The notes under the pieces are model-generated. The model did not search any database. It was given only the letters and a program-made list of their open reading frames with translations, and was not told the origin of the DNA. Positions 1-64,000 of a stretch of 64,000 nucleotides of DNA are shown here, piece by piece; positions within the stretch are counted from its first letter, which is position 1, and the number at the start of each line of letters is the position of its first letter. Position numbers and translations under genes: made by a program. Origin of the DNA: Amphiscolops sp. MND2022 (taxonomy: Eukaryota); assembly GCA_964187785.1 (NCBI GenBank), contig OZ076409.1, positions 16,680,001 through 16,744,000 of the forward strand, read 5' to 3'.

Positions 1-556
1 CTCGTTTAGATTGAGATTTTGTCAGTTTGGAGGCCAAATAAGGTGTGAACGCTTTTGTCGGCCATGGAGCGCTAGAACGGACGTGTGAAAACTTGGTCGT
101 TTCACAGGCTTGTGGACAAGGACATGAAATGTGGCCATCTATGTATTTCTGATGAACATTTCTCTTGCATTCGCTCTGAGTTTTGACTGTTATTTCGCAA
201 TAATTTAGAGCTGCTTCATTAATGGCGTCATCCACGCTGAAATATCTGTCGAAAGTGTCAGTGCATCCGCATTGTAGCGCCATCTGATTCTGAACGCATA
301 TTTCCAAACAAACTTCTCGTGAATACGCTGACCAATGTGTAGTGAATTCTGAATTGAGTTTAAGAAACTTGGGCCAATCTTTAGCACAGTCACTATATTT
401 TCCGCCCATTCGATGAACTGTGTTTTGCTTTACCGCCAGAAATGTGGCTTCTCCCGCTGGAACAGACAAACCCTCTGCCCTCACCCTCCCGTTGAGGTAA
501 GGATCGTGAATGAGAACTTTTGCGCCCGCGTATGGGGCAAATAGGCCCAAGTATTC
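1..556 (-). CDS. DEG/ENaC exon with Cys-rich thumb domain; runs off the window
   Basis: Acceptor TACAG|GAA. Translation EYLGLFAPYAGAKVLIHDP...YSDC...YSREVCLEICVQNQMALQCGC...CPCPQAC...SSAPWP, open to position 1. Confidence 0.88.
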
Positions 557-893
557 CTGTATGCAGGGGTGTAAAGTTGAGCATTGTAAAATTATGTGGA
601 GTTTATTAGTTATATGATAGTTGAATAGTTTTGGTGGTTACATGCCAAAATTTGCTAAGTTAAAATCTAAATGTAAATATCCCAAACGGAATTATCGTAG
701 GTCAAAAACACCTACCATTAAGATACCATTACCCAAAAATGTTGGCCAACGTACGGCAGTTTTCAAATAACGTCCTAAAAACTGCACTCTTAAAGTAGCA
801 TTTTCCTGCCTAATTCCAATTTGAAAGAATAACTCATTTTAGATTACAAGCACTTGAAATTTTTGACCATTAGATGGTTTTTTACACCCTCGC

Positions 894-1342
894 CTCAATG
901 TCCACAAATAGGGTGAGTTTCAACCCATATTCCAGCCCAGTTTTGCTCGTCTTCTTGATCAACTCTGGCTCAGATAAATTTCTGTCTCTTATTGAGTTGA
1001 AAGAAAAGCAATTACCATGGTACGGGTCCTGATAGGTCTTGAACAAATTATAGGAACATTTTCGCCCATCGAACGTACATTGTATTATGAAATCTTTTCT
1101 TTGATGGCCATTGCTTTGAATGAGATCTTTTCGAAGAACGATGGCTAATCGAAAGTCAGCGTAATCGGGTAACTCGGCTTTATCGTACAGTGAGAAATAG
1201 TCTCCGGCTTCGATTCCGTAAAATTGGTCGGTGTTTGCGAAAATATATTCGACCCAGGATGGGAAGTCAATGTAATCATAATCGTAATCTTCATAGTTGT
1301 AATCATAGTCCTCGTAATCTGAATCTGTTGTGTTATTACTAT
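894..1342 (-). CDS. DEG/ENaC internal exon
   Basis: Manual translation (not in the ORF track): DYEDYDYNY...GHQRKDFIIQCTFDGRKC...QDPYHGNCFSFN...GLEYGLKLTLFVDIE, canonical DEG/ENaC motifs. Acceptor CATGCAG| is phase 1, matching the previous donor. Confidence 0.88.
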
Positions 1343-2748
1343 CTGCATGGTGATTGAAGATCGGATAATAAAGAAAACTGCAATTTCAAAAATTCGTTTT
1401 TAAAGATAACAAAAAAGTACATACAATAGGTTCGAACACTGACGAAATTGTTTTTTTGTCACGTTTTTTTGTGGAATGAAATTTTATGTCAAAAAAGTCA
1501 CACGTGGCCCAATAGGACCCAATAGGATTTTCAAACATTGAAAATTACAAACTCTTGCATGGCACGGGATGCACGCATCCTAATCATTAGGCCAAGTGGC
1601 AGCGCGAACAACGCTGTTTCAATCGCGAGACTATTCAGTTTGATGTCTGTAGACAAAAAAACTGTAAGAGTTGAGCACCCTGTATATATATATGCTTTAT
1701 AAAGTTCAAAAATGCTGTTATGTCCCTGTTGGATTTTTTTGTTGTAGCAAAGTATGAAAAAATCGTGGTGCTACTGTGCCTTGTGTTTATACTTCTCTTC
1801 ATAGTCGGTGCTATTTTCAAGAAGAGCAGATTTTGGTTGTATATATACAGAGTTTCGTATATATAGAATTTTGTTTTAAAAATCTCACAAAGCCAAAAAA
1901 GGGGCCCTCTAGGCTTTGTTCCGCTTTGTTTCTACTAAAAATCAAACGGGGGACCTTCGGTTCAAACAATTTCAGAAACAAAATTTCATAGTGCCGAAAA
2001 AACTCTGAAGCGGGGACCATTTGGCCTGCCCTCTACCTATGCAAACATTGAACAATTTATTATAGCGCGGGAATGGACCCGATGTAAACACAAAAGAATA
2101 CATACATCTTGTATGGAAAATCGCCTTAACCCGTAGTTCAAGTGGAAAGTATTTTTCAGCCTAACCGGCATCAGTAGCTATCGGCAGAAACTAGTGGAGG
2201 GAAAAAATTTCAAAGAAACCCCGTTTTAAAACTATATAGATTTTCCGTTTCTTGGGAAAACGAAAATTGATAAAAATTGGTATTAATCTGATTTCCGGTA
2301 CTTTTTCCGAGATTTCGAATATACTTTATAAAATTAGGTCAGGATAAAATTTAGAAAAAGGTACTGATTAAGAGGTGATTTTTCCCTTAGAAAAAAATTT
2401 TGCCAGAAAGTATTGAAGAATATAGCAAACAAGATCAAAAATCTCTCCAGAAAAGCCAATTAGCACTTCAAAACGTGATTTCTGGGAAAGTGTGAATCGA
2501 TATTTCTCCTTAGACAAATTGAATCGATCCGGAAATCTTTCAGTAAAACCTGGAATATCTCATCAAGTACATTCTGACAAGATTGCTGAAATAAAGTTTG
2601 CGATTTTCTATGATCTTGTACGGGATTCATCTCTTTAGACGTCCACATTTGTGAAACTGAGAATCAAAGTTTTTGGGAAAATTTCTTAAATTAAATATTA
2701 ATCAAAAGATTTCATATAGAAGTTATCCAATCTTCTGCATATTCTTAC

Positions 2749-4030
2749 CGTAATCTTCAGTAATAGAAGTTGCGTAATCGTTCTCATCGTTGGTATAATC
2801 TGTTCCATTTTCGCTCGTCGATTCTGTGAAATCGTTGACATCTCTTCGCTTTCTCTCTCTTGAAACAGTTGCTTTCTTGCTCAGGATTGACAAACTCTCA
2901 AAAGAAACCACATCGTTGAAAGAGATGTCAGCGTGACGACGACTCCTGTCGTTCTTGACCACTGCTTTGTACTCAATCTGGAACCCTTTGAGAGCAACAT
3001 TTTCGTCGGATCTGAATAGAATTGTCAATGTTTCATTTGTTGAAGAGATGACAGTTTGCTTTGGCACTTGTTTCCCACATACTCTTGTTTTTTTATCAAC
3101 TTTGATGACTCCGCTTTCTGAAGTCGCTCCGTCTTTGAACTGAACAAAGTCGTATTTACAATTACCCATTTCACCCTCGATTGAAACCTCTTTAAAAGTC
3201 ACGTGAACACTGTGGCCCTCGGGTGCTTTTATTGTCCACGTGCAATTCAAATCATCAGGGTAATTAGAATCGAAGTCTGGAGAAGTTAGAGTTTCGGGTG
3301 TAGACGAAGCCGTTAAATTTTCCCCACAAACGGTTAAGGTACATCCTGCTTCTAAAGATTCATCAAACGCTTCTTTAGAACTACATTCGTGATTGTTATC
3401 ACAAGGAACAGCGCAGAACACTTTATCAGGGCACTGGATAAAGCCCTTATGACAAATACCTTGCAAAGGATGATCTGCTATCGATTCCGCCATTTTTCTA
3501 TCAAGTTTGATCGCCGTACAATTGTCTAACTCTTCATCACTGTTGTCTTTGCAATTGTTGACGTCATCACAGACCCACTGTTCAGGTATGCAATACTCGC
3601 CATTAGCACAGCGAAAATGAGAACCCCCGCAAACTTCATCCCCGGAATCACTTGCACCAAAATACGACTCAGCATACATGTGAACTGATTTCATTGCATA
3701 ATCATCCAATAGAATCAAGTCCTCGTGATCTCGGATCCGACCAATCAAAGACTTGCGAATCGGGTTGTTGTTGCACACAGTCACAGCCGGAAAGTCCAAG
3801 TTGCTTCTTGAGACTATTTCAATTTCTACTTTTGTCGGATAATGCAAATACTTTCTACCCAGTTCCGAAGTCTGGTAACAAAAGACTAGAAATAATCCGA
3901 TGTAAGCCAGTATCCAAACTATTCTCATGACGCAATCTTCCGTAGAAGGCCCCGTTTGTGCAGCCGTGGCATCTTGCAATCTACGAGCCGACTCTTTCAC
4001 TCGGACGCTCTTCGGAGACGTAGTGTGCAC
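2749..4030 (-). CDS. DEG/ENaC (amiloride-sensitive Na+ channel family) subunit, large 5' coding exon with TM1, two LDLa-like repeats and a CUB domain; true start uncertain
   Basis: TM1 RIVWILAYIGLFLVFCYQ followed by the family motif FPAVTVCNNNP. LDLa CGGSHFRCANGEYCIPEQWVCDDVNNCKDNSDE. CUB TSPDFDSNYPDDLNCTWTI...CKYDFVQF...FRSDENVALKGFQIEY. Donor TACG|GTAAGA at 2749/2748, phase 1. Confidence 0.9.
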
Positions 4031-5779
4031 TTCGCCTTTTTACACGAGAAACGTGTGTCAACTTTTGAATTCAACAATTAGAGCATCATTGTTGGAAAAA
4101 ATCAATTGTTAGAATCAAAATTTTAAAACTCGGAAAGAAAGGATAAGAGAAAGAGCTCAAAAAAATGTCTTGGAGAAACTGATTAGCCACATGTTGATTC
4201 CAAAGAATTCAAACCAAAAATGTAATTGAAACATCTTTGGAAAGTGAAAAAAAAACAATTGATGTTCTCCAGTTTCGGCAATCTTCCAGTTTAATCCATG
4301 CTTCCGATGGAAAATTTTCTGTGGAAGTAATTTTAGTTCACTATTGAAAACAGTCATGTTTCTCATACCATCATTATCTTCATCGTGGTCAGAAAATGGT
4401 TTTGAGAAACCAACTGTGACGTCATCGGTCTTTGAGTCAGCGGCCATTTGTTGACAGTTGGTAGCTCAGACTGAAACGATAGAGTGATCTTACAGTGTGC
4501 GGAGGAGCTACAAACTACATGTACTAAACAGTTGAATTAATCTGATAGTTAGAACAAAGTGACGAACTGAGGATAAAGCTCATATCTAGAAGTTATCTAG
4601 AAAGATCCGGTAAGAAACAATGCACTAGGTTTGCTATACAAGCAGAAATCAACGAAAAGACCCCTTGCAGTGTCGAGCCAACTCGGACCCAAAATCTTTC
4701 CGAAATTATTCTGGGCTTTATGCAAACACGGCTATCTCTGCTGATACAAATGATCGCCCAAGATAGACTACTTCTGATATGAGGATGATTATGTTGAATC
4801 CTAAAATCATCATAGCACAGGAAATGCGAACTTGTCCTTTTTGGAAATAAAGAAGTAATTGGCTGCAAAGATTGAGTAAAGACAACGTGAAATTGATGGT
4901 GGAAGAAACAAGCCGAGAATAGCCCAAAGTCGGTGAGAAAAATGGACAGGAGAGAGATTTTAACCCGGTCGTCATACATCGAAATCCAATGCTCTACAAA
5001 CAGTTCCGACTCTCATACAAATTTCTATGCATTTAATATAGTTTTTTTCGTGCATTCGTGAGAGAAAACGAAGTCCGTAACAGCCTGGCGATTTTATTTA
5101 GCTAACAGTGCCGAGAAAAAATGTTTCTAGCAGAAACGTTTTTCGATCAAAATTTTGCACAAAAACATATTTTTAGTATAGATTTCAATGAAGTCTAGAA
5201 CCACTCCTGGAAAACGTCAAACAAATCAATGATTGAGCAAACTAAACTACTACTCGAAAGTTGAAACTACTTTTTACACTCTCAAAACTGTCAAGTTTCA
5301 AAATGCTGGTTTCAACTGACTTGCGGAACCAAAGAAGGTTTGGTTTCCATTATGCCCAAAAACTGTAAAGATGAGATGTATACACTAGCGTGATTGCCAG
5401 GACTTACCGAAAACTTCAAAAGAAGTCAAAGAGTGTAAATAGCTATACTTTTTTGGAACAAAATAGAGTTAAATCTTTTCCAATTTTTCTTTCAAAAATC
5501 GACAGTATAGTAAAAATGAAGTCAACCAGGGCCAAATGGTTCAAAAATTTTGCCTTAAAATTTTGTAGAACCTTTGGTAGAACTATTATAGTCGCATTTC
5601 ATTTCATGAAGCGCCGACTAAAAACAGCTCACACTAAAGATGAAATTTTTGTTTCTATCAATCAGACTGCTAATAACTTTCTTTCGAATAAAAGTAAGTT
5701 ATTTCTATACCAAATTTGTCTGAACATTTTATTTCGAGGAAACCGAGCTCTAATAGCTGTTTCTTTTTTTAGCGAAACT

Positions 5780-6183
5780 AAAGTGTTCCTCTTTCGATTT
5801 TTTTTCGGCACTGTTAGACTATTTTCGAAAATTTCTTATTGTCTTCAAAGGGAAACCCTTCAGTTTTCTTATATTTTGCAACAGATTGTACGGTAAATTT
5901 TGAAATTCTGCAACAAATTGGAGAAGAGGGAGGTTCGAAAATATTGCGCTATATCCAAATTTCAGACGTTATATCCGAAGTAAATTGCGCTTTACCGAGG
6001 AGCAACCGGACGTTCCAAAAGATTAACATTATCCGAATTCTTGACGTTCTAACCGAGTAATTTTAAGGGTCTCGCTTTGGGTTTTTCAGAGACTGTCGAA
6101 AAGAACACTTGACGCTTTGAAGTCCTTTTGCTATTTTTGAGCCTTAGATAGGGCGCCGAATTACGCCGTTCCCAGCGTGTTTA
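5780..6183 (+). repeat. Diverged second copy of the same interspersed repeat
   Basis: TTTTTCGGCACTG...TTTTCGAAAA and TTTTTGAGCCTTAGATAGGGCGCCGA match 7280-7505. Confidence 0.45.
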
Positions 6184-7194
6184 TATTAACTGGAGAACTT
6201 CTTAAAACACTGACAGGAAAATTACATCTGCAAAATTTTTTCTCCAAATTTCGATGAGCTTTTCCTACACATTTTATTCTATATCAGAATAAATCAGTGA
6301 ACACGATTTCAACGCATCTCAAAGATCCAAACAGTAAAATATAACTTTTCCAATTGGTCACTAATAAAGTTGGGTCATGAGTTCCTATTTTCGTGTTTGT
6401 GTGATCATTACCTCGATTGATCCTTTGATAAGTAAATTTTCCTCGATTGATCTTTGCTCAAAAAGTTTTTTGTCTTTCTGGTATCAAGTGCTCGCGAGCG
6501 GGGATCCGTATCATCTAGAAATCAGATTACCCCAAAAAGTCTTTCCGTTAGTATCATCCACTACTGTAGGCAACACAAACGAGGCCAAAGATTTTTGCTG
6601 TTTGCCTGCGAAGTGCGAAGGCATTTTTTAACTCTTTTCACACATGGCTGTAGCGGTCTTTTCGGATAATGGGGCGGCTTTTCCAACTATTTTAGAAGTT
6701 ACATTACCTATCGTAAAAAACTTTTGATTGCAACCATGTTGTTGGTTTGTAACATCAAGCTAGCAGCCTACATTCTAGAACTGGGACACTGCCTAGGTTG
6801 CTTAGACTGGGGGGGGGGACTTTTCATGCGTCAAGGAGGCTCATCATTTTAGAGCTCCGTGGCGACATAATCCGTTGTTCCTGCGACTTCCTACACACTT
6901 CCAAGGTCCAAAAACGGCAGTTAGCTAAAACGCATTTTTATTGACGGAATAAGATCTAGAATAGGAACCTGGCAGGTCAAATATCACGATATCTCTGAAA
7001 AGCTGTACTAACAAAAAAGGATAGTCACAAATAAACCACCTGGGACCAAAATTAAGCGAATTTCGTATTTTGGACATAGTTTGTTTGGAACATTACGATA
7101 CATGAGCCTCATCGAACTAGCAAGGTCCACTTTTCTTACAATAGAAGCTACTAAAACTACTAAGGCCATAAGGCCAGGTCCGGTCAGCGGAAAT

Positions 7195-7525
7195 TAGTGC
7201 AAAAGGGTCCCCCCTTTCATTTTTAATTTTTTTAACGTAATCTACAAAACCGGACGAGACTAAAGGGTCCCCCCTTTCAATTTTTTTCGGCATTGTGCGA
7301 CTTTTTTCGAAAATATTTTAATGTCTCAAAAGAGTCCGCCTTTCGGGTTTGCAACAGAATATATGTTAATAAATCCCAAAGGGTCCCTCTTTTTACATTT
7401 TTCGGCACTATGCGACATTTTTCGAAAGAAAAATAAATTCACAATTTTCAAGTTTTTCTCAAAAAATGTTTTGCGCTTTTGGAGCCTTAGATATAGCGCC
7501 GACTTTAGACGTTCCTGTCTTGTTT
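7195..7525 (+). repeat. Interspersed repeat fragment (probably a non-autonomous TE)
   Basis: Internal repeats of AAGGGTCCC(C/T)..TTT...TTCGGCA. The 3' part GAGCCTTAGATATAGCGCCGA is shared with ~6140-6160. A reverse-oriented relative lies at ~1900-2030. Confidence 0.5.
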
Positions 7526-8214
7526 GGAATAGGCATGATTCTATTTTTAGAAACCAACTGTTGCTTCATTTCATTTTGCAGCGTCTGAACGAGCCGTAGC
7601 AACACGATCAGTCTGGGCACAGAAAACTCAACATCAGAAAATCCAACACAATGCAATATACAGAAACTCAACATAAGATAATTAGCCACACTTTCGCACT
7701 TCATACTTAGTGAGATTGACATGTGAGAAATTACCCAATATGCCTCATTTATTCAGCTAATTTTCAATTTTGGTGTGCCAATCAGAAAGCTTGCACCTGT
7801 TAACCAGCAATGTTGATGAGAGAAGCCACCTTTTACAACCTCTAAGCATTTACGCGACAATGTCAGTGAGGAAGGTCGTCTTGCGAAGACACCTCTCTGC
7901 TTCGTTGAGGTAGAAAGAGAACCCGTGATTTGATTATCTGTCTCATTGGCCCAACATTGGTCCCTTTTAGAATCGAGCTTTGGATCTATACATTTACACC
8001 TGATATCTATCCAACTCTTTTAAGACGCAGTTGTTTTCTTCTGTGTGCTGCTTGAGCCGGGCTTGCCGTGGTTTTAACCCCATTCATGATGGACGTCAAC
8101 TTTGGGCCTGGGGAGCTTCGCAACAACCCAACCCTCTCGGAACTAGTGTGTAGAAGTGTACATGCAAAATGACCCTGCAAATCACAGCTGAATAGAAAAT
8201 CAAAATGTAAATCA

Positions 8215-8943
8215 TGTAACGGCAAGCTCTGGTACAGCAATATCAACCGACATGTTTAGAAATTTTGTCAAAAATTCGTTCAAATTTGACGTGGCACTCA
8301 AACATGCTCAAGACGAAGTACCTGCCAGAAAAAGCACCCCAGAAAAACAGAAATTGCCGCTCGCGACGAACAAGCACCGGAGACGACTGAAAAGACGTCC
8401 CCAACGCATACAGAACACGGTATTGTGTCCATCTCTAGGAGATATCCATTACTACAGTAAAGGAAACCAGTGTTCCAGATGTTCGCCTGAGTATCCCTGC
8501 GGTATCCTGTGTGGCAACTAGCGCTAGCGCTGGGAAGCTGAGGTCAATTTTCATCAAATGATTCTGAACTCTTGATTTCTTGTTGTATTTTTCGATGTGG
8601 TAAATTAATATGCTCGAGAGCTGTTGTTTAACATCTGTTTATCCAATTTGGTGATTTTATCAGATTCTCCAATATTACGGTTCAACCTTCATCGATTTTC
8701 AGCCCAATTTTTAAAGGCTAGTTTAGCAGTGGTCTTGAGTCTTGCAAGATGCCTGTTACTTTTAGCAGTTACAGACTAGGACCAGGCCAGAGAGTATCCT
8801 ACAAGACGGTTCCCCCACCTTGGGACTGGCTCCTTCGGAGGGAAAATGAGCTAGAGCCGCGGAGATCTAGGTCCCAGATTATATTCGCTGTTCTAGTTCC
8901 TCCACTCTACGTTGCGGTTCAAGCGCCAGCGCTTATCGTTACA
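8215..8943 (+). repeat. 5' LTR of element 1
   Basis: Matches 38575-39303 with 7 substitutions counted by eye; TG...CA ends. Confidence 0.97.
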
Positions 8944-8958
8944 TAGAAACTCTTTTTT

Positions 8959-8978
8959 TGGCGACCACAGAGGGATCG
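8959..8978 (+). promoter_or_regulatory. Primer binding site, probably tRNA-Arg(TCG)
   Basis: TGGCGACCACAGAGGGATCG is complementary to a tRNA 3' end ...UCCCUCUGUGGUCGCCA, resembling metazoan tRNA-Arg(UCG). Identical in element 2. Confidence 0.75.
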
Positions 8979-10155
8979 TCTTGGGAAGCTTTCCCTAGCG
9001 GTTTTAAAAGATCTGGCCCCCTGGTGATCAGCGCCAAGCCCGTTTTCGACTCTGGACAGGAGAGAGAAGCAGAGTTTTACCTCTTTTTAGTCGTATTACG
9101 TCTTACTGGAACTGGGAGAGGCGTTGAACCAGAGAAAATGCCGAAGAAAACGTGTTTTCAGGTGTGAAAATGGTATTTTTGGGCATTTTAGAAGGAAATC
9201 GCTCTTTATGTGTGATGTGTTGTGTACTCATCAGCGGGTACCTTTTTGCAGGTGTAGAGGACCGTAGCACGTGGCTACGGGTGTCTAACAGGTTTTTTGA
9301 GCTATTTTCAGCCATTTTATGCCATGCAAGAGGGTACCGGATGGATGGTTGACCATACTCCAGCGAGGCGAAGGAGGGGACGAATCTCGTGTTGCCTACT
9401 TCCTATTCCCATTTCTCGTGGAGACGTCCTAGAGGCATGGTTTTTGGTGGACAGCAAGTGCAACGACAGACGGTGCTAATGGTTCCACCCGCGTGTTTCT
9501 GTCTGGTCTAGATGTGGAGAAATAACGTGGTGAAGATGCACCCCCTGTGACCAGATGCGTCGCTCAGATGGAGTATGGTTGGCGAAAATTTTGAAAATAC
9601 ACCTCTTTCGATGGAGAATCGTTGGTGCAGGTCAGTGACGTTCTACTTTAAATGTAACGACACCCTACGAAGTGCTTTTCTGCGAAAAAGATAGCACTTG
9701 GAGAAAAAAACCTCATTTTTACGTTTTTTTGGTGTTTTTCTTGGTTTCGAGCACTAGTGCTCACAGAAGCCAGGAAAGTTTGGTGGAAAACTTTGAAAAA
9801 GCAGCTGCAAGGCTCGAGAAAGCCGGCACGAGGCACGAAAGGTGAAGTTGAAGCCTTTGATTGTGATAAAAGTGCCAATTTGATGCCAAAAAATGTGGAA
9901 AAAGTGGAAATTTGGCCAAAAAGGCACCCAAAACGTGAACGTACACGAGTATGGAAGTGCAAAACGACAGTATACCGCACTACCCCAAGTGTAGTTGACC
10001 CTCAGGATACTAATTGCAACTTTTGTAGCGGACTCAGGCAGCCTGGGGCTGATACAGTGCGAAAAACTTGTGATTTTTGGCATTTTCGAGCAGAGAAAGT
10101 GCATTAACCGAAAACACCCAGAGCGAAGCTTATTCGAAGGGAGCGGGCTCGAGGG

Positions 10156-10428
10156 CTCTCATTTTCAATTTTAGCAGCAAAAACAACGCATTGTGGTGAA
10201 AACCGCGTGCAAAAATTCCTTTTCGGTGTTGAGAAAAGTTGAAAAACCTTGATTTTCGGCCAGTTTCAGGAGTGCCAGAGTGCATCATTAAAACCTCTGG
10301 GGCACTCAGTGTTTTCGAGACCTGGGAGCCCGCTCGCTCTCATTTTCTGTTTTTATAATAAAAACAACGCATTGTGGTGAAAACCGCGTGCAAAAATTCC
10401 TTTTCAGTGCTGAGAAAAGTGGAAAAAC
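10156..10428 (+). repeat. Two-copy ~90-bp repeat (period ~180 bp) in the leader of element 1
   Basis: AAAAACAACGCATTGTGGTGAAAACCGCGTGCAAAAATTCCTTTTC occurs twice. The pair is also present in element 2 (~57115-57380, minus). Confidence 0.8.
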
Positions 10429-11636
10429 GCACTGAATTTGATCAATTTTCCACAAAACCGGACTGTGTTTGAGCTAGGGTCGGGTCATCGATTCCTGAAA
10501 TCTAGCCAAAAAGTGGTTGCATTTTCGTAACCACCACAAAAATTAACGTTAGTGCCGAAAATTTGGTGAGCGTATCGCTCACCAAAGTCGAGAAAAGCTC
10601 TCTGACGTTTCGACTTCAGAAAAGCACAAAAAAGCCAAAAAAATCCAAAACTGCAGGACTGTCAGTGCCTTATACCTAACGGGCACAACCAAGTGAGGGT
10701 TCATCCCAGTGCTACGGATAGTGGGGCAACACGTTGGTCCCATTTTGCCCGCCGTATCACTTTCTGAGGTGATCCTCTTGGTCAAATTGTGAAAAAAGTA
10801 GTCAAAAACAGTGTTTTTTCGTGTACAACGTACATAGTAGGTCGAAACCTCAAATAAGCGTTCGCGCTTCAATTCGACCATTTCCGTGGCATTGTAGGTG
10901 CCCACTGGCATAAACTACTAAGTTTGGTGCCAATTTGTGCGATACTTGTTGAGAAAATAGGAAAAACGTGGCACCCAAAAAGGTGTCCAAAAAGGCAGTT
11001 TTTTCTTAACTTTTCCGAGTAACCCGGGCACCTTAGCCGACGGGTGGGACTATATTGCAGCCCGCCTTCGTAATTTGTGCTAGTTCCTACGTTGCTGCAG
11101 AGAATTTGAGCTTGCTAGCTCTTTCCAGTGGACCGCAATCTTGAAAAAGACGTGAAAAGCAGTGTATTTCGGTACATAGTGGTACCGCACGTCTGTACCT
11201 AGGTGAAACTGTGTTGAAGGAGCGCAGCTCAAAACTGTGTTCATTTTCGTAAACCTACGTGTACCTGAGATCTGTTGGTCAAATTTGGGCTTGATACAGC
11301 GCTTCCAGCACACACACGAGCCTTTTGAGTGTTGTCGTGCGAATTTTGAAAAACCCTAAAATTCTTTGAAATTCTTCCTGTGAGTGACTGGAGACTTTTT
11401 GCCCCAAACCAGATCAATTTTCTCGCCCAGTGCGCTTGTGGGAAAACGCTGTGCAAATTTGACCAGCCTACGAGCTCTAGAACGTGTTTCGAAAAATCTA
11501 GGACGTTGAGTAACATCAAATTTCTTAAGTGCTCACCGGGACGACCAAGGGATCAGCCTCGAATTGAAGACCCTGGTACGTTCGGCGACCCAATTTGAGT
11601 CTTCCGAGTAATCGTGAGCGGTAACTCGATCGCTAT

Positions 11637-14190
11637 TTGATAAACGCGTTGGCCACCGAACCGATGGCGGTGCCCCATACCGGTTCACAATCATGGATCA
11701 CGATAGATGGTTCGCGTTTTTCAGACGACATGTCTGACGAAGTCACTATCGAACAACAGCGAAAAGAGGAATTGGCCGCTATGGTTCCCCCCTCAGAGAA
11801 CTCCAGTGTTTCTGAAAATTCGCGTCGAACCGAGCAGTGGGTCGACGAAACCTGCCGCGATAGAGCCAATGAAGTGGAAGAGGGCTGGCCCAATTCGAAT
11901 GCAACCGATGAATTGGCGGCTGAGGAAGGGTGCTCGCGCGCACCCCCGGCTGGAGAGACACAACTTGGCTCACAGACCGACGTGGAGCAGGACTTCACTT
12001 ATGTGGGAGGCATGAGTTATGCGAGACAGCGAGGACTCGGGACCACTCGAGGACCTACCCGGGTCTGTGCCTATGGAAAGCACAAGAAGGTGCGACCACC
12101 CATACTGCAGGTAGGCGAGCCACGTCAAGAGGTATCCCGTGTCAGGAGTATGACAGGCTCATTGGCCTCGTCGCAACGGTCTTCGGTATACAAGGCAGCG
12201 TTATTGGATGCCCAAGCCGAAACCCAACGGGCTCTAGCAGGTCTGGCCAGCACTCGTGCTGAATGCAATGAGCAACATCTTGCCATCGTGGAGAACATTA
12301 AAGTGATGCAGACGACGATGCGCGAGGGCCTGCAAGTCAGCGATCAATTGCGTACCGCGCAGAACGTGCAAAATGCTAGAGTGGACACATTGGGTCACCG
12401 GATAGGAGAGATGAACGACATGTTGATGGCTCGCGAGTTGCGCGTGGAAACGCAGATCAACGACTTAAGCAATCAGATGCACACGGTACTCAATGCCATT
12501 GATGTCATGAGGCGTGAGAGGTCACTCCCGCGGCAGCCCAGTGCAAGTGGAGGCGGGCGTGCGGAATGGAGGTCCAGTCCGTATCTCGGAGCCGACGTGC
12601 CCGAGCCAGGTAGTGAAATCGGAACTGCCGAGCGTGCTGAAGCCTAGCACTTCCAGGCCGGCAGTGCCTGCGCCCCGGAAAGATGAAGGAGTAGCCGGAA
12701 ATTTGGTGATAGCCACGCCTGAGGCAGAGCGCAAGCCTGCACGAGTGCAGATGAGGGGACATCACGACTCAGCAGAGTCATCGATGCCTTCTGCAATCCA
12801 GAGCACCACTCGAGATCAAGGCGTGGAACCGATGTCGACCATCTATCTTGATTCTTCGGTTGAAGTCGACTTATCCAACACCAAGGCAACCCTAGGCTCT
12901 CAAACCGAGGGAGCAACGTTTGCAACTGCCCCTATTTCGATGTCAGGACCAGACTCCTTATACTTGACCGCAGACTTGTCAGCCGATCATGGACTGCCCT
13001 CGGGCACTCCCTGTGCTAGCAGCACTCGTAAAAAGGACGAAATCGCTGACCTGTCCATACAAGCCACTCTTGGTAGTCATGACAGGACGCGCGAGGGGGA
13101 GGCTAAGGTCGAAGAAGGAGAAGCCATATCCCCTGAGCAGCTGAGATTCACGGCCGCCATATCAAAGGCGATGTCAAAAGAGTTAGCGCCCTTACTCGCC
13201 GGCAGAGACTTGGCTCAGGCGAGACCCAATGTATATCGCGGTTCCAAAGACAGATCCATTGATGGGTGGATCCTCATTATGCAGAGATACCTGAAGAGAA
13301 CGCAAACCAAGGTCTCAGCCGAGGACCAGGCCTGGAGCATCATCGATCACCTTGAAGGTGAAGCGCGCAACTACATCATTAAGAAAGCGGAATCCGAACG
13401 TGACACCCCCGAGAAGGTGTTCGAATTGTTATCCAGCCACTTTGGCGCTGGGGGAAATCGTATGCAAGTACGACAAGCTTTCCAGAGCCGCATTCAACAT
13501 GAGAAAGAAGACTGGATGCAGTATTTAGACGCTCTAGAGGGTTTTAGAAGTCAAGGATTCCCGCAAGAGACAATCACTACCAAGCGCTATGAAATCCTCC
13601 AGCGCTTCATGGAAGGCGTACGAGACCCAGCGCTGAGGCGGGAGCTTGCCATAGTGTATGCCTCGGAAGTCTTCCTGACCGAGCCACCTACGGTGGAATC
13701 CCTTCGCTTCACAACCCGCCAATTGCAGCGCAATCGCCCCAAACCCAACCAATTCCCTCAACCCTATGACCCCAGACTAGCAATGAGGTCTAGACCTCAT
13801 CCCTTCGCGCCGCTACCCCCTAACAAGATGGTGTTACCACAAGGAGTAATGCCTCCCCCACCTGCGAGCAATGCCCCGCCAAATCAGGCAGCAGCGCAGC
13901 CTGCGGTACGCCTACCCGTTGGCGCATGCTTTAATTGCGGTCAAGCTGGACACTTTGCCCGGGACTGTCCCACCCAAGATGTAACTGATGGCGTGTTGGA
14001 GAATTATCCAGGCATTCATCAGTGTGCGCACTGTGGAGTCTATGACCATGTGGATGTCCCCTGTGGTGAGCATTCTCAAGCTCCAAGGCCTAATGATGAA
14101 TTGGCCTATAATCGATGGGCCGAGGTGGAATCCGCTGGTGTGGCCGCCCACACGGTACCCCTGGAAGATGATCGCGTGTTAATGCTGCAC
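11637..14190 (+). pseudogene. gag: gag of element 1 (coiled coil, capsid-like domain, CCHC knuckle); frameshifted near 12540 and cut by the insertion at 14190
   Basis: ORFs 11637-12647 and 12514-14190 align consecutively with element 2 Gag. Zinc knuckle CFNCGQAGHFARDC. Confidence 0.9.
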
Positions 14191-15207
14191 ATTACGACGC
14201 CAATCGGGGAAGTTTTGATTTTTTCAAGAATTGACAAAAGTTGGTTTTCTCACCTACCAAAATGTGTTTTCAAGAAATCACAAAAGTTGTGCACTTCAAA
14301 GAAAATGGTAGTGCCGCCAAAATGATTGAAGAATTCACACACTAATATTAGCAGTGCAAAAATGAAATTTTCAAGAAACGAGAAAATTGATTTGTGGATT
14401 CTTCATTTTAATGATAATCTATGCTGCACGTGTAACATCATTGGTGTGAGGATTCTTCGCATTTTGTCATTTCTTGTTTACTTTTCTGAATTCTTGATTA
14501 CTTTTCTGGATTCTTGAACACTTTTATGGATTCTTCTAAAAAATATGGTAATTAAATCTAACTTCTTTCTGGATTCATCAAAAACTTATCTCTGTTCTTT
14601 ATAACAATAACTGTAAATAAAATCGTAAAACCAACGGAGAATCGACACAATCTGATTGAATTAAGATTTTTTGATAATTTTGTCTATTGTTCTATTTGAA
14701 TTCAAACATAATATCTTCTTCAAATATCTCTAAACGACTCTTCTAGAGCAAAGTAACGACTCCATGAGTGTATGAACAACAGCTAGTTCATTCTTCAAAT
14801 GACTGGCCACGACTGACGACCACGAGTGGACAAGTAGACTTCAGACATAGTTTCACGTTTCAATGACAGTTCATTTTTGTCTAGAATTGTGCTATTTGAA
14901 ATCAAACATTTTATATCCAAAGTTGTTTTGTTCACAAAGTAAATTTTATTTCAGTTTAATTTTTTTTAATTCAGACTTTTTTCATTAAATCTAAGACTTG
15001 AAGCGACTCTATACAGACCACTCTGTATTCCCCACATGTCGATATGGTAAACGACATCGTTCCACTTCACAGCGATTGGACGGCATAATTGAAGATCCAA
15101 TAAACTGCGCTACTGCATCCCTTTTTGATGTGAAAAGGATAAATCAGTTGTTGATCGGTATTTTCCTTTACAGCGATAGGAAGGCACAATTGAAGATCCA
15201 CTGCATC

Positions 15208-15534
15208 CAGGGGTGTTCAATAAATAATTATGAGTGAGAATAATTGAAATGAATAAAATAAAATAATTTACTTCTACACTCAAATGAACAAAAATAATTA
15301 TTTTTGAACCTGTTAAAAGAAAAATAATTATTCTTGAGGTAACTAAAACTAACTAAGAACGTTTAATTCAACATATCGTCACCCATATAAATTCGAATAT
15401 ACAGAAATCTTGAGCTAATTTCCAGCTTGAGCTATAAATTCTTTTGACAAAAAATATATTTTTTTCTAATATGAAAATAAAATACTTGATTTTAAGGCAA
15501 CAAGAATATTCGAAAAAAGTATTGAACACCCCTG
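15208..15534. mobile_element. hAT-type MITE, copy 1
   Basis: 15-bp TIR CAGGGGTGTTCAATA / TATTGAACACCCCTG with 8-bp TSD ACTGCATC. Confidence 0.88.
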
Positions 15535-16714
15535 ACTGCATCCCTTTTTGATGTGAAAAAAAAGTTGATCGTGGTTATTTTCTTTCACAGCAATAGGAAG
15601 GCACTTTTGAAGATCCACTGCATCCCTTTTTGATGTGATGCATCCCCATTCGTTATTTTTCACTGCGATACGAAGGCAAAATTGAAGGTTCAATACGCCA
15701 CAGCATCCTTTTTTGATGGTAAAAACAGTGATGTCCATGTTCCATAACTAAAAAGAAATGAAAACTATTAAATCTGTAAACTGGGTATACTGAATTGATT
15801 TCAAATTTTACGGCGAATTGCGCAGTAGAATCGAGGAACTAATTACTATACATGGTAGGAAGAATCTATAATTGGATAATAAAACATGCGAGCGTGTAAA
15901 TAGAAAGTTATGGTCCACGAGTTCAAACCAAATTTGTTCGTTCATTTTTGTGGATTCTTCACAACAATAGGAAAGCTATGAACCTACGTTCGTAAACTCC
16001 GTACAAAAACGGTTTGAATTTATGTGTATTTGAATTATCGAATTACAAAATTAATGGTAACCTATGATTGCATCAACCTTCAACTGAAAACTAAGAATAT
16101 GGTCCCTAAACAATTGCTCCCGGAGTCGTTACAAAATATTGGGAAGGATCATTTTTGCATCGAAAAAGATGAACTAATCGAACTCCACTAAAACGTACGA
16201 AAAAGCCACAAAATTACCTGACATCACGTATTCGGAAGGATCCAAAACACAGCCTTTTTTCTCAACTTCTTCAATGTATGTCGCCTTACTAAGTATGGTT
16301 TTGAAAAGCTATCAATCAAAAAAAATATTCTTTGATAAAAGAGGTTGTTATCAATCAATCATTACTTAGACCAAAGTAAGAATAGTATACAATTGAGCAA
16401 TCAAATTCGTGTTAGTATTTATTTGTGTGCGATACAACGGCATATAGGGGATGGTAGCGCAGTTGATATTTCACATGAGTATGCAGTGAAGCTAGACGCG
16501 TTGTCTACCACCGGATCGAACCTCACATATACACTCTTTGGCGACTCTATACAGACCATCGTTTCACTTCACAGCGATTGGAAGGCATAATTGTAGATCC
16601 AATGAGCTCAACTGCGCTACTGCATCCCTTTTTGATGTGAAAAGGATAAATCAGTTGTTGATCGTTATTTTCCTTTACAGCGATAGGAAGGCACAATTGA
16701 AGATCCACTGCATC

Positions 16715-17064
16715 CAGGGGTGTTCAATAAACAACTTTACCTAAGAATCATTGAAATGAAAAAAAAATAAAATAATTTACTTCTACCCTTAAATGAACAA
16801 AAATAATTATTTTTGAACCTGTTAAAAGAAAAACAATTATTCTTGAGCTAACAAAACTAACTAGGAACGTTCAATTCAACATATCGTCAGCCAATTAAAT
16901 TCGAACATACAGAAACAGCTTTTGTTGATATCCGTTTTTCGCTGAGAATAAAAATATTTCTTTTAACAAAAAAAATAATGAAATCGTTTATTTTTTCACT
17001 ATGAAAATAAAATAATTTATTTTTAGGCAACGATAATTATCGAATAAAATATTGAACACTCCTG
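16715..17064. mobile_element. hAT-type MITE, copy 2
   Basis: Same TIRs (one mismatch), same 8-bp TSD ACTGCATC and same flanks as copy 1. Confidence 0.85.
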
Positions 17065-17695
17065 ACTGCATCCCTTTTTGATGTAGAAAAAGATCAGTTG
17101 TAAATTTCCTTCACAGCGATAGGAAGGCACTTTTGAAGATCCACTGCATCACTTTCTGATCTGCAAAAAGATCAGTTCTTTGTTGGTGCTTTTCACAGCG
17201 ATAGGAAGGCATTTTTGAAGATCCACCGCATCTTTTGATGTGGAGAAAGATCAGTTGATCCTTGTTAATTTCTCTCACAGCGAGAGGAAGGCACTTTTGA
17301 AAATCCACTGCATCCCTTTTTGATCTGAAAAAAGATCAGTTGATTGTTGGTACTTCTCAATAAGATAATAAATGGGATATAATTGGATAATAAAACATGC
17401 GAGAGTGTAAATCGAGAGTATTGGTCCACGAATTCAAAACAAATTTGTTCGTTCATTTTTGTGGATTCTTCACAACAATAGGACTGCTATGAACATACCT
17501 TTTAAAACCTCATGCAAAAATGGTTTGCAATTTTGATTCAATTGAAAAAAACATGAAAAAATACATTGCAATTTTGTAACTAATGAAAAAATACAATGAT
17601 CTTTGTAATCGCGTTGCCTAAGCTTGGTAAAAAGAATTTTCGAGTGGTAACTGTATCTTCAATTATCTTGGAACATATGGTACTGTTCGATCTCT

Positions 17696-18196
17696 TAGTT
17701 GAACAATTTGGGACCATGTGTTCAATTCCCCCCAGGTACACCTTGCTGCGAATTTCCCCCCCCCCCCCGAACACGAAAACACATTTTGTTCTTTAATAAA
17801 AATATCTCACTAGTAAGAGAATATTATATGAAAGTATATACTCAGAGGGTTGCCTCTACAACTGTTTGGACACTTCAGGTAAAAAAATTACCAAAATGTT
17901 TTGATATTATTATCCAAAATAGCAGAAATTTGCGTTTTAAACAAACTAAAATTGTATAAAAAAGCCCCGAATTCAGCGCAAATTTTGTCCGCTATAAAAT
18001 CAAATTAGCAATTTTTAAATGACAGTCAATGTAATGGATAGGATTATGTCGACATCAATTATTATATTGGACCAAAATTTCAACGCAAACTATGTCGACA
18101 TAATGGTTTTTGAACCTTCTGTCTTATTTCCTCCCCCCACCCGCCGCAGTTTGAGGAGGGGGGAATTGAACACATGGTCCACAATTTGTTCAACTA
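17696..18196. mobile_element. ~500-bp MITE-like element, possibly with TA target duplication
   Basis: ~38-bp imperfect inverted repeats (TA)GTTGAACAAwTTG(T)GGACCATGTGTTCAATTCCCCCC at both ends. Confidence 0.7.
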
Positions 18197-18334
18197 GGCA
18201 GGTATCTTGTCAACCTATTGTTGATCATTGTTCTTTTAACCGCTACCACATTCCCCCGCCGGCAATTGACGGTTGGGAATTTCCATTAATATACTAATAC
18301 AAGTAGTAAAAAGAACAACTAAATTTGTTTATGT

Positions 18335-21300
18335 TTATTTGGTACAGTTGAAGTCATGCGCTGATGGAGCAATGGCAATGACGTCCCTGTACTTCATGAA
18401 ATCAGACTGCAGCCAAGGCCTGACTTCGAAAGAGCGGGTGATGAACTTTTTTTCTGTAAGGCTCCATTCTGAAACAGTAACATGCAGTCGTAACATCTGG
18501 GAGCAAGTGTCTACGGGAGGGGAACCATTGGATGACTTGGAAATTCGGGAGCATACAAATTGAAAGAAGATTTTTTTGAATGCAGATTTTGGACAACGAT
18601 TACTTTGAAGGTGCAACTTCCTTTGAATGCAAAGGTACCCTTTTATTCAAAACCAATTACCTCTTCGGTGGGTTCGGAGCGGCTGCGGAGTGGCTGCAAT
18701 CTCTCGAGTGACCAAGGTGAGACTGTCTACGGCCTCGCAGAAATCTTCTTCATCATACGGTGGCTGGTTGCATGGGGGATGGCTGGTTGGAAATTGGAAC
18801 CGACCATGATCATCGGTTTTCGATTCAAGACGGTTTTCGATTCAAGCCAAGTTCGTTTTCTTCAGGGAGACGGTCAAGAAACTTCCTCCTGAATATCGTC
18901 CCTTGCTTGGCTCCTCGTCGAACACAGCCATGTTGAAGGCAGGGAACACCTGTAACAAACACAACTTTTATCTTAACAATTTTATTGGGACCTAAATACT
19001 ATTGAGATACTGTCAGGATACATATCTACCCCTCGTAAAATTTATCAATTTTGGGATTGCTCACAACAACAAAACAACGAGCATGTTTGTTAGAAGACTT
19101 ACTTCTGTAGTGGAGGCTTCTCCGTTCTTCATGTGTTCTGCTACTTTTTGGAAGAGGTGCCTGTACTCATCACCCAAGTAGTTGGGGCGCAGCTTGCGGT
19201 AGTTGTACAGCAACACACTCCACACTGTCGTCAAATCGGGATATCTGGAATACATAAATATTATACTCAAGGTAACAATTTACAAGAGAACAATTGGTGG
19301 AGGGGTATTAGATGTGACACTTATAATGTTCTATTGAGTATGCATTAATATTTCCCAACTTCAAACTTATGTTCCCTGACAAATTGCTCCCGGAGTCGTT
19401 ACAAAACTTTCGTGGATGATTGTTTTGAATTGGTCCCCAAAGATGCTCCCGGATTCGTTAAAAATATTGGGAAAGGTTGTGTCTTCTATAACATTTTGAA
19501 TTGATTGCCGAACATGCTCCCGGAGTCGTTACAAAATAAAAAGAGGAGGTGTTTCTGCATTGTTTAATGTCCTTCACATTCTCGTTTCAGCTATATAGAT
19601 GGTAGAGGAAGTATAGTGATGTTGTATATTTTCTATATATAAAACTTTACCGTGTATCTTCTTCAATGTCGAAGTGGGCATCCACAATTAGTCTACTGTG
19701 CCCAAAACTCAGGAAATTAGCACCGAGTGCAATTGAGTCGCCGTGGGTAAGGACACAGTGAATCCACTTTGAAGGCAGAACAATGGCATCACCTGCCCTT
19801 GCATGGATCCTGTGACAGCCCCCCTCTAACGTCTGCAGGTCTCCAAATGATGTTGTTCTAAATATCACACATAAAAAACACAAATGAGGGGTTTTGATAG
19901 AATTCAGTTGAGTGTTTATTTTCAGCATTACCCGAAAAATGACAATTTTTTTCTAAAGAGATTGTCTACTTTCTATACACTAAACGAACATAGATTTTAG
20001 GGAAATGACGTGAAGTAGGATGTTTATACTTACAGGCTGCGAGGGTCTTTCTCACTGTACTGCTGAAAGAGTTGCAAGTTCTTCTTTGTTGGCTCAACAA
20101 GCCAGAAGATTTTCTCACCGAGCAGTACCACGTAGAAAACTGACGTGCTTGCGAAATCAATGTGCCACGGGGTGACACATTTGTCGTTGGATAGCAGCAG
20201 GTAGTTCCACGTGCTCTCCGTCAAGTACCCATCGCTCTGAGAACCTGCCAGATTTGACTCAACATAGCGGTCGATTGCGGCATTTCGTACCGCAGTAGGT
20301 GGTGAAAACATCTAAAAACGAATGTACTTAAACTACTTAAAATGTGAAAGTTGCTTTCTTATATCTTAAGAAGAAAATTTCGCAGAGTCGTTTACATATG
20401 GGAACTGGGCACCTATAAAATTTGTCAGTGACTTTCAAAGGTGTTTAAAAGTTATTTTTTCTTCACTTTACTGTTTAACTAGTTTCCATTTTATCTAAAT
20501 ATCTCATTACCGCATGTTGAAGGGTTGCATCTAGCACGTTGACAGGAAAGAGTCCTTCACGGGCTGCTTCTGGGCCGGAACGCTGTTCCGCCAGATACTC
20601 CTCTCTGGTCAAACTTCGTATCTGCAAATACATTTTGTACTCTAGTTCAAATGATTTTTTGTTGAATGTGAAAACGCAGTAGAATTGAGACAATAGTGAC
20701 TAAATGTTGCGAAGAATCTACCACTGGATAATAAAACATTGAAAATTTAATTTGAAGGTAGTGGTTCATGATTTTAAAGCTACACAAAATATACATTTTT
20801 TGTGGATTCTTCGCAAAAATGTGATTTGAACAATTTTGTTTTGGCTGCGAGAACACAGTAGAAATGGGACAATAATGATAAAACACGTTGCGAAGAATCT
20901 ACCACTGGATAATAAAACATTGAAAATTTAATTTGAAGGTAGTTGTCCATGATATTTCACAACGATACAAATGAAAACTTTTGCGAATTCTTCACAGCGA
21001 TAAATATACGCGTTTGTGTGCGTGCTCTTAAATCCAGGAAAGTTTTTCTGTAAACCAACCGCACTTTATAGTTTAAAATCTCACCTCGTTCACTCTGGCC
21101 GACTTTGCAGAAATGGGGACATCCGGGTTGGCAACATGCTGCAACAAATGTCCTGCTAGAGGCAGAAACTGAGTTGCCTTGTCCTCCGGAACATGGGGTA
21201 TGACGAGGCCTTCTGCGTTGTCCCTTGCACCTCTCCACAAGATGGGGAAACCATGGGCCAAATAACAGAAGACTTTCTTCGTCTGATCTTCCACGGCCCC

Positions 21301-24062
21301 ATTCCAAACAACGCACTTTGGGACGGTGCTCTGACGCGTCCCCTCGATGTGCTCGTAGTACCTAAGAACAAAAAACAACTACTTTTTTTCCTAGTACAAT
21401 TAAAGGTCTTTATTATTCTGGCACGGATTAAATATTCATTTTTATCTACCTATAGGTATGAAAAGGAAATTGACATCTGTTGTATTCTGGTAAGGTCAGC
21501 TATAGTTTTAACAAAAAAGTATTCTATTTGACTTTCATTTCTTTCAAACTTGCAATAACATATTATGCCAAATAATACTTGAGTACTCTATGTATTCTGT
21601 AGCATAGCTATCAACTCGAATTTCCCTCACCTGTAAGTGCCGTCCTTAGCCGCTTTCTGGGGAACCGGTAGAAGTTCATGTCCTTGAACCTGTGATTCGG
21701 CACTCGCTCCAGATGGCGCAGCAGATTGCTCCGGGAAGAAAACTGCTGTTCACAGCCCTCACAGCTTGTTGGCTTGAGTTTCCCCGTTACAGTCTCTGGA
21801 ATAAAAGAAAAACTTCAAAACAACTTCAAAACATGGGCGTTACGTTTCTATACCGCAAGCACAACTATCAAACTATCATTAGTTTCTCAAAAGTGTAAAA
21901 GATACTTGTAACCATATATAGCAAGACCGTTTCTCTAGGCAGGTTTGTAATGACATCGGTAACTTACTGTATTTCTTCAGAGCTGGGGAAAGACCTTGAG
22001 CCAATTCACTCGCCCTCTTGGCACAGCTCTGGGTCTGCTGATGACGTTTGAGGGCATCTTTTGTCGACACAGGTTGTAGACACAGGTTGCAAGTGAAGCT
22101 ACCACTTCCGCTGGCCACCTCCGGCACCGGCTTGGATCCTTCGCATTTTTGGACGTGTCTGTTGTAATTGAACAACCTGGTCGACTCATAAGGGCACTTC
22201 GGACACTTCATCTGGGGTTTTGGAGGCATTTTCTGTTTTATGAAAAAAATTATTTTAGTTTTTTTTTAATTTGTTTCCTTATGATCTGTTTCCATATTTC
22301 CTTACATTTATCGCGCTCATGGAGCCGTTACAACCTCCTGGCTAAACATTAACTTGTTGTTCTCTATCCGTTGCGCTCTTGGAGTTGTTACATCAAACTA
22401 AACATTTGTTTTTAGTCCTGTTGTCATCCTGCTCATGGAGTCGTTACGAGGGATTCTCAAATAACATATGAGCAATTAGCATAAAAAATGGGACATTAGC
22501 ATAAAACACAGTAGAAATGGGACAATAATGATAAAACACGTTGCGAAGAATCTACCACTGGATAATAAAACATTGAAAATTTATTATGAAGGTAGTGGTT
22601 CATGATTTTAAAGCTACACAAAATATACATTTTCGTGGATTCTTCGCAAAAGTATGATTTGAACAAGTTTGTTTTGGCTGCGAGAACGCAGTAGAATTGG
22701 GACAATAATGATAAAACACGTTGCGAAGAATCTACCACTGGATAATAAAACATTGAAAATTTAATTTGAAGGTAGTTGTCCATGATATTTCACAACGATA
22801 CAAATGAAAACTTTTGCGAATTCTTCACAGCGATAAATATACGCGTTTGTGTGCGTGCTCTTAAATCCAGGAAAGTTTTTCTGTAAACCAACCGCACTTT
22901 ATAGTTTAAAATCTCACCTCGTTCACTCTGGCCGACTTTGCAGAAATGGGGACATCCGGGTTGGCAACATGCTGCAACAAATGTCCTGCTAGAGGCAGAA
23001 ACTGAGTTGCCTTGTCCTCCGGAACATGGGGTATGACGAGGCCTTCTGCGTTGTCCCTTGCACCTCTCCACAAGATGGGGAAACCATGGGCCAAATAACA
23101 GAAGACTTTCTTCGTCTGATCTTCCACGGCCCCATTCCAAACAACGCACTTTGGGACGGTGCTCTGACGCGTCCCCTCGATGTGCTCGTAGTACCTAAGA
23201 ACAAAAAACAACTACTTTTTTTCCTAGTACAATTAAAGGTCTTTATTATTCTGGCACGGATTAAATATTCATTTTTATCTACCTATAGGTATGAAAAGGA
23301 AATTGACATCTGTTGTATTCTGGTAAGGTCAGCTATAGTTTTAACAAAAAAGTATTCTATTTGACTTTCATTTCTTTCAAACTTGCAATAACATATTATG
23401 CCAAATAATACTTGAGTACTCTATGTATTCTGTAGCATAGCTATCAACTCGAATTTCCCTCACCTGTAAGTGCCGTCCTTAGCCGCTTTCTGGGGAACCG
23501 GTAGAAGTTCATGTCCTTGAACCTGTGATTCGGCACTCGCTCCAGATGGCGCAGCAGATTGCTCCGGGAAGAAAACTGCTGTTCACAGCCCTCACAGCTT
23601 GTTGGCTTGAGTTTCCCCGTTACAGTCTCTGGAATAAAAGAAAAACTTCAAAACAACTTCAAAACATGGGCGTTACGTTTCTATACCGCAAGCACAACTA
23701 TCAAACTATCATTAGTTTCTCAAAAGTGTAAAAGATACTTGTAACCATATATAGCAAGACCGTTTCTCTAGGCAGGTTTGTAATGACATCGGTAACTTAC
23801 TGTATTTCTTCAGAGCTGGGGAAAGACCTTGAGCCAATTCACTCGCCCTCTTGGCACAGCTCTGGGTCTGCTGATGACGTTTGAGGGCATCTTTTGTCGA
23901 CACAGGTTGTAGACACAGGTTGCAAGTGAAGCTACCACTTCCGCTGGCCACCTCCGGCACCGGCTTGGATCCTTCGCATTTTTGGACGTGTCTGTTGTAA
24001 TTGAACAACCTGGTCGACTCATAAGGGCACTTCGGACACTTCATCTGGGGTTTTGGTGGCAT
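18335..24062 (-). pseudogene. Multi-exon zinc-finger + JmjC (KDM2/KDM7-like) histone demethylase gene; core exons intact, 3' part apparently decayed
   Basis: GT-AG exons: 24062-23801 (two C2HC fingers), 23628-23464 (CEGC..HLERVPNH), ~23194-22918 (PILWRG..GLVIP); duplicates 1833 bp lower; then 20621-20511 (VNVLDATLQ), 20311-20034 (YLLLS..CVTPWHIDFASTSVFY..GEKIFWLVEPT..NLQLF), 19857-19651 (PSKWIHCVLT..GANFL), 19244-19103 (YPDL..W). Splice phases agree from exon 3 to exon 7; the exon 2/3 phase is unresolved. Confidence 0.85.
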
Positions 24063-24322
24063 TTTCTGTTTTATGAAAAAAATTATTTTAGTTTTTTTTT
24101 AATTTGTTTCCTTATGATCTGTTTCCATATTTCCTTACATTTATCGCGCTCATGGAGCCGTTACAACCTCCTGGCTAAACATTAACTTGTTGTTCTCTAT
24201 CCGTTGCGCTCTTGGAGTTGTTACATCAAACTAAACATTTGTTTTTAGTCCTGTTGTCATCCTGCTCATGGAGTCGTTACGAGGGATTCTCAAATAACAT
24301 ATGAGCAATTAGCATAAAAAAT
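20865..24322. repeat. Near-identical tandem duplication, period 1833 bp, covering ZnF-JmjC exons 1-3
   Basis: ORF pairs offset by exactly 1833 (21879/23712, 21073/22906). One synonymous difference seen (CCT/CCA at codon 2). Confidence 0.95.
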
Positions 24323-24984
24323 AGTTTCAAATAACATAAAATTGAAATGGGTTTCACTGAACATAAAAAGAAAATTGTTTACGAGAAAGTTTCAGTGGTC
24401 AAAAGCAATCACAAATCAAAAGACTCCCTGAAAAATGTGTGGAAATTACAGATTAAATTTTCTGAGTTCGATTGTTTAACCGGGTATTCGGATTTATTTT
24501 TATTTGAAACTAATTTCATTTTTATGTTGTTTGACTCTAATTTTGTTTTTATGCTATTTGCACTTATGCTATTTGGTACGTAATCGTTATTTGAAACTAA
24601 TTTCTTTTTGTACTGTTATTTCTTCATGTTATTTGCACCTATTTTCTAAACATTTGTGTTATATCTTCTTTTCATCGCGCCCATGGAGTCGTTACATCTG
24701 ACTAAATGTTTTTTTCATGTCCTATATTCATCGCGCTCATGGAGTTGTTACAAATGACTAAATGTTTTTTAAACTGGAACAGCTGCAAATTTTGGGACGG
24801 CAAAGCTTAAATTGTACCAAAAATAAAACACTTGACTTACCTTACTCGAAGATTGAATTTGATTGTTCAAATTGAAGTTCTGCAGTCTTCTTGTTGTGTT
24901 CAGATTGACGACTGATTGTCAGCAGCAATGTTTGTTAAATAACGTTATTGAATAAAGCGAGGGATTCCGAACACCAATTTCTGC

Positions 24985-25302
24985 GCGTCATGGTCACGTG
25001 ACAAAAAGTTCATCTAATTCCAAGTACATGTAACGATTTTGGATCAAGCGAGGTATTTTGTTTACGTGACTTACTAAATTCTGCGAGTCATGGTCACGTG
25101 ATAGAAGGAAGAATAAGAATAAGAATGAAATTTTAAAGATTTGTAGAGATTTTAGAGATTTGTATAGAGCGAGGGAAGAAATGAGTGAAAAAATGAATGA
25201 ATTCACGAAGAAATTTCAATTTCGTAAATCCTTTTACGAACCATGTCGGGACTGAACGAAATTTTCATCGACCGGAACCAAAAGAACTGCTGTGACGTCA
25301 TA
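24985..25302 (-). promoter_or_regulatory. Putative promoter of the ZnF-JmjC gene
   Basis: GTCATGGTCACGTGA (E-box) twice, 100 bp apart, plus TGACGTCA (CRE) at ~25293. Lies upstream of a donor AAG|GTAAGT at 24841/24840 and an acceptor CAG|AAAATG at the start codon. Confidence 0.45.
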
Positions 25303-26507
25303 GGTATATGTATTGCATTAACTGTAGTTAACGAATGACTTCGTTCGCTCACAACAATACAATCTATTTGAACGCTCCTGCAGTTGTTACAAAAATAACA
25401 CTTTTTAGAAATGTTTTAGTTTTAAACTGGTAAATGTTTTAGTAATAAATACTATAGGAATGTTTCATTACAATAGGTTTTTTTAAAGTTGGCAAAAAGG
25501 GGGGGGGGGTATCTATTTTAAACATTCTACCTAAACACTCCTGGAGTCGTTACAAATTTTTTATGATCAGAGAGAGTTTACGCAATTTGTTATACAGGGC
25601 AACGTATTTTTTACATGTAATAATACGCGCACAAAACTTTATATATGTGTCCAATGTAACGGCATAATGGGGGGTGGCGCAGTTGATAGTTCCCGTGGGT
25701 ATGTATTGGAGCTTGATGCGTTGTCTACCACTTGTTCGATCCCCACCCATAAACTTCCAGGTGATTCGATGCAGACTACTCTGCATTCCCTCCTCCACTG
25801 TATTGATTGAGCAGAAGAGTGTGTTCCGCTTCACAATGATAGCAAGAGCCCGCATGGAAGGATCACTGAGCCACTGCATCCCTTTTGATGCACGGGACAA
25901 ATAGAAATAGTTTTTTTATTTTGACAAACATGGGGGGTATTTATTTGAAACTTTCTACTTAAACAATTCTGAAGGCGTTACAAAATCATTTGAACCATTA
26001 CACTTTATAGGAAGTTTTTAGACGGCAAACAGGGGATTTATATTCTGAAAACCATTTCAAAATATTCAACAAAATAATTCATATACAAACGGAAGGATCC
26101 ACAAATTAATTTTCTTTCGTTGAATTATTTTTGGTTGTGAATTATTGGTTGTGAATTATTGGTGGTGAATTAATATTGGTATTTCGGTGAACTCATACGA
26201 AACGAAGAATCCACAAAAATATAATACCTCCAATAAGTGACCTAATTAACGAAGAATCCACGCCAACTAATAATTGCTTAGTGAAGAATCCACACAATTT
26301 CAAGAATCGAGAGAAACGAGAGAAATTTCATTTTGGCGATTCTTCGCAGGTTACACACGGTATTAGTGCAAGAATCCAGAAAAATATTTCACTCCACTTT
26401 TGTCAATTCTTGAAACGCATGTGTTATAATGCAGTTCAAGAATCCACATAAGACTACAACAGATTTGTTGCAGTCACCGTTTTTCCCCGATTGGCGTCGT
26501 ATTGCAC

Positions 26508-29500
26508 CCAGCGGAGCCCCCAGCGTTTCACCCCCCCACTGATAGTCACATGCGGAACAAAGCAGATTCAGACGTGCTTGGAGCCCACCACGTTCGATCC
26601 ACAAGGGAGAACGTTGATCTCGATTCATCTGATGCTGGCAGCCGAGCAGGTGCGTAGACCAACGCTAACCTTGGCGAAACTCTGGGTTGAGCTACCTGTC
26701 CTCTATAACCGGATGGAGTTGCCCCGCCCAAAACAGTGGTACGTCCCTGGAGAGTCGGAGACCCTGACTACATACTCGCCAGTACCAGTCTGTGCAACGA
26801 TGGATGGCGTGGACGTGAAATTCGAGGCCTGTGTGGTGGTAGATGTATTCCCGCCCGGCTTATGCTTGGGACCTCAAGAGCTGAAATGCTATAATATCAA
26901 CCACCAAGAACCCACCGGGGAAGCGCGGATAGATGAGCGTGCGTCGCTTGTTGTCTCCTTTGTGGTGCCCCATGCGGCACCTATCCCACTGCGAGGCTTG
27001 GTGGATACTGGTTCCGGGGTGTCCATACTAACCTTCTCCGCCTTCAACCGGGTAGCTGCACGGACCGGTGCGGTCCTGAAACCCTATCAAATTGATTTGT
27101 ACGCTGCCAATGGGAAGACAATAAAGACTTTCGGGTTGGCTGAGCAGGTACGCTTCCAGTTGGGAGGGTATGAACTCGAAACCAATTTCGTCGTGGTAGA
27201 TGACGCAATGGGCGTGGAGGACTTTCTGTTGGGTCGAAACTTCCTCCGTTCCTACCAAGTCCTGGTAGATCTAACCTCCATGAAGATAGTGGTGCGAGCA
27301 CCAGTGAAGCCCGTCTGGCATCATGCACACACCCAGGTAGGTGATGCTTCGCTAACTACTCCCATTGCTCTGGACAGTGACCTGGTCCTACAGCCTTTCG
27401 AGCGTACAGTGGCAAAGGCTAAACTTGTCACCAACGCGCTTGAACCATTAATTTTCCAGACCGTGGCGCTTAACGCCTCGTTGTCTGATCCCTCATTGCA
27501 AAATACTATCTTTTTAGAGGACAGCGTGGCCACTGTCAGTGAGACAGGAACACTGTATGTGAGTCTGGTAAACCTCACCAGCAACCAGCAACGTGTACGA
27601 TGTGGTGCCCACCTGGGCACGGTAGTGCCTGTGTCTTTAGTATACCAGGCTGTGCCCCAAAAGCTGGATGCTACTGCGGAAACTGACCACAAAACTGAAG
27701 CCGACAACAGTCGAGCAAATTTTGTTTATAAAGTGTACAGTGAAATGAATCTATCCACTGCTTCTGAGTTAACTTCTTCATCTGAATTTGAGTTTTTGTC
27801 TTCGACGGATCCAAGTAAAGCGGGGGTCTCGGAGCGCGAGATTCGCAAGCGCACCGATTCAGACCTATTGGCCCCGATCCCTGGGCCCGATTCTCAATTG
27901 CAAGAAGTAAAAAAACTCTGGGGCGCTAGCGCCTGCGAGTCCTTGGACAACATTCTTAATGAGTTTGATGACTTGTTCATGAAACGTAAGGCGGACATTG
28001 GCCGCTGTACCATTGCTAAACACACGATAGAGGTAGAGCCTGGGGCTATACCGCACCATGAAGGTGCTCGCAGAATGTCCCCCGAAAAGGCTGAACGAGC
28101 CAACCAGGAGGTTCGGAGCTTATTGGCCTTAGGGATGATACAACCTTCACTGTCCCCTTGGGCAAGTGGTATCGTAATGGTAAAAAAGAAAAGCGGGGAG
28201 TAACGTTTTTGCTGTGACTTCCGACCGCTGAATGAAGTAACCATTAAGGATGCCTACCCTTTGCCCCGCATCGATGAAAGCCTGGCGCGACTGGGCAATG
28301 CAAAGATCTACACTAGCATAGATCTTGCCTGGGCTTTCTGGCAAATTCCCTTGCGAAAGGCAAACCGCCACAAGACATTTTTTGCCTGTGAGTTGGGACT
28401 CTTCGAATGGCGAAGAATGCCATTTGGCTTATGCAATGCATCAGCCACCTTCCAGCGAGCAATAGCGCGAGCGCTACAAAAAATAGTCAATCGCAAAGGC
28501 AGCATGGTCATGGCATACATCGACGACATAGTTATAGCAACAGAGACTGTGGAAGATCACATGGTGCGTCTGCGCGAGGTTTTTGAATGCCTCCGCGAGG
28601 CTGGCTTCAAGATGCGCGTAGCCAAATGCGACTTCATGAAACCAGAAATCAAATATCTGGGAAGCGTAGTCTCCGCAGAAGGTGTCAAACCGGACCCGAA
28701 GGCTGTTGCCAAACTGCGCGATTGGGACATCCCCCGCAACGAAACAGAAATGCAAAGTTTCCTGGGATTCGCTAATTATTATCGTGAATTTATCCCATGG
28801 CATGCCAAGCTGGTTGCGCCCCTCCACGCCGTTACGGGACTGAATGCCACGTTTGCATGGGGTCCTGACCAACAAAAAGCCTTCAACGAAATCAAGAAAG
28901 CACTGATCGAGGCGACTGCGCTCGCGCAGCCGGATTCCGAAGAAGAGTTTGTGCTGGACACCGATGCCAGCGCCGTTGCCATTTCCGGTATCCTACACCA
29001 GTGGCAAGGAGCTCCAGGAGAGCGACGCCTACGACCGATCATATACGGCAGCAAGAAATTGACCACTACCCAAGCCAAATATGGGGCACCCAAGCTGGAA
29101 AAGTTTGCAGCCTACTACTTCATCCTGAAATACCACAGCTACCTTTGCCCCCGAAAGTTCACCCTGAGAGTCGACAACCAAGCCCTATCCTGGTTGAAAA
29201 CCTACTCCACGGACCAAGCATTGATTGGACGTTGGATCATGACGCTGGACAGGTATCACTTTCGTGTGGAACACAGACCGCGAACTCAACACCGCAATGC
29301 TGATGGCTTGAGCAAACGAACCAACGATTATCGATGCCGAGAACAGCAGCTTGCGCAGCTGCCAGCTACAGGAGAGCGTTGGAACTTCCTCTCGGCCGAG
29401 GAATTCGACAACCTCCCCATAGCCCCTTGGTTCGACCTGCAAGGTCGAATCATTCCAAATCATCCAGACCTACCACCGCATCTGCAGAACTTGGAGCCTA

Positions 29501-32500
29501 AGGCTCCTGACCAAGCACTCCGTGCTTCGACGACAGGCGAAGGCGCTAGCCGCACCTCTACCGCCCAAGCCTCCACCCGTGCTGCAAAAGCACGAGGACT
29601 TCTACCTAGACTATCCTGAAGACTGGATTGACGTCACCACTGAGGCGAGCGAGGATTACCTGCTGCCAACACATGCAGTAAATGTCCCCTCGCGCACCAT
29701 CTATTCTGTGACGGGAACGAGTAATGCCATGCTACAGAACTCTCCTGGTGGCGTGCGCGAGTCGATCATGGCCCTCAAGGACATTGACACCGAGCTCCAT
29801 GAACACACTCATACCGTACATGGGATCAAAGTTTTGGTCCTAGCCCAAAATTGCGATGTCCATGTGCTAGCGCTGAAAAAGCTCGTGCTGTGTTAATCCC
29901 TAGACAACGATGTGTTTCCCGAGAACGTGCGTGAGTTCGCACGTAACTACTTCCGCCAGAAAAAGGACCTCTTGTTCATAATCAAGAATGATGTCCTTTG
30001 CGTGCAATACTCCCCCACCCAACGCCCATTGCACGAACGTCCGTGCATGATCATAATGCCTCAGCTGTACCAGCATGAAATTCTGTTCCGTGCGCACGAC
30101 GCAATGGGACACCAGGGTATCTCAAAAGTGGTAGCTCGAATTCAAGAGCGCCACACTTGGCCCGGCATACGGCGCAGCGTCGGTCGATACGTCGGCCAGT
30201 GCCTCACCTGCCAACAAGTACGTGACAAGCCTGGTGACGTACGATTTCAACTGAAAAACATTCAGAGTGGCTACTTCAACGAGTTGGTCCAGTATGACCA
30301 CTTAAAAATCTGCCCCTCTGATAATAACAACACCGGCATTTTGGTCATCATCGACCATTTCTCTAAATTTGCAGAGGCAGTCCCTTGTAGTCACCACGAC
30401 TATGACGCAGTGACCACCTCACGATTGCTGCTGCAGAAGTGGTTTGCCCGCCACGGCACCCCCACTCGCATGCAATCAAACAATGCTCCAAACCTCACCG
30501 CTGAAGTCTCTAATGAGTTCCTGAAGGCAGCTCACGTCACTAAGGTGACCTCCACTGCCGGACATCCACGAACTCAAGGTTTGGTGGAACGGCAAAACCG
30601 CACCCTCTTAACCTTGTTGCGCGTCTTTTGCTCACGTCGCATGCGCGACTGGGACCAATGCTTAGATGAAGTGATCGGTGCCTATAATTCTACCAGGCAC
30701 GCCACTACAGGCTTCTCGCCCTACATGTTAACAAGGGGTGTTGAGAAAGCAATCCCCCTCACCTTTTTGTACCCTGAATTTGCGGCCAAGTCCTTTGATA
30801 CGCATGAAGCATACGTGGATCATGTGTTGGCTCGCCAACACGAAATTCACGACTTGGTCCGACGCAATACGCACCAGGCCCAATTACGCCAAAAATTGAA
30901 ATATGATTGTGCTATCCGAGCACGAGCTTACCAGCCAGGAGAGCTTGTCTGGGTTTTTTGCCGCTACGTGCCGCAAAAAGGCTCTCCCAAACTGATGCGC
31001 GCCTGGCGTGACCCGCACAAAATAGTACAGGTATTTCAAGAAGGACGCGTCTATGTATTGGACACAGGCCAAAAGGTTCATTTTGAGCGCCTGAAACCTC
31101 ATCATAGTGGGCCCCTTGAGCTCGCCATCGCGCAAGCGGACAGCGGCGAAATAGTGGTACTCATGGACCCTGACCCTGAACGTTCTATTGAAGTAGTTGA
31201 CGATGATAAGTCCCAGCCTTCATATAAAACTGAACACCTACTTTCAGAAGCATCTGACGTATCCTTGCCTTCGCGCAAGCACCATTGGATGGATACCCGT
31301 CTACGCACAAAGCTACGTGCTGGAGGTTCCCGCATGCAATACCAGCAGTTCCACTACTCGACCTCGGGCACCGACGACGAGTTGTCCGAAATCATGTTAC
31401 CGGTACCTCCTGATCCCGTTGATGCTGATCGTAGGGAACCCGAACCCCAACCCCCTTCAGACCAATCAATATCACCTACCCATCGTCTACCTCAACTATT
31501 CTCAGACCATGAGCGCGCGCGCTCTCCGTCACCACAAAGATCCTCTCCTGAAAAACAGCCCTCATTATTGGGAACATCGGCCCCACTACTGACAAATCCA
31601 TCGCTGACGAGTTTCTTCAATAACTATCCCATTTGGCCGACTGCTCCTTCCCTTCATCTGAAGTCCGCCACCGAGGATGACGACGCTCAGTCCAATGTGC
31701 CTACTCTTCCCACGACATTGCCCGGAGCGGGGACCGCTCCTTCTTTCAAAAGGGGAGGGGGAGACCACCCAAAACGCGAAAAAGGCTGATCAGAGCGAAG
31801 GCAAGAACGAGGAAGAAGGAAACAACAACAACAATGCCGACCGAGGCTTCTGAGGTCCCCCGATACCAGCTGAGAAGCAGGCGGCAGCCACGCTACAAGT
31901 GCGGGACCTGTGGGCTGCGAGACTGTGTTTGCTTGCTAGCCGTCAATGAGAACCGGAGGGTTCCCACTGGAGCCCGGGGAGTCCCTCCAGAGCGGGGAGA
32001 AAATCTAGTACATCGCCTTACGGTGAGAGCTGAAAAGACTTATTCCTCCCTGGAACGACACGGAGACCATCCCGTGGATACCATTCTGGAGAAATTATCA
32101 TTACCGGGAGTAGCGAAAGCTCCATGTCCTCGATTCAAGGAGTGGACTAGCGACGGAAGAGGGTTAGAGTTTACCCTCGGAACGGTGATGCCCCCAGTAC
32201 CCAGCAATATTGCGTTTGGACCCTTCAACTTCGAGCGGGAGCCTGTGCAAATGGTCCGATGCATCACCGCTGATCTTCTCTGTGACAAATACGGAATTCA
32301 CGTGGATCCGGGCGGAGTCTATAGCCCAGCGCCGCACTGGTGGTTGCTGGTTACTGCTTCACGAGTGGAGGCAATAGTGGAACCACTGCACCTGCTGTCC
32401 TGCTTGGAAGGTCTGAGGACCCTCACTACCGCGGACTTGATACTTTGCTTCCACATCATAGACTGGTATCGTGGCAAAGTGAAATTCGCGTGGTGGTTGG

Positions 32501-33234
32501 AACTAATCATCACTTGTTTCACCAATTATCCTCGCATTAGATTGCTGGACGAGTGGACTCATACTTTCGAGATTCCGCTTCCCCCAAAAGCCGCTTTGAG
32601 CACCCTAGATACATGGGTCAGGGCGAGCAGTGATAATCGAGCGATGCCACGCTCGGTGTGGCAAGACCTGGCTGCAATCCAGGGGCGTACGCCCCGCGTA
32701 TGCTTGCCTGCCGATAGTGGACCGGGGAGAGAGATTATCTACCCGGGAATTCTGCATCCAGCCCCAATAGAGCACCTCTCATATGATGTGACTGATTTTC
32801 TTCAAGTAGAAGGTGATATGGTGTTAGCGTGTCCCGCTGACCTAGAGACCAACTCAGCCGCCCTACGGTACGTGCTACGGGAATGCGGCAAGGAGAATGT
32901 ATTCTCCTTACGTCCTAAGGTGGGGGAGATTCTCACCATTCCTCCCGATATCAACCCAAACCCCAATCAGAGTATTCACTTACTAATAATCAGAGCAAAC
33001 CAGCGTGCGCCGCTGCTCACCGACGACTACCTACGTTGTATGATGCACTTGATACAGCGTTTGATAGAGAAAGGATCCACGAGGGTCCACCTACCTATAC
33101 TGGATCCAGAGCGACCCGCCCTTTCATTGGTAAACCTGTACAATACCCTAACGAATTTGCTGGAGGGCACTGGCATTCACGTGGTGCTGCATAACCGCGT
33201 GTATGTGTCCATTCTGAACATAGGGCCGGAGTAG
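26508..33234 (+). pseudogene. pol: pol of element 1: PR-like repeat, PR, dUTPase-like spacer, RT, RNase H, IN, Cys motif, two macrodomain-like units
   Basis: LVDTGSG, AYIDDI, DTDAS, HDAMGH..CLTC, YDH/QSN/VERQN (second catalytic Asp changed to Asn). Stops at 28201 and 29894; frameshifts near 29520 and 31760. Confidence 0.95.
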
Positions 33235-33490
33235 CCCGCCGCTCAAAACTCTTTTCTGTTGCCCCCTATTTAATTTATCTACCCCGATAATCGTTATGTC
33301 TGGGAGGAAGTCTTAAACCATCCCATGAAATGATTACCTTGTAACGTAGCGTTAAATACCTCCTATCTTTATGTTCTAGTTAGTTAGTTGATTACAATTT
33401 AAACTTGTTGCGGTTCCCCTATGGAACCATCTTTGTACTATTGCAACTGGATGATGAGCCCTAAGCTCTTCCCACAAAGCACCTAGTAAG

Positions 33491-33511
33491 CCTAACGGTA
33501 ATCCCTTTTAG
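33491..33511 (+). promoter_or_regulatory. Branch point and splice acceptor upstream of ORF3
   Basis: CCTAAC...CCCTTTTAG|ACCTATG, conserved in element 2 (CCTAAC...CCTTTTTAG|ACCTATG, ~46190-46210 minus). Confidence 0.65.
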
Positions 33512-33523
33512 ACCTATGATATA

Positions 33524-36500
33524 ATGGCTTATTACCCCAACAACACGGTGCCTATTTCCACGACGGGACCTCACGCCAATAGGTCTCAAGAATTGCCTGC
33601 GCGAGCGCAGAAGACTAATCAAGTCCAATATGTAGAAGAACGACTGAGGAACGGCCTCTCACCGTTAGCGGTAGCGGGCGTGGCCGCCCTACTCACTCAA
33701 CTAGACACAATGCAGACGCTGCCGGGTGTATCTGTGTCTCTGGTGACGGAAGTAGCCGGTTACCGTCGCACGCTAACCTGCCAAAACAATGCGTGGGATG
33801 GCCACGATTTGACGCACCAGTTCTTGGATGAACGTTCTACCACAATGCTCGGGCCCAGCCAGGGCACGAGATTCGAGCAAGAAGCCTCACTGTGTATGGT
33901 GCCTGCCAGCGTAGCAACGATGCCACCTCCTCAGATGGTCGCATTGCCCCCACCAGCACCAAAACCAGTACCAATGACGCCAACTTATTCCTGTTCACCT
34001 GCCTTTGGAACCTCATATCGAGCGCCACACATGGTACTGCAAACCACTACTAGTGCACCAGTCTCTGATCGAGAGCCCTCGGGGTCCCGGTTGCCACCCA
34101 TACCCAACCCAGAGCTGACGGGAAGGAGTACCAGCGAGCAGACCGTAATTGTGGCCTTGTAAGCAGTGGCCAACTATCCCAACTCCTACGATTTTGTTCG
34201 TGCCGTAGAGCAGAGAATCCCTGGACTAGCCACTTATCTGCAAGCTGCTGTTCAGCCCGCGGGCTGTGACCCTCCTGCTCCTTTAGTCGAGACGGCATCT
34301 ATGGATGTGGAAATTGCCGCTGGACCAAGCAACAGCGCAAGCGCTGCTAATGGCACACGAGAAGAAGCCGGGAGAAAGCGACTAACTGAAGAAACTGTCC
34401 CAGTTACCCCAGCTAGCTCAGTAACCGAGAGCCCGACTAGTCGTCCCCCTCCCGACAAGCGCGCTGATGTACCTCGACCCCAGCTGAAGAGTGTAGTCAT
34501 TCCTAGGCCTCCGTACCGGGTGGGTCATCTAGGCCGAAGCGCACCTCAAATGTCTTTAGCGGACGCGATCGAGCAGTATGGAGATCCGGACGCAGGCTCG
34601 GAAGTGAGCTCTGTGCCCTCGGGCACGAATCCAATAGATATGTCGCTGGAGATACCTGAGACGGTGGAGGAAGCCCGTCCTCCAGGCTTCCTCCCTCCAT
34701 CTGATGACGTATCTGGTTCAGTAGTCACCAATGATAGCAAACGCATTTGGATGGCGGCTGAGCATCTCTACCCCAGTCAATGCGCTATAAAGAAAAGGAC
34801 CCCTCCAACTGAAACGGAGCAAAAGGAGATTAACCGAACCACGATACCGGCGCAGGTCACACGTTCGCTGCGCCCCCGGGACGCAGATATGTCGGAGCAG
34901 GCCTGGGAACAGCGTGCTCGAGGCAGCTGCCTACGACAACTAACGATTACATGGCACCCCTGCAACATAATATCACCGAGCAATTCCCCGCACGGTATGT
35001 GTTGCGAGAAGGTGAGACATGGGAAGCGAACGCCCGCTACGCTCGCAATTTGAGATCTCTGAAACCACTATTGAAAGCAGCTCTGCAGCGCGCGCGCTAC
35101 TGCATGGCGGTTGATTCTACTTGCCGGAGTGACCTCCCTATTGACAATTTGATGCCTGACGTGCTGGTGCTGACTATGCCCCTGTCTCGCTTCGCTGAGG
35201 TCGCTGAGATGGTTGGAGCCATATACGATCCAAACTTAAGAGGATCACAGAAGGAACCACCCCCACAGCGCGTGATCTTTGCCAATCTTCTGGATCACAT
35301 GGCTTGCGAAGGGTTGCTGCGTGACCTGGACGCCATAATGTCCGATGTCCGACGACATTTCAGCCCTGGTAAATGAGGTGGTCGGTGCAATGGAACGTGC
35401 CGCAGGGATCCTTCGGGGTCGCCTGGGAGCGCTCGCGCTCTTTGTATCCCCACCAAGATTTATGTATTGGCCACGAAGTCTGCAGCAGTTTGTCTACATT
35501 CTGCTGGAGGTATGCAAGGCGCGCAGAGTCGAATTCGCAATCTGTGCACCAAACTTGCGTGTGGACCGAGAGGACCTGCGTCCAGATACCTTATCGTATC
35601 CAGCCTTCTTTGCCGCCGTATCTAGAGCGCTCATGGCTATAGAACGCTCGGGAAACGCCCAGCTAACCATTGACGACGCTATCCTCTGTGATCATGGAAT
35701 GCGGATGGGCAGGATGGCCTTTGACCTTGACGGCAACCGCATCGCCCGAGAGTCAAATGTGACCCAACGAGAGGCTGTTCGTCGATACAACTGGCTAGTG
35801 CGGAAGGACAAAGAAATCCCAGTGCGTGCAGAGTTCGCCGAACTGACAAAAAAATTGGTGCATGGCCTGCAGCACGCACCGTTGAAAGAACAATCCCTCA
35901 GATCCACTTCGCCTTAGGAATCGAGCCCGTGAAGCTGCCTGTAGGACTGCGGTGTATCGTGGCAATGGAAGCAACAAATCTGAAGGCAGAGGTCGACGCC
36001 GCAGCCACCACTTACGCCTATTGGTACCAGACTAGGTTTGCCACCAGAACTCTGGCAGAAGTAGCTCGAGAGCTCAATTGTCCATTGGAAGCCTTCTGTA
36101 CCAGTCTTGGTCTGGGATGGAACCTTGAAGTGCTAACTTCCGAGTTTTCGCTGACCCCTACGCAAACGGACAAGCTACTAGAAACAATTGGAGAGGCAAC
36201 TGTCGGAAAAATACTAGCGCTCGCGCTAGCGATGGGTCCAACGAAATTTGTAGCCGGACCACTAGCCCTGTTGGTCGACATCGTGATTGCCTGCGACCTC
36301 ACCGTGTTCTACAGCTACTTGGTCCTGGCACAAGGACAACTACGCAGCCTGACCCGCTGGGGACACTTGATGACCTCCAAAGACCAACAAGACTATTCCG
36401 CCCAACTGGAGCGCATGCGTGCGTCGATCCAGCACTGGCTATATTCCACCCTGGTGTTCGCCTCCGGTCTATTCGTGGGCGTGGACCAATCCCAACCACT

Positions 36501-37808
36501 ACACAACTCAGACCAGCAGATCCCACGGGAAACGGCAGGATTCCCCTTGCCGCAGCAAATTGCTGATCTCACCCTGGCTGAGGTAGAGGATTTCGTGGCA
36601 GCCATGGCCCCTATCTTTGGCGCAGTGGGCGTGTGCCGATACCCTACAAAACACTTAGCAACAGCAGTCCAAGTGCACATGGTCTCCTTTAGCACCTATC
36701 TGCGAGGCCGTCCCTCACTGGCATATCCAAGGGTAATACATGCCGTGCTGAGTGGTGAAGTGCCGCATGGGTACACGACCGTAAAATCCGAAAGAGAGTT
36801 GGAGGAGAACCTGATGGGTTTGTTGCGCGCGCGCACCAGGAAAGCATGTCCTCTGCCTCGAGAGCATGGGCCTGTGAACTGGTACTCCGCACCTCTCAGT
36901 TTGGAAGGAGTCCCCTTTAGATTCCCCTGGAGTCAAGAGTTCATAAGAAAGGCGATTCGCGCCAGCACTAGTGCTGGTCCACCTGTGGACCCTTTATACA
37001 GCTTTAAATGCATCGCCTTCCCGAATCGCTATTGGAAGGAGCCGTTAGGTTGGCCTAGGGCAAAACCCGTTGGACGCGCCCCAGAGGTTTTCAACCGTCA
37101 AATCCAACACTTGGAGTCAGCCCAGATCCCAGGATGGATTGAAGGCGCTGCTCAGATCAGGCAAAGGAATCTCCAATCCCGCGTCACCCCATTCCCCATG
37201 AAATCGGCATGGAAACCTACGGGAAAGATGACCATGTCTGGAGATATGTCCATCGTCCAGCATGATGAGATCAATTCCGTGTTGGGCTCAACAGAACGAG
37301 CAAGATGGGAAGAATACTGTCTGGAGTTGGAGATTGCTAGCTTCCTAAATGGAAGAGAGCTTGCGAGCTCTGGAGCCAACCTGGATGGATCTCACGCCGA
37401 GTCGCACTAGCAGTAGAAGGTAGAGCAGAAATAGCGAGACAACAGGCGTTCGCGCCTACCATGCTCGCACCAACGATGGCGATGTCTTTGGATCGGCCGA
37501 TCTCTCAACCGATCACCACTAACCTTCCAACCAACAACTTGGAACCAGAACCAGTTGGCCCGTCTTCATCGCGAACGAGTCCTCAGTCCTCGCAGCAGCA
37601 GTCCGGAGAGCACGCCGCCGAGTTGACTCCCAATGCAGCACTAGTGCAGCCCATTGCCGTGTTGTCGCTTCCCGAAAGTCGGTCGGACTCTGAAACAGTT
37701 GCCACAGAAGTCTCTCCCCGACGTCGAGCGTCAGTGTCGACTGATAATCCAGAACAGAACCCAGATGATGCCACTAAAGAGCGGACCCGACGCAGTTCGG
37801 CTCAATAA
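33524..37808 (+). pseudogene. ORF3 of element 1 (disrupted homologue of the 1423-aa ORF3)
   Basis: ORFs starting at 33524, 34166, 34951, 35345, 35929 and 37461 align in order to element 2 ORF3, ending in RRSSAQ* versus RHSSAQ*. Confidence 0.93.
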
Positions 37809-38565
37809 ACCCAGCCGCTAATGGGAGCGTTCGCGCTCCCTATACCCTCACAAACTGCCAACAAACAGTGCCCTAAAACTTCTCATCCAGAACGGTGCTA
37901 CAGTACAAAGTGCAATTTTTGTTCATAGTTATGGTTATATAATTAGTGTACCATTAGTGTTGCACTGGGTGTACGGCCAATAGAGTACGCCTGCCCCAGT
38001 GGCTTGAATTACCAAGCAGAAAGAAAAGAAAAACTATTATTCAAAAAAAACTATTATTTTTGTTGCGCACCGTTCGCTGTTTTTTGATTGTGTTTTTGAG
38101 TTGTCACAATCAAAAGAAGTCTTATCCCTCTTGATTGCGTTTCTTTCTAGTCTAGTGTTCTTCATCAATTTGGTTGTTCACCGTAAGAGCCCGCAAGCTC
38201 TAAAAAAATTTTTAACCGCCTGAAGTGAATTGAAGACTATAAGTCTCAAATGGTGAGGAAAAGAAATTTTAGCCGACTTTGGTCGCAAAAAAGTTTTTAC
38301 GTAAGTTGGCTGCCCAAACGAGTTTTAACCGGTTGAAAACTGTAGCTCTCGAGCTGGTGCTAAAACCTCGTTCGTGTTTTGTACAAATAGCTAGGCAGTA
38401 AGTTCTTTTTTCGTAAAAAAACCGCAAAGCTGACCAAAATTGTTGCCGAAAAACAAGGACTCGTCCTTGTTCCCCGATGTGTGGATGATGGTTCCCAGCA
38501 GTCACTGTGATGCAGTTTCCAGACGAGCCAGACGCCGCTTGCCAGGGACGACAAGCCTGGAGCCT

Positions 38566-38574
38566 GGGGAGTGA
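38566..38574 (+). promoter_or_regulatory. Short polypurine tract of element 1
   Basis: GGGGAGTGA abuts the 3' LTR; the same sequence is at 41133-41141 (minus) in element 2. Confidence 0.65.
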
Positions 38575-39303
38575 TGTAACGGCAAGCTCTGGTACAGCAA
38601 TATCAACCGACATGTTTAGAAATTTTGTCAAAAATTCGTTCAAATTTGACGTGGCACTCAAACATGCTCAAGACGAAGTACCTGCCAGAAAAAGAACCCC
38701 AGAAAAGCAGAAATCGCCGCTCGCGACGAACAAGCACCGGAGACGACTGAAAAGACGTCCCCAACGCATACAGAACACGGTATTGTGTCCATCTCTAGGA
38801 GATATCCATTACTACAGTAAAGGAAACCAGTGTTCCAGATGTTCGCCTGAGTATCCCTGCGGTATCCTGTGTGGCAACTAGCGCTATCGCTGGGAAGCTG
38901 AGGTCAATTTTCATCAAATGACTCTGAACTCTTGATTTCTTGTTGTATTTTTCGATGTGGTAAATTAATATGCTCGAGAGCTGTTGTTTAACATCTGTTT
39001 ATCCAATTTGGTGATTTTATCAGATTCTCCAATATTACGGTTCAACCTTCATCGATTTTCAGCCCAATTTTTAAAGGCTAGTTGAGCAGTGGTCTTGAGT
39101 CTTGCAAGATGCCTGTTACTTTTAGCAGTTACAGACTAGGACCAGGCCAGAGAGTATCCTACAAGACGGTTCCTCCACCTTGGGACTGGCTCCTTCGGAG
39201 GGAAAATGAGCTAGAGCCGCGGAGATCTAGGTCCCAGATTATATTCGCTGTTCTAGTTCCTCCACTCTACGTTGCGGTTCAAGCGCCAGCGCTTATCGTT
39301 ACA
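38575..39303 (+). repeat. 3' LTR of element 1
   Basis: Direct repeat of 8215-8943. Confidence 0.97.
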
Positions 39304-40417
39304 TCAGTTTCAGATATCTCATGGATATATATGATTGAAATTGATTTTTTAATTGTTGATTTAATACTACTAAAGATAATGCCCATTATTTGTAATATTT
39401 CGAATGCAAATTTGTAAATCATTTTAATGAAAGTGAATTTGAATATCTCTTTGTTCACTTATTTAAAAGAAAGTTTACATATGTTGTGATTTAAATATTA
39501 ACCTTTTAAATGATGAAAATTGTTTTTATTCACTTTGGAGAAATATTGTTCACATTTGATTGTTCCAAAACCTAATATAATTATGCTACCTTTATAAATT
39601 GAATTTCGAATGTTACTTTTTCATTCATTTTCTTAATTGATTCGCAATAACTATTGACTCTTGATTCGGTGACAACAATGAACGAAATGCAATTCTCCAA
39701 AATCGAACGCGGCAAACATTTGCACTGAGACTAGGACATATATACAACTTACACAGAACCACTGCGTTGACCCAAGACGGGCGCTGCAAATACATTTCAA
39801 TTCCAAATGTCCTATTTGAGCCACCGAATTTCTTCAGTATTGTTCAATTGTAAAAGACCGTTTTCGGTTTGTTTCAGTTCACTATTTTCCATGTTTTGTT
39901 TTTGCCATAATGACTATTTTTCTCACATTATCGATATATTTGATAAGTCATCGTACGCGCAATGTTTGTGAAATGGTTAGGTTATGCCGAGAAGTCGAAG
40001 AATCTCAACGCAAATGTGTTGAGTTTTCTGTATTAGATTTTCTTGTTGAGCTTTCACGTGCTGACTTTTGTTGTTTTGTATTTTCTGGTGTTGATTTACA
40101 TGTCAATCGTTCAGTTATTGCTGGAGGGTTATTTCAACGATTTTTTTGCCTAAAACCCCTCAAAGGAGCCCTGTTACATATGTTTGACATTAATAGAAAC
40201 AAGAAAAAGTGCTCTAATCTGGAATTATTCATGTTTCTCAAATCTTATGTGTCATTAACTTCTCGGGGACGTTCAATTCTCAATCATGATTTTCCCAAAA
40301 ACATATCTTTAGTAACTAGTGCCGAAAAACACAGAAATAAAGTTTATTTGGTAATAAAGTATGGGTTCTTTATTTTTGAAGTCACGAATTCTTTATCCGG
40401 AAATCAGAAGCGTCCAT

Positions 40418-41132
40418 TGTAACGATAAGCACTGGCGCTTGAACCGCAACGTAGAGTGGAGGAACTAGAACAGCGAATATAATCCGGGACTTAGATCTCC
40501 GCGGCCCTAGCTCATTTTCCCTCCGAAGGAGCCAGTCCCAAGGTGGGGGAACCGTCTTGTTGGAAACTCTCTGGCCTGGTCCTAGTCTGTAACTGCTAAA
40601 AGTAACGGGCATCTTGCATGTCTCAAGACCACTGCTCAATTAGCCTTTAAAAAGGGGGCTGAAAACAGGAGAATGTTGAGCCATAGTATTGGAGAATCTG
40701 ATAAAATCGACATCAAAAAGGGTAACTACAGATGTTAAATGGGCAGCTCTCGAGCATATCAATCTACTACAACAAGGAAAGCACAATAAGCATAACAATA
40801 TCAGAAGTTCGAGTTATCTAACAGGAACGAATCGACCATGGCTTCCCAGCGCTAGCGCTCGTCACCGCACAAGACACCGCAGGATCTTCAGGCGAGCATC
40901 TGGAACACCGGTTTCTGTTACCTATGTAGTGTAAATGCCAAAGATGGGCACATCACCGTGTTCTAGGGACTGATTTCTACGTCTTCTCTTCTCGTCGTCT
41001 CTCGCGGGGGGCGATTTCTGATTTCTGATATGCTTTTTTGACAGGTCTTTCGTCTGGAGCATGTTTGAGTGCCACGTCAGATTTGAACGAATTTTTGCTT
41101 CGAAAATTTTGACATGGGCAGTTGCCGTTACA
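40418..41132 (-). repeat. 3' LTR of element 2
   Basis: Matches 58601-59315 with about 7 substitutions counted by eye; TGTAAC...GTTACA ends. Confidence 0.97.
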
Positions 41133-41905
41133 TCACTCCCCGGGCTTCTGGCTTGTCGTCCCTGGCAAGCGGCATCTGGCCTCGTCTGGAAACGGCATCG
41201 CAGTGACTGCTGGGAACCATCATCCACACCACAGGGGACAAGGACGAGTCCTTGTTTTTCAGCAACTATTTTTGTCAAATTTCGCGGTTTTTTTCAAGGA
41301 AAATTTTACTGCCTGGGTATTTGTACAAAAATGCAAACGAGGTTTTAGCACCAGCTCGAGGGCTCAGGTTTTCAGTCGGTTAAAACTCGTCTAAGTAAAC
41401 AGTTTTCGCTAAAAACTCTTTTGCGACCTGGGTCAGCTAAAATCTCTTTTTTTATGCAGTTTGCCATTTACAGTTTTCAGTCAATTTCGGGCAATGTAAA
41501 ACTTCTTTTGGGAGAGCGCAGACTTGCCTACTCCTCAGACAGTCGATAGAAGATGTTTGAACGAAAAATTTAGAAAAAACAGCTAAAACTGTAACTGAAA
41601 AGCTAGAACTTTTTCTCGACTATGGCAACTCAAAAACACCGCGAACGGTGCGCAACAAAAATAGCAGTTTTTCTTTGGTAATAGTTTCTTTTTCAATTTT
41701 GTAGGCCAAGCAGCTGGGGCAGGCGCACTCTATTGGCCGTACACCCAGCGCAATACTAACAACATACTAACTAAGTAACAAATAACTTCTAACAAAAATT
41801 GCACCTTGTATGAGGTAGCACCAGTTAAGGCTATAAGTTTGAGGCAATGAATTGGCAGAGTTTGGAGTTCAATAGGAGCGCGAACGCTCCAATTGACGGC
41901 AAGGT

Positions 41906-44900
41906 CTACTGGGCAGAGCTGTGTCGAGCTCGATTCTTGGAGGCATCCTCCGAAACCCCGGTTTCCTCCGACGCTATTGACGCTCTTCGCTGTGGAGATG
42001 TCACGGTAATCACTGTCTCTGAATCAAAAACGTCTTCAGGGAGTGATAATTCAGCGATCGACTGTACCAGTACGGCGTCGGGGGTTAGCTCAGCCGCATG
42101 CTCACCGGACTGTGGTTGCGACGACTGGGGACTGGTTTGTGTCGATGGTGGACTCACAGGCTCTGGCTGTAGAACATGGGTAGGCAAATCCAGAGTCACG
42201 GGCCGTTCGATGGGATGACTTAATGACATGGCCATTGTGGGTGCCAGCATGGCAGGCGCGAACGCCTGTTGTCTCTCGAGTTCAGCTCTACTCTCCACGG
42301 CCAAGGATATTCGTTTGGAGACCCAGCCAGGCTGACTCCAGAGCTCGCAAGCTCGCTTCCATTTTGGGAAGCTGGCAATCTCCAGCTCCAAGCAATATCC
42401 TTCCCACTCTGCGCGGGCTTCGGGGCCTAGCACGGAATTGATCTCATCGTGCTGGACGATGGACATATCTCCTGACATCGTCATCTTGGCCTGCGGTCTC
42501 CAGGCAGCTCTTCTAGGGAACGGAGTCACGCGTCTTTGCAGGTTCCTCTGACGAGTCTGAGCTGCTCCTTCAATCCAATTCGGAATCTGAGCCAATTCCA
42601 TATACTGGATTTGTCGATTGAAGGCTTCAGGGGCGCGACCAACGGGCTTTGCTCTGGGCCATCCCAGTGGCTCCTTCCAGTAGTGATTTGGGAAGGTGAT
42701 GCACTTGAAGGCGTACAGGGGATCTATTGGTGGACCAGCACTAGTGCTGGCACGGATCACTTTGCGTATAAACTCCTGCGACCAAGGGAATCTAAAGGGG
42801 ACTCCATTCAGGCTGAGAGGCGCGGAGTACCAGTTGACTGGGCCGTATTCTCGTGGCAAAGGGCACGCCTTTCGTGTGCGGGCACGCAACAGACCCATCA
42901 AGTTCTCTTCCAGTTGTTTCTCCGACTTCAAGGTGGTATACCCATGCGGCATCTCGCCACTCAATACGGCCTGTACGATGCGCTGATAGGTCAGTGGGGG
43001 GCGTCCTTGGAGATAGGTGCAGAAGGAGACCATGTGCACCTGCACTGCTCTCGCCAGTGGTTTGGTCGGATACCGGCACACACCGACCGCACCGAAGATT
43101 GGGGCCAGGACGGAAGCCATAACGGCCACGAAGTCCTCCACTTCGGCCAGAGTCAAATCGGCGATTTGCTGGGGCATAGGAAATCCCGCCGTTTCCGCAG
43201 GGAGTTGACGCTCGGAATTGTGGAGGGGTTGCGACTGATCCACGCCTACGAACAAGCCAGAGGCGAACACTAGGGTGGAATACAACCAATGTTGGAGGGA
43301 CGCACGCATGCGTTCCAGCTGGGTGACATAATCTTGTTGGTCCTTGGAATTTAGGAGGTGACCCCATCGAGTTAGGCTGCGTAGCTGTCCCTGCGAGAGG
43401 ATCAGGTAGCTGTAAAAGGTGACTAGATCACTGGATACTACCAGCTCGACTAACATAGCCAGGGGACCTGCCACAAACTTTGTCGGGCCCATGGTTAGCG
43501 CGAGCGCTAACATCTCTCCTACAGTAGTTTCGCCGATGGTTTCCAACAATTTGTCAGTCTGCACATTGGTGAGCAAGAACTCAGAGGCTATTACATCGAT
43601 GTTCCAGCCTAGTCCGAGACTGGTGCAAAAGGCTTCCAAGGGACAGTTAAGCTCTTGAGCTACCTCGGCCAAGGTTCTGTCCACGAATCTGGACTGATAC
43701 CATTCGGCATACGTTAATCCGGCGGCATCTACTTCAGTCTTCAAGTTGGTCGCCTCCACAGCCACGACGTGCCTCATGCCCACGGGCAACTTGACAGGCT
43801 CTATTCCCGCGGCAAACCGAATTTGGGGAATGGTCCTTTCGACCGTGCGTGTGGCAGGCCATGTTTCAATTTCCTTCACGAGCTCTGCCAGCTCTGTTCG
43901 TACGGGAATCTCTTTGTCTTTCCGCACCAGCCAGTTATAGCGTCGAACGGCCTCTCGCTCACTCATGTTAGATGCTCGCATGACGCGATTCCCGTCCAAG
44001 TCGAAGGCCATTCGCCCCATACACATTCCATGGTCGAACAGTATGGCATCGTCGATAGTCAGTTGTGCATTTCCCGATCGCTCCACAGTGATTAGCACTC
44101 TTGATACAGCAGCAAAGAAGGCAGGGTATGACAATGCATCGGGGCGTAGGTCTCCGCGATCAACCCGAAGATTTGGCGCACATATAGCAAACTCGATTCG
44201 GCGCGCCTTGCATACCTCAGACAAGATGTACACAAACTGCTGCAAGCTTCGTTGCCAATACATGAATCCCGGCGGGGATGTGAAGAGCGCGAGCGCTCCC
44301 AGACGACCTCGAAGGATCCCTGCTGCACGCTCCATTGCATCTGCAACCACGTTTATTAAGGGCGCCACATTCCCAGGTCTACGGGTATCTGCCATGAGGG
44401 CATCCAGGTTGTGTAGCAGTCCTTCACAAGCCATGTGGTCGATCAAGTTGGTGAAGACTACACGTCGCGGGGGTGGCTCTCTTAGGGACCCTCTCAGGTT
44501 TGGGTCGTACATAACCGCGACCATCTCTGCGAATTCGGCGAAGCGGGAGAGTGGCATTGTTAACACCAGCACATCGGGCAGAAGGTTATCGATAGGCAGA
44601 TCACTCTTGCATGTCGAATCTACCGCTACACAATAGCGCGCACGCTGCAGAGCTGCTTTCAAGAGGGGCTTCATTGACCTGATATTGCGAGCGTAGCGGG
44701 CGTTTGCTTCCCAGGTTTCTCCTTCGCGCAATATGTACCTGGCGGGAAATTGCTCGGTGAGGTCGTGCTGCAGGCGAGCCATGTAGTTGTTGGGTGTGGC
44801 GGGCAGTTGCTCTCGAGCACGCTGTTCCCAGGCTTGCTCACTTAGGTCCGCATCACGGGCACGTAGCGATCGAGTTATTTGAGCCGCAATGGTGATTCTG

Positions 44901-46177
44901 CTCACCTCTCTTTGCTCGGCGTCCGACGGCGGTGCTCTCCTTCTAATCGCACATGTGTTCGGGTGCAAACACTCTGCTGCCATCCAGATGCGTTTACTAT
45001 CGCTAGTTACCACGGAGCCGGATACATCATCTGACGGGGGAAGAAAGGCGGGAGGACTGGTCTCTTCGACTGTCTCGGGCACCTCCAGGGACATGTTGGC
45101 AGAGCCTGTGCCCACGGGCACAGGATTCGTTTCAGGATTCGCATCCACACTGCCGTAGCGGTTAATGGCCTCTTCCATGGACATTTGAGGCGCGCCTACG
45201 CCCAGGTGGCCGACGCGATATGGAGGCCTCACGACCACTACACTCTTCATTTGCGATTGCTGGGGTACATCTGCTCGCTTGTCCGGAGGGGGACGACTGG
45301 TCGGACTTTCGGTCACGGAATTATTGCGTGTAGCGACGATATTTTCCTCAGTAAGTCGCTTCCGTCCAGTTTCCTCACGGGGATATGTTATAGCGCTGGT
45401 GTTTGGTCCAGCCGTGGTTTCTGCTTCCATAGACACAGCTTCGGCTAGGGTGGTGGGTGGGGTGACACAGCCCGAGGGCTGAGCTGCGGCTTGCAAATAG
45501 TGTGCCAATCCGGGAATCCTTTGCTCAACTGCACGAACGAAGTCAGAGGAGTTGGGGTAGTTGGCGACCGCCTGCAGGGCCACAATCACCGCTTGCTCGC
45601 TGGCACTCCGTCCGGTAAGATTTAGATTAGGCACTGATGGCAGTTGGGACCCCGAGGGCTCCCGACTTGAGGCTGATTGATTGGTAGTGTTTTGCGTCAT
45701 CGTTGCCTGGGTTCCATATGGTGCCCCATAAGCAAGTGAGCTAGAATACGGCGTCATCTGCACTGGATTCGGTGCCGTGATAGAAGGCAGCGATGGGACG
45801 TTGACGGGCATCATACGCAGTGATGCTTCTTGTTCGAATCTGGTGCCCTGGCTGGGGCCATGCACTGTGATTGATCTTTCGTCCAAGAACTGGTGAGTCA
45901 GGTCGTACCCATCCCAGGCATTGTTGGTGCACGTCAAGGTGCGACGATAGCCTGCCACCTCCGTAGTGATCGACAAGGATGCATTTGGCAGCATTTGCAT
46001 CGATTCAAGCTGGGTCAGTAAGGCAGCCACCCCAGCTACGGCTACTGGCGAAAGACCATCCCGCAGCCTCTCTTCGACATATTGGGCCTGATTGACCCTC
46101 TGCGCTCGCGCAGATTCCTGGGGCCTTGCACTACTAGACCCTGTTGCAGGCGCTGAACTGTTTGGGCAATGGGCCAT
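41906..46177 (-). CDS. ORF3, 1423 aa, non-env accessory protein with an SGNH-hydrolase-like central domain
   Basis: Uninterrupted ATG-initiated ORF between pol and the 3' LTR, conserved at protein level with element 1. No signal peptide or C-terminal membrane anchor seen. Confidence 0.93.
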   Translation of the reverse strand: MAHCPNSSAPATGSSSARPQESARAQRVNQAQYVEERLRDGLSPVAVAGVAALLTQLESMQMLPNASLSITTEVAGYRRTLTCTNNAWDGYDLTHQFLDERSITVHGPSQGTRFEQEASLRMMPVNVPSLPSITAPNPVQMTPYSSSLAYGAPYGTQATMTQNTTNQSASSREPSGSQLPSVPNLNLTGRSASEQAVIVALQAVANYPNSSDFVRAVEQRIPGLAHYLQAAAQPSGCVTPPTTLAEAVSMEAETTAGPNTSAITYPREETGRKRLTEENIVATRNNSVTESPTSRPPPDKRADVPQQSQMKSVVVVRPPYRVGHLGVGAPQMSMEEAINRYGSVDANPETNPVPVGTGSANMSLEVPETVEETSPPAFLPPSDDVSGSVVTSDSKRIWMAAECLHPNTCAIRRRAPPSDAEQREVSRITIAAQITRSLRARDADLSEQAWEQRAREQLPATPNNYMARLQHDLTEQFPARYILREGETWEANARYARNIRSMKPLLKAALQRARYCVAVDSTCKSDLPIDNLLPDVLVLTMPLSRFAEFAEMVAVMYDPNLRGSLREPPPRRVVFTNLIDHMACEGLLHNLDALMADTRRPGNVAPLINVVADAMERAAGILRGRLGALALFTSPPGFMYWQRSLQQFVYILSEVCKARRIEFAICAPNLRVDRGDLRPDALSYPAFFAAVSRVLITVERSGNAQLTIDDAILFDHGMCMGRMAFDLDGNRVMRASNMSEREAVRRYNWLVRKDKEIPVRTELAELVKEIETWPATRTVERTIPQIRFAAGIEPVKLPVGMRHVVAVEATNLKTEVDAAGLTYAEWYQSRFVDRTLAEVAQELNCPLEAFCTSLGLGWNIDVIASEFLLTNVQTDKLLETIGETTVGEMLALALTMGPTKFVAGPLAMLVELVVSSDLVTFYSYLILSQGQLRSLTRWGHLLNSKDQQDYVTQLERMRASLQHWLYSTLVFASGLFVGVDQSQPLHNSERQLPAETAGFPMPQQIADLTLAEVEDFVAVMASVLAPIFGAVGVCRYPTKPLARAVQVHMVSFCTYLQGRPPLTYQRIVQAVLSGEMPHGYTTLKSEKQLEENLMGLLRARTRKACPLPREYGPVNWYSAPLSLNGVPFRFPWSQEFIRKVIRASTSAGPPIDPLYAFKCITFPNHYWKEPLGWPRAKPVGRAPEAFNRQIQYMELAQIPNWIEGAAQTRQRNLQRRVTPFPRRAAWRPQAKMTMSGDMSIVQHDEINSVLGPEARAEWEGYCLELEIASFPKWKRACELWSQPGWVSKRISLAVESRAELERQQAFAPAMLAPTMAMSLSHPIERPVTLDLPTHVLQPEPVSPPSTQTSPQSSQPQSGEHAAELTPDAVLVQSIAELSLPEDVFDSETVITVTSPQRRASIASEETGVSEDASKNRARHSSAQ

Positions 46178-46472
46178 TAATGCATAGGTCTAAAAAGGAC
46201 CACTGTTAGGCTTACAGGGGCAAGTTCTTTCTGGAGCGAGCCGTGGGCCGGTTCGTCCCTCAATTGCAGCAATGCAACATCGGCTCCGTAAGGGGGCCAC
46301 TACAAACTTAAAATTTAACTCTAACTAACTAACGAACTAGAACAAAACCTTTGAGTAAACAGCATGACAAATTAACATTTCGAGAGCATTTCAAGACTCT
46401 TCCATGGTTGTTACAAGAATTGTTACAAAGACTGAGGGCAAAGGGAAAATGGGGACAACTAAAATGATAAGG

Positions 46473-49400
46473 CTACTCCAGCCCTATAGTTAATATTGAT
46501 ACATATACGCGGCTATGCAAAACCACGCGAATACCAGTACCCTCGAACATGTTCGTTAGAGTATGGTACAGATTGACCAACGAGAAAGCCGGTCTCTCGG
46601 GGTCCAGAATGGGTAAGTGGACCCGTGTGGATCCTTTGTCTATCAGGCGCTGTATCAAGTACGTCATGCAGCGCAGGTAGTCATCGGTCAGCAGCGGTGC
46701 GCGCTGGTTAGCACGGACTATTAACAGGTGAATACTTTGATTAGGGTTGGGGTTCACATCAGGCGGGATAGTGAGAATCTCGCCCACTTTAGGTCGTAAG
46801 GCAAATACATCTTCTATGCCGCACTCCCGCAGCACATATCGCAAGGCGGCAGAGTTGGTCTTTAGGTCAGCAGGGCATGCTAACACTATGTCGCCCTCGG
46901 CCTGCAAAAAATCAGATTCATCGTAAGAAACATGTTCGGCGGAATTCGGATACAGGGCTCCCGGGTAAACAATCTCTCGTCCGGGACCATTGTTGGAGGG
47001 CAGACACACGCGATGCGTACGCCCTTGGACTGCAGCCAGGTCTTGCCACACTGAGCGGGGCATCGCTCGATTGTCGCTGCCGGCCTTTACCCACGCATCT
47101 AAAGTTCCCAGGGCGGCTTTGGGGAACAGGGGGATCTCGAAAGTGTGAGTCCACTCATCTAACAGTCGAATTCTGGGATAGGTGGCGAAACACGTGATAA
47201 TTAATTCCAGCCACCATGCAAACTTCACCTTGCCTCGGTACCAGTCTATGATATGGAAGCAAAGTATTAAGTCCACAGTGGTGAGGGTCCTCAGACTCTC
47301 TAGACAGGATAACAGATTCAACGGTTCCACCATCGCCTCCACTCGTGGAGCTGTTACCAGCAGCCACCAGTGAGGAGCCGGGCTGTATACCCCTCCTGGT
47401 TCCACCTGGACTCCATACTTATCGCATAACAAGTCGGCAGTGATGCATCGGGCCATCTGCACAGGTTCCCTTTCAAAATTGAATGGTCCAAACGCAATAT
47501 TGCTGGGCACAGGGGGCAACACCGTGGGCAGGGTAAACTCCAGGCCCTTTCCATCGCTAGTCCACTCCTTAAACCTAGGACAAGGGGCCTTCGCTACCCC
47601 GGGCAGTGACAACTTCTCCAGGATAGTGTCTACAGGGTGGTCTCCGGACCGCTCTACAGCTGAGTAGGTTTTCTCGGCCCGCACCGTGAGGCGGTACACC
47701 AAGTTTTCTCTCTCTTCCGGAGGAACTCCCCGGGCTCCAATGGGAACCCTCCGGTTCTCATTCACAGCTAATAGGCAGACACAATCTCGCAGCCCGCAGG
47801 TTCCACACTTGTAGCGCGGCTGCCGTTTACTCCTTAGTTGATACCTAAGAGCAGTTGCAGATGCCTCTGTTAGCGTCTCTGCAGTTCTGGGAGCTTCCGT
47901 TTCGGCCTGGATTGCAGTTTCGGTTTCGACATTTCTCGGTGTTTCTTTCTTCCTCGTCCTTGCTTTCGCTCGGATCAGCCGTTTCTTCTGTGCCTTGGGT
48001 GTTCTCCCCCTCCCCCTTTTGAAAGAAGGAGCGGTCCCCGCTCCTGGCGAAGTCTCGGGAACTTCAGGCAGATCGGGCTGAACGTTGCTGTCGCTGCTGG
48101 CAGATTTGAGAGGAATCGGAGGGGCGGTCGGCCATATGGGATAGTTACTAAGGAAATTGGTTAGCGAGGGGTTCGTCAACAAGGATGCTGAGGTTCCTGG
48201 TAACGATGTTTCTTTTTCGGAGGAGGATATCTGTGGAGACGGTGAGCGCACGCGCTCATGGTCAGAGAACAGTTGAGGTAGTACACGGGCGGGGGATATC
48301 GACTGATCCAACGCAGCCGGAGGAGCCGCAGGCTCCACTAGATCCTCGTCAACTGGATTAGGAGGTATCGGCAACATGGCATCGGATAGTTCGTCATCTG
48401 TACCCGAGGTGGAATAGTCAAATTGCTGATAATGCGGGCGGGAGCCGCCTGCGCGAAGTTTCGTGCGTAGTCGAGTGTCCATCCAGTGACGTCGACGTGA
48501 GGGCAAAGATGCATCGGACGCTTCTGAAAGTAGTTGTTCAGGTTTATACGACGATAAAGACTTATCGTCATCAACTACGTCGACGGAACGTTCAGGTTCG
48601 GGGTCCATAAGTACCACCACCTCACCACTGTCCGTGTGTGCAGTAGCAAGTTCAAGTGGGCCACTGTGGTGCGGTTTAAGACGCTCAAAATGAACCTTTT
48701 GACCTGTGTCTAGTACATAGACACGACCGTCCTGAAAGACTTGTACAACCTTGTGCGGGCCTCGCCAAGCACGCATCAATTTCGGGGAACCCTTTTGCGG
48801 TACGTAGCGGCAAAAAACCCAGACGAGCTCGCCTACTTGGTAAGCTCGCGCTTGTATAGCACGGTCGTACTTTAACTTTTGACGCAATTGGGCTTGGTGC
48901 GTGTTACGCCGTACCAAGTCATGTATTTCCTGCTCGCGAGCCAATACATGATCGACATACGCCTCATGCGACTCGAATGGTTTGGCTGCAAATTCGGGAT
49001 ACAAAAACGTGAGAGGGATGGCCTTCTCTACACCACGGGTCAGCATGTAGGGTGAGAAGCCAGTGGTGGCGTGCCTCGTAGAGTTGTAGGCGCCCATGAC
49101 CTCATCAAGACATTGGTCCCAGTCGCGCATACGGCGGGAGCAAAAAACTCGCAGTAGGGTTAATAATGTCCGGTTTTGACGCTCCACCAAGCCTTGGGTT
49201 CTCGGATGGCTAGCCGTAGAGGTTACTTTGGTAACGTGGGCTGCTTTTAGGAATTCGTTGGATACCTCAGCAGTCAAATTTGGAGCATTGTCAGACTGCA
49301 TTCGAGTGGGTGTGCCATGACGGGCGAACCACTTTTGCAGCAGCAACCGAGAGGTGGTCACAGCGTCGTAGTCGTGATGACTATAGGGAACTGCTTCCGC

Positions 49401-52400
49401 GAACTTGGAGAAATGGTCAATTATGACCAAGATGCCAGTGTTATTACTGTCTGAGGGGCAGATCTTCAGGTGATCATATTGGACCAATTCGTTGAAGTAC
49501 CCGCTCTGGATGTTCTTTAGGTGGAATCGGACGTCACCAGGCTTATCTCGAACCTGTTGACAGGTGAGGCATTGGCCAACGTAACGGCCCACGCTGCGTC
49601 GAATACCAGGCCATGTGTGACGTTCTTGAATCCGAGCCACCACTTTGGAGATACCTTGATGTCCCATGGCGTCATGCGCACGGAATAAAATCTCATGCTG
49701 GTACAGTTGAGGCATGACGATCATGCACGGGCGTTCGTGCAGGGGACGTTGGTTGGGAGGGTATCGTACGCAAAGCACACCATTCTTGTTAATGAACAGG
49801 AGAGTTTTCTTCTGACGGTAGTAGTTGCGTGCGAACTCACGCACGTTCTCGGGAAACACGTCATGATCGATGGGTTCGTTTAGCACCAACTTTTTGAGTG
49901 CTAGCACATGAACATCACGGTTTTGGGCTAGGATCAAGTCTTTGATACCATGCACGGTGTGAGCATGTTCGTGAAGTTCAGTGTTGATGTCTTTAAGAGC
50001 CATAATTGAGTCGCGTACACCCGAGGGAGTACCTTGCAACGCAACAGGATTCGCCCCAGCAATAGCATAGACGGTACGTGAAGATACATTTACGGCATGC
50101 GTCGGTAATAGATAATCTTCGCGTGCTTCATCAGTGACATCAATCCAGTCCTCAGGGTAGTCTGGATAGGCATCCTCGTGCGGTTGCAGAGCAAGGGAAG
50201 GCGGAGGCGGCAAGGGTGCTGCGAATGCTTTCGCTTGTCTGTCTCTCCTGCTCGCTCGTTTTGTGCGGCGAAGCACGCGTAGCAATTGGTTGGGAGCCTT
50301 AGGCTCCAAGTTCTGCAGGTGCGCAGGTAGTTCGGGATGATTCGGGATGACTCGACCCTGAAGGTCGAACCATGGGGCAACAGGTAGTTTATCAAATTCG
50401 TCAGCTGAAAGGAAATTCCAGCGTTCTCCCGCGGCTGGCTGCTGTGCAAGCTGTTTCTCTCGGCATCGGTACTCGTTGGTTCGTTTGCTCAAGCCATCGG
50501 CGTTTCGATGTTGAGTTCTTGGGCGGTGTTCCACGCGAAAGTGATAATTCTCCAGGGTCATAATCCATCGGCCGATTAGCGCTTGATCCGTGGAGTAGGT
50601 TTTCAACCAGGACAAGGCTTGGTTGTCCACCCGCAGGGTGAATTTCCGGGGACATAAATAGCTGTGGTTTTTCACTATGAAATAGTAGGCGGCGAACATT
50701 TCAAGTTTGGGAGCTCCGTATTTAGCTTGTGTGGTAGTGAGCTTCTTGCTGCCGTAAACTATCGGCCTCAGGCGTCGTTCACCCGGAGGACCTTGCCACT
50801 GGTGCAGGATACCAGAAATGGCGACAGCACTAGCGTCAGTGTCCAACACAAACTCTCCTTCGGAATCAGGCTGCGCGAGCGCAGTTGCCTCGATCAGGGC
50901 TTTTTTGATTTCATTGAATGCGGTTTGTTGCTCAGGACCCCATGCGAAGGTGGCATTCAGTCCAGTGACGGCGTGCAGGGGTGCAACCAGCTTAGCGTGC
51001 CAAGGGATGAATTCGCGATAGTAATTGGCGAATCCAAGGAAGCTCTGCATCTCCGTCTTGTTACGGGGAATTTCCCAATCGCGCAACTTGACGACGGCTT
51101 TCGGGTCGGGCTTCACTCCTTCTGCGGAAACCACTCGTCCCAAGTACTTGATCTCCGATTTCATGAAATCGCATTTGGCCACGCGCATTTTGAAACCGGC
51201 TTTACGGAGGCATTCAAAGACTTCACGTAGGCGTACCATATGGTCTTCCACAGTCTCTGTGGCAATCACGATATCATCAATGTAGGCCATGACCATGCTG
51301 CCCTCACGATTGACAATATTCCTTAGCGCACGCGCTATTGATCGCTGAAACGTGGCAGATGCATTGCACATACCAAATGGCATTCGCCGCCACTCAAAAA
51401 GTCCTAGTTCACAAGCAAAAGCGGTTTTGTGGCGATCCGCCTTTCGCACAGGAATTTGCCAAAAGGCCCAAGCAAGGTCTATGCTGGTATAAATCTTCGC
51501 CTTGCCTAGCCGTGCCAGGCTTTCATCAATACGGGGCAAGGGATAGGCATCCTTAATGGTTACCTCATTTAACGGGCGGAAGTCGCAGCAAAAGCGCAAC
51601 TCCCCGTTTTTCTTTTTCACCATTACAATGCCGCTCGCCCAAGGGGACAGCGAGGGCTGTATCATTCCCAGAGCTAAGAGGTTCCGCAACTCCTGATTGG
51701 CACGTTCGGCCTTCTCAGGGGACATCCGGCGAGCACCTTCGCGATGTGGTACAGCCCCTGGTTCCACCTCTACGGTGTGCTTAGCGATAGTGCACCGACC
51801 GATGTCAGCCTTGTGTTTCATGAATAGCTCATCGAATTCATCGAGGAGGTTACTGAGAGACTCGCAGGCGCTAGCGCCCCATAAATCCTTAACCGCCTGT
51901 AACTGAGATTCTGGCCCAGGAATCGGAGCCATTAGCTCTGGGTCCGTACGCTTGCGAATTTCGCGCTCCGATAGTCCTGCCTCGCTAGGGTCAGTTGAGG
52001 ACAAAAACTCAAATTCTGAAGAAGAGGTTAACTCAGAAGCAGTGGACAGATTCACTTCACTATAAATTTTATGAACAAAATTTGCACGACTGTCGTCGGC
52101 GTCAGTTTTTGTGCGGGTTGTTGTGGGAGAGTCCAGACACTGAGGTACTGCTTGGTATACTACCGTTATGGGTACTACGGTGCCCAGTTGTACACCACAC
52201 CGCATGCGTTGAGGGTTGCTGGTGAGATTTATCAGGCTCACAAAGAGTGTCCCTGTCTCACTGACAGTGGCCACGCTGTCCTCTAAAAAGACGACATTAT
52301 GCAACGTAGTGTCAGACAAAGAGGCATTGAGCGCTACGCTTTGAAAAATCAGCGGCTCTAGTGCATTGGTGACGAGCTTTGCTCTAGCCACCGCACGTTC

Positions 52401-53660
52401 GAAAGGTTGCAGAACCAAGTCACTATCCAAAACGACTGGGGTAGCTATCGAAGTGTCACCTACCTGTGCGTGAGCATGATGCCACACAGGCTTCACTGGT
52501 GCTCGCACCACAATCTTCATAGATGTTAGATCCACTAACACCTGGTAGGAGCGGAGAAAGTTCCGACCCAGTAGGAAGTCTTCCACACCCATTGCGTCAT
52601 CTACCACCACAAAGTTCGTTTCAAGTTCATATCCTCCCAGCTGGAAATGGATATGTTCTGCGAGGCCGTAGGTCTTTATTGTCTTCCCGTTGGCTGCGTA
52701 CAGGTCAACTTGGTAGGGTTTAAGGACCGTTCCAGTTCGAGCTGCCACTCTGTTAAAGGCGGAAAACGTCAGTATGGAGACGCCCGAGCCAGTGTCCACC
52801 AGTCCTCGCAGCGGGATAGGTGTTGCATGAGGCACCACGAAAGAGACCACGAGCGACGCACGCTCATCTATACGCGCTTCACCGGTGGGCTCCTGATGAT
52901 TGATGTTATAGGCTCCTGAGGACCCAGACAAATGCCAGGGGGAAATACATCCACCACCACACAGGCTTCGAACTTCACTTCCACTCCATCCATTGAAGCA
53001 CAGACTGGCACTGGGGAATATGTTGTCAGAGTCGTAGACTCTCCCGGAGCGTACCATTCTTTCGGTCGAGGCAACTCGTTTCGTTTGTAGAGGATAGACA
53101 GTTCGACCCATAGCTTCGCCAGGGTTAGCGTCGGCCTACGCGTTTGCTCAGCTGCCAGCAACAGGTGAATCGAAATCAGCGTCCGTCCTTGCGGGTCGAA
53201 CGTCGTGGGTTCCAAGCAGGTCTGAACTTGCTTAGCACCACAAGTGAATGTCATCGGAGTGTGGAACGCAGGCGGTTCCGCCGGATGTAGCATCAACACA
53301 CGGTCATCTTCCAAAGGTACGGTGTGCGCGGCGATGCCAGCTGATTCGACCTCAGCCCATAGATTGTAGGCTAACTCGTCACTGGGCTTCGGCGCATGGG
53401 AGTGCTCACCACATTGCACTTCCGCCTGATCGAAAAGTCCACAGCTCGTGCATTGATAGATCCCCGGATGACCTTCAAGGATGCCATCGGTCGCGTCTTC
53501 CGTGGTGACCTTTACGCCCTCTGGTTCGGAGGCAGTCATTGGTTTTCGGGCTTGGTCACGATTGGGGCACTCGCGAGCAAAATGTCCGTTTTGCCCACAG
53601 TGAAAACAAGCACCTACCGGCGCTCGGGCGGGAGCTAGGACAGCGGGAGCTGGGACATTT
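46473..53660 (-). pseudogene. pol: Gag C-terminus plus pol of element 2 (PR-like, PR, RT, RH, IN, two macrodomain-like units); one frameshift near 52915
   Basis: DTG, YIDD, RNase H DAS/ELE/DN, HHCC, D-D-E (YDH, SDN, VER) and GPH motifs intact. A 7-bp deletion relative to element 1 at PQE(LKC)YN joins ORF 52868-53539 to ORF 46473-53111. Confidence 0.95.
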
Positions 53661-55922
53661 GGGGGGGGGGGGCGCCGGAGATGGCAAGACGCCCTGCGGC
53701 ATGACCATCTTGTTCGGCGGCAGTGGTGCGAAAGGATGAGGTCTAGACCTCATGGCTAATCTGGGATCATAGGGTTGTTGAGGTTGGGTGGGTCTGGGAC
53801 GATTTCGTTGCAGCTGACGCGTGGTAAATCGCAAGGACTCTACGGTAGGGGGTTCGGTAAGAAAAGTCTCCGAGGCGTATACTATGGCAAGTTCACGCCT
53901 CAACACTGGATCTCGCACACCTTCCATGAAGCGCTGCAAGATTTCACAGCGTTTGGTAATGATACTTTCTTGCGGGAATCCTTGGCTCCTGAGACCCTCT
54001 AAAGCGTCTAAGTACTGCATCCAGTCCTCTTTTTCTTGTTGGACGCGGCTTTGGAAGGTCTGCCGCACCTGCATACGATTTCCTCCCGCGCCAAATCGGC
54101 TACTAGATAGCAACTCGAACACCTTCTCGGGGGTGTCACGTTCAGACTCTGCCTTGTTGATGATGTAGTTGCGAGCCTCACCTTCGAGGTGACCGATAAT
54201 GCTCCAGGCCCGATCTTCGGCCGAGATTTTGGTTTGGATTCTCTTCAAGTATCGCTGCATTACTAGGATCCAGCCATCAATAGACCCGTCCTTAGAGCCT
54301 CGATACACGCTGGGTTTGGTTTGAGCCAGGTCACGTCCCGCAAGTAACGGTGCCAGTTCTTTGGACATTGCTTTGGAAATGGCGGCAGTGAACCTCAATT
54401 GCTCAGGAGAGATGACTTCAGCCTCTCCTTCCTTGGGTGCCACATCATCAGTACCGTCGTCACTGCCATGCGTAGCTCGCACTGAGAGGTTCGTCACGTC
54501 TTCTTTCCTGCGAGTGCTACTCGCGCAAGGAGCGCCCGAGGGCATTCCGTCCTCGGCTGTCCAGTCGGCGGTCAGATACAGGGAGTCCGTTCCAAAAGCC
54601 ATGGTAGGGGCCGTCGCATACGCAGCTCCATCAGTCTGGGACCCTAGTGTGGCCTTGGTACAGGATAAATCAACTTCGGTAGAAGTATCTAGATAGATAG
54701 GTGACATTGGGTCCACACCTTGGTCTCGGGTGGCACTTCGAACTACGTAGGAGGTTGTTTGACTCATCGACGAGGAGTCGTGGGGCCCTCTCACCTGCAC
54801 CCGTGCAGGTTTACGCTCCACATCAGGCATGATGAGTACGGGATCCTTGGTTCGGGTTTCAGGCGTCGTCGACTTGGAGGTGCTAGGCTTCAATGCACTC
54901 GCCAGCTCGGGTTTCGTTGCCCGACCCAGGTGCGATGATTCCGGAATCTTAATTGAATCCGCGACTGGCACACCTTCAGTGGCACCAGATTGTCGTGGGA
55001 GGGACCTCTCGCGCCTCATGATGTTGATAGCATTGAGCACAGTGTGCATTTGGTTACTCAAATCATTGATCTGGGTTTCCACACGAAGTTCACGGGCCAT
55101 CAAAAGGTCATTCATCTCACCCATTCTGTGGCCTAGTGCATCTACGCGAGCACTCTGCGTATTCTGCGCGGTTCGCAGTTGATCACTGACCTGCAATCCT
55201 TCTCGCATCGTTGTCTGCAACGTTCTCATATTTTCTGCGATGGCACGATGTTGGTCATTGCACCCAGCACGAGTGCTAGCCAGTTCAGCTAAGGCACGTT
55301 GGGTCTCAGCTTGGGCTTCCAATATTGCGGCTTTATACACCGAAGATCGTTGGGATGATGCCACTGAACCTGCCACGCTCCTCGTACGAGGCTCCTCAAA
55401 CTGACGTTCACCTACATTTATCATGGGTGGTCGCACTCTCTTGTGTTTGCCATAGGCACAAACTCTAGTGTTACCTCGAGCGACTCCAGACCCCTGCGGT
55501 CTCGCACAACTCGTGTTCCCCGTGTAGGTAAGATCCTCGTCCACCGTGATCTGTAGGCGGGAGCTCGTCTTCTCTCCTAGGGGTGCGCGAGAGCACCCTT
55601 CCTCAGCTGCAAGTTCGTTGGTCATGTTCGAGTTGGGCCACTCCTCTTCTGCTTCATTGGTTCTTTCACGACAGGTTTCATCGACCCATTGCTCGGTTCG
55701 ACGAGAGCTTCCAGATGCAACGGAACCCTCAGAGGGAGGGACCATGGCGGCCAATTCCTCTTTGCGTTGTTGCTCGATAGTGACTTCGTCAGACATTTCG
55801 TCTGAAAAATGCGAACCGTCCATTGTGGATCCTATGGTCACCCATGACTGCGAACTCATGTCAAGCTTTTCCAGGCCTGGTAGGACCATTACATACGATG
55901 CCAATGGCAGAGCAGGTGTCAA
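53556..55922 (-). CDS. gag: gag of element 2; frame breaks in the homopolymer at ~53661-53672
   Basis: Homologous to element 1 Gag. The CCHC knuckle CFHCGQNGHFAREC lies in the shifted frame after the G/C run. Confidence 0.9.
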   Translation of the reverse strand: MTPALPLASYVMVLPGLEKLDMSSQSWVTIGSTMDGSHFSDEMSDEVTIEQQRKEELAAMVPPSEGSVASGSSRRTEQWVDETCRERTNEAEEEWPNSNMTNELAAEEGCSRAPLGEKTSSRLQITVDEDLTYTGNTSCARPQGSGVARGNTRVCAYGKHKRVRPPMINVGERQFEEPRTRSVAGSVASSQRSSVYKAAILEAQAETQRALAELASTRAGCNDQHRAIAENMRTLQTTMREGLQVSDQLRTAQNTQSARVDALGHRMGEMNDLLMARELRVETQINDLSNQMHTVLNAINIMRRERSLPRQSGATEGVPVADSIKIPESSHLGRATKPELASALKPSTSKSTTPETRTKDPVLIMPDVERKPARVQVRGPHDSSSMSQTTSYVVRSATRDQGVDPMSPIYLDTSTEVDLSCTKATLGSQTDGAAYATAPTMAFGTDSLYLTADWTAEDGMPSGAPCASSTRRKEDVTNLSVRATHGSDDGTDDVAPKEGEAEVISPEQLRFTAAISKAMSKELAPLLAGRDLAQTKPSVYRGSKDGSIDGWILVMQRYLKRIQTKISAEDRAWSIIGHLEGEARNYIINKAESERDTPEKVFELLSSSRFGAGGNRMQVRQTFQSRVQQEKEDWMQYLDALEGLRSQGFPQESIITKRCEILQRFMEGVRDPVLRRELAIVYASETFLTEPPTVESLRFTTRQLQRNRPRPTQPQQPYDPRLAMRSRPHPFAPLPPNKMVMPQGVLPSPAPPPPKCPSSRCPSSRPSAGRCLFSLWAKRTFCSRVPQS

Positions 55923-58565
55923 CGATTCGGGCGTAGCCTTTAAAGAAATCTCGAAGAACGCGGGATTTGTCGAGTCGCTGTTAGCTCTAGGCTCGTCTCG
56001 GTGTGGACTTAAAAAAAATTTACTGTTTCACAATGTCCCAAATTTCTCGAAATGCGTTTTAAGGCTCGTAGGCTGCTCAAATTCGCACAGCGCTTTCCCA
56101 CAAGCACACTGGGTCAGAAAATCAACCTGGTTTGGGGCCAAAAGTCTCCGGTCACTCACAGGAAGAATTTCAAAGAATTTTTGGATTTTCCAAAAATCGC
56201 ACAACAACACTCAAGAGGCTCGTGTGTGCGCTGGAAGCGCTGTATCAAGCCCAAAATTGACCAGCAGATCTTAGGTACGCGTGGGTTCACGAAAATGAAC
56301 ACAGTTTTGAGCTGCGCCCCTTCTACACAGTTTCACCTAGGTACAAACGTGCGGTACCACTATGAACCGAAATACACTGTTTTTCACGTCTTTTTCAAGA
56401 TTGCGGTCCACTGGAACGAGCTAGCAAGCTCAAATTCTCTGCAGCGACGTAGGAACTAGCACAGGTTACGATGGTGGGCTACAATATGGCCCCACCCGTC
56501 GGCTAAGGTGCCCGGGTTACTCGGAAAAATTAAGAAAAAACTGCCTTTTTGCACACCTTTTTGGGCGCCACGTTTTTCCTATTTTCTCGACAAGTATCGC
56601 ACAGATCGGCACCAAACTTGGTAGTTTATGCCAAAGGGCACCTACAATGCCGCTGATATGGTCGAATTGAAGCGCAAGCGCTTATTTGAAGTTCCGACCC
56701 ACTATGTACGTTGTACACGAAAAAACACTGTTTTTGACGACTTTTTTCAGAAATCGACGAAGAGGATCACCTCAGAAAGTGATACGGCGGACAAAATGGG
56801 ACCAACGTGTTGCCCCACTACCCGTAGCACTGGGATAAACCCTCAATTGGTTATGCCCGTTAGATATAAGGCACTGACAGTCCTGCAGTTTTGGATTTTT
56901 TCGGTCCTTTGACGCTTCTTTGCAGTCAAAACGTCAGAGAGTTTTTCTCGACCTTGGTGAGCGATACGCCCACCAAATTTTCGGCACTAACGTTAATTTT
57001 TGTGGTGGTTACGAAAATGCAACCACTTTTTGGCTAGGGTTCAGGAATCGATGTCCCGACCCTGACTCAGAGACAGTCCGATTTTGTGGAAAATTGATCA
57101 AATTCAGTGCGTTTTTCCACTTTTCTCAGCACCGAAAAAAAATTTTTGCACGCGGTTTTCACCACAATGCGTTATTTTTACTATAAAAACAGAAAATGAG
57201 AGCACAAAAGCTCCTGACTAACAAAAAGACAGAGTGCCCAGGGGGTTTTTATTGTGTGCTAGGACACTCCTGAAACTAACTAAAATTCAAGGTTTTTCAA
57301 CTTTTCTCGACACTGAAAAGGAGTTTTTGCACGCGGTTTTCACCACAATGCGCTATTTTTATTGCGAAAACAGAAAATAAGAGCGTTCAGACTCGCTCTG
57401 TTCCACTAAGCTTCGCTCTCAAGACTTTCAGACAATGCACTTTCTATGCCTAAAAACACCTCAAATTACCGGTTTTTTGCACCGTGTCAGCCCCAGGCTG
57501 CCTGAATCCGCTGTAAAAGTTACAGTTAGTGTCCTGTGGGTTTGCTACGCTTGAAAAAACACCGTACACTGCTTTTTTACACTTCTACACAAGTGTACGC
57601 CTGTGTTTCTGGGTGCCTTTTTGGTCAAAATTCCATTTTTTTTTGCAATTTTCTGGTGCTAAATCGGCACTTTTATCACAACCAAAGGCAAAATTACGGC
57701 CTTCTGTGCCTCGTACTAGCTTTCTCGAGCCTTGCAGCTGCTTTTTGCAACACTTTTCACGAAGTTTTCCTGGTTCCGCTGAGCACAAGTGCTCAAAACC
57801 ACGAAAAACACCAAAAAAAACGCAAAATCAGGGTTTTTTCACGCAAGTGCTATCTTTTTTGCAGAAAAGCACTTCGTAGGGTGTCGTTACATCTACAATA
57901 AAACATTACTGACCTGCACCAACGATTCCCCGTCGAAAAAGGTGCATTTTCAAAATTTTCACCGACCATGAGCCATTTGAGCGACGCGTCCGGTCACAGG
58001 GGGTGCACCTTCACCACGCTTGTTCTCCACATCCAGACCAGATAGAGACACGCGGTTTGAACCATTAGCATCGTCTGCAATTGCACTTGCTGTCCACCAA
58101 AAACCATACCTCTAGGACGTCTCCACGAGAAATGGGAGTAGAAAGTAGGCAACACACAATTTGACTTCCCCTTCGCCTCGCTGGTTCATGGTCAGCCATC
58201 CACCAGTTACCTTCTTGCATGGCATAAAATGGCTGAAAATAGCTTGCAAAACCTGTTAAACACCCGTAGCCACGTGCTACGGTCTTCGGCACCTGCAAAA
58301 AGATACCCGCTGATGGGCACACAACACATCACACAAAAATACCGATTTCCTTCCAAAACACCTAAAAATACCATTTTCGCACCTGAAAACGTGATTTTTT
58401 CGGGTTTTCTCTGGTTCAACGCCTCTCCCAGTTCCAGTAGAATGTCACACGACTAAAAAAGGGTAAAACTCTGCTTCTCTCTCCTCTTCCAGAGTCGAAA
58501 CGGGCTTGGCGCTGATCACCAGGGGGCCAGTTCTTTTAAAAACCGCTCGGGAAAGCCTCCCAAGA

Positions 58566-58585
58566 CGATCCCTCTGTGGTCGCCA
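58566..58585 (-). promoter_or_regulatory. Primer binding site of element 2
   Basis: TGGCGACCACAGAGGGATCG on the minus strand, 15 nt from the LTR end. Confidence 0.75.
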
Positions 58586-58600
58586 AAAAATGAGGTTCTA

Positions 58601-59315
58601 TGTAACGATAAGCGCTGGCGCTTGAACCGCAACGTAGAGTGGAGGAACTAGAACAGCGAATATAAGCCGGGACTTAGATCTCCGCGGCCCTAGCTCATTT
58701 TCCCTCCGAAGGAGCCAGTCCCAAGGTGGGGGAACCGTCTTGTTGGAAACTCTCTGGCCTGGTCCTAGTCTGTAACTGCTAAAAGTAACGGGCATCTTGC
58801 ATGTCTCAAGACCACTGCTCAATTAGCCTTTAAAAAGGGGGCTGAAAACAGAAGAATGTTGAGCCATAGTATTGGAGAATCTGATAAAATCGACATCAAA
58901 AAGGGTAACTACAGATGTTAAATGGGCAGCTCTCGAGCATATCAATCTACTACAACAAGGAAAGCACAATAAGCATAACAATATCAGAAGTTCGAGTTAT
59001 CTAACAGGAACGAATCGACCATGGCTTCCCAGCGCTAGCGCTCGTCACCGCACAGGACACCGCAGGATCTTCAGGCGAGCATCTGGAACACCGGTTTCTG
59101 TTACCTATGTAGTGTAAATGCCAAAGATGGGCACATCACCGTGTTCTAGGGACTGATTTCTACGTCTTCTCTTCTCGTCGTCTCTCGCGGGGGGCGATTT
59201 CTGATTTCTGATATGCTTTTTTGACAGGTCTTTCGTCTGGAGCAAGTTTGAGTGCCACGTCAGATTTGAACGAATTTTTGTTTCGAAAATTTTGACGTGG
59301 GCAGTTGCCGTTACA
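58601..59315 (-). repeat. 5' LTR of element 2
   Basis: Direct repeat of 40418-41132; adjacent to the PBS. Confidence 0.97.
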
Positions 59316-59509
59316 TCTTACTTGACTACATTTCTTCGTGAGGGGAAATCATCGTTTATTTATAATACAGTATTTACTGTGAAATTCAAGACGAAACAAA
59401 AACAAGATTGCAAATTGAAACGACAGACTGGTGAACTAATGTAAAGATGATAAATCAAAGAAAATTGACAAAATACAATGGATTGATCACTCTTGGTACG
59501 CATTCCATT

Positions 59510-59709
59510 NNNNNNNNNNNNNNNNNNNNNNNNNNNNNNNNNNNNNNNNNNNNNNNNNNNNNNNNNNNNNNNNNNNNNNNNNNNNNNNNNNNNNNNNNNN
59601 NNNNNNNNNNNNNNNNNNNNNNNNNNNNNNNNNNNNNNNNNNNNNNNNNNNNNNNNNNNNNNNNNNNNNNNNNNNNNNNNNNNNNNNNNNNNNNNNNNNN
59701 NNNNNNNNN
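59510..59709. other. Assembly gap
   Basis: 200 consecutive N. Confidence 1.
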
Positions 59710-59763
59710 TAAACAAATTTATAAGTCAATATATATTGAGTGTATTGAAGTGTCAATCACAAA

Positions 59764-61266
59764 TAAAAACATAGGCGCAACTGCCATTGCGCGACGGCTC
59801 CGAGCAGACGACCTCTTTGAGAGAGCCCAGGAGTAATGGGTTCTACGGAAGTGCGCCCAAGCACCCCCAATTGCATGGGGTACGTCAAAAAACACTTCGC
59901 AAAAAAGTTCGCAAAATTTCCAAAATTTTTCCAATTTTTAGTCGCCATTTTCTCAACGACCAATGATCGTAGAATGATGAAACTTTCATGAGCTTAGAGA
60001 AGACATCTTCTCGCGTCAGTCGATACTACTTATGAGCCGTTTCGATTTGTTTAAGTAGTAAAATTAAGCAAAATCTACATTTAGAAAATTTTTTCGGAAA
60101 ACTTCCAAAATTTTTCCAATTTTTAGTCGCCATTTTCTCAACGACCAATAATCGTAGGATGATGAAACTTTCATGAGCTTAGAGAAGACATCCTCTCACG
60201 TCAGTCGATACTAATTATGAGCCGTTTCCATTTGTTTAAGTAGTAAAATTAAGCAAAATCGACATTTAGAAAGTTTTTCCGGGAAAATTCCAAAATTTTT
60301 CCAATTTTTAGTCGCCATTTTCTCAACGACCAATGATCGTAGGATGATGAAACTTTCATGAGCTTAGAGAAGACATCCTCTCACGTCAGTCAATACTAAT
60401 TATGAGCCGTTTCAATTTGTTTAAGTAGTAAAATTAAGCAAAATCGACATTTAGAAAATTTTTTCGCAAAAAACTCCAAAATTTTTCCAATTTTTATTCG
60501 CCAATTTCTCAACGACCAATAATCGTAGGATGATGAAACTTTCCTGAGCTTAGAGAAGACATCCTCTCGTGTCAGTCGGTACTAATTATGAGCCGTTTCA
60601 ATTTGTTTAAGTAGTAAAATTAAGCAAAATCGACATTTAGAAAATTTTTTCGCAAAAAACTCCAAAATTTTTCCAATTTTTATTCGCCAATTTCTCAACG
60701 ACCAATAATCGTAGGATGATGAAACTTTCCTGAGCTTAGAGAAGACATCCTCTCGTGTCAGTCGGTTTTAATTATGAGCCGTTTCAATTTGTTTAAGTAG
60801 TAAAATTAAGCAAAATCTACATTTAGAAAATTTTTTCGAAAAAAAACCCAAAGTTTTTCCAATTTTTTTCGCCATTTTCTCAACGCCCAGTATCTGTAAA
60901 ATAATGAAAATTTCACGACCTTAAAGAAGACATCCTCTTGCGTCAGTTGGTACCCATTTGAGACGGTTCGATATGGTTCAAGTGGAAAAATTACGCAAAA
61001 TCGGAAAAAACCCTAAAAATTTTCGCAAAAATCATGTTTTCGAAGCTAATATAATCGCCCAGGCGGAAAATTTTCGGAACCTTCTTACATGGCCAGAAAG
61101 GGCATTCACTTGCGGATCTATTTTTGAAATTTTGAATTGTCTCGGAGAAATAGGCTTGGAGAAAAATAGCCGAAACTTTTACAAATGCAGAGGGATGTCA
61201 CGTTTTGGCGAAAAAAAAACTAAACGCAAACAATAAGGCCCCTCGCTTCGCTCGTCGCCTTAAAAA
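59764..61266. mobile_element. Putative Helentron-associated (DINE-1/HINE-like) non-autonomous element
   Basis: Hairpin GCGCAA-CTGCCA-TTGCGC near the left end, central tandem array, and GGCCCCTCGCTTCGCTCGTCGCC at the right end; A/T-rich flanks. Confidence 0.5.
59920..61000 (+). repeat. Tandem array, ~185-bp unit, between 5 and 6 copies
   Basis: TCGCCAwTTTCTCAACG recurs near 59942, 60127, 60312, 60498, 60684 and 60869. Confidence 0.95.
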
Positions 61267-61379
61267 CAAAAGGTTTCCAAGTAACTAACATTAATAAACT
61301 AGTACACAATGTTGCTCACAGATACCATAAGCCTGATGAACCTAAATTAAACTATGACATAAAACCTTTTGATATTACA

Positions 61380-64000
61380 TTTGCAGGTTGGTCACCACTT
61401 TTCTCTACACCAAATTTTTATGACTAACTTTAAACCACCTCTCACATGATCTCCTTCAATATATAACGTCCAAACTACATCTGATACCTCTAAATCACGT
61501 ATTCACCCTACTCTCCCAGATTCTAAAGAGAACCTCAAATTCTTGCATAAATTCTATTTTCAAAGTTCTGAACTTACAGATACTGAATATTATACTCTTT
61601 GTAACATAACTATGACATAGAAAAGTTGTAACGCAACACTTAACTTTCATGTTGGAAAAATTGCTACTTCCTTCAGAGTATGTCTCAAACTAAAATGCAT
61701 AACGCATCAATCAACGACTTTTCAAAGTTTCTATTAATTCCAAAGACAAATTTAGAAATCTTCTCATAGAACTAAAAACACAAAATATCAAACAAATTTA
61801 TTCTTCTCTGCACGATAAACCCAACTACGGAACAACATATCTCAGTCTTCTCAAAAGTATGCCCAGAGGAAACTCTGTAAAATGAGTTTCTGATGCAAGA
61901 CATCTGAACTCAAATACAAAACAATCTAACCAATCATGGCATAGTGAACGTTTGGCTCGTTAATTAGCTGGTGCGGGTAAAAATTACAAGTGTGCTAATG
62001 ATCTTATGAACGCTTACACACGAAAACCTCTTGATGAAGAAACTAATAGACTTAAAAGCTTCTACTGTGGTAATAAACCATTTGCGTTTGTTTTAGGCGT
62101 TCATCGTCTCAACCGCTGACCCTATTTTGTTCATAAAACAAATAACTACTTTCCTGGAAACTCTAACAGAACAAGGTTCTGCTCTTGTTTACATTGGCAA
62201 CATCCTCCCTTCCCTTGTCACAATCAATATTCGAACTCATTGAACAACTGCATATCACATGTAAGAAAATAGTTTGGAAGTCGCTCCAGAAAAACGAAAA
62301 ACCCATAACATTCCAAACCTGCTGTTATTCGTAAACTTCTTTCTTTCGCCGGAAAAGTTATCCTTTGAGTTTTATCGAAGCACTCAACTTTTACACGACG
62401 TTCATTGAAAAAATTAATCCTGAAGAATTCTACGATCGATTACTCAAAAACACCCCCTTATACATGGGCTTTTGAACAAAAACTGTTGTTTCAACAAAGA
62501 AAAAATGCTTTAACTCTGATACAGAACTTGCAATACCAAATATAAAACATCCATTCGCCTTTACAGTTGATGTTTCCTGAATTGGATTAGGAGCTGTCCT
62601 TATCAATTGAATGAAGATTGAACAAATGAATGAAGAAGAACAAAATGAAAGTAATGTCTCACAGCTCTCTTATTTTGAAGCGTCAGGAACAGAAACTCTC
62701 AACACTAGAACATGAACTCCTTTGTTTTGCACATGCTTGTCAAAAATGTTTAGTTCTTGGATCTCCACATCCAAATCATAGTTTTACCGATCATGAACGT
62801 TTTTTACACTGTTTTACAAAAAAAGGTTACCTCATCCCACGTTTTTAGAGCTCAAATGCAACTCACAAATTACTTGAAACTTAAAGTTGTCCACACACTG
62901 GGAAAAACCCTTTTGTAACAGGTAGCACAGGATATTGTTCACCAAAAAAGAACCCGAAATCAATCATATGAAATAGACAACTACGGCCACAAACAGATTT
63001 TGCTTTTTATAAAAAATCACATTTTGAAATTCGTCTTTTATCTGATCAAACACAAAGATCAACATCACCCCAGCCTGACTCTCATCCTATTCTTGCTGCG
63101 TATGGCACAGATCCTTTTGCAAAACGTTTAAATGACACAGGCATTGATATTATTGTCAAACTTTGAGACTCATTTACCTTCGGAGCTGTTACTCTTTCCC
63201 GAACCAAGTTTGAAAACCCTATTTGAAAACACGACCAATTATTACACCAACATTCCCTGCTCCTTAATGACAGTGATTCTACAAGTGACGCTGAAGATTT
63301 TATATAAAATCGAATTCCATGCAATATTACATCTCAAAACCTAAATCAAACAAATTTTGCAACCTTCGGCACTAATGCAAATCCGAAAACATCAACACCG
63401 TCTAGCTTTGTTATGAACAAAACAAACCTATCAAACTCTCTACTGACTTTTCACAACTCATACTCGTCAATGTCCCTTCCTTCTTCGAATACAAAAACAC
63501 TTTTCAAGGTTTCTTCTTACCTGAGGATTGTTCATTGGACTTAAGAACTACCAAACAACAAAAAAGATCCCATCCTCAAAATTCTATATCACTGGCATAC
63601 TAACGTGCCAAACCCGAGTTTCTTACACCTCTAAACATTGGTAACATTATTTTACTCTTATAACAAAGTATTCTCGCAGCTTGCTATCGACGACGCCAGA
63701 AATCTTTTTAGTCTAAATACAAAAAAAATTCTCTTGAAACTAATCCTGAAACCATTCCTATGTCTAATGGAAGTAACATTAAAATGAGTTTTCCATTACG
63801 CATCTTCGAAACTGCAATCAATAAGTTTCATGATCATTAACAAACCAGTTTTAAAAAACATACAATACATTCTCTCACTTTTATTACATTCCATTTTTTG
63901 TTCGCAAATGACTGTCTTGTAGGTAAGCGCAACAAACACTCAATTTGAAAATCCACATTGCTCCCCCTCAATCGTTTTCAGAAAACGCTTCTTCTTTCAA
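61380..64000 (+). pseudogene. pol: Heavily decayed Ty3/Gypsy pol from a different, AT-rich family
   Basis: Relic motifs in the expected order: DARHLNSNT (~61890), LVYIGNI for YIDD (~62185), FTVDVS..GLGAVL (~62560-62600), EQKLSTLEHELL, TDH, and an integrase zinc-finger remnant at ~63910. Many stops and frameshifts. Confidence 0.8.

Follow-up and report, generated by a model that had tools for sequence, protein, structure and literature searches.

What kind of element interrupts the retroelement in this locus, and what would it gain from a putative histone demethylase gene? The DNA analysed here (the window) is a 64-kb stretch of contig OZ076409.1 from Amphiscolops sp. MND2022, and all coordinates are positions within it. 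It contains an LTR retroelement (8214–38873, + strand; sampled LTRs 99% identical) whose gag open reading frame (ORF) is hit by a discrete insert at which GC content falls from 0.55 to 0.34. A sequence-only reading had described a 12.3-kb insert at 14191–26502, bounded by 19-bp terminal inverted repeats (TIRs) and carrying a gene for zinc fingers and a JmjC domain, i.e., a candidate anti-silencing system.

Limits and target site of the insert

The insert, its position in gag, the GC shift and the presence of TIRs were all borne out, but its limits needed correction. Given that the target site duplication (TSD) is a 2-bp CA and that ATT lies inside the TIR, the transposon occupies 14190–26504. 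The TIRs are 22 nt long and run CATTACG…CGTAATG: the left one (CATTACGACGCCAATCGGGGAA; 14190–14211, + strand) is kept at the edge in all inspected copies, and the right one lies at 26483–26504 (− strand). In the window copy 21 of the 22 positions pair, because ATTG replaces AATG at its right end (…CGTATTG as opposed to …CGTAATG in most copies). We rejected ATT, previously taken for the target duplication, as it belongs to the TIR in all copies seen. The CA duplication flanks the insert at 14188–14189 and 26505–26506, and a 2-bp TSD was matched in all five elements with both flanks available. The empty site agrees: a single CA stands at the same place in the uninterrupted retroelement copies L036 (GCTGCA followed by CCCAGCGG) and L033 (one base different), these being the two out of five such copies examined in which the anchor word was present.

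Just inside the ends we found arrays of a GTGGATTCTTC-like motif, mostly on the + strand on the left (14328–14536) and inverted on the right (26092–26447, − strand). With at most one mismatch allowed, the motif has 17 matches in the 64-kb window (1.36 expected), all 17 of them inside the insert.

A deletion derivative of a four-gene transposon

Both transposon ends are multi-copy in the genome (86–99% identity, mostly 92–99%; 646 and 548 candidates). Thirty of the 40 scored left ends pair with a right end, 11 of them at a distance of 19.8–20.7 kb, 13 at shorter and 6 at longer distances. Copies are 98–99% identical, a sign of high recent activity in the family. Full-length copies contain four conserved genes, encoding a DDE transposase, a Tudor-like protein, a SET protein and a zinc-finger–JmjC protein. 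When compared by blastn with one such copy (C6), the window copy lacks positions 812–10621 (9.8 kb, a loss that took out three genes) and has gained a 1.83-kb tandem duplication, but otherwise corresponds to the full element. The deletion junction lies at 14998–15003. It is followed by non-coding internal repeats (15003–17600; duplicated blocks of about 1.5 kb and 82-nt units), a region that the full-length copy has too. The duplication, seen both as repeat pairs and in the full-length comparison, consists of two tandem 1,833-bp units (20654–24337, limits approximate) and doubles exons 1–3 of the JmjC gene.

The insert derives by deletion from a multi-copy cut-and-paste DNA transposon of about 20.5 kb and is itself dead and non-autonomous. 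The earlier statement that the JmjC gene is its only recognisable gene is true of this deleted copy but not of the intact element, and the transposase-bearing partner that had been called for exists in the form of the full-length copies.

Related elements share this gene set. The four genes occur in the same order in two diverged subfamilies, t76 and t66, whose elements are bounded by related TIRs, and all four are present in t52; subfamilies with the shared set are only 45–76% identical in protein. Across the genome, a SET match lies within 12 kb of 49 of the best 70 JmjC matches. Outside it, we found neither JmjC nor SET at 19 metagenome loci, each only 1–7 kb long.

The transposase has a predicted RAG1/Transib-like fold

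The transposase gene is a two-exon ORF homologous to the 992-aa protein P0004. The AlphaFold model of P0004 (pLDDT 67.5; Foldseek E-value 1e-6) superposed on the mouse RAG1 core (Z 15.8, rmsd 4.1 Å, 383 residues), HzTransib (Z 14.1) and BRCT domains (Z 10–11.7), and a C-terminal BRCT domain was also detected by Pfam (26.7 bits, cut-off 21.3). The model thus points to a DDE transposase whose core folds like RAG1 and Transib and whose C-terminus is a BRCT domain. The Pfam search returned no transposase family for this protein, and the Cys/His motif C(2)C / H(3–4)H, described as conserved in transposases of the CACTA/Mirage/Chapaev/Transib (CMCT) clade, was not evident in its alignment. Considering the CA…TG termini, the 2-bp TSD, the subterminal arrays and this fold, the transposon is of the CMCT kind.

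Structure of the zinc-finger–JmjC gene

The JmjC gene lies on the − strand in nine exons. Its product combines three zinc fingers with a JmjC domain of the KDM2/KDM7 type, followed by an ELM2-like motif. Exon 1 (start codon, fingers 1 and 2) is present as copies a (21942–22229) and b (23775–24062), as are exon 2 (third finger; 21630–21814 and 23463–23647) and exon 3 (N-terminal JmjC fold; 21082–21369 and 22915–23202). Exon 4 (20502–20624) holds FPVNVLDAT, and exon 5 (20033–20311) the GEKIF lysine as well as the T-x-x-H-x-D motif (VTPWHIDF). Exon 6 (19653–19871) supplies the second Fe-binding His (SKWIHCV), the helical region that follows the JmjC core begins in exon 7 (19091–19246), the ELM2-like motif is in exon 8 (18641–18964), and exon 9 (18335–18452) encodes the final conserved block including the stop codon. 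Canonical, in-frame GT..AG junctions, which settle the exon 2/3 phase that had been left unresolved, give an ORF of 603–640 aa free of stops. The NVISLE segment of KDM2, earlier reported as missing, has its counterpart in exon 4, which aligns with the NVISLEFS stretch of a KDM7-type protein in a profile–profile alignment. The suspicion that this copy is dead proved right: besides the duplication of exons 1–3, the frame of exon 2 is shifted by a 1-nt deletion in both of its copies, and exon 8 is broken by three gaps (10 bases inserted, 1 deleted).

The predicted domains hold up. The C2H2-type fingers match Pfam zf-C2H2 (E 5.4e-7), and among solved structures in the PDB the JmjC core comes closest to PHF8 (2.1e-10), KDM2A (7.2e-10) and KDM7. 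The T-x-x-H-x-D motif, the GEK lysine and the second His (WIH) fall on the PHF8/KDM7 residues in these alignments, in line with the resemblance to KDM2/KDM7 (PHF8) already noticed in the Fe and 2-oxoglutarate motifs. Exons 3–7 are colinear with the KDM2/7 core over 255 columns (hhalign probability 99.9%, E 1.5e-32).

An old transposon gene rather than recent cargo

One explanation for such a gene is passive pick-up of host genes (JmjC, SET and others) with no function for the transposon. DNA transposons do capture fragments of host genes, and the window JmjC copy is broken. Against this, all four subfamilies retain the Fe/2-oxoglutarate residues, the gene keeps a complete intron–exon structure with an open frame of about 600–640 aa, and all 23 exon-5 copies with at least 90% identity over the whole exon are open. 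JmjC dN/dS between subfamilies was 0.11–0.21, indicating purifying selection, and across transposon genes it was 0.11–0.24 in all nine segments with computable dS (from alignments picked by protein similarity, with dS saturated in most deep pairs); the linked gene set persists in subfamilies whose synonymous sites are saturated.

We also found no near-identical host gene among genome exon matches, in the protein library or in the tree. In a library of 1.84 billion proteins no canonical host-type protein was close to the JmjC gene, the long KDM2/KDM7-type proteins matching its core only (E 1e-9 or weaker). A branch with 99% SH-aLRT separates transposon-type JmjC from all 33 canonical sequences sampled and places it outside both the KDM2 and KDM7 clades; kinship therefore gives no substrate. 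None of the three findings that the sequence-only reading had named as counting against it (single-copy JmjC exons, a nearly identical host gene with dN/dS near 1, or copies lacking these TIRs) turned up; we found at least 150 exon matches scored among 1122 candidates, the divergence and constraint just described, and JmjC genes inside TIR-bounded elements in the family of the window copy as well as in t76 and t66.

Passive cargo is thus largely refuted, and we hold it to be highly improbable. The recurrence of the gene set at 45–76% protein identity, the low dN/dS and the intact residues instead argue that the JmjC gene is an old, selected transposon gene and not a recent host capture.

Accessory genes may edit chromatin around the element

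The SET protein matches Pfam SET (E 3.6e-12) and, in the PDB, best KMT5A (8.6e-12), which identifies it by sequence as a KMT5A/SET8-like SET protein. The model of the Tudor-like protein (gene 1; pLDDT 52.8) has N-terminal barrels with a Foldseek E-value of 4e-4 for Tudor-like folds, matching the 53BP1 tandem Tudor (4.3e-4) and also the BAHCC1 TTD with H4K20me1, weakly supporting a tandem-Tudor/Agenet-like N-terminus.

Given that intact relatives carry genes for a putative demethylase, a putative methyltransferase and a probable methyl-mark reader, the element may edit chromatin around itself. Specifically, the accessory genes would rewrite histone-lysine methylation on or next to the element's own copies. 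Most likely the zinc fingers would guide the JmjC enzyme to the transposon's own sequence, where the subterminal or internal repeats are candidate binding sites, and the enzyme would strip silencing marks laid by the host (methyl-lysine of the H3K9me1/2, H3K27me2 or H4K20me1 class), so that the transposase gene could be expressed and the ends become accessible; the SET and Tudor-like proteins would write and recognise, respectively, a mark belonging to the element itself. An anti-silencing role of the JmjC protein is plausible, and we judge the chances of the whole scheme, in which a finger-guided JmjC counters silencing, to be about even. The pairing of a KMT5A-like writer with a PHF8-like eraser in one element is not obviously anti-silencing, and the ELM2-like motif and SET8-like writer resemble repressive machinery more than an activator. 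The SET8-like, Tudor-like and ELM2-like parts thus make a simple anti-silencing eraser one of several readings.

Alternatively, the SET8-like writer, PHF8-like eraser, Tudor-like reader and BRCT domain could act on an H4K20-methyl/53BP1-type pathway at the double-strand breaks of excision and integration, biasing repair (e.g., towards restoring the element by copying from the sister chromatid) with no part in countering silencing. 53BP1 reads H4K20me2 and PHF8 removes H4K20me1; SETD8/PR-SET7 is described in abstracts as an H4K20 mono-methylase. All four domain families have a best or near-best solved match in this pathway, namely the SET, JmjC and gene 1 matches given above together with those of the transposase BRCT to 53BP1, MDC1 and BRCA1 (Z 10.5–11.7). 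However, these fold matches are generic: Tudor, Agenet, KOW and SH3-like tandems score alike on the low-confidence gene 1 model, and XRCC1 and ligase III are also among the BRCT matches. The JmjC domain is equally near KDM2A, an H3K36me2 enzyme, and lies outside both clades, SET specificity is not readable at about 30% identity, and the zinc fingers are left without a role. We consider this steering of repair unlikely.

Local repression would invert the scheme: JmjC and ELM2 would form a co-repressor that demethylates active marks of the H3K36me2 type and recruits a deacetylase, and the SET8-like protein would compact chromatin, thereby capping copy number or transcription or shaping target chromatin. 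Known ELM2 domains recruit deacetylases, ELM2–SANT modules recruiting HDAC1/2. The ELM2-like motif is conserved in three subfamilies and exceeds the Pfam cut-off in one, t66 (28.6 bits, compared with 18.6 in the family of the window copy); KDM2A is among the best JmjC matches; and the H4K20me1 mark of SETD8 is "typically associated with repression" (PMC10031314, excerpts). By contrast, the match covers only the first 22–27 of 53 ELM2 profile positions, the profile search of the JmjC protein detected no SANT domain beside it, selection acting on the element would less easily preserve a costly four-gene module for self-repression, and the near-identical copies speak of recent high activity. Such self-restraint seems to us decidedly unlikely.

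Comparison with known systems

Transib and RAG-like elements make 5-bp TSDs, as opposed to 2 bp here. CMCT elements as a clade (EnSpm/CACTA, Mirage, Chapaev, Transib; RAG1) have 5'-CA…TG-3' termini and TSDs of 2–5 bp (PMC12730594, excerpts), which our element shares, as it does their subterminal repeat arrays and a transposase core superposing on RAG1 and Transib (Z 14–16). Large multi-ORF EnSpm elements of 16–20 kb occur in a red alga (PMC6431247, excerpts). Our transposon differs from the clade by the C-terminal BRCT domain, the lack of a Pfam transposase match and the Cys/His motif not being evident; we found no comparable chromatin-enzyme cargo in excerpts of the CMCT literature.

En/Spm TnpA, a second protein of a CACTA element, binds the subterminal repeats and reportedly favours loss of element methylation; TnpA is not known to be an enzyme. 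Host KDM7 (PHF8/PHF2/KDM7A) and KDM2 (FBXL10/11) proteins are the best sequence matches of the JmjC protein, with the same Fe/2OG residues and a colinear core, but KDM7 carries PHD and KDM2 carries CXXC, PHD_4, F-box and LRR, whereas in the transposon protein C2H2-type fingers stand at the N-terminus and an ELM2-like motif at the C-terminus.

SET-domain genes are carried by HarbingerS and MuDR transposons of Phytophthora (PMC12730594, excerpts, citing Repbase Reports 2014), likewise placing a histone-lysine methyltransferase gene in a DNA transposon; superfamily and host differ, and here a KMT5A-like SET gene is accompanied by linked genes for a demethylase and for a putative reader. We found no description of a transposon-encoded JmjC in the literature, nor does the word 'JmjC' occur in PMC12730594. 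Fungal KDZ, Plavaka, hAT, Harbinger and Helitron lineages carry TET/JBP genes (same source), i.e., 2OG/Fe(II) dioxygenases for epigenetic methyl removal inside DNA transposons, some of them CMCT; their substrate is 5-methylcytosine in DNA, as against methyl-lysine for KDM2/7-type JmjC. VANC, the anti-silencing protein of the Arabidopsis VANDAL (MuDR) elements, comes from another transposon superfamily and is not an enzyme of the JmjC kind, in contrast to the candidate described here, a predicted 2OG/Fe(II) JmjC enzyme with C2H2-type fingers from an animal-type genome. If the anti-silencing reading is right, this transposon would offer an enzymatic parallel to plant VANC and to the TET/JBP-bearing fungal transposons.

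A deletion derivative of a 20.5-kb transposon family

Across 14.2-26.5 kb of the window, which belongs to a eukaryotic assembly of 1.07 Gb, GC content changes from ~0.55 to 0.34. At the left edge of this insert a gag ORF with a zinc knuckle breaks off, retroelement ORFs pick up again at the right edge, and the two edges form an inverted repeat. Comparison with the ends of other copies gave the terminus as the 22-mer CATTACGACGCCAATCGGGGAA, from which the right end of the window copy departs by one substitution (ATTG in place of AATG). A 3-bp 'ATT', which the sequence-only reading had taken for the target site duplication (TSD), was ruled out because ATT lies within the terminal inverted repeat (TIR) in every copy seen. 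The real duplication is 2 bp long and differs by insertion (CA in the window; TC, GC, CG and GG elsewhere), and it matched in all five elements for which both flanks were available. We also found the anchor word of the empty site in two of five uninterrupted copies of the host retroelement, both with a single CA: one (L036) reads GCTGCA/CCCAGCGG, the other (L033) differs by one base, and given a 2-bp duplication the gag frame is continuous over the site. The TSD and the empty site therefore set the insert at 14190-26504. The insert in gag-pol and its inverted ends thus stand as described earlier, while its limits and the length of the terminus (now 22 nt) had to be revised. LTR samples of the host retroelement are 99% identical, so the insertion is young.

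The host (8214-38873) forms a head-to-head pair with a second LTR retroelement (40418-58900). Their LTR samples, whose starts are spaced at 30.4 kb and 18.2 kb, are 99% identical, and the two interiors resemble each other at 72-86%. A tandem array of ~185-bp units (at least 5 copies, 72-94% identity) lies at 59900-60941.

Both transposon ends have many genomic copies, which are 86-99% and for the most part 92-99% identical. The searches returned 646 and 548 candidates, of which 40 were scored for each end, and 30 of the 40 scored left ends had a right-end partner: 11 pairs were spaced at 19.8-20.7 kb, 13 were shorter (1.2-17.6 kb, including the window copy) and 6 were longer. Compared with a full-length reference copy on assembly sequence C6 (L017-L019), to which it is 98.7-99.4% identical, the window copy lacks positions 812-10621 and has an extra 1,833-bp tandem duplication. 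It is a deletion derivative of the 20.5-kb family. The missing 9.8 kb hold, in the full-length copy, the transposase and two further genes, which supplies the transposase-bearing partner that the sequence-only reading had proposed to look for.

In the 64-kb window the motif GTGGATTCTTC has 17 occurrences with at most one mismatch, where 1.36 would be expected, and every one of them is inside the insert. Those near the left end are mostly in + orientation, those near the right end without exception in - orientation; to judge by its placement, this arrangement is a subterminal-repeat layout. The insert further contains, at 15003-17600, non-coding duplicated segments of ~1.5 kb with 82-nt units (core CACAGCGATAGGAAGGCAC), a block that full-length copies have too and that could be a candidate protein-binding array. 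Within the transposon at 17705-18186, 29-nt inverted repeats (93% complementary, 424 nt apart) were found, and the pair looks like a small nested MITE belonging to the family sequence.

Gene-less derivatives of 1.2-1.9 kb with the same ends were found, for example, at C3:61275244-61276468, C1:30485477-30486807 and C11:49106887-49108817, and a size class of ~7.97 kb recurs in four copies that differ by at most 14 bp from one another. This recurrence suggests that deletion derivatives were mobilised in their own right. The ATTG right-end variant (window 26501-26504) is common to the 1.9-kb C11 copy (fetched as L008, C11:49105387-49108895), and this shared variant hints at a common parent for the two.

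Related perfect TIRs end two elements of diverged subfamilies, t76 (22,184 bp) and t66 (18,945 bp), whereas TIRs were not found within the 30 kb fetched for the most diverged, t52. The termini in the window family, t76 and t66 (CATTACG...CGTAATG) all have the form 5'-CA...TG-3' that characterises the CACTA/Mirage/Chapaev/Transib (CMCT) clade. The single t66 copy has ATG at both flanks, from which its duplication may be 3 bp instead of 2 bp; the flanks of the single t76 copy mismatch, and this copy has a second left end 330 bp inward.

A transposase with a predicted RAG1/Transib-like core

The transposase gene of the full-length copy comprises two + strand ORFs of 306 and 628 aa, which are exons of one gene and align end to end with a 992-aa database homolog (P0004) at 42% and 62% identity. 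A large protein collection holds 33 unnamed relatives. Pfam detected a BRCT domain only (26.7 bits, cut-off 21.3), and no Pfam transposase family was matched at E up to 0.1-1 by the window-family ORFs or by 9 homologs. An AlphaFold model of P0004 (24 sequences; pLDDT 67.5) aligned with the mouse RAG1 core (Z 15.8, rmsd 4.1 Å over 383 residues), Helicoverpa Transib (HzTransib; Z 14.1) and an amphioxus RAG-like protein (Z 13.9), with a Foldseek E of 1e-6, and its residues 781-930 aligned with the BRCT domains of 53BP1, MDC1, BRCA1 and XRCC1 (Z 10-11.7). In the 24-row transposase alignment, D307/D311, D394 and E689/E692 do not vary among the rows that cover them. With its fold modelled on a 62%-identical homolog, the protein is predicted to be a DDE transposase with a RAG1/Transib-like RNase H core. 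In the ESM Atlas, RAG1 clusters came at 0.87, under the 0.9 line, which we treat as a lead only.

Part of Kojima 2025 (PMC12730594) describes the CMCT clade, to which EnSpm, Mirage, Chapaev and Transib belong among others, as having 5'-CA..TG-3' ends and target duplications of 2-5 bp. The present element is alike in its termini and 2-bp TSD, but the Cys/His motif given in the same part of that paper is not evident in the transposase alignment, where H469, H686 and H696 are conserved and a conserved CxxC pair is absent at the ≥85% level. We describe the element as CMCT-like and assign it to no named superfamily.

Among relatives elsewhere, a metagenome locus (L039:506-1243) contains a distant transposase relative (38%) with, just upstream and on the opposite strand, a sequence homologous to gene 1's C-terminal domain (23%, E 3e-13), the same arrangement as in the present element. 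This domain may belong with the transposase as a core partner. Neither JmjC nor SET was found in any of 19 metagenome loci with transposase, which are short (1.1-7.4 kb).

A KDM2/7-type JmjC gene with zinc fingers

Nine minus-strand blocks conserved between the full-length copy and the three diverged subfamilies make up the JmjC gene. Every junction, including that of exons 2 and 3 whose phase had been left open, offers an in-frame canonical GT..AG pair, and the joined frame is open from the ATG over 603-640 codons, depending on the last acceptor. Exons 1-2 encode three zinc fingers (Pfam zf-C2H2, 5.4e-7 and 1.6e-4) whose Cys/His residues are retained in the other subfamilies. Exons 5 and 6 match PHF8, KDM2A, KDM7A and the C. 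elegans KDM7 homolog (2.1e-10 to 5.3e-7), with Thr, His-x-Asp, Lys and the second His aligned to PHF8 and KDM7. Specifically, the counterparts of VTPWH and GEK in PHF8 are YTDFH and GEK (i.e., the 2-oxoglutarate Thr and Lys), and the Fe(II) triad H-x-D...H is kept in all four subfamilies, so that the Fe- and 2-oxoglutarate-binding residues named in the sequence-only reading are confirmed by alignment. From these residues, the JmjC protein of intact lineages is predicted to be a catalytically intact KDM2/7-type demethylase.

Taken singly, exons 3, 4 and 7 gave nothing meaningful in Pfam, in a sequence search of the PDB or in a BLASTP comparison with a KDM7-type protein; their sole PDB matches, to fimbrial subunits (E 0.0016), were taken as chance. 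When the conserved blocks were joined and aligned with 16 KDM2/7-type proteins (hhalign), they were colinear over 255 columns (probability 99.9%, E 1.5e-32), including the start of the helical domain, and PVNVLDAT of exon 4 fell on the NVISLEFS segment. The segment thought to be missing is thus present as exon 4. The start of exon 8 carries an ELM2-like motif (Pfam 28.6 bits in t66, 18.6 in the window family and 15.6 in t76; cut-off 21.7) that matches only profile positions 1-27 of 53. The zinc fingers and this motif are the only accessory domains detected.

The gene is broken in the window copy, with a 1-nt deletion in both duplicates of exon 2, three gaps in exon 8 and a duplication of exons 1-3, which bears out the earlier suspicion that this copy is dead.

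A search of the JmjC exon against 1.84 billion representative proteins returned 599 matches at E ≤ 1e-3, 9 at ≤ 1e-10 and none at ≤ 1e-30; a word-index search with the 93-aa exon had retained one of 71 candidates, a protein that reads through the intron (P0001). The best matches were short ORFs spanning the whole exon. The long matches covered the core only, and by Pfam (39 scanned) they were canonical KDM2 (CXXC, PHD_4, F-box, LRR) or KDM7 (PHD, JmjC, JHD) proteins. As the sequence-only reading held, the fingers belong to the transposon gene, and PHD, CXXC and F-box domains occur in the host-type proteins only. In a quick, unrooted IQ-TREE phylogeny (50 rows, 185 columns, SH-aLRT support only), a branch of length 1.08 with 99% SH-aLRT lay between the 33 canonical sequences, without exception, and the 4 transposon sequences together with 12 short ORFs; one more short ORF (P0080), the thirteenth, fell on the canonical side by a weak long-branch join only. 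In this unrooted tree the transposon JmjC lies outside both the KDM2 and the KDM7 clades. Its proposed match to these clades therefore holds for the residues and the colinear core but not for a placement within either.

A SET8-like gene and a candidate reader

The SET ORF of the full-length copy (minus strand; Pfam SET 3.6e-12, 47 bits) has KMT5A/SET8 as its nearest solved relative (8.6e-12, against 5e-6 for KMT2A), and the alignment to KMT5A shows the GxG, NH and FDYG motifs. We thus consider its product a predicted KMT5A/SET8-like methyltransferase. Conserved upstream blocks suggest that the gene has multiple exons; one of these blocks (L017:8441-8734, minus strand) has no family match and a pattern that we take to be reminiscent of a tyrosine-recombinase core-binding region. 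The pairing of a SET8-like writer with the ELM2-like motif of the JmjC gene speaks for a repressive module, which we nevertheless think rather improbable.

Gene 1 is one continuous ORF in t52. It has no Pfam match, and its C-terminal part no usable match in the ESM Atlas. Its model is poor overall (pLDDT 52.8) and reaches 61-80 in two N-terminal barrels, for which Foldseek placed the 53BP1 Tudor domain best (E 4.3e-4), with SETDB1, ADCP1 (Agenet), KIN17 and BAHCC1 similar. As a lead only, the N-terminus may be tandem Tudor/Agenet-like and thus a candidate methyl-lysine reader.

Single lesions occur in individual full-length copies, e.g., a TGA in the SET ORF of a C5 copy (C5:12655047-12655613) and a stop that interrupts gene 1 in the C6 copy (L017:1432-1434), where t76 and t66 are open.

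The cargo genes travel together and are conserved

For the JmjC exon as for the SET ORF, at least 150 genome matches were scored (1122 and 852 candidates, respectively). They fall in tiers near 97, 76, 66, 52 and 45% identity, and the JmjC exon is thus not the single-copy sequence whose possibility had been raised earlier. Of the 70 best JmjC matches, 49 have a SET match within 12 kb; deletion derivatives, the window copy among them, are part of the remaining 21. Three tiers were sampled with a single element each: genes, order and orientation in t76 and t66 are as in the window family, and t52 has all genes with the transposase inverted.

Between subfamilies, dN/dS was 0.11-0.24 wherever dS was computable (JmjC 0.11 and 0.21; SET 0.13; transposase 0.11-0.16; fingers 0.16; gene 1 0.13-0.24; upstream SET-gene blocks 0.20-0.22), bearing in mind that synonymous sites are saturated in the deeper pairs and that alignments were picked by protein similarity, which biases toward low dN. 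These values are not near 1, the outcome that the sequence-only reading had associated with passive capture. Exon 5 is open in 23 of 23 copies with ≥90% identity over the whole exon, and the SET ORF in 18 of 22 at ≥87%. By these comparisons the cargo has long been part of the element under selection and was not captured recently, and we regard the explanation that it is carried passively as nearly excluded. The element is mobile and recently active, and its lineage is a long-term keeper of four genes, encoding a BRCT transposase, a zinc-finger KDM2/7-type JmjC protein, a SET8-like SET protein and a protein with a possible methyl-lysine-reader fold.

Possible functions and relation to known systems

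The accessory genes would act on chromatin to the element's benefit. The explanation that we favour is that methyl-lysine marks laid by the host over the element would be removed in a targeted way, i.e., anti-silencing, by analogy with VANC and with TET/JBP transposons; we give targeted anti-silencing by the element's chromatin genes an even chance. Alternatively, the genes may control break repair via the H4K20-methyl/53BP1 pathway, in which all four domain families have their best or near-best solved relatives; we hold this to be unlikely, if the least so of the alternatives to anti-silencing. A further explanation, to which we assign a lower probability than to break-repair control and a higher one than to the repressive module, is that the element has a self-contained circuit by which a single histone methyl mark is written, erased and read, with H4K20me as the most plausible one. 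A writer of the SET8 type, an eraser of the PHF8 type and a tandem-Tudor reader resembling that of 53BP1 would act alongside the BRCT-bearing RAG1-like transposase, setting chromatin at the element's own excision and insertion breaks and steering repair choice, and might also erase silencing marks. If true, the element would carry its own epigenetic and repair-signalling toolkit instead of a single anti-silencing factor.

If correct, these results describe a young, active transposon lineage of an animal-type genome with a catalytically intact JmjC demethylase, a SET protein and a possible reader, selected across deep subfamilies. Enzymatic rewriting of histone marks by a transposon, on itself or at its breaks, would be directly testable, as copies that either have or lack each gene occur naturally in the system by the dozen. 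There is also a consequence for annotation: hundreds of JmjC and SET exon matches (1122 and 852 candidates) belong to elements and, counted as host genes, would give the impression that chromatin regulators had expanded in a lineage-specific way. The combination of a RAG1/Transib-fold transposase, a BRCT domain and a 2-bp TSD also informs the history of that transposase clade.

In the literature searched, which left Repbase Reports, Dfam and most subscription journals outside, we found no transposon-encoded JmjC. Work on fusions of chromatin and transposon domains (bioRxiv 10.1101/2021.11.30.470311) does not contain 'JmjC' in its main text, and a study of annelids describes, in part of its text, host KDM7 and KMT5A complements without a transposon link (PMC12153100). 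EnSpm elements of 16-20 kb with 4-5 ORFs are described in part of PMC6431247. Few transposons are known to counter or make use of host epigenetic control with proteins of their own. Epigenetic genes borne by transposons are covered in part of PMC12730594 and include plant VANC, fungal TET/JBP and the SET genes of oomycete HarbingerS/MuDR elements. The present element resembles these systems in carrying an epigenetic gene within a transposon, and differs from them in that it does so in an animal-type genome.

Follow-up and report, generated by a model that had tools for sequence, protein, structure and literature searches.

A large third reading frame with a predicted pseudo-SGNH domain in the envelope position of a Ty3/gypsy element of Amphiscolops

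In bdelloid rotifers, Vesta LTR retrotransposons encode a GDSL esterase in a third reading frame (PMC5408684). As in the locus described here, the SGNH/GDSL domain of Vesta is placed in a separate ORF3 that follows pol and replaces env, and a membrane role has been proposed for it; however, the Vesta ORF3 is only about 1.3 kb long, keeps S, G, N and H intact and has no transmembrane segment (PMC5408684), whereas ORF3 here takes 4.3 kb, is multidomain, lacks the catalytic His and contains a helical domain and a hydrophobic segment. Athena-L Terminons also carry GDSL derivatives without catalytic residues (PMC5408684), but they are Penelope-like and not LTR elements, and are likened to ORF3 by description. 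In the part of the literature that was searched, the Vesta paper was the only source for SGNH domains in the ORF3 of LTR elements. Compared with the known GDSL ORF3s, the present one is new in being large, multi-domain and pseudo-enzymatic.

Several other systems offer partial parallels. The ORF1 proteins of ZfL2-1 and of CR1/L2/RTEX elements have the SGNH fold and, according to PMC3905857, bind membranes without catalysis; unlike ORF3, they are active enzymes of non-LTR elements, in which the esterase lies behind a coiled coil, and such ORF1p esterases of the same genome (L039, L040, L043) gave no profile match to ORF3. The OSK domain of Oskar (5a4a, Z 5.8 to our model) is likewise an SGNH fold without catalytic residues (PMC5785220), but it belongs to a host germ-plasm RNA-binding protein and is no closer to ORF3 than other SGNH proteins. 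In C. elegans, the LTR element Cer1 has an accessory protein, CERV, made from a spliced RNA, as we infer for ORF3, though its function is RNA export (PMC10309623), and it is compared by description, not by sequence or fold. Burro and Ogre, finally, are giant gypsy elements with extra coding capacity, but with other domain sets, and Burro has its env homology inside the polyprotein (PMC6431247).

The element and its third reading frame

The window analysed (64,000 nucleotides of Amphiscolops sp. MND2022, contig OZ076409.1) holds two elements with ORF3. Element 2, of 18.9 kb on the minus strand, is a Ty3/gypsy element according to its Pfam-assigned PR-RT-RH-IN pol, with gag placed before it and an LTR pair that has TG...CA ends and is identical at 708 of 715 nt. 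Its parts, and the copy of ORF3 in the neighbouring element 1, are as follows.

58601..59315, minus strand: 5' LTR of element 2, 715 nt
53556..55889, minus strand: gag, 777 aa, weak PNMA match; families D and E have homologous frames
46473..53111, minus strand: pol, with protease, RT, RNase H, integrase and a long C-terminal extension (Pfam)
46509-46742, minus strand: degenerate macrodomain-like end of the pol extension (weak profile match)
46178..46215, minus strand: CTAAC, pyrimidine run and AG, ending 12 nt upstream of the ORF3 ATG
41906..46177, minus strand (46177 to 41906): ORF3, 1423 aa, intact open reading frame from ATG to stop
40418..41132, minus strand: 3' LTR of element 2, 715 nt
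33524..37805, plus strand: frame-shifted ORF3 of element 1 (tblastn), with breaks near codons 455, 600, 770 and 1270

Duplications of 4-6 bp at the target site are typical for Ty3/gypsy elements. Ten family A pairs were fetched, and in all eight that were testable the duplication is 3 bp, with no match at 4 or 5 bp; the flanks of element 2 itself do not match and show no duplication. This is a departure from the typical trait and no ground to exclude the elements from the superfamily. Nothing relevant on 3-bp duplications in LTR elements was found in the part of the literature searched.

ORF3 begins 295 nt downstream of pol, in the env position. An intact frame of 1423 aa there had been claimed by the original prediction, which was made from the letters alone, and the claim holds, with the strand being minus; read on the plus strand, 41906..46177 has many stops. 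Its conservation between the two elements was also borne out, even if the copy of element 1 is broken into five frame-shifted pieces, 66-82% identical to that of element 2 by tblastn. The proposed comparison of the two copies gave a dN/dS of 0.067 (0.035-0.090), and the SGNH part, at 0.048, is close to pol at 0.052: ORF3 is under strong purifying selection. The gag-pol-ORF3 order is kept in family D (identity 60-68% in pol, 42% in ORF3) and in family E (58-60% and 27-36%), and families A, D and E each have at least 128-150 near-identical copies.

Several carrier families, having LTRs 99-100% identical, are young and very abundant, and the elements contain a second degenerate module, the macrodomain-like end of Pol, which matches weakly by profile the intact macrodomain of another gypsy family. 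Both features would fit a decoy or scaffold against host defence (piRNA or innate), with the dead fold binding a host ligand or protein. Nevertheless, purifying selection is strong, signs of an arms race are absent and the host partner is putative, and we consider this reading improbable.

Neither Pfam, with ORF3 and its relatives, nor the PDB sequences, searched by protein and by profile, gave anything significant; internal repeats and likeness to the element's own Gag or Pol were not found, and no relatives were present in JGI metagenome or IMG/VR contigs. Two lineages of relatives, P0278 and P0181, were not found in G000 at strict thresholds. The 'Bacteroidota' label that NCBI gives to P0224 was rejected as a sign of a bacterial home, the contig being only 816 nt long.

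The splice-acceptor-like signal before ORF3 is identical to that of element 1 at 31 of 38 nt, against 123 of 248 in the remaining spacer, and comparable signals occur in four families, D and E among them. Its presence suggests that ORF3 is likely translated from a spliced RNA, the genomic RNA being of about 18 kb with a 2.7-kb leader; two low-depth contig runs gave neither joints nor expression evidence. Both this signal and the Vesta and Athena-L precedent (PMC5408684) had been overlooked in the original prediction.

A predicted pseudo-SGNH domain

44072..44647, minus strand: pseudo-SGNH domain, residues 511-702 (AlphaFold model with VIA-align; residue counts)

Six peptides had been quoted earlier as SGNH blocks, and all of them lie within residues 515-695 (nt 44635-44093). 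The fold itself gained support from the structure search, while the block IV and V peptides taken by themselves do not go beyond chance. With the AlphaFold model as query, about 44 of the best 50 rows among 48,161 chains are SGNH proteins, and the best 22 are SGNH-type without exception (Z 5.0-6.7, rmsd 3.5-5.7 A, 126-167 residues aligned); these Z values are modest, the best being 6.7 where VIA-align advises caution below 8. The assignment rests on the predicted structure, since no Pfam, PDB-sequence or profile-profile test was positive: none of the 65 and none of the 9 proteins scanned matched an SGNH family (PF13472, PF00657), while these Pfam families find 39 and 17 places elsewhere in the genome, and profile comparison of ORF3 with the canonical SGNH domains of this genome was non-significant. 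The best registration by hhalign, itself non-significant, lays the DST strand of ORF3 on GDS.

One may suspect that the likeness reflects a common alpha/beta arrangement in an unrelated domain. All Z values are below 8, the highest non-SGNH row reaches 5.7, STAS and enolase-like rows stand within about 1 Z unit, sequence support is absent, and a second structural look ranked a designed scaffold at the top. The unbroken run of 22 SGNH-type rows and the agreement in motif order and spacing make such a coincidence very improbable, and we accept with moderate confidence that residues 511-702 are predicted to adopt the three-layer alpha/beta, flavodoxin-like SGNH fold.

The landmarks of this SGNH domain are D520-S521, block II at 542-544, N577-x-x-D580, PPG at 635-637 and R678-P679 at the position of the His. 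The register of block I rests on the sequence pattern, as the strand bearing D520-S521 has a pLDDT of 25-41 and many structural hits align only from residue ~533; the distance from Ser to block II is 22, equal to S143-G165 of ZfL2-1 (PMC3905857). S521, in spite of its poorly modelled strand, is invariant (43/43 close and 8/8 distant sequences), and D520, N577 and D580 also do not change even in distant relatives of 24-35% identity. Invariance among close families is weak evidence, because 36% of the domain positions are common to all of them. The residues of the oxyanion hole are replaced in most sequences: the block II Gly position, 543, is Leu, His or Cys, with Gly in one distant lineage, and the block III Asn position, 579, is hydrophobic, both registers being set by sequence pattern.

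Arg occupies position 678 in 49 of the 51 close sequences and in 10 of the 11 distant ones, His in none of them, from which it follows that the enzyme activity was likely lost long ago; ORF3 would thus contain a pseudo-enzyme. The claimed D-x-x-H-P-like block with His replaced by Arg is right as to the Arg, kept at 24-35% identity, and wrong as to the Asp: the residue that was counted does not stand at -3 from R678, a variable position with no conserved Asp, and distant relatives have not kept it.

The constancy of S521, D520, N577 and D580, together with H581 in 46 of 47 close sequences, could be taken as a sign of unusual chemistry, in which Ser with H581 or R678 would make, for instance, a slow acyl-transferase or lipase. 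Yet 4 of the 11 distant sequences have Asp or Tyr instead of H581, most sequences have other residues in place of the block II Gly and of the block III Asn, no conserved Asp stands at -3 from R678, and H282S abolishes hydrolysis by ZfL2-1 (PMC3905857). A surviving enzyme is quite improbable to us, and a Ser-His581 dyad was ranked low.

Other parts of ORF3 and its proposed role

45770..46132, minus strand: conserved N-terminal island, residues ~16-136, 36-39% identical to family E and aligned with family D
45038..45727, minus strand: Pro/Ser/Thr-rich acidic linker, residues 151-380 (31% P+S+T, net -6, dN/dS 0.16)
43259..43813, minus strand: predicted acidic all-alpha domain, residues 789-973 (model, pLDDT ~80-96)
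43076..43132, minus strand: conserved hydrophobic, proline-kinked segment, residues 1016-1034, followed by RYP (hydropathy)
42278..42907, minus strand: basic C-terminal region, residues 1091-1300, modelled with low confidence (net +11)

The linker is likely disordered. The helical C-terminal part announced earlier is confidently predicted for residues 789-973, with a net charge of -5 to -8 in four families, and not for 1091-1300, where model confidence is low. For the model of residues 780-1175, Foldseek found nothing at E<=0.001 in either PDB or BFVD, and the best VIA Z among 48,161 chains was 3.0, an absence that neither names the predicted 789-973 fold nor proves it new. A 901-aa model (residues 400-1300) also had no PDB match at E<=0.001. 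Residues 971-1090 are the most conserved stretch of the ORF3 core, with 54 of 120 positions shared. Within them the 19-mer 1016-1034 (Kyte-Doolittle 2.28; at least 1.6 in 43 of 49 covering rows) is conserved down to 24% identity, has a pLDDT of 44-58, and may be a monotopic membrane anchor or a buried helix.

This internal segment had been missed, whereas the reported lack of a signal peptide and of a terminal anchor agrees with our hydropathy scans. The best 9-residue Kyte-Doolittle mean in the first 40 residues of three full-length relatives (P0001, P0002, P0022) is -0.27 to 0.24, with no h-region, and ORF3 has neither a terminal transmembrane anchor nor, by motif scan, an R-x-K/R-R furin site. 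The env position, the env-like acceptor upstream and the single hydrophobic segment might still recall a non-canonical envelope or cell-cell fusogen, and sORF2 elements do spread independently of env, as stated in 10.1101/2025.03.14.642691. But the hallmarks are missing, sORF2 and FAST are short transmembrane proteins unlike the 1423-aa multidomain ORF3, and several families place two or three prolines in segment 1016-1034. We regard a fusogen as the most improbable reading. As to structural likeness to a viral fusion protein, no match of any kind was listed for 400-1300 against PDB or for 780-1175 against PDB and BFVD. ORF3 is most likely not an envelope protein, in line with the original prediction, and a putative intracellular membrane or RNP adaptor.

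As to the bound partner, the net charge of 0 to +3 makes the SGNH domain almost neutral, and thus offers no positive indication that it binds anionic lipid or RNA. ORF3 could be an RNA-binding regulator whose dead SGNH domain binds its own unspliced RNA for export, localisation or packaging. OSK is among the structural hits, tied with other SGNH rows, and binds RNA without catalytic residues (PMC5785220), CERV comes from a spliced mRNA and is required for export of the genomic RNA of Cer1 (PMC10309623), and the acceptor-like signal, the long genomic RNA with its leader and the basic C-terminal region would all be in keeping. However, the SGNH part lacks a strongly basic character, no binding of oligo-A RNA by the esterase of ZfL2-1 was seen (PMC3905857), and the conserved hydrophobic segment is left unexplained, so we see such a regulator as rather unlikely.

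The reading we prefer, although we would put it somewhat short of an even chance, is a selected accessory gene whose non-catalytic SGNH module would tether the element's particle or RNP to a membrane, on the cytoplasmic side. The message would be spliced through the acceptor-like signal and translated; the SGNH domain, having lost hydrolysis with its His, would act as a binding module whose pocket (S521, R678) may still hold an anionic lipid head or an acyl group; segment 1016-1034 would add monotopic anchoring, and the basic C-terminal region would contact RNA or Gag. Tethering of this kind may benefit particle assembly or delivery to germ-line or stem cells. Active-site mutants of ZfL2-1 still bind liposomes, as PMC3905857 describes, and since that binding is independent of the active site, a dead domain can retain a membrane function.

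A further reading, rather unlikely, is that a gypsy lineage captured an esterase, long ago made it a pseudo-enzyme, joined it to a monotopic anchor and to a helical domain whose fold has not been described, and thus made a new class of accessory protein that would dock particles on membranes and move them between cells without Env, in elements that integrate with a 3-bp stagger and have a second dead module, the macrodomain, on Pol.

A high-copy LTR family with 3-bp duplications would be missed by tools expecting 4-6 bp, and the well-predicted helical domain 789-973 is a target for structure determination. Retroelements of unrelated classes repeatedly capture SGNH esterases, which raises the question of whether these serve as enzymes or as membrane handles. 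The ORF3 domain is a dead enzyme supplied by nature, which can be set beside the active proteins of ZfL2-1 and Vesta and beside an intact gypsy family with SGNH that this genome also contains. That the domain is kept at pol-like constraint without the catalytic His, over 24-35% identity, argues that selection preserves binding and not hydrolysis.

Structure of the two elements and the start of ORF3

Element 2 is an LTR element of 18,898 nt on the minus strand of the window, and its ORF3 starts 295 nt downstream of pol and is open over 1423 codons. ORF3 had been noted as an intact ORF conserved between the two diverged elements; the same gene is present in both, in element 1 as five frame-shifted pieces, 66-82% identical to the ORF3 of element 2.

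Terminal repeats and ORF3 start sites in the window
59315-58601 and 41132-40418, minus strand: LTRs of element 2, 708/715 identical
8215-8943 and 38575-39303, plus strand: LTRs of element 1
46175-46185, minus strand, and 33516-33526, plus strand: mini-frame at the ORF3 start

The original prediction had looked to dN/dS between the two elements, and codon comparison of the window copies gives 0.067 for ORF3 as a whole (bootstrap 0.035-0.090; 1338 codons) and 0.048 for its SGNH part; pol stands at 0.052 and gag at 0.115. These ratios are only approximate because dS is close to saturation (1.4-2.3, with no finite value obtained in four sub-regions).

Directly upstream of the ORF3 ATG lie CTAAC, a pyrimidine run and AG. 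This acceptor-like signal of 38 nt is identical at 31/38 positions between elements 1 and 2, against 123/248 in the remaining spacer, and a pyrimidine run with AG also precedes ORF3 in families D and E of the same genome. From these motifs we infer that ORF3 would be expressed from a spliced subgenomic RNA. In each element a two-codon mini-frame (ATG NNN TAA) and the start of ORF3 overlap in the sequence TAATG.

Gag and pol of element 2 occupy separate frames, and an ORF of 223 codons lies between the two (52868-53560, minus), so that element 2 may carry frameshifts at the junction; in families D and E the frames run from gag into protease. The untranslated leader of element 2 (55890-58600, minus; 2.7 kb, with a 181-nt tandem repeat) is about 85% conserved between the two elements. 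A TGGCG primer-site-like motif (58570-58600, minus; 8944-8975, plus) lies about 15 nt inward of the 5' LTR end, not adjoining the LTR, in families A (that of element 2), B, D and E. Between its gag and pol, element 1 has an insertion of about 12 kb that is AT-rich and full of repeats (14326-26500). A 185-186-nt tandem repeat array adjoins the 5' LTR of element 2 (59900-60941), and a single-exon-like frame at 2723-3928 (minus) codes for ASC, LDLa and CUB domains, which points to an animal host.

The predicted SGNH fold and its catalytic residues

The predicted SGNH domain of ORF3 was undetected by every sequence method applied; PF13472, by contrast, was found at 39 places in the same genome. 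The assignment comes from residues 400-1300 as modelled by AlphaFold (pLDDT 49 on average; mostly 55-88 over residues 535-665) and compared with 48,161 PDB representatives. About 44 of the 50 listed rows are SGNH proteins over residues 511-702, 11 of them by GDSL or SGNH in the title and the others presumably so, and the first 22 are so without exception. The best Z is 6.7, with rmsd values of 3.6-5 A; OSK, the SGNH domain of Oskar, ranks 18 at Z 5.8, and the first non-SGNH row stands at Z 5.7. We weight this model-based assignment by the enrichment of SGNH rows and not by Z. A second structural comparison agrees, although its top row is a designed scaffold. That the domain is not SGNH at all, as the negative sequence searches might suggest, is very improbable given this enrichment.

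Since the model is poor at the D520-S521 strand, and the alignment of many rows begins only near residue 533, the register of block I was taken from the sequence pattern: a hydrophobic strand and D-S, with block II 22 residues further on, the same spacing as S143-G165 in ZfL2-1, the active ORF1p esterase of a non-LTR element (excerpts of PMC3905857).

In the close families D520 is kept in 41/43 sequences, S521 in 43/43, N577 in 46/47, D580 in 47/47 and R678 in 49/51, which alone is weak evidence because 71/196 domain positions are common to all of them anyway. The distant set has 12 sequences that belong to about six lineages and are not independent; here D520 and S521 are kept in 8/8, N577 and D580 in 11/11, PPG in 11/12 and H581 in 7/11; D676 is found in 0/11, and the block II Gly in the lineage of the relative P0269 only. 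The replacement of the catalytic His by Arg, as originally proposed, is borne out: R678 is present in 10/11 distant sequences, with Cys in the remaining one and His in none. The domain has thus lost the His, the triad Asp and the oxyanion Gly and Asn, and it keeps the Ser and an Arg. ZfL2-1 no longer hydrolyses esters once its His is lost, but it still binds liposomes after active-site changes (excerpts of PMC3905857). We suggest that the domain is a long-standing pseudo-enzyme that has kept its pocket. An unusual enzyme is improbable.

Copies, relatives and other SGNH elements

Of 2975 candidates in the 1.07-Gb assembly, the best 150 share 96-100% identity with the domain, and dozens of these have open frames of 1420-1431 codons. 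The ORF3 core of family D is 42% identical (at least 150 near-identical copies), ORF3 of family E 27-36% (at least 128 near-identical copies), and family C consists of older, decayed copies. Gag, pol and ORF3 lie between LTRs in the two family D and two family E copies read out. When 1.84 billion representatives were searched with a profile, 606 matched at E<=0.001; the most distant among the best 150 are 24-35% identical, and one of these, P0269 (1187 aa), is a full-length relative. Two distant lineages had no close match in the Amphiscolops genome at the thresholds used, so the ORF3 gene likely occurs in other species.

LTR elements usually duplicate 4-6 bp of target. Of 10 family A pairs fetched (L057-L076), the 8 testable, 7 of them independent as two share flanks, all have 3-bp duplications and none reaches 4 or 5 bp. 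The same length is found in element 1 (8215/39303), two family D copies (L054/L056, L049/L051) and one family E copy (L097/L099); L100/L102 is ambiguous, and the flanks of element 2 are unmatched (AGA / ATG).

The Pol end of element 2 (46509-46742, minus) weakly matches (E 2e-4, small local set, 84 ungapped columns) a macrodomain that follows integrase as a fusion in a different gypsy family (L091-L093) and that we take to be TARG1/Poa1p-like. It is without the conserved motifs of that intact macrodomain and is likely, by its sequence, a second dead module. Pol residues 1761-2040 (47000-47830, minus) are another conserved stretch (dN/dS 0.036), without family assignment, and begin with a Cys-rich CGTCGLRDCVC motif. 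In a distant gypsy family of the same genome (L031-L038, L042, L052-L053), whose RT is about 35% identical, a canonical SGNH esterase, itself intact, is fused behind integrase; downstream of it lies an env-like ORF whose start is signal-like and whose end is hydrophobic. In the non-LTR elements L039, L040 and L043 it is ORF1 that holds an intact SGNH esterase, and the ORF2 behind it is endonuclease-like.

Proposed role of ORF3

Residues 789-973 form a predicted all-alpha domain (pLDDT about 80-96, model from 94 sequences), acidic in four families; no PDB or BFVD structure matched the model of residues 780-1175 at E<=0.001. Residues 971-1090 are the best-conserved stretch of the ORF3 core (54/120 positions) and include a 19-mer, hydrophobic and kinked by proline, with RYP directly behind it; the KD of the 19-mer is at least 1.6 in 43 of the 49 covering rows, and it is present in P0269 and the relative P0232. 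Residues 1091-1300 are basic (+11) in families A and D and less so in B and C, there measured together with the tails. ORF3 has neither a signal h-region nor a terminal anchor, as anticipated, and no furin site either. A non-canonical fusogen (excerpts of 10.1101/2025.03.14.642691), for which the hydrophobic segment could speak, is the least probable reading. That ORF3 is a selected, non-env, pseudo-SGNH protein we hold with good confidence.

We tentatively propose, at somewhat under even confidence, that ORF3 is an intracellular adaptor whose dead SGNH pocket and hydrophobic segment would tether the RNP or particle of the element to a membrane. RNA binding and export, by analogy with OSK (excerpts of PMC5785220) or the Cer1 accessory protein CERV (excerpts of PMC10309623), is rather unlikely. 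An antagonist of defence is improbable as well, if slightly less so than an unusual enzyme.

Giant gypsy elements with extra domains have been reviewed (excerpts of PMC6431247). Our literature search, of partial reach and confined to main texts, yielded no account of a protein like ORF3. Bdelloid Vesta LTR elements carry a GDSL esterase with intact catalytic residues as ORF3, and Athena-L Terminons carry dead GDSL derivatives (excerpts of PMC5408684). A GDSL ORF3 in LTR elements is thus already known; the present one differs in how large it is, in having lost the His long ago, in its additional domains and in its copy number.
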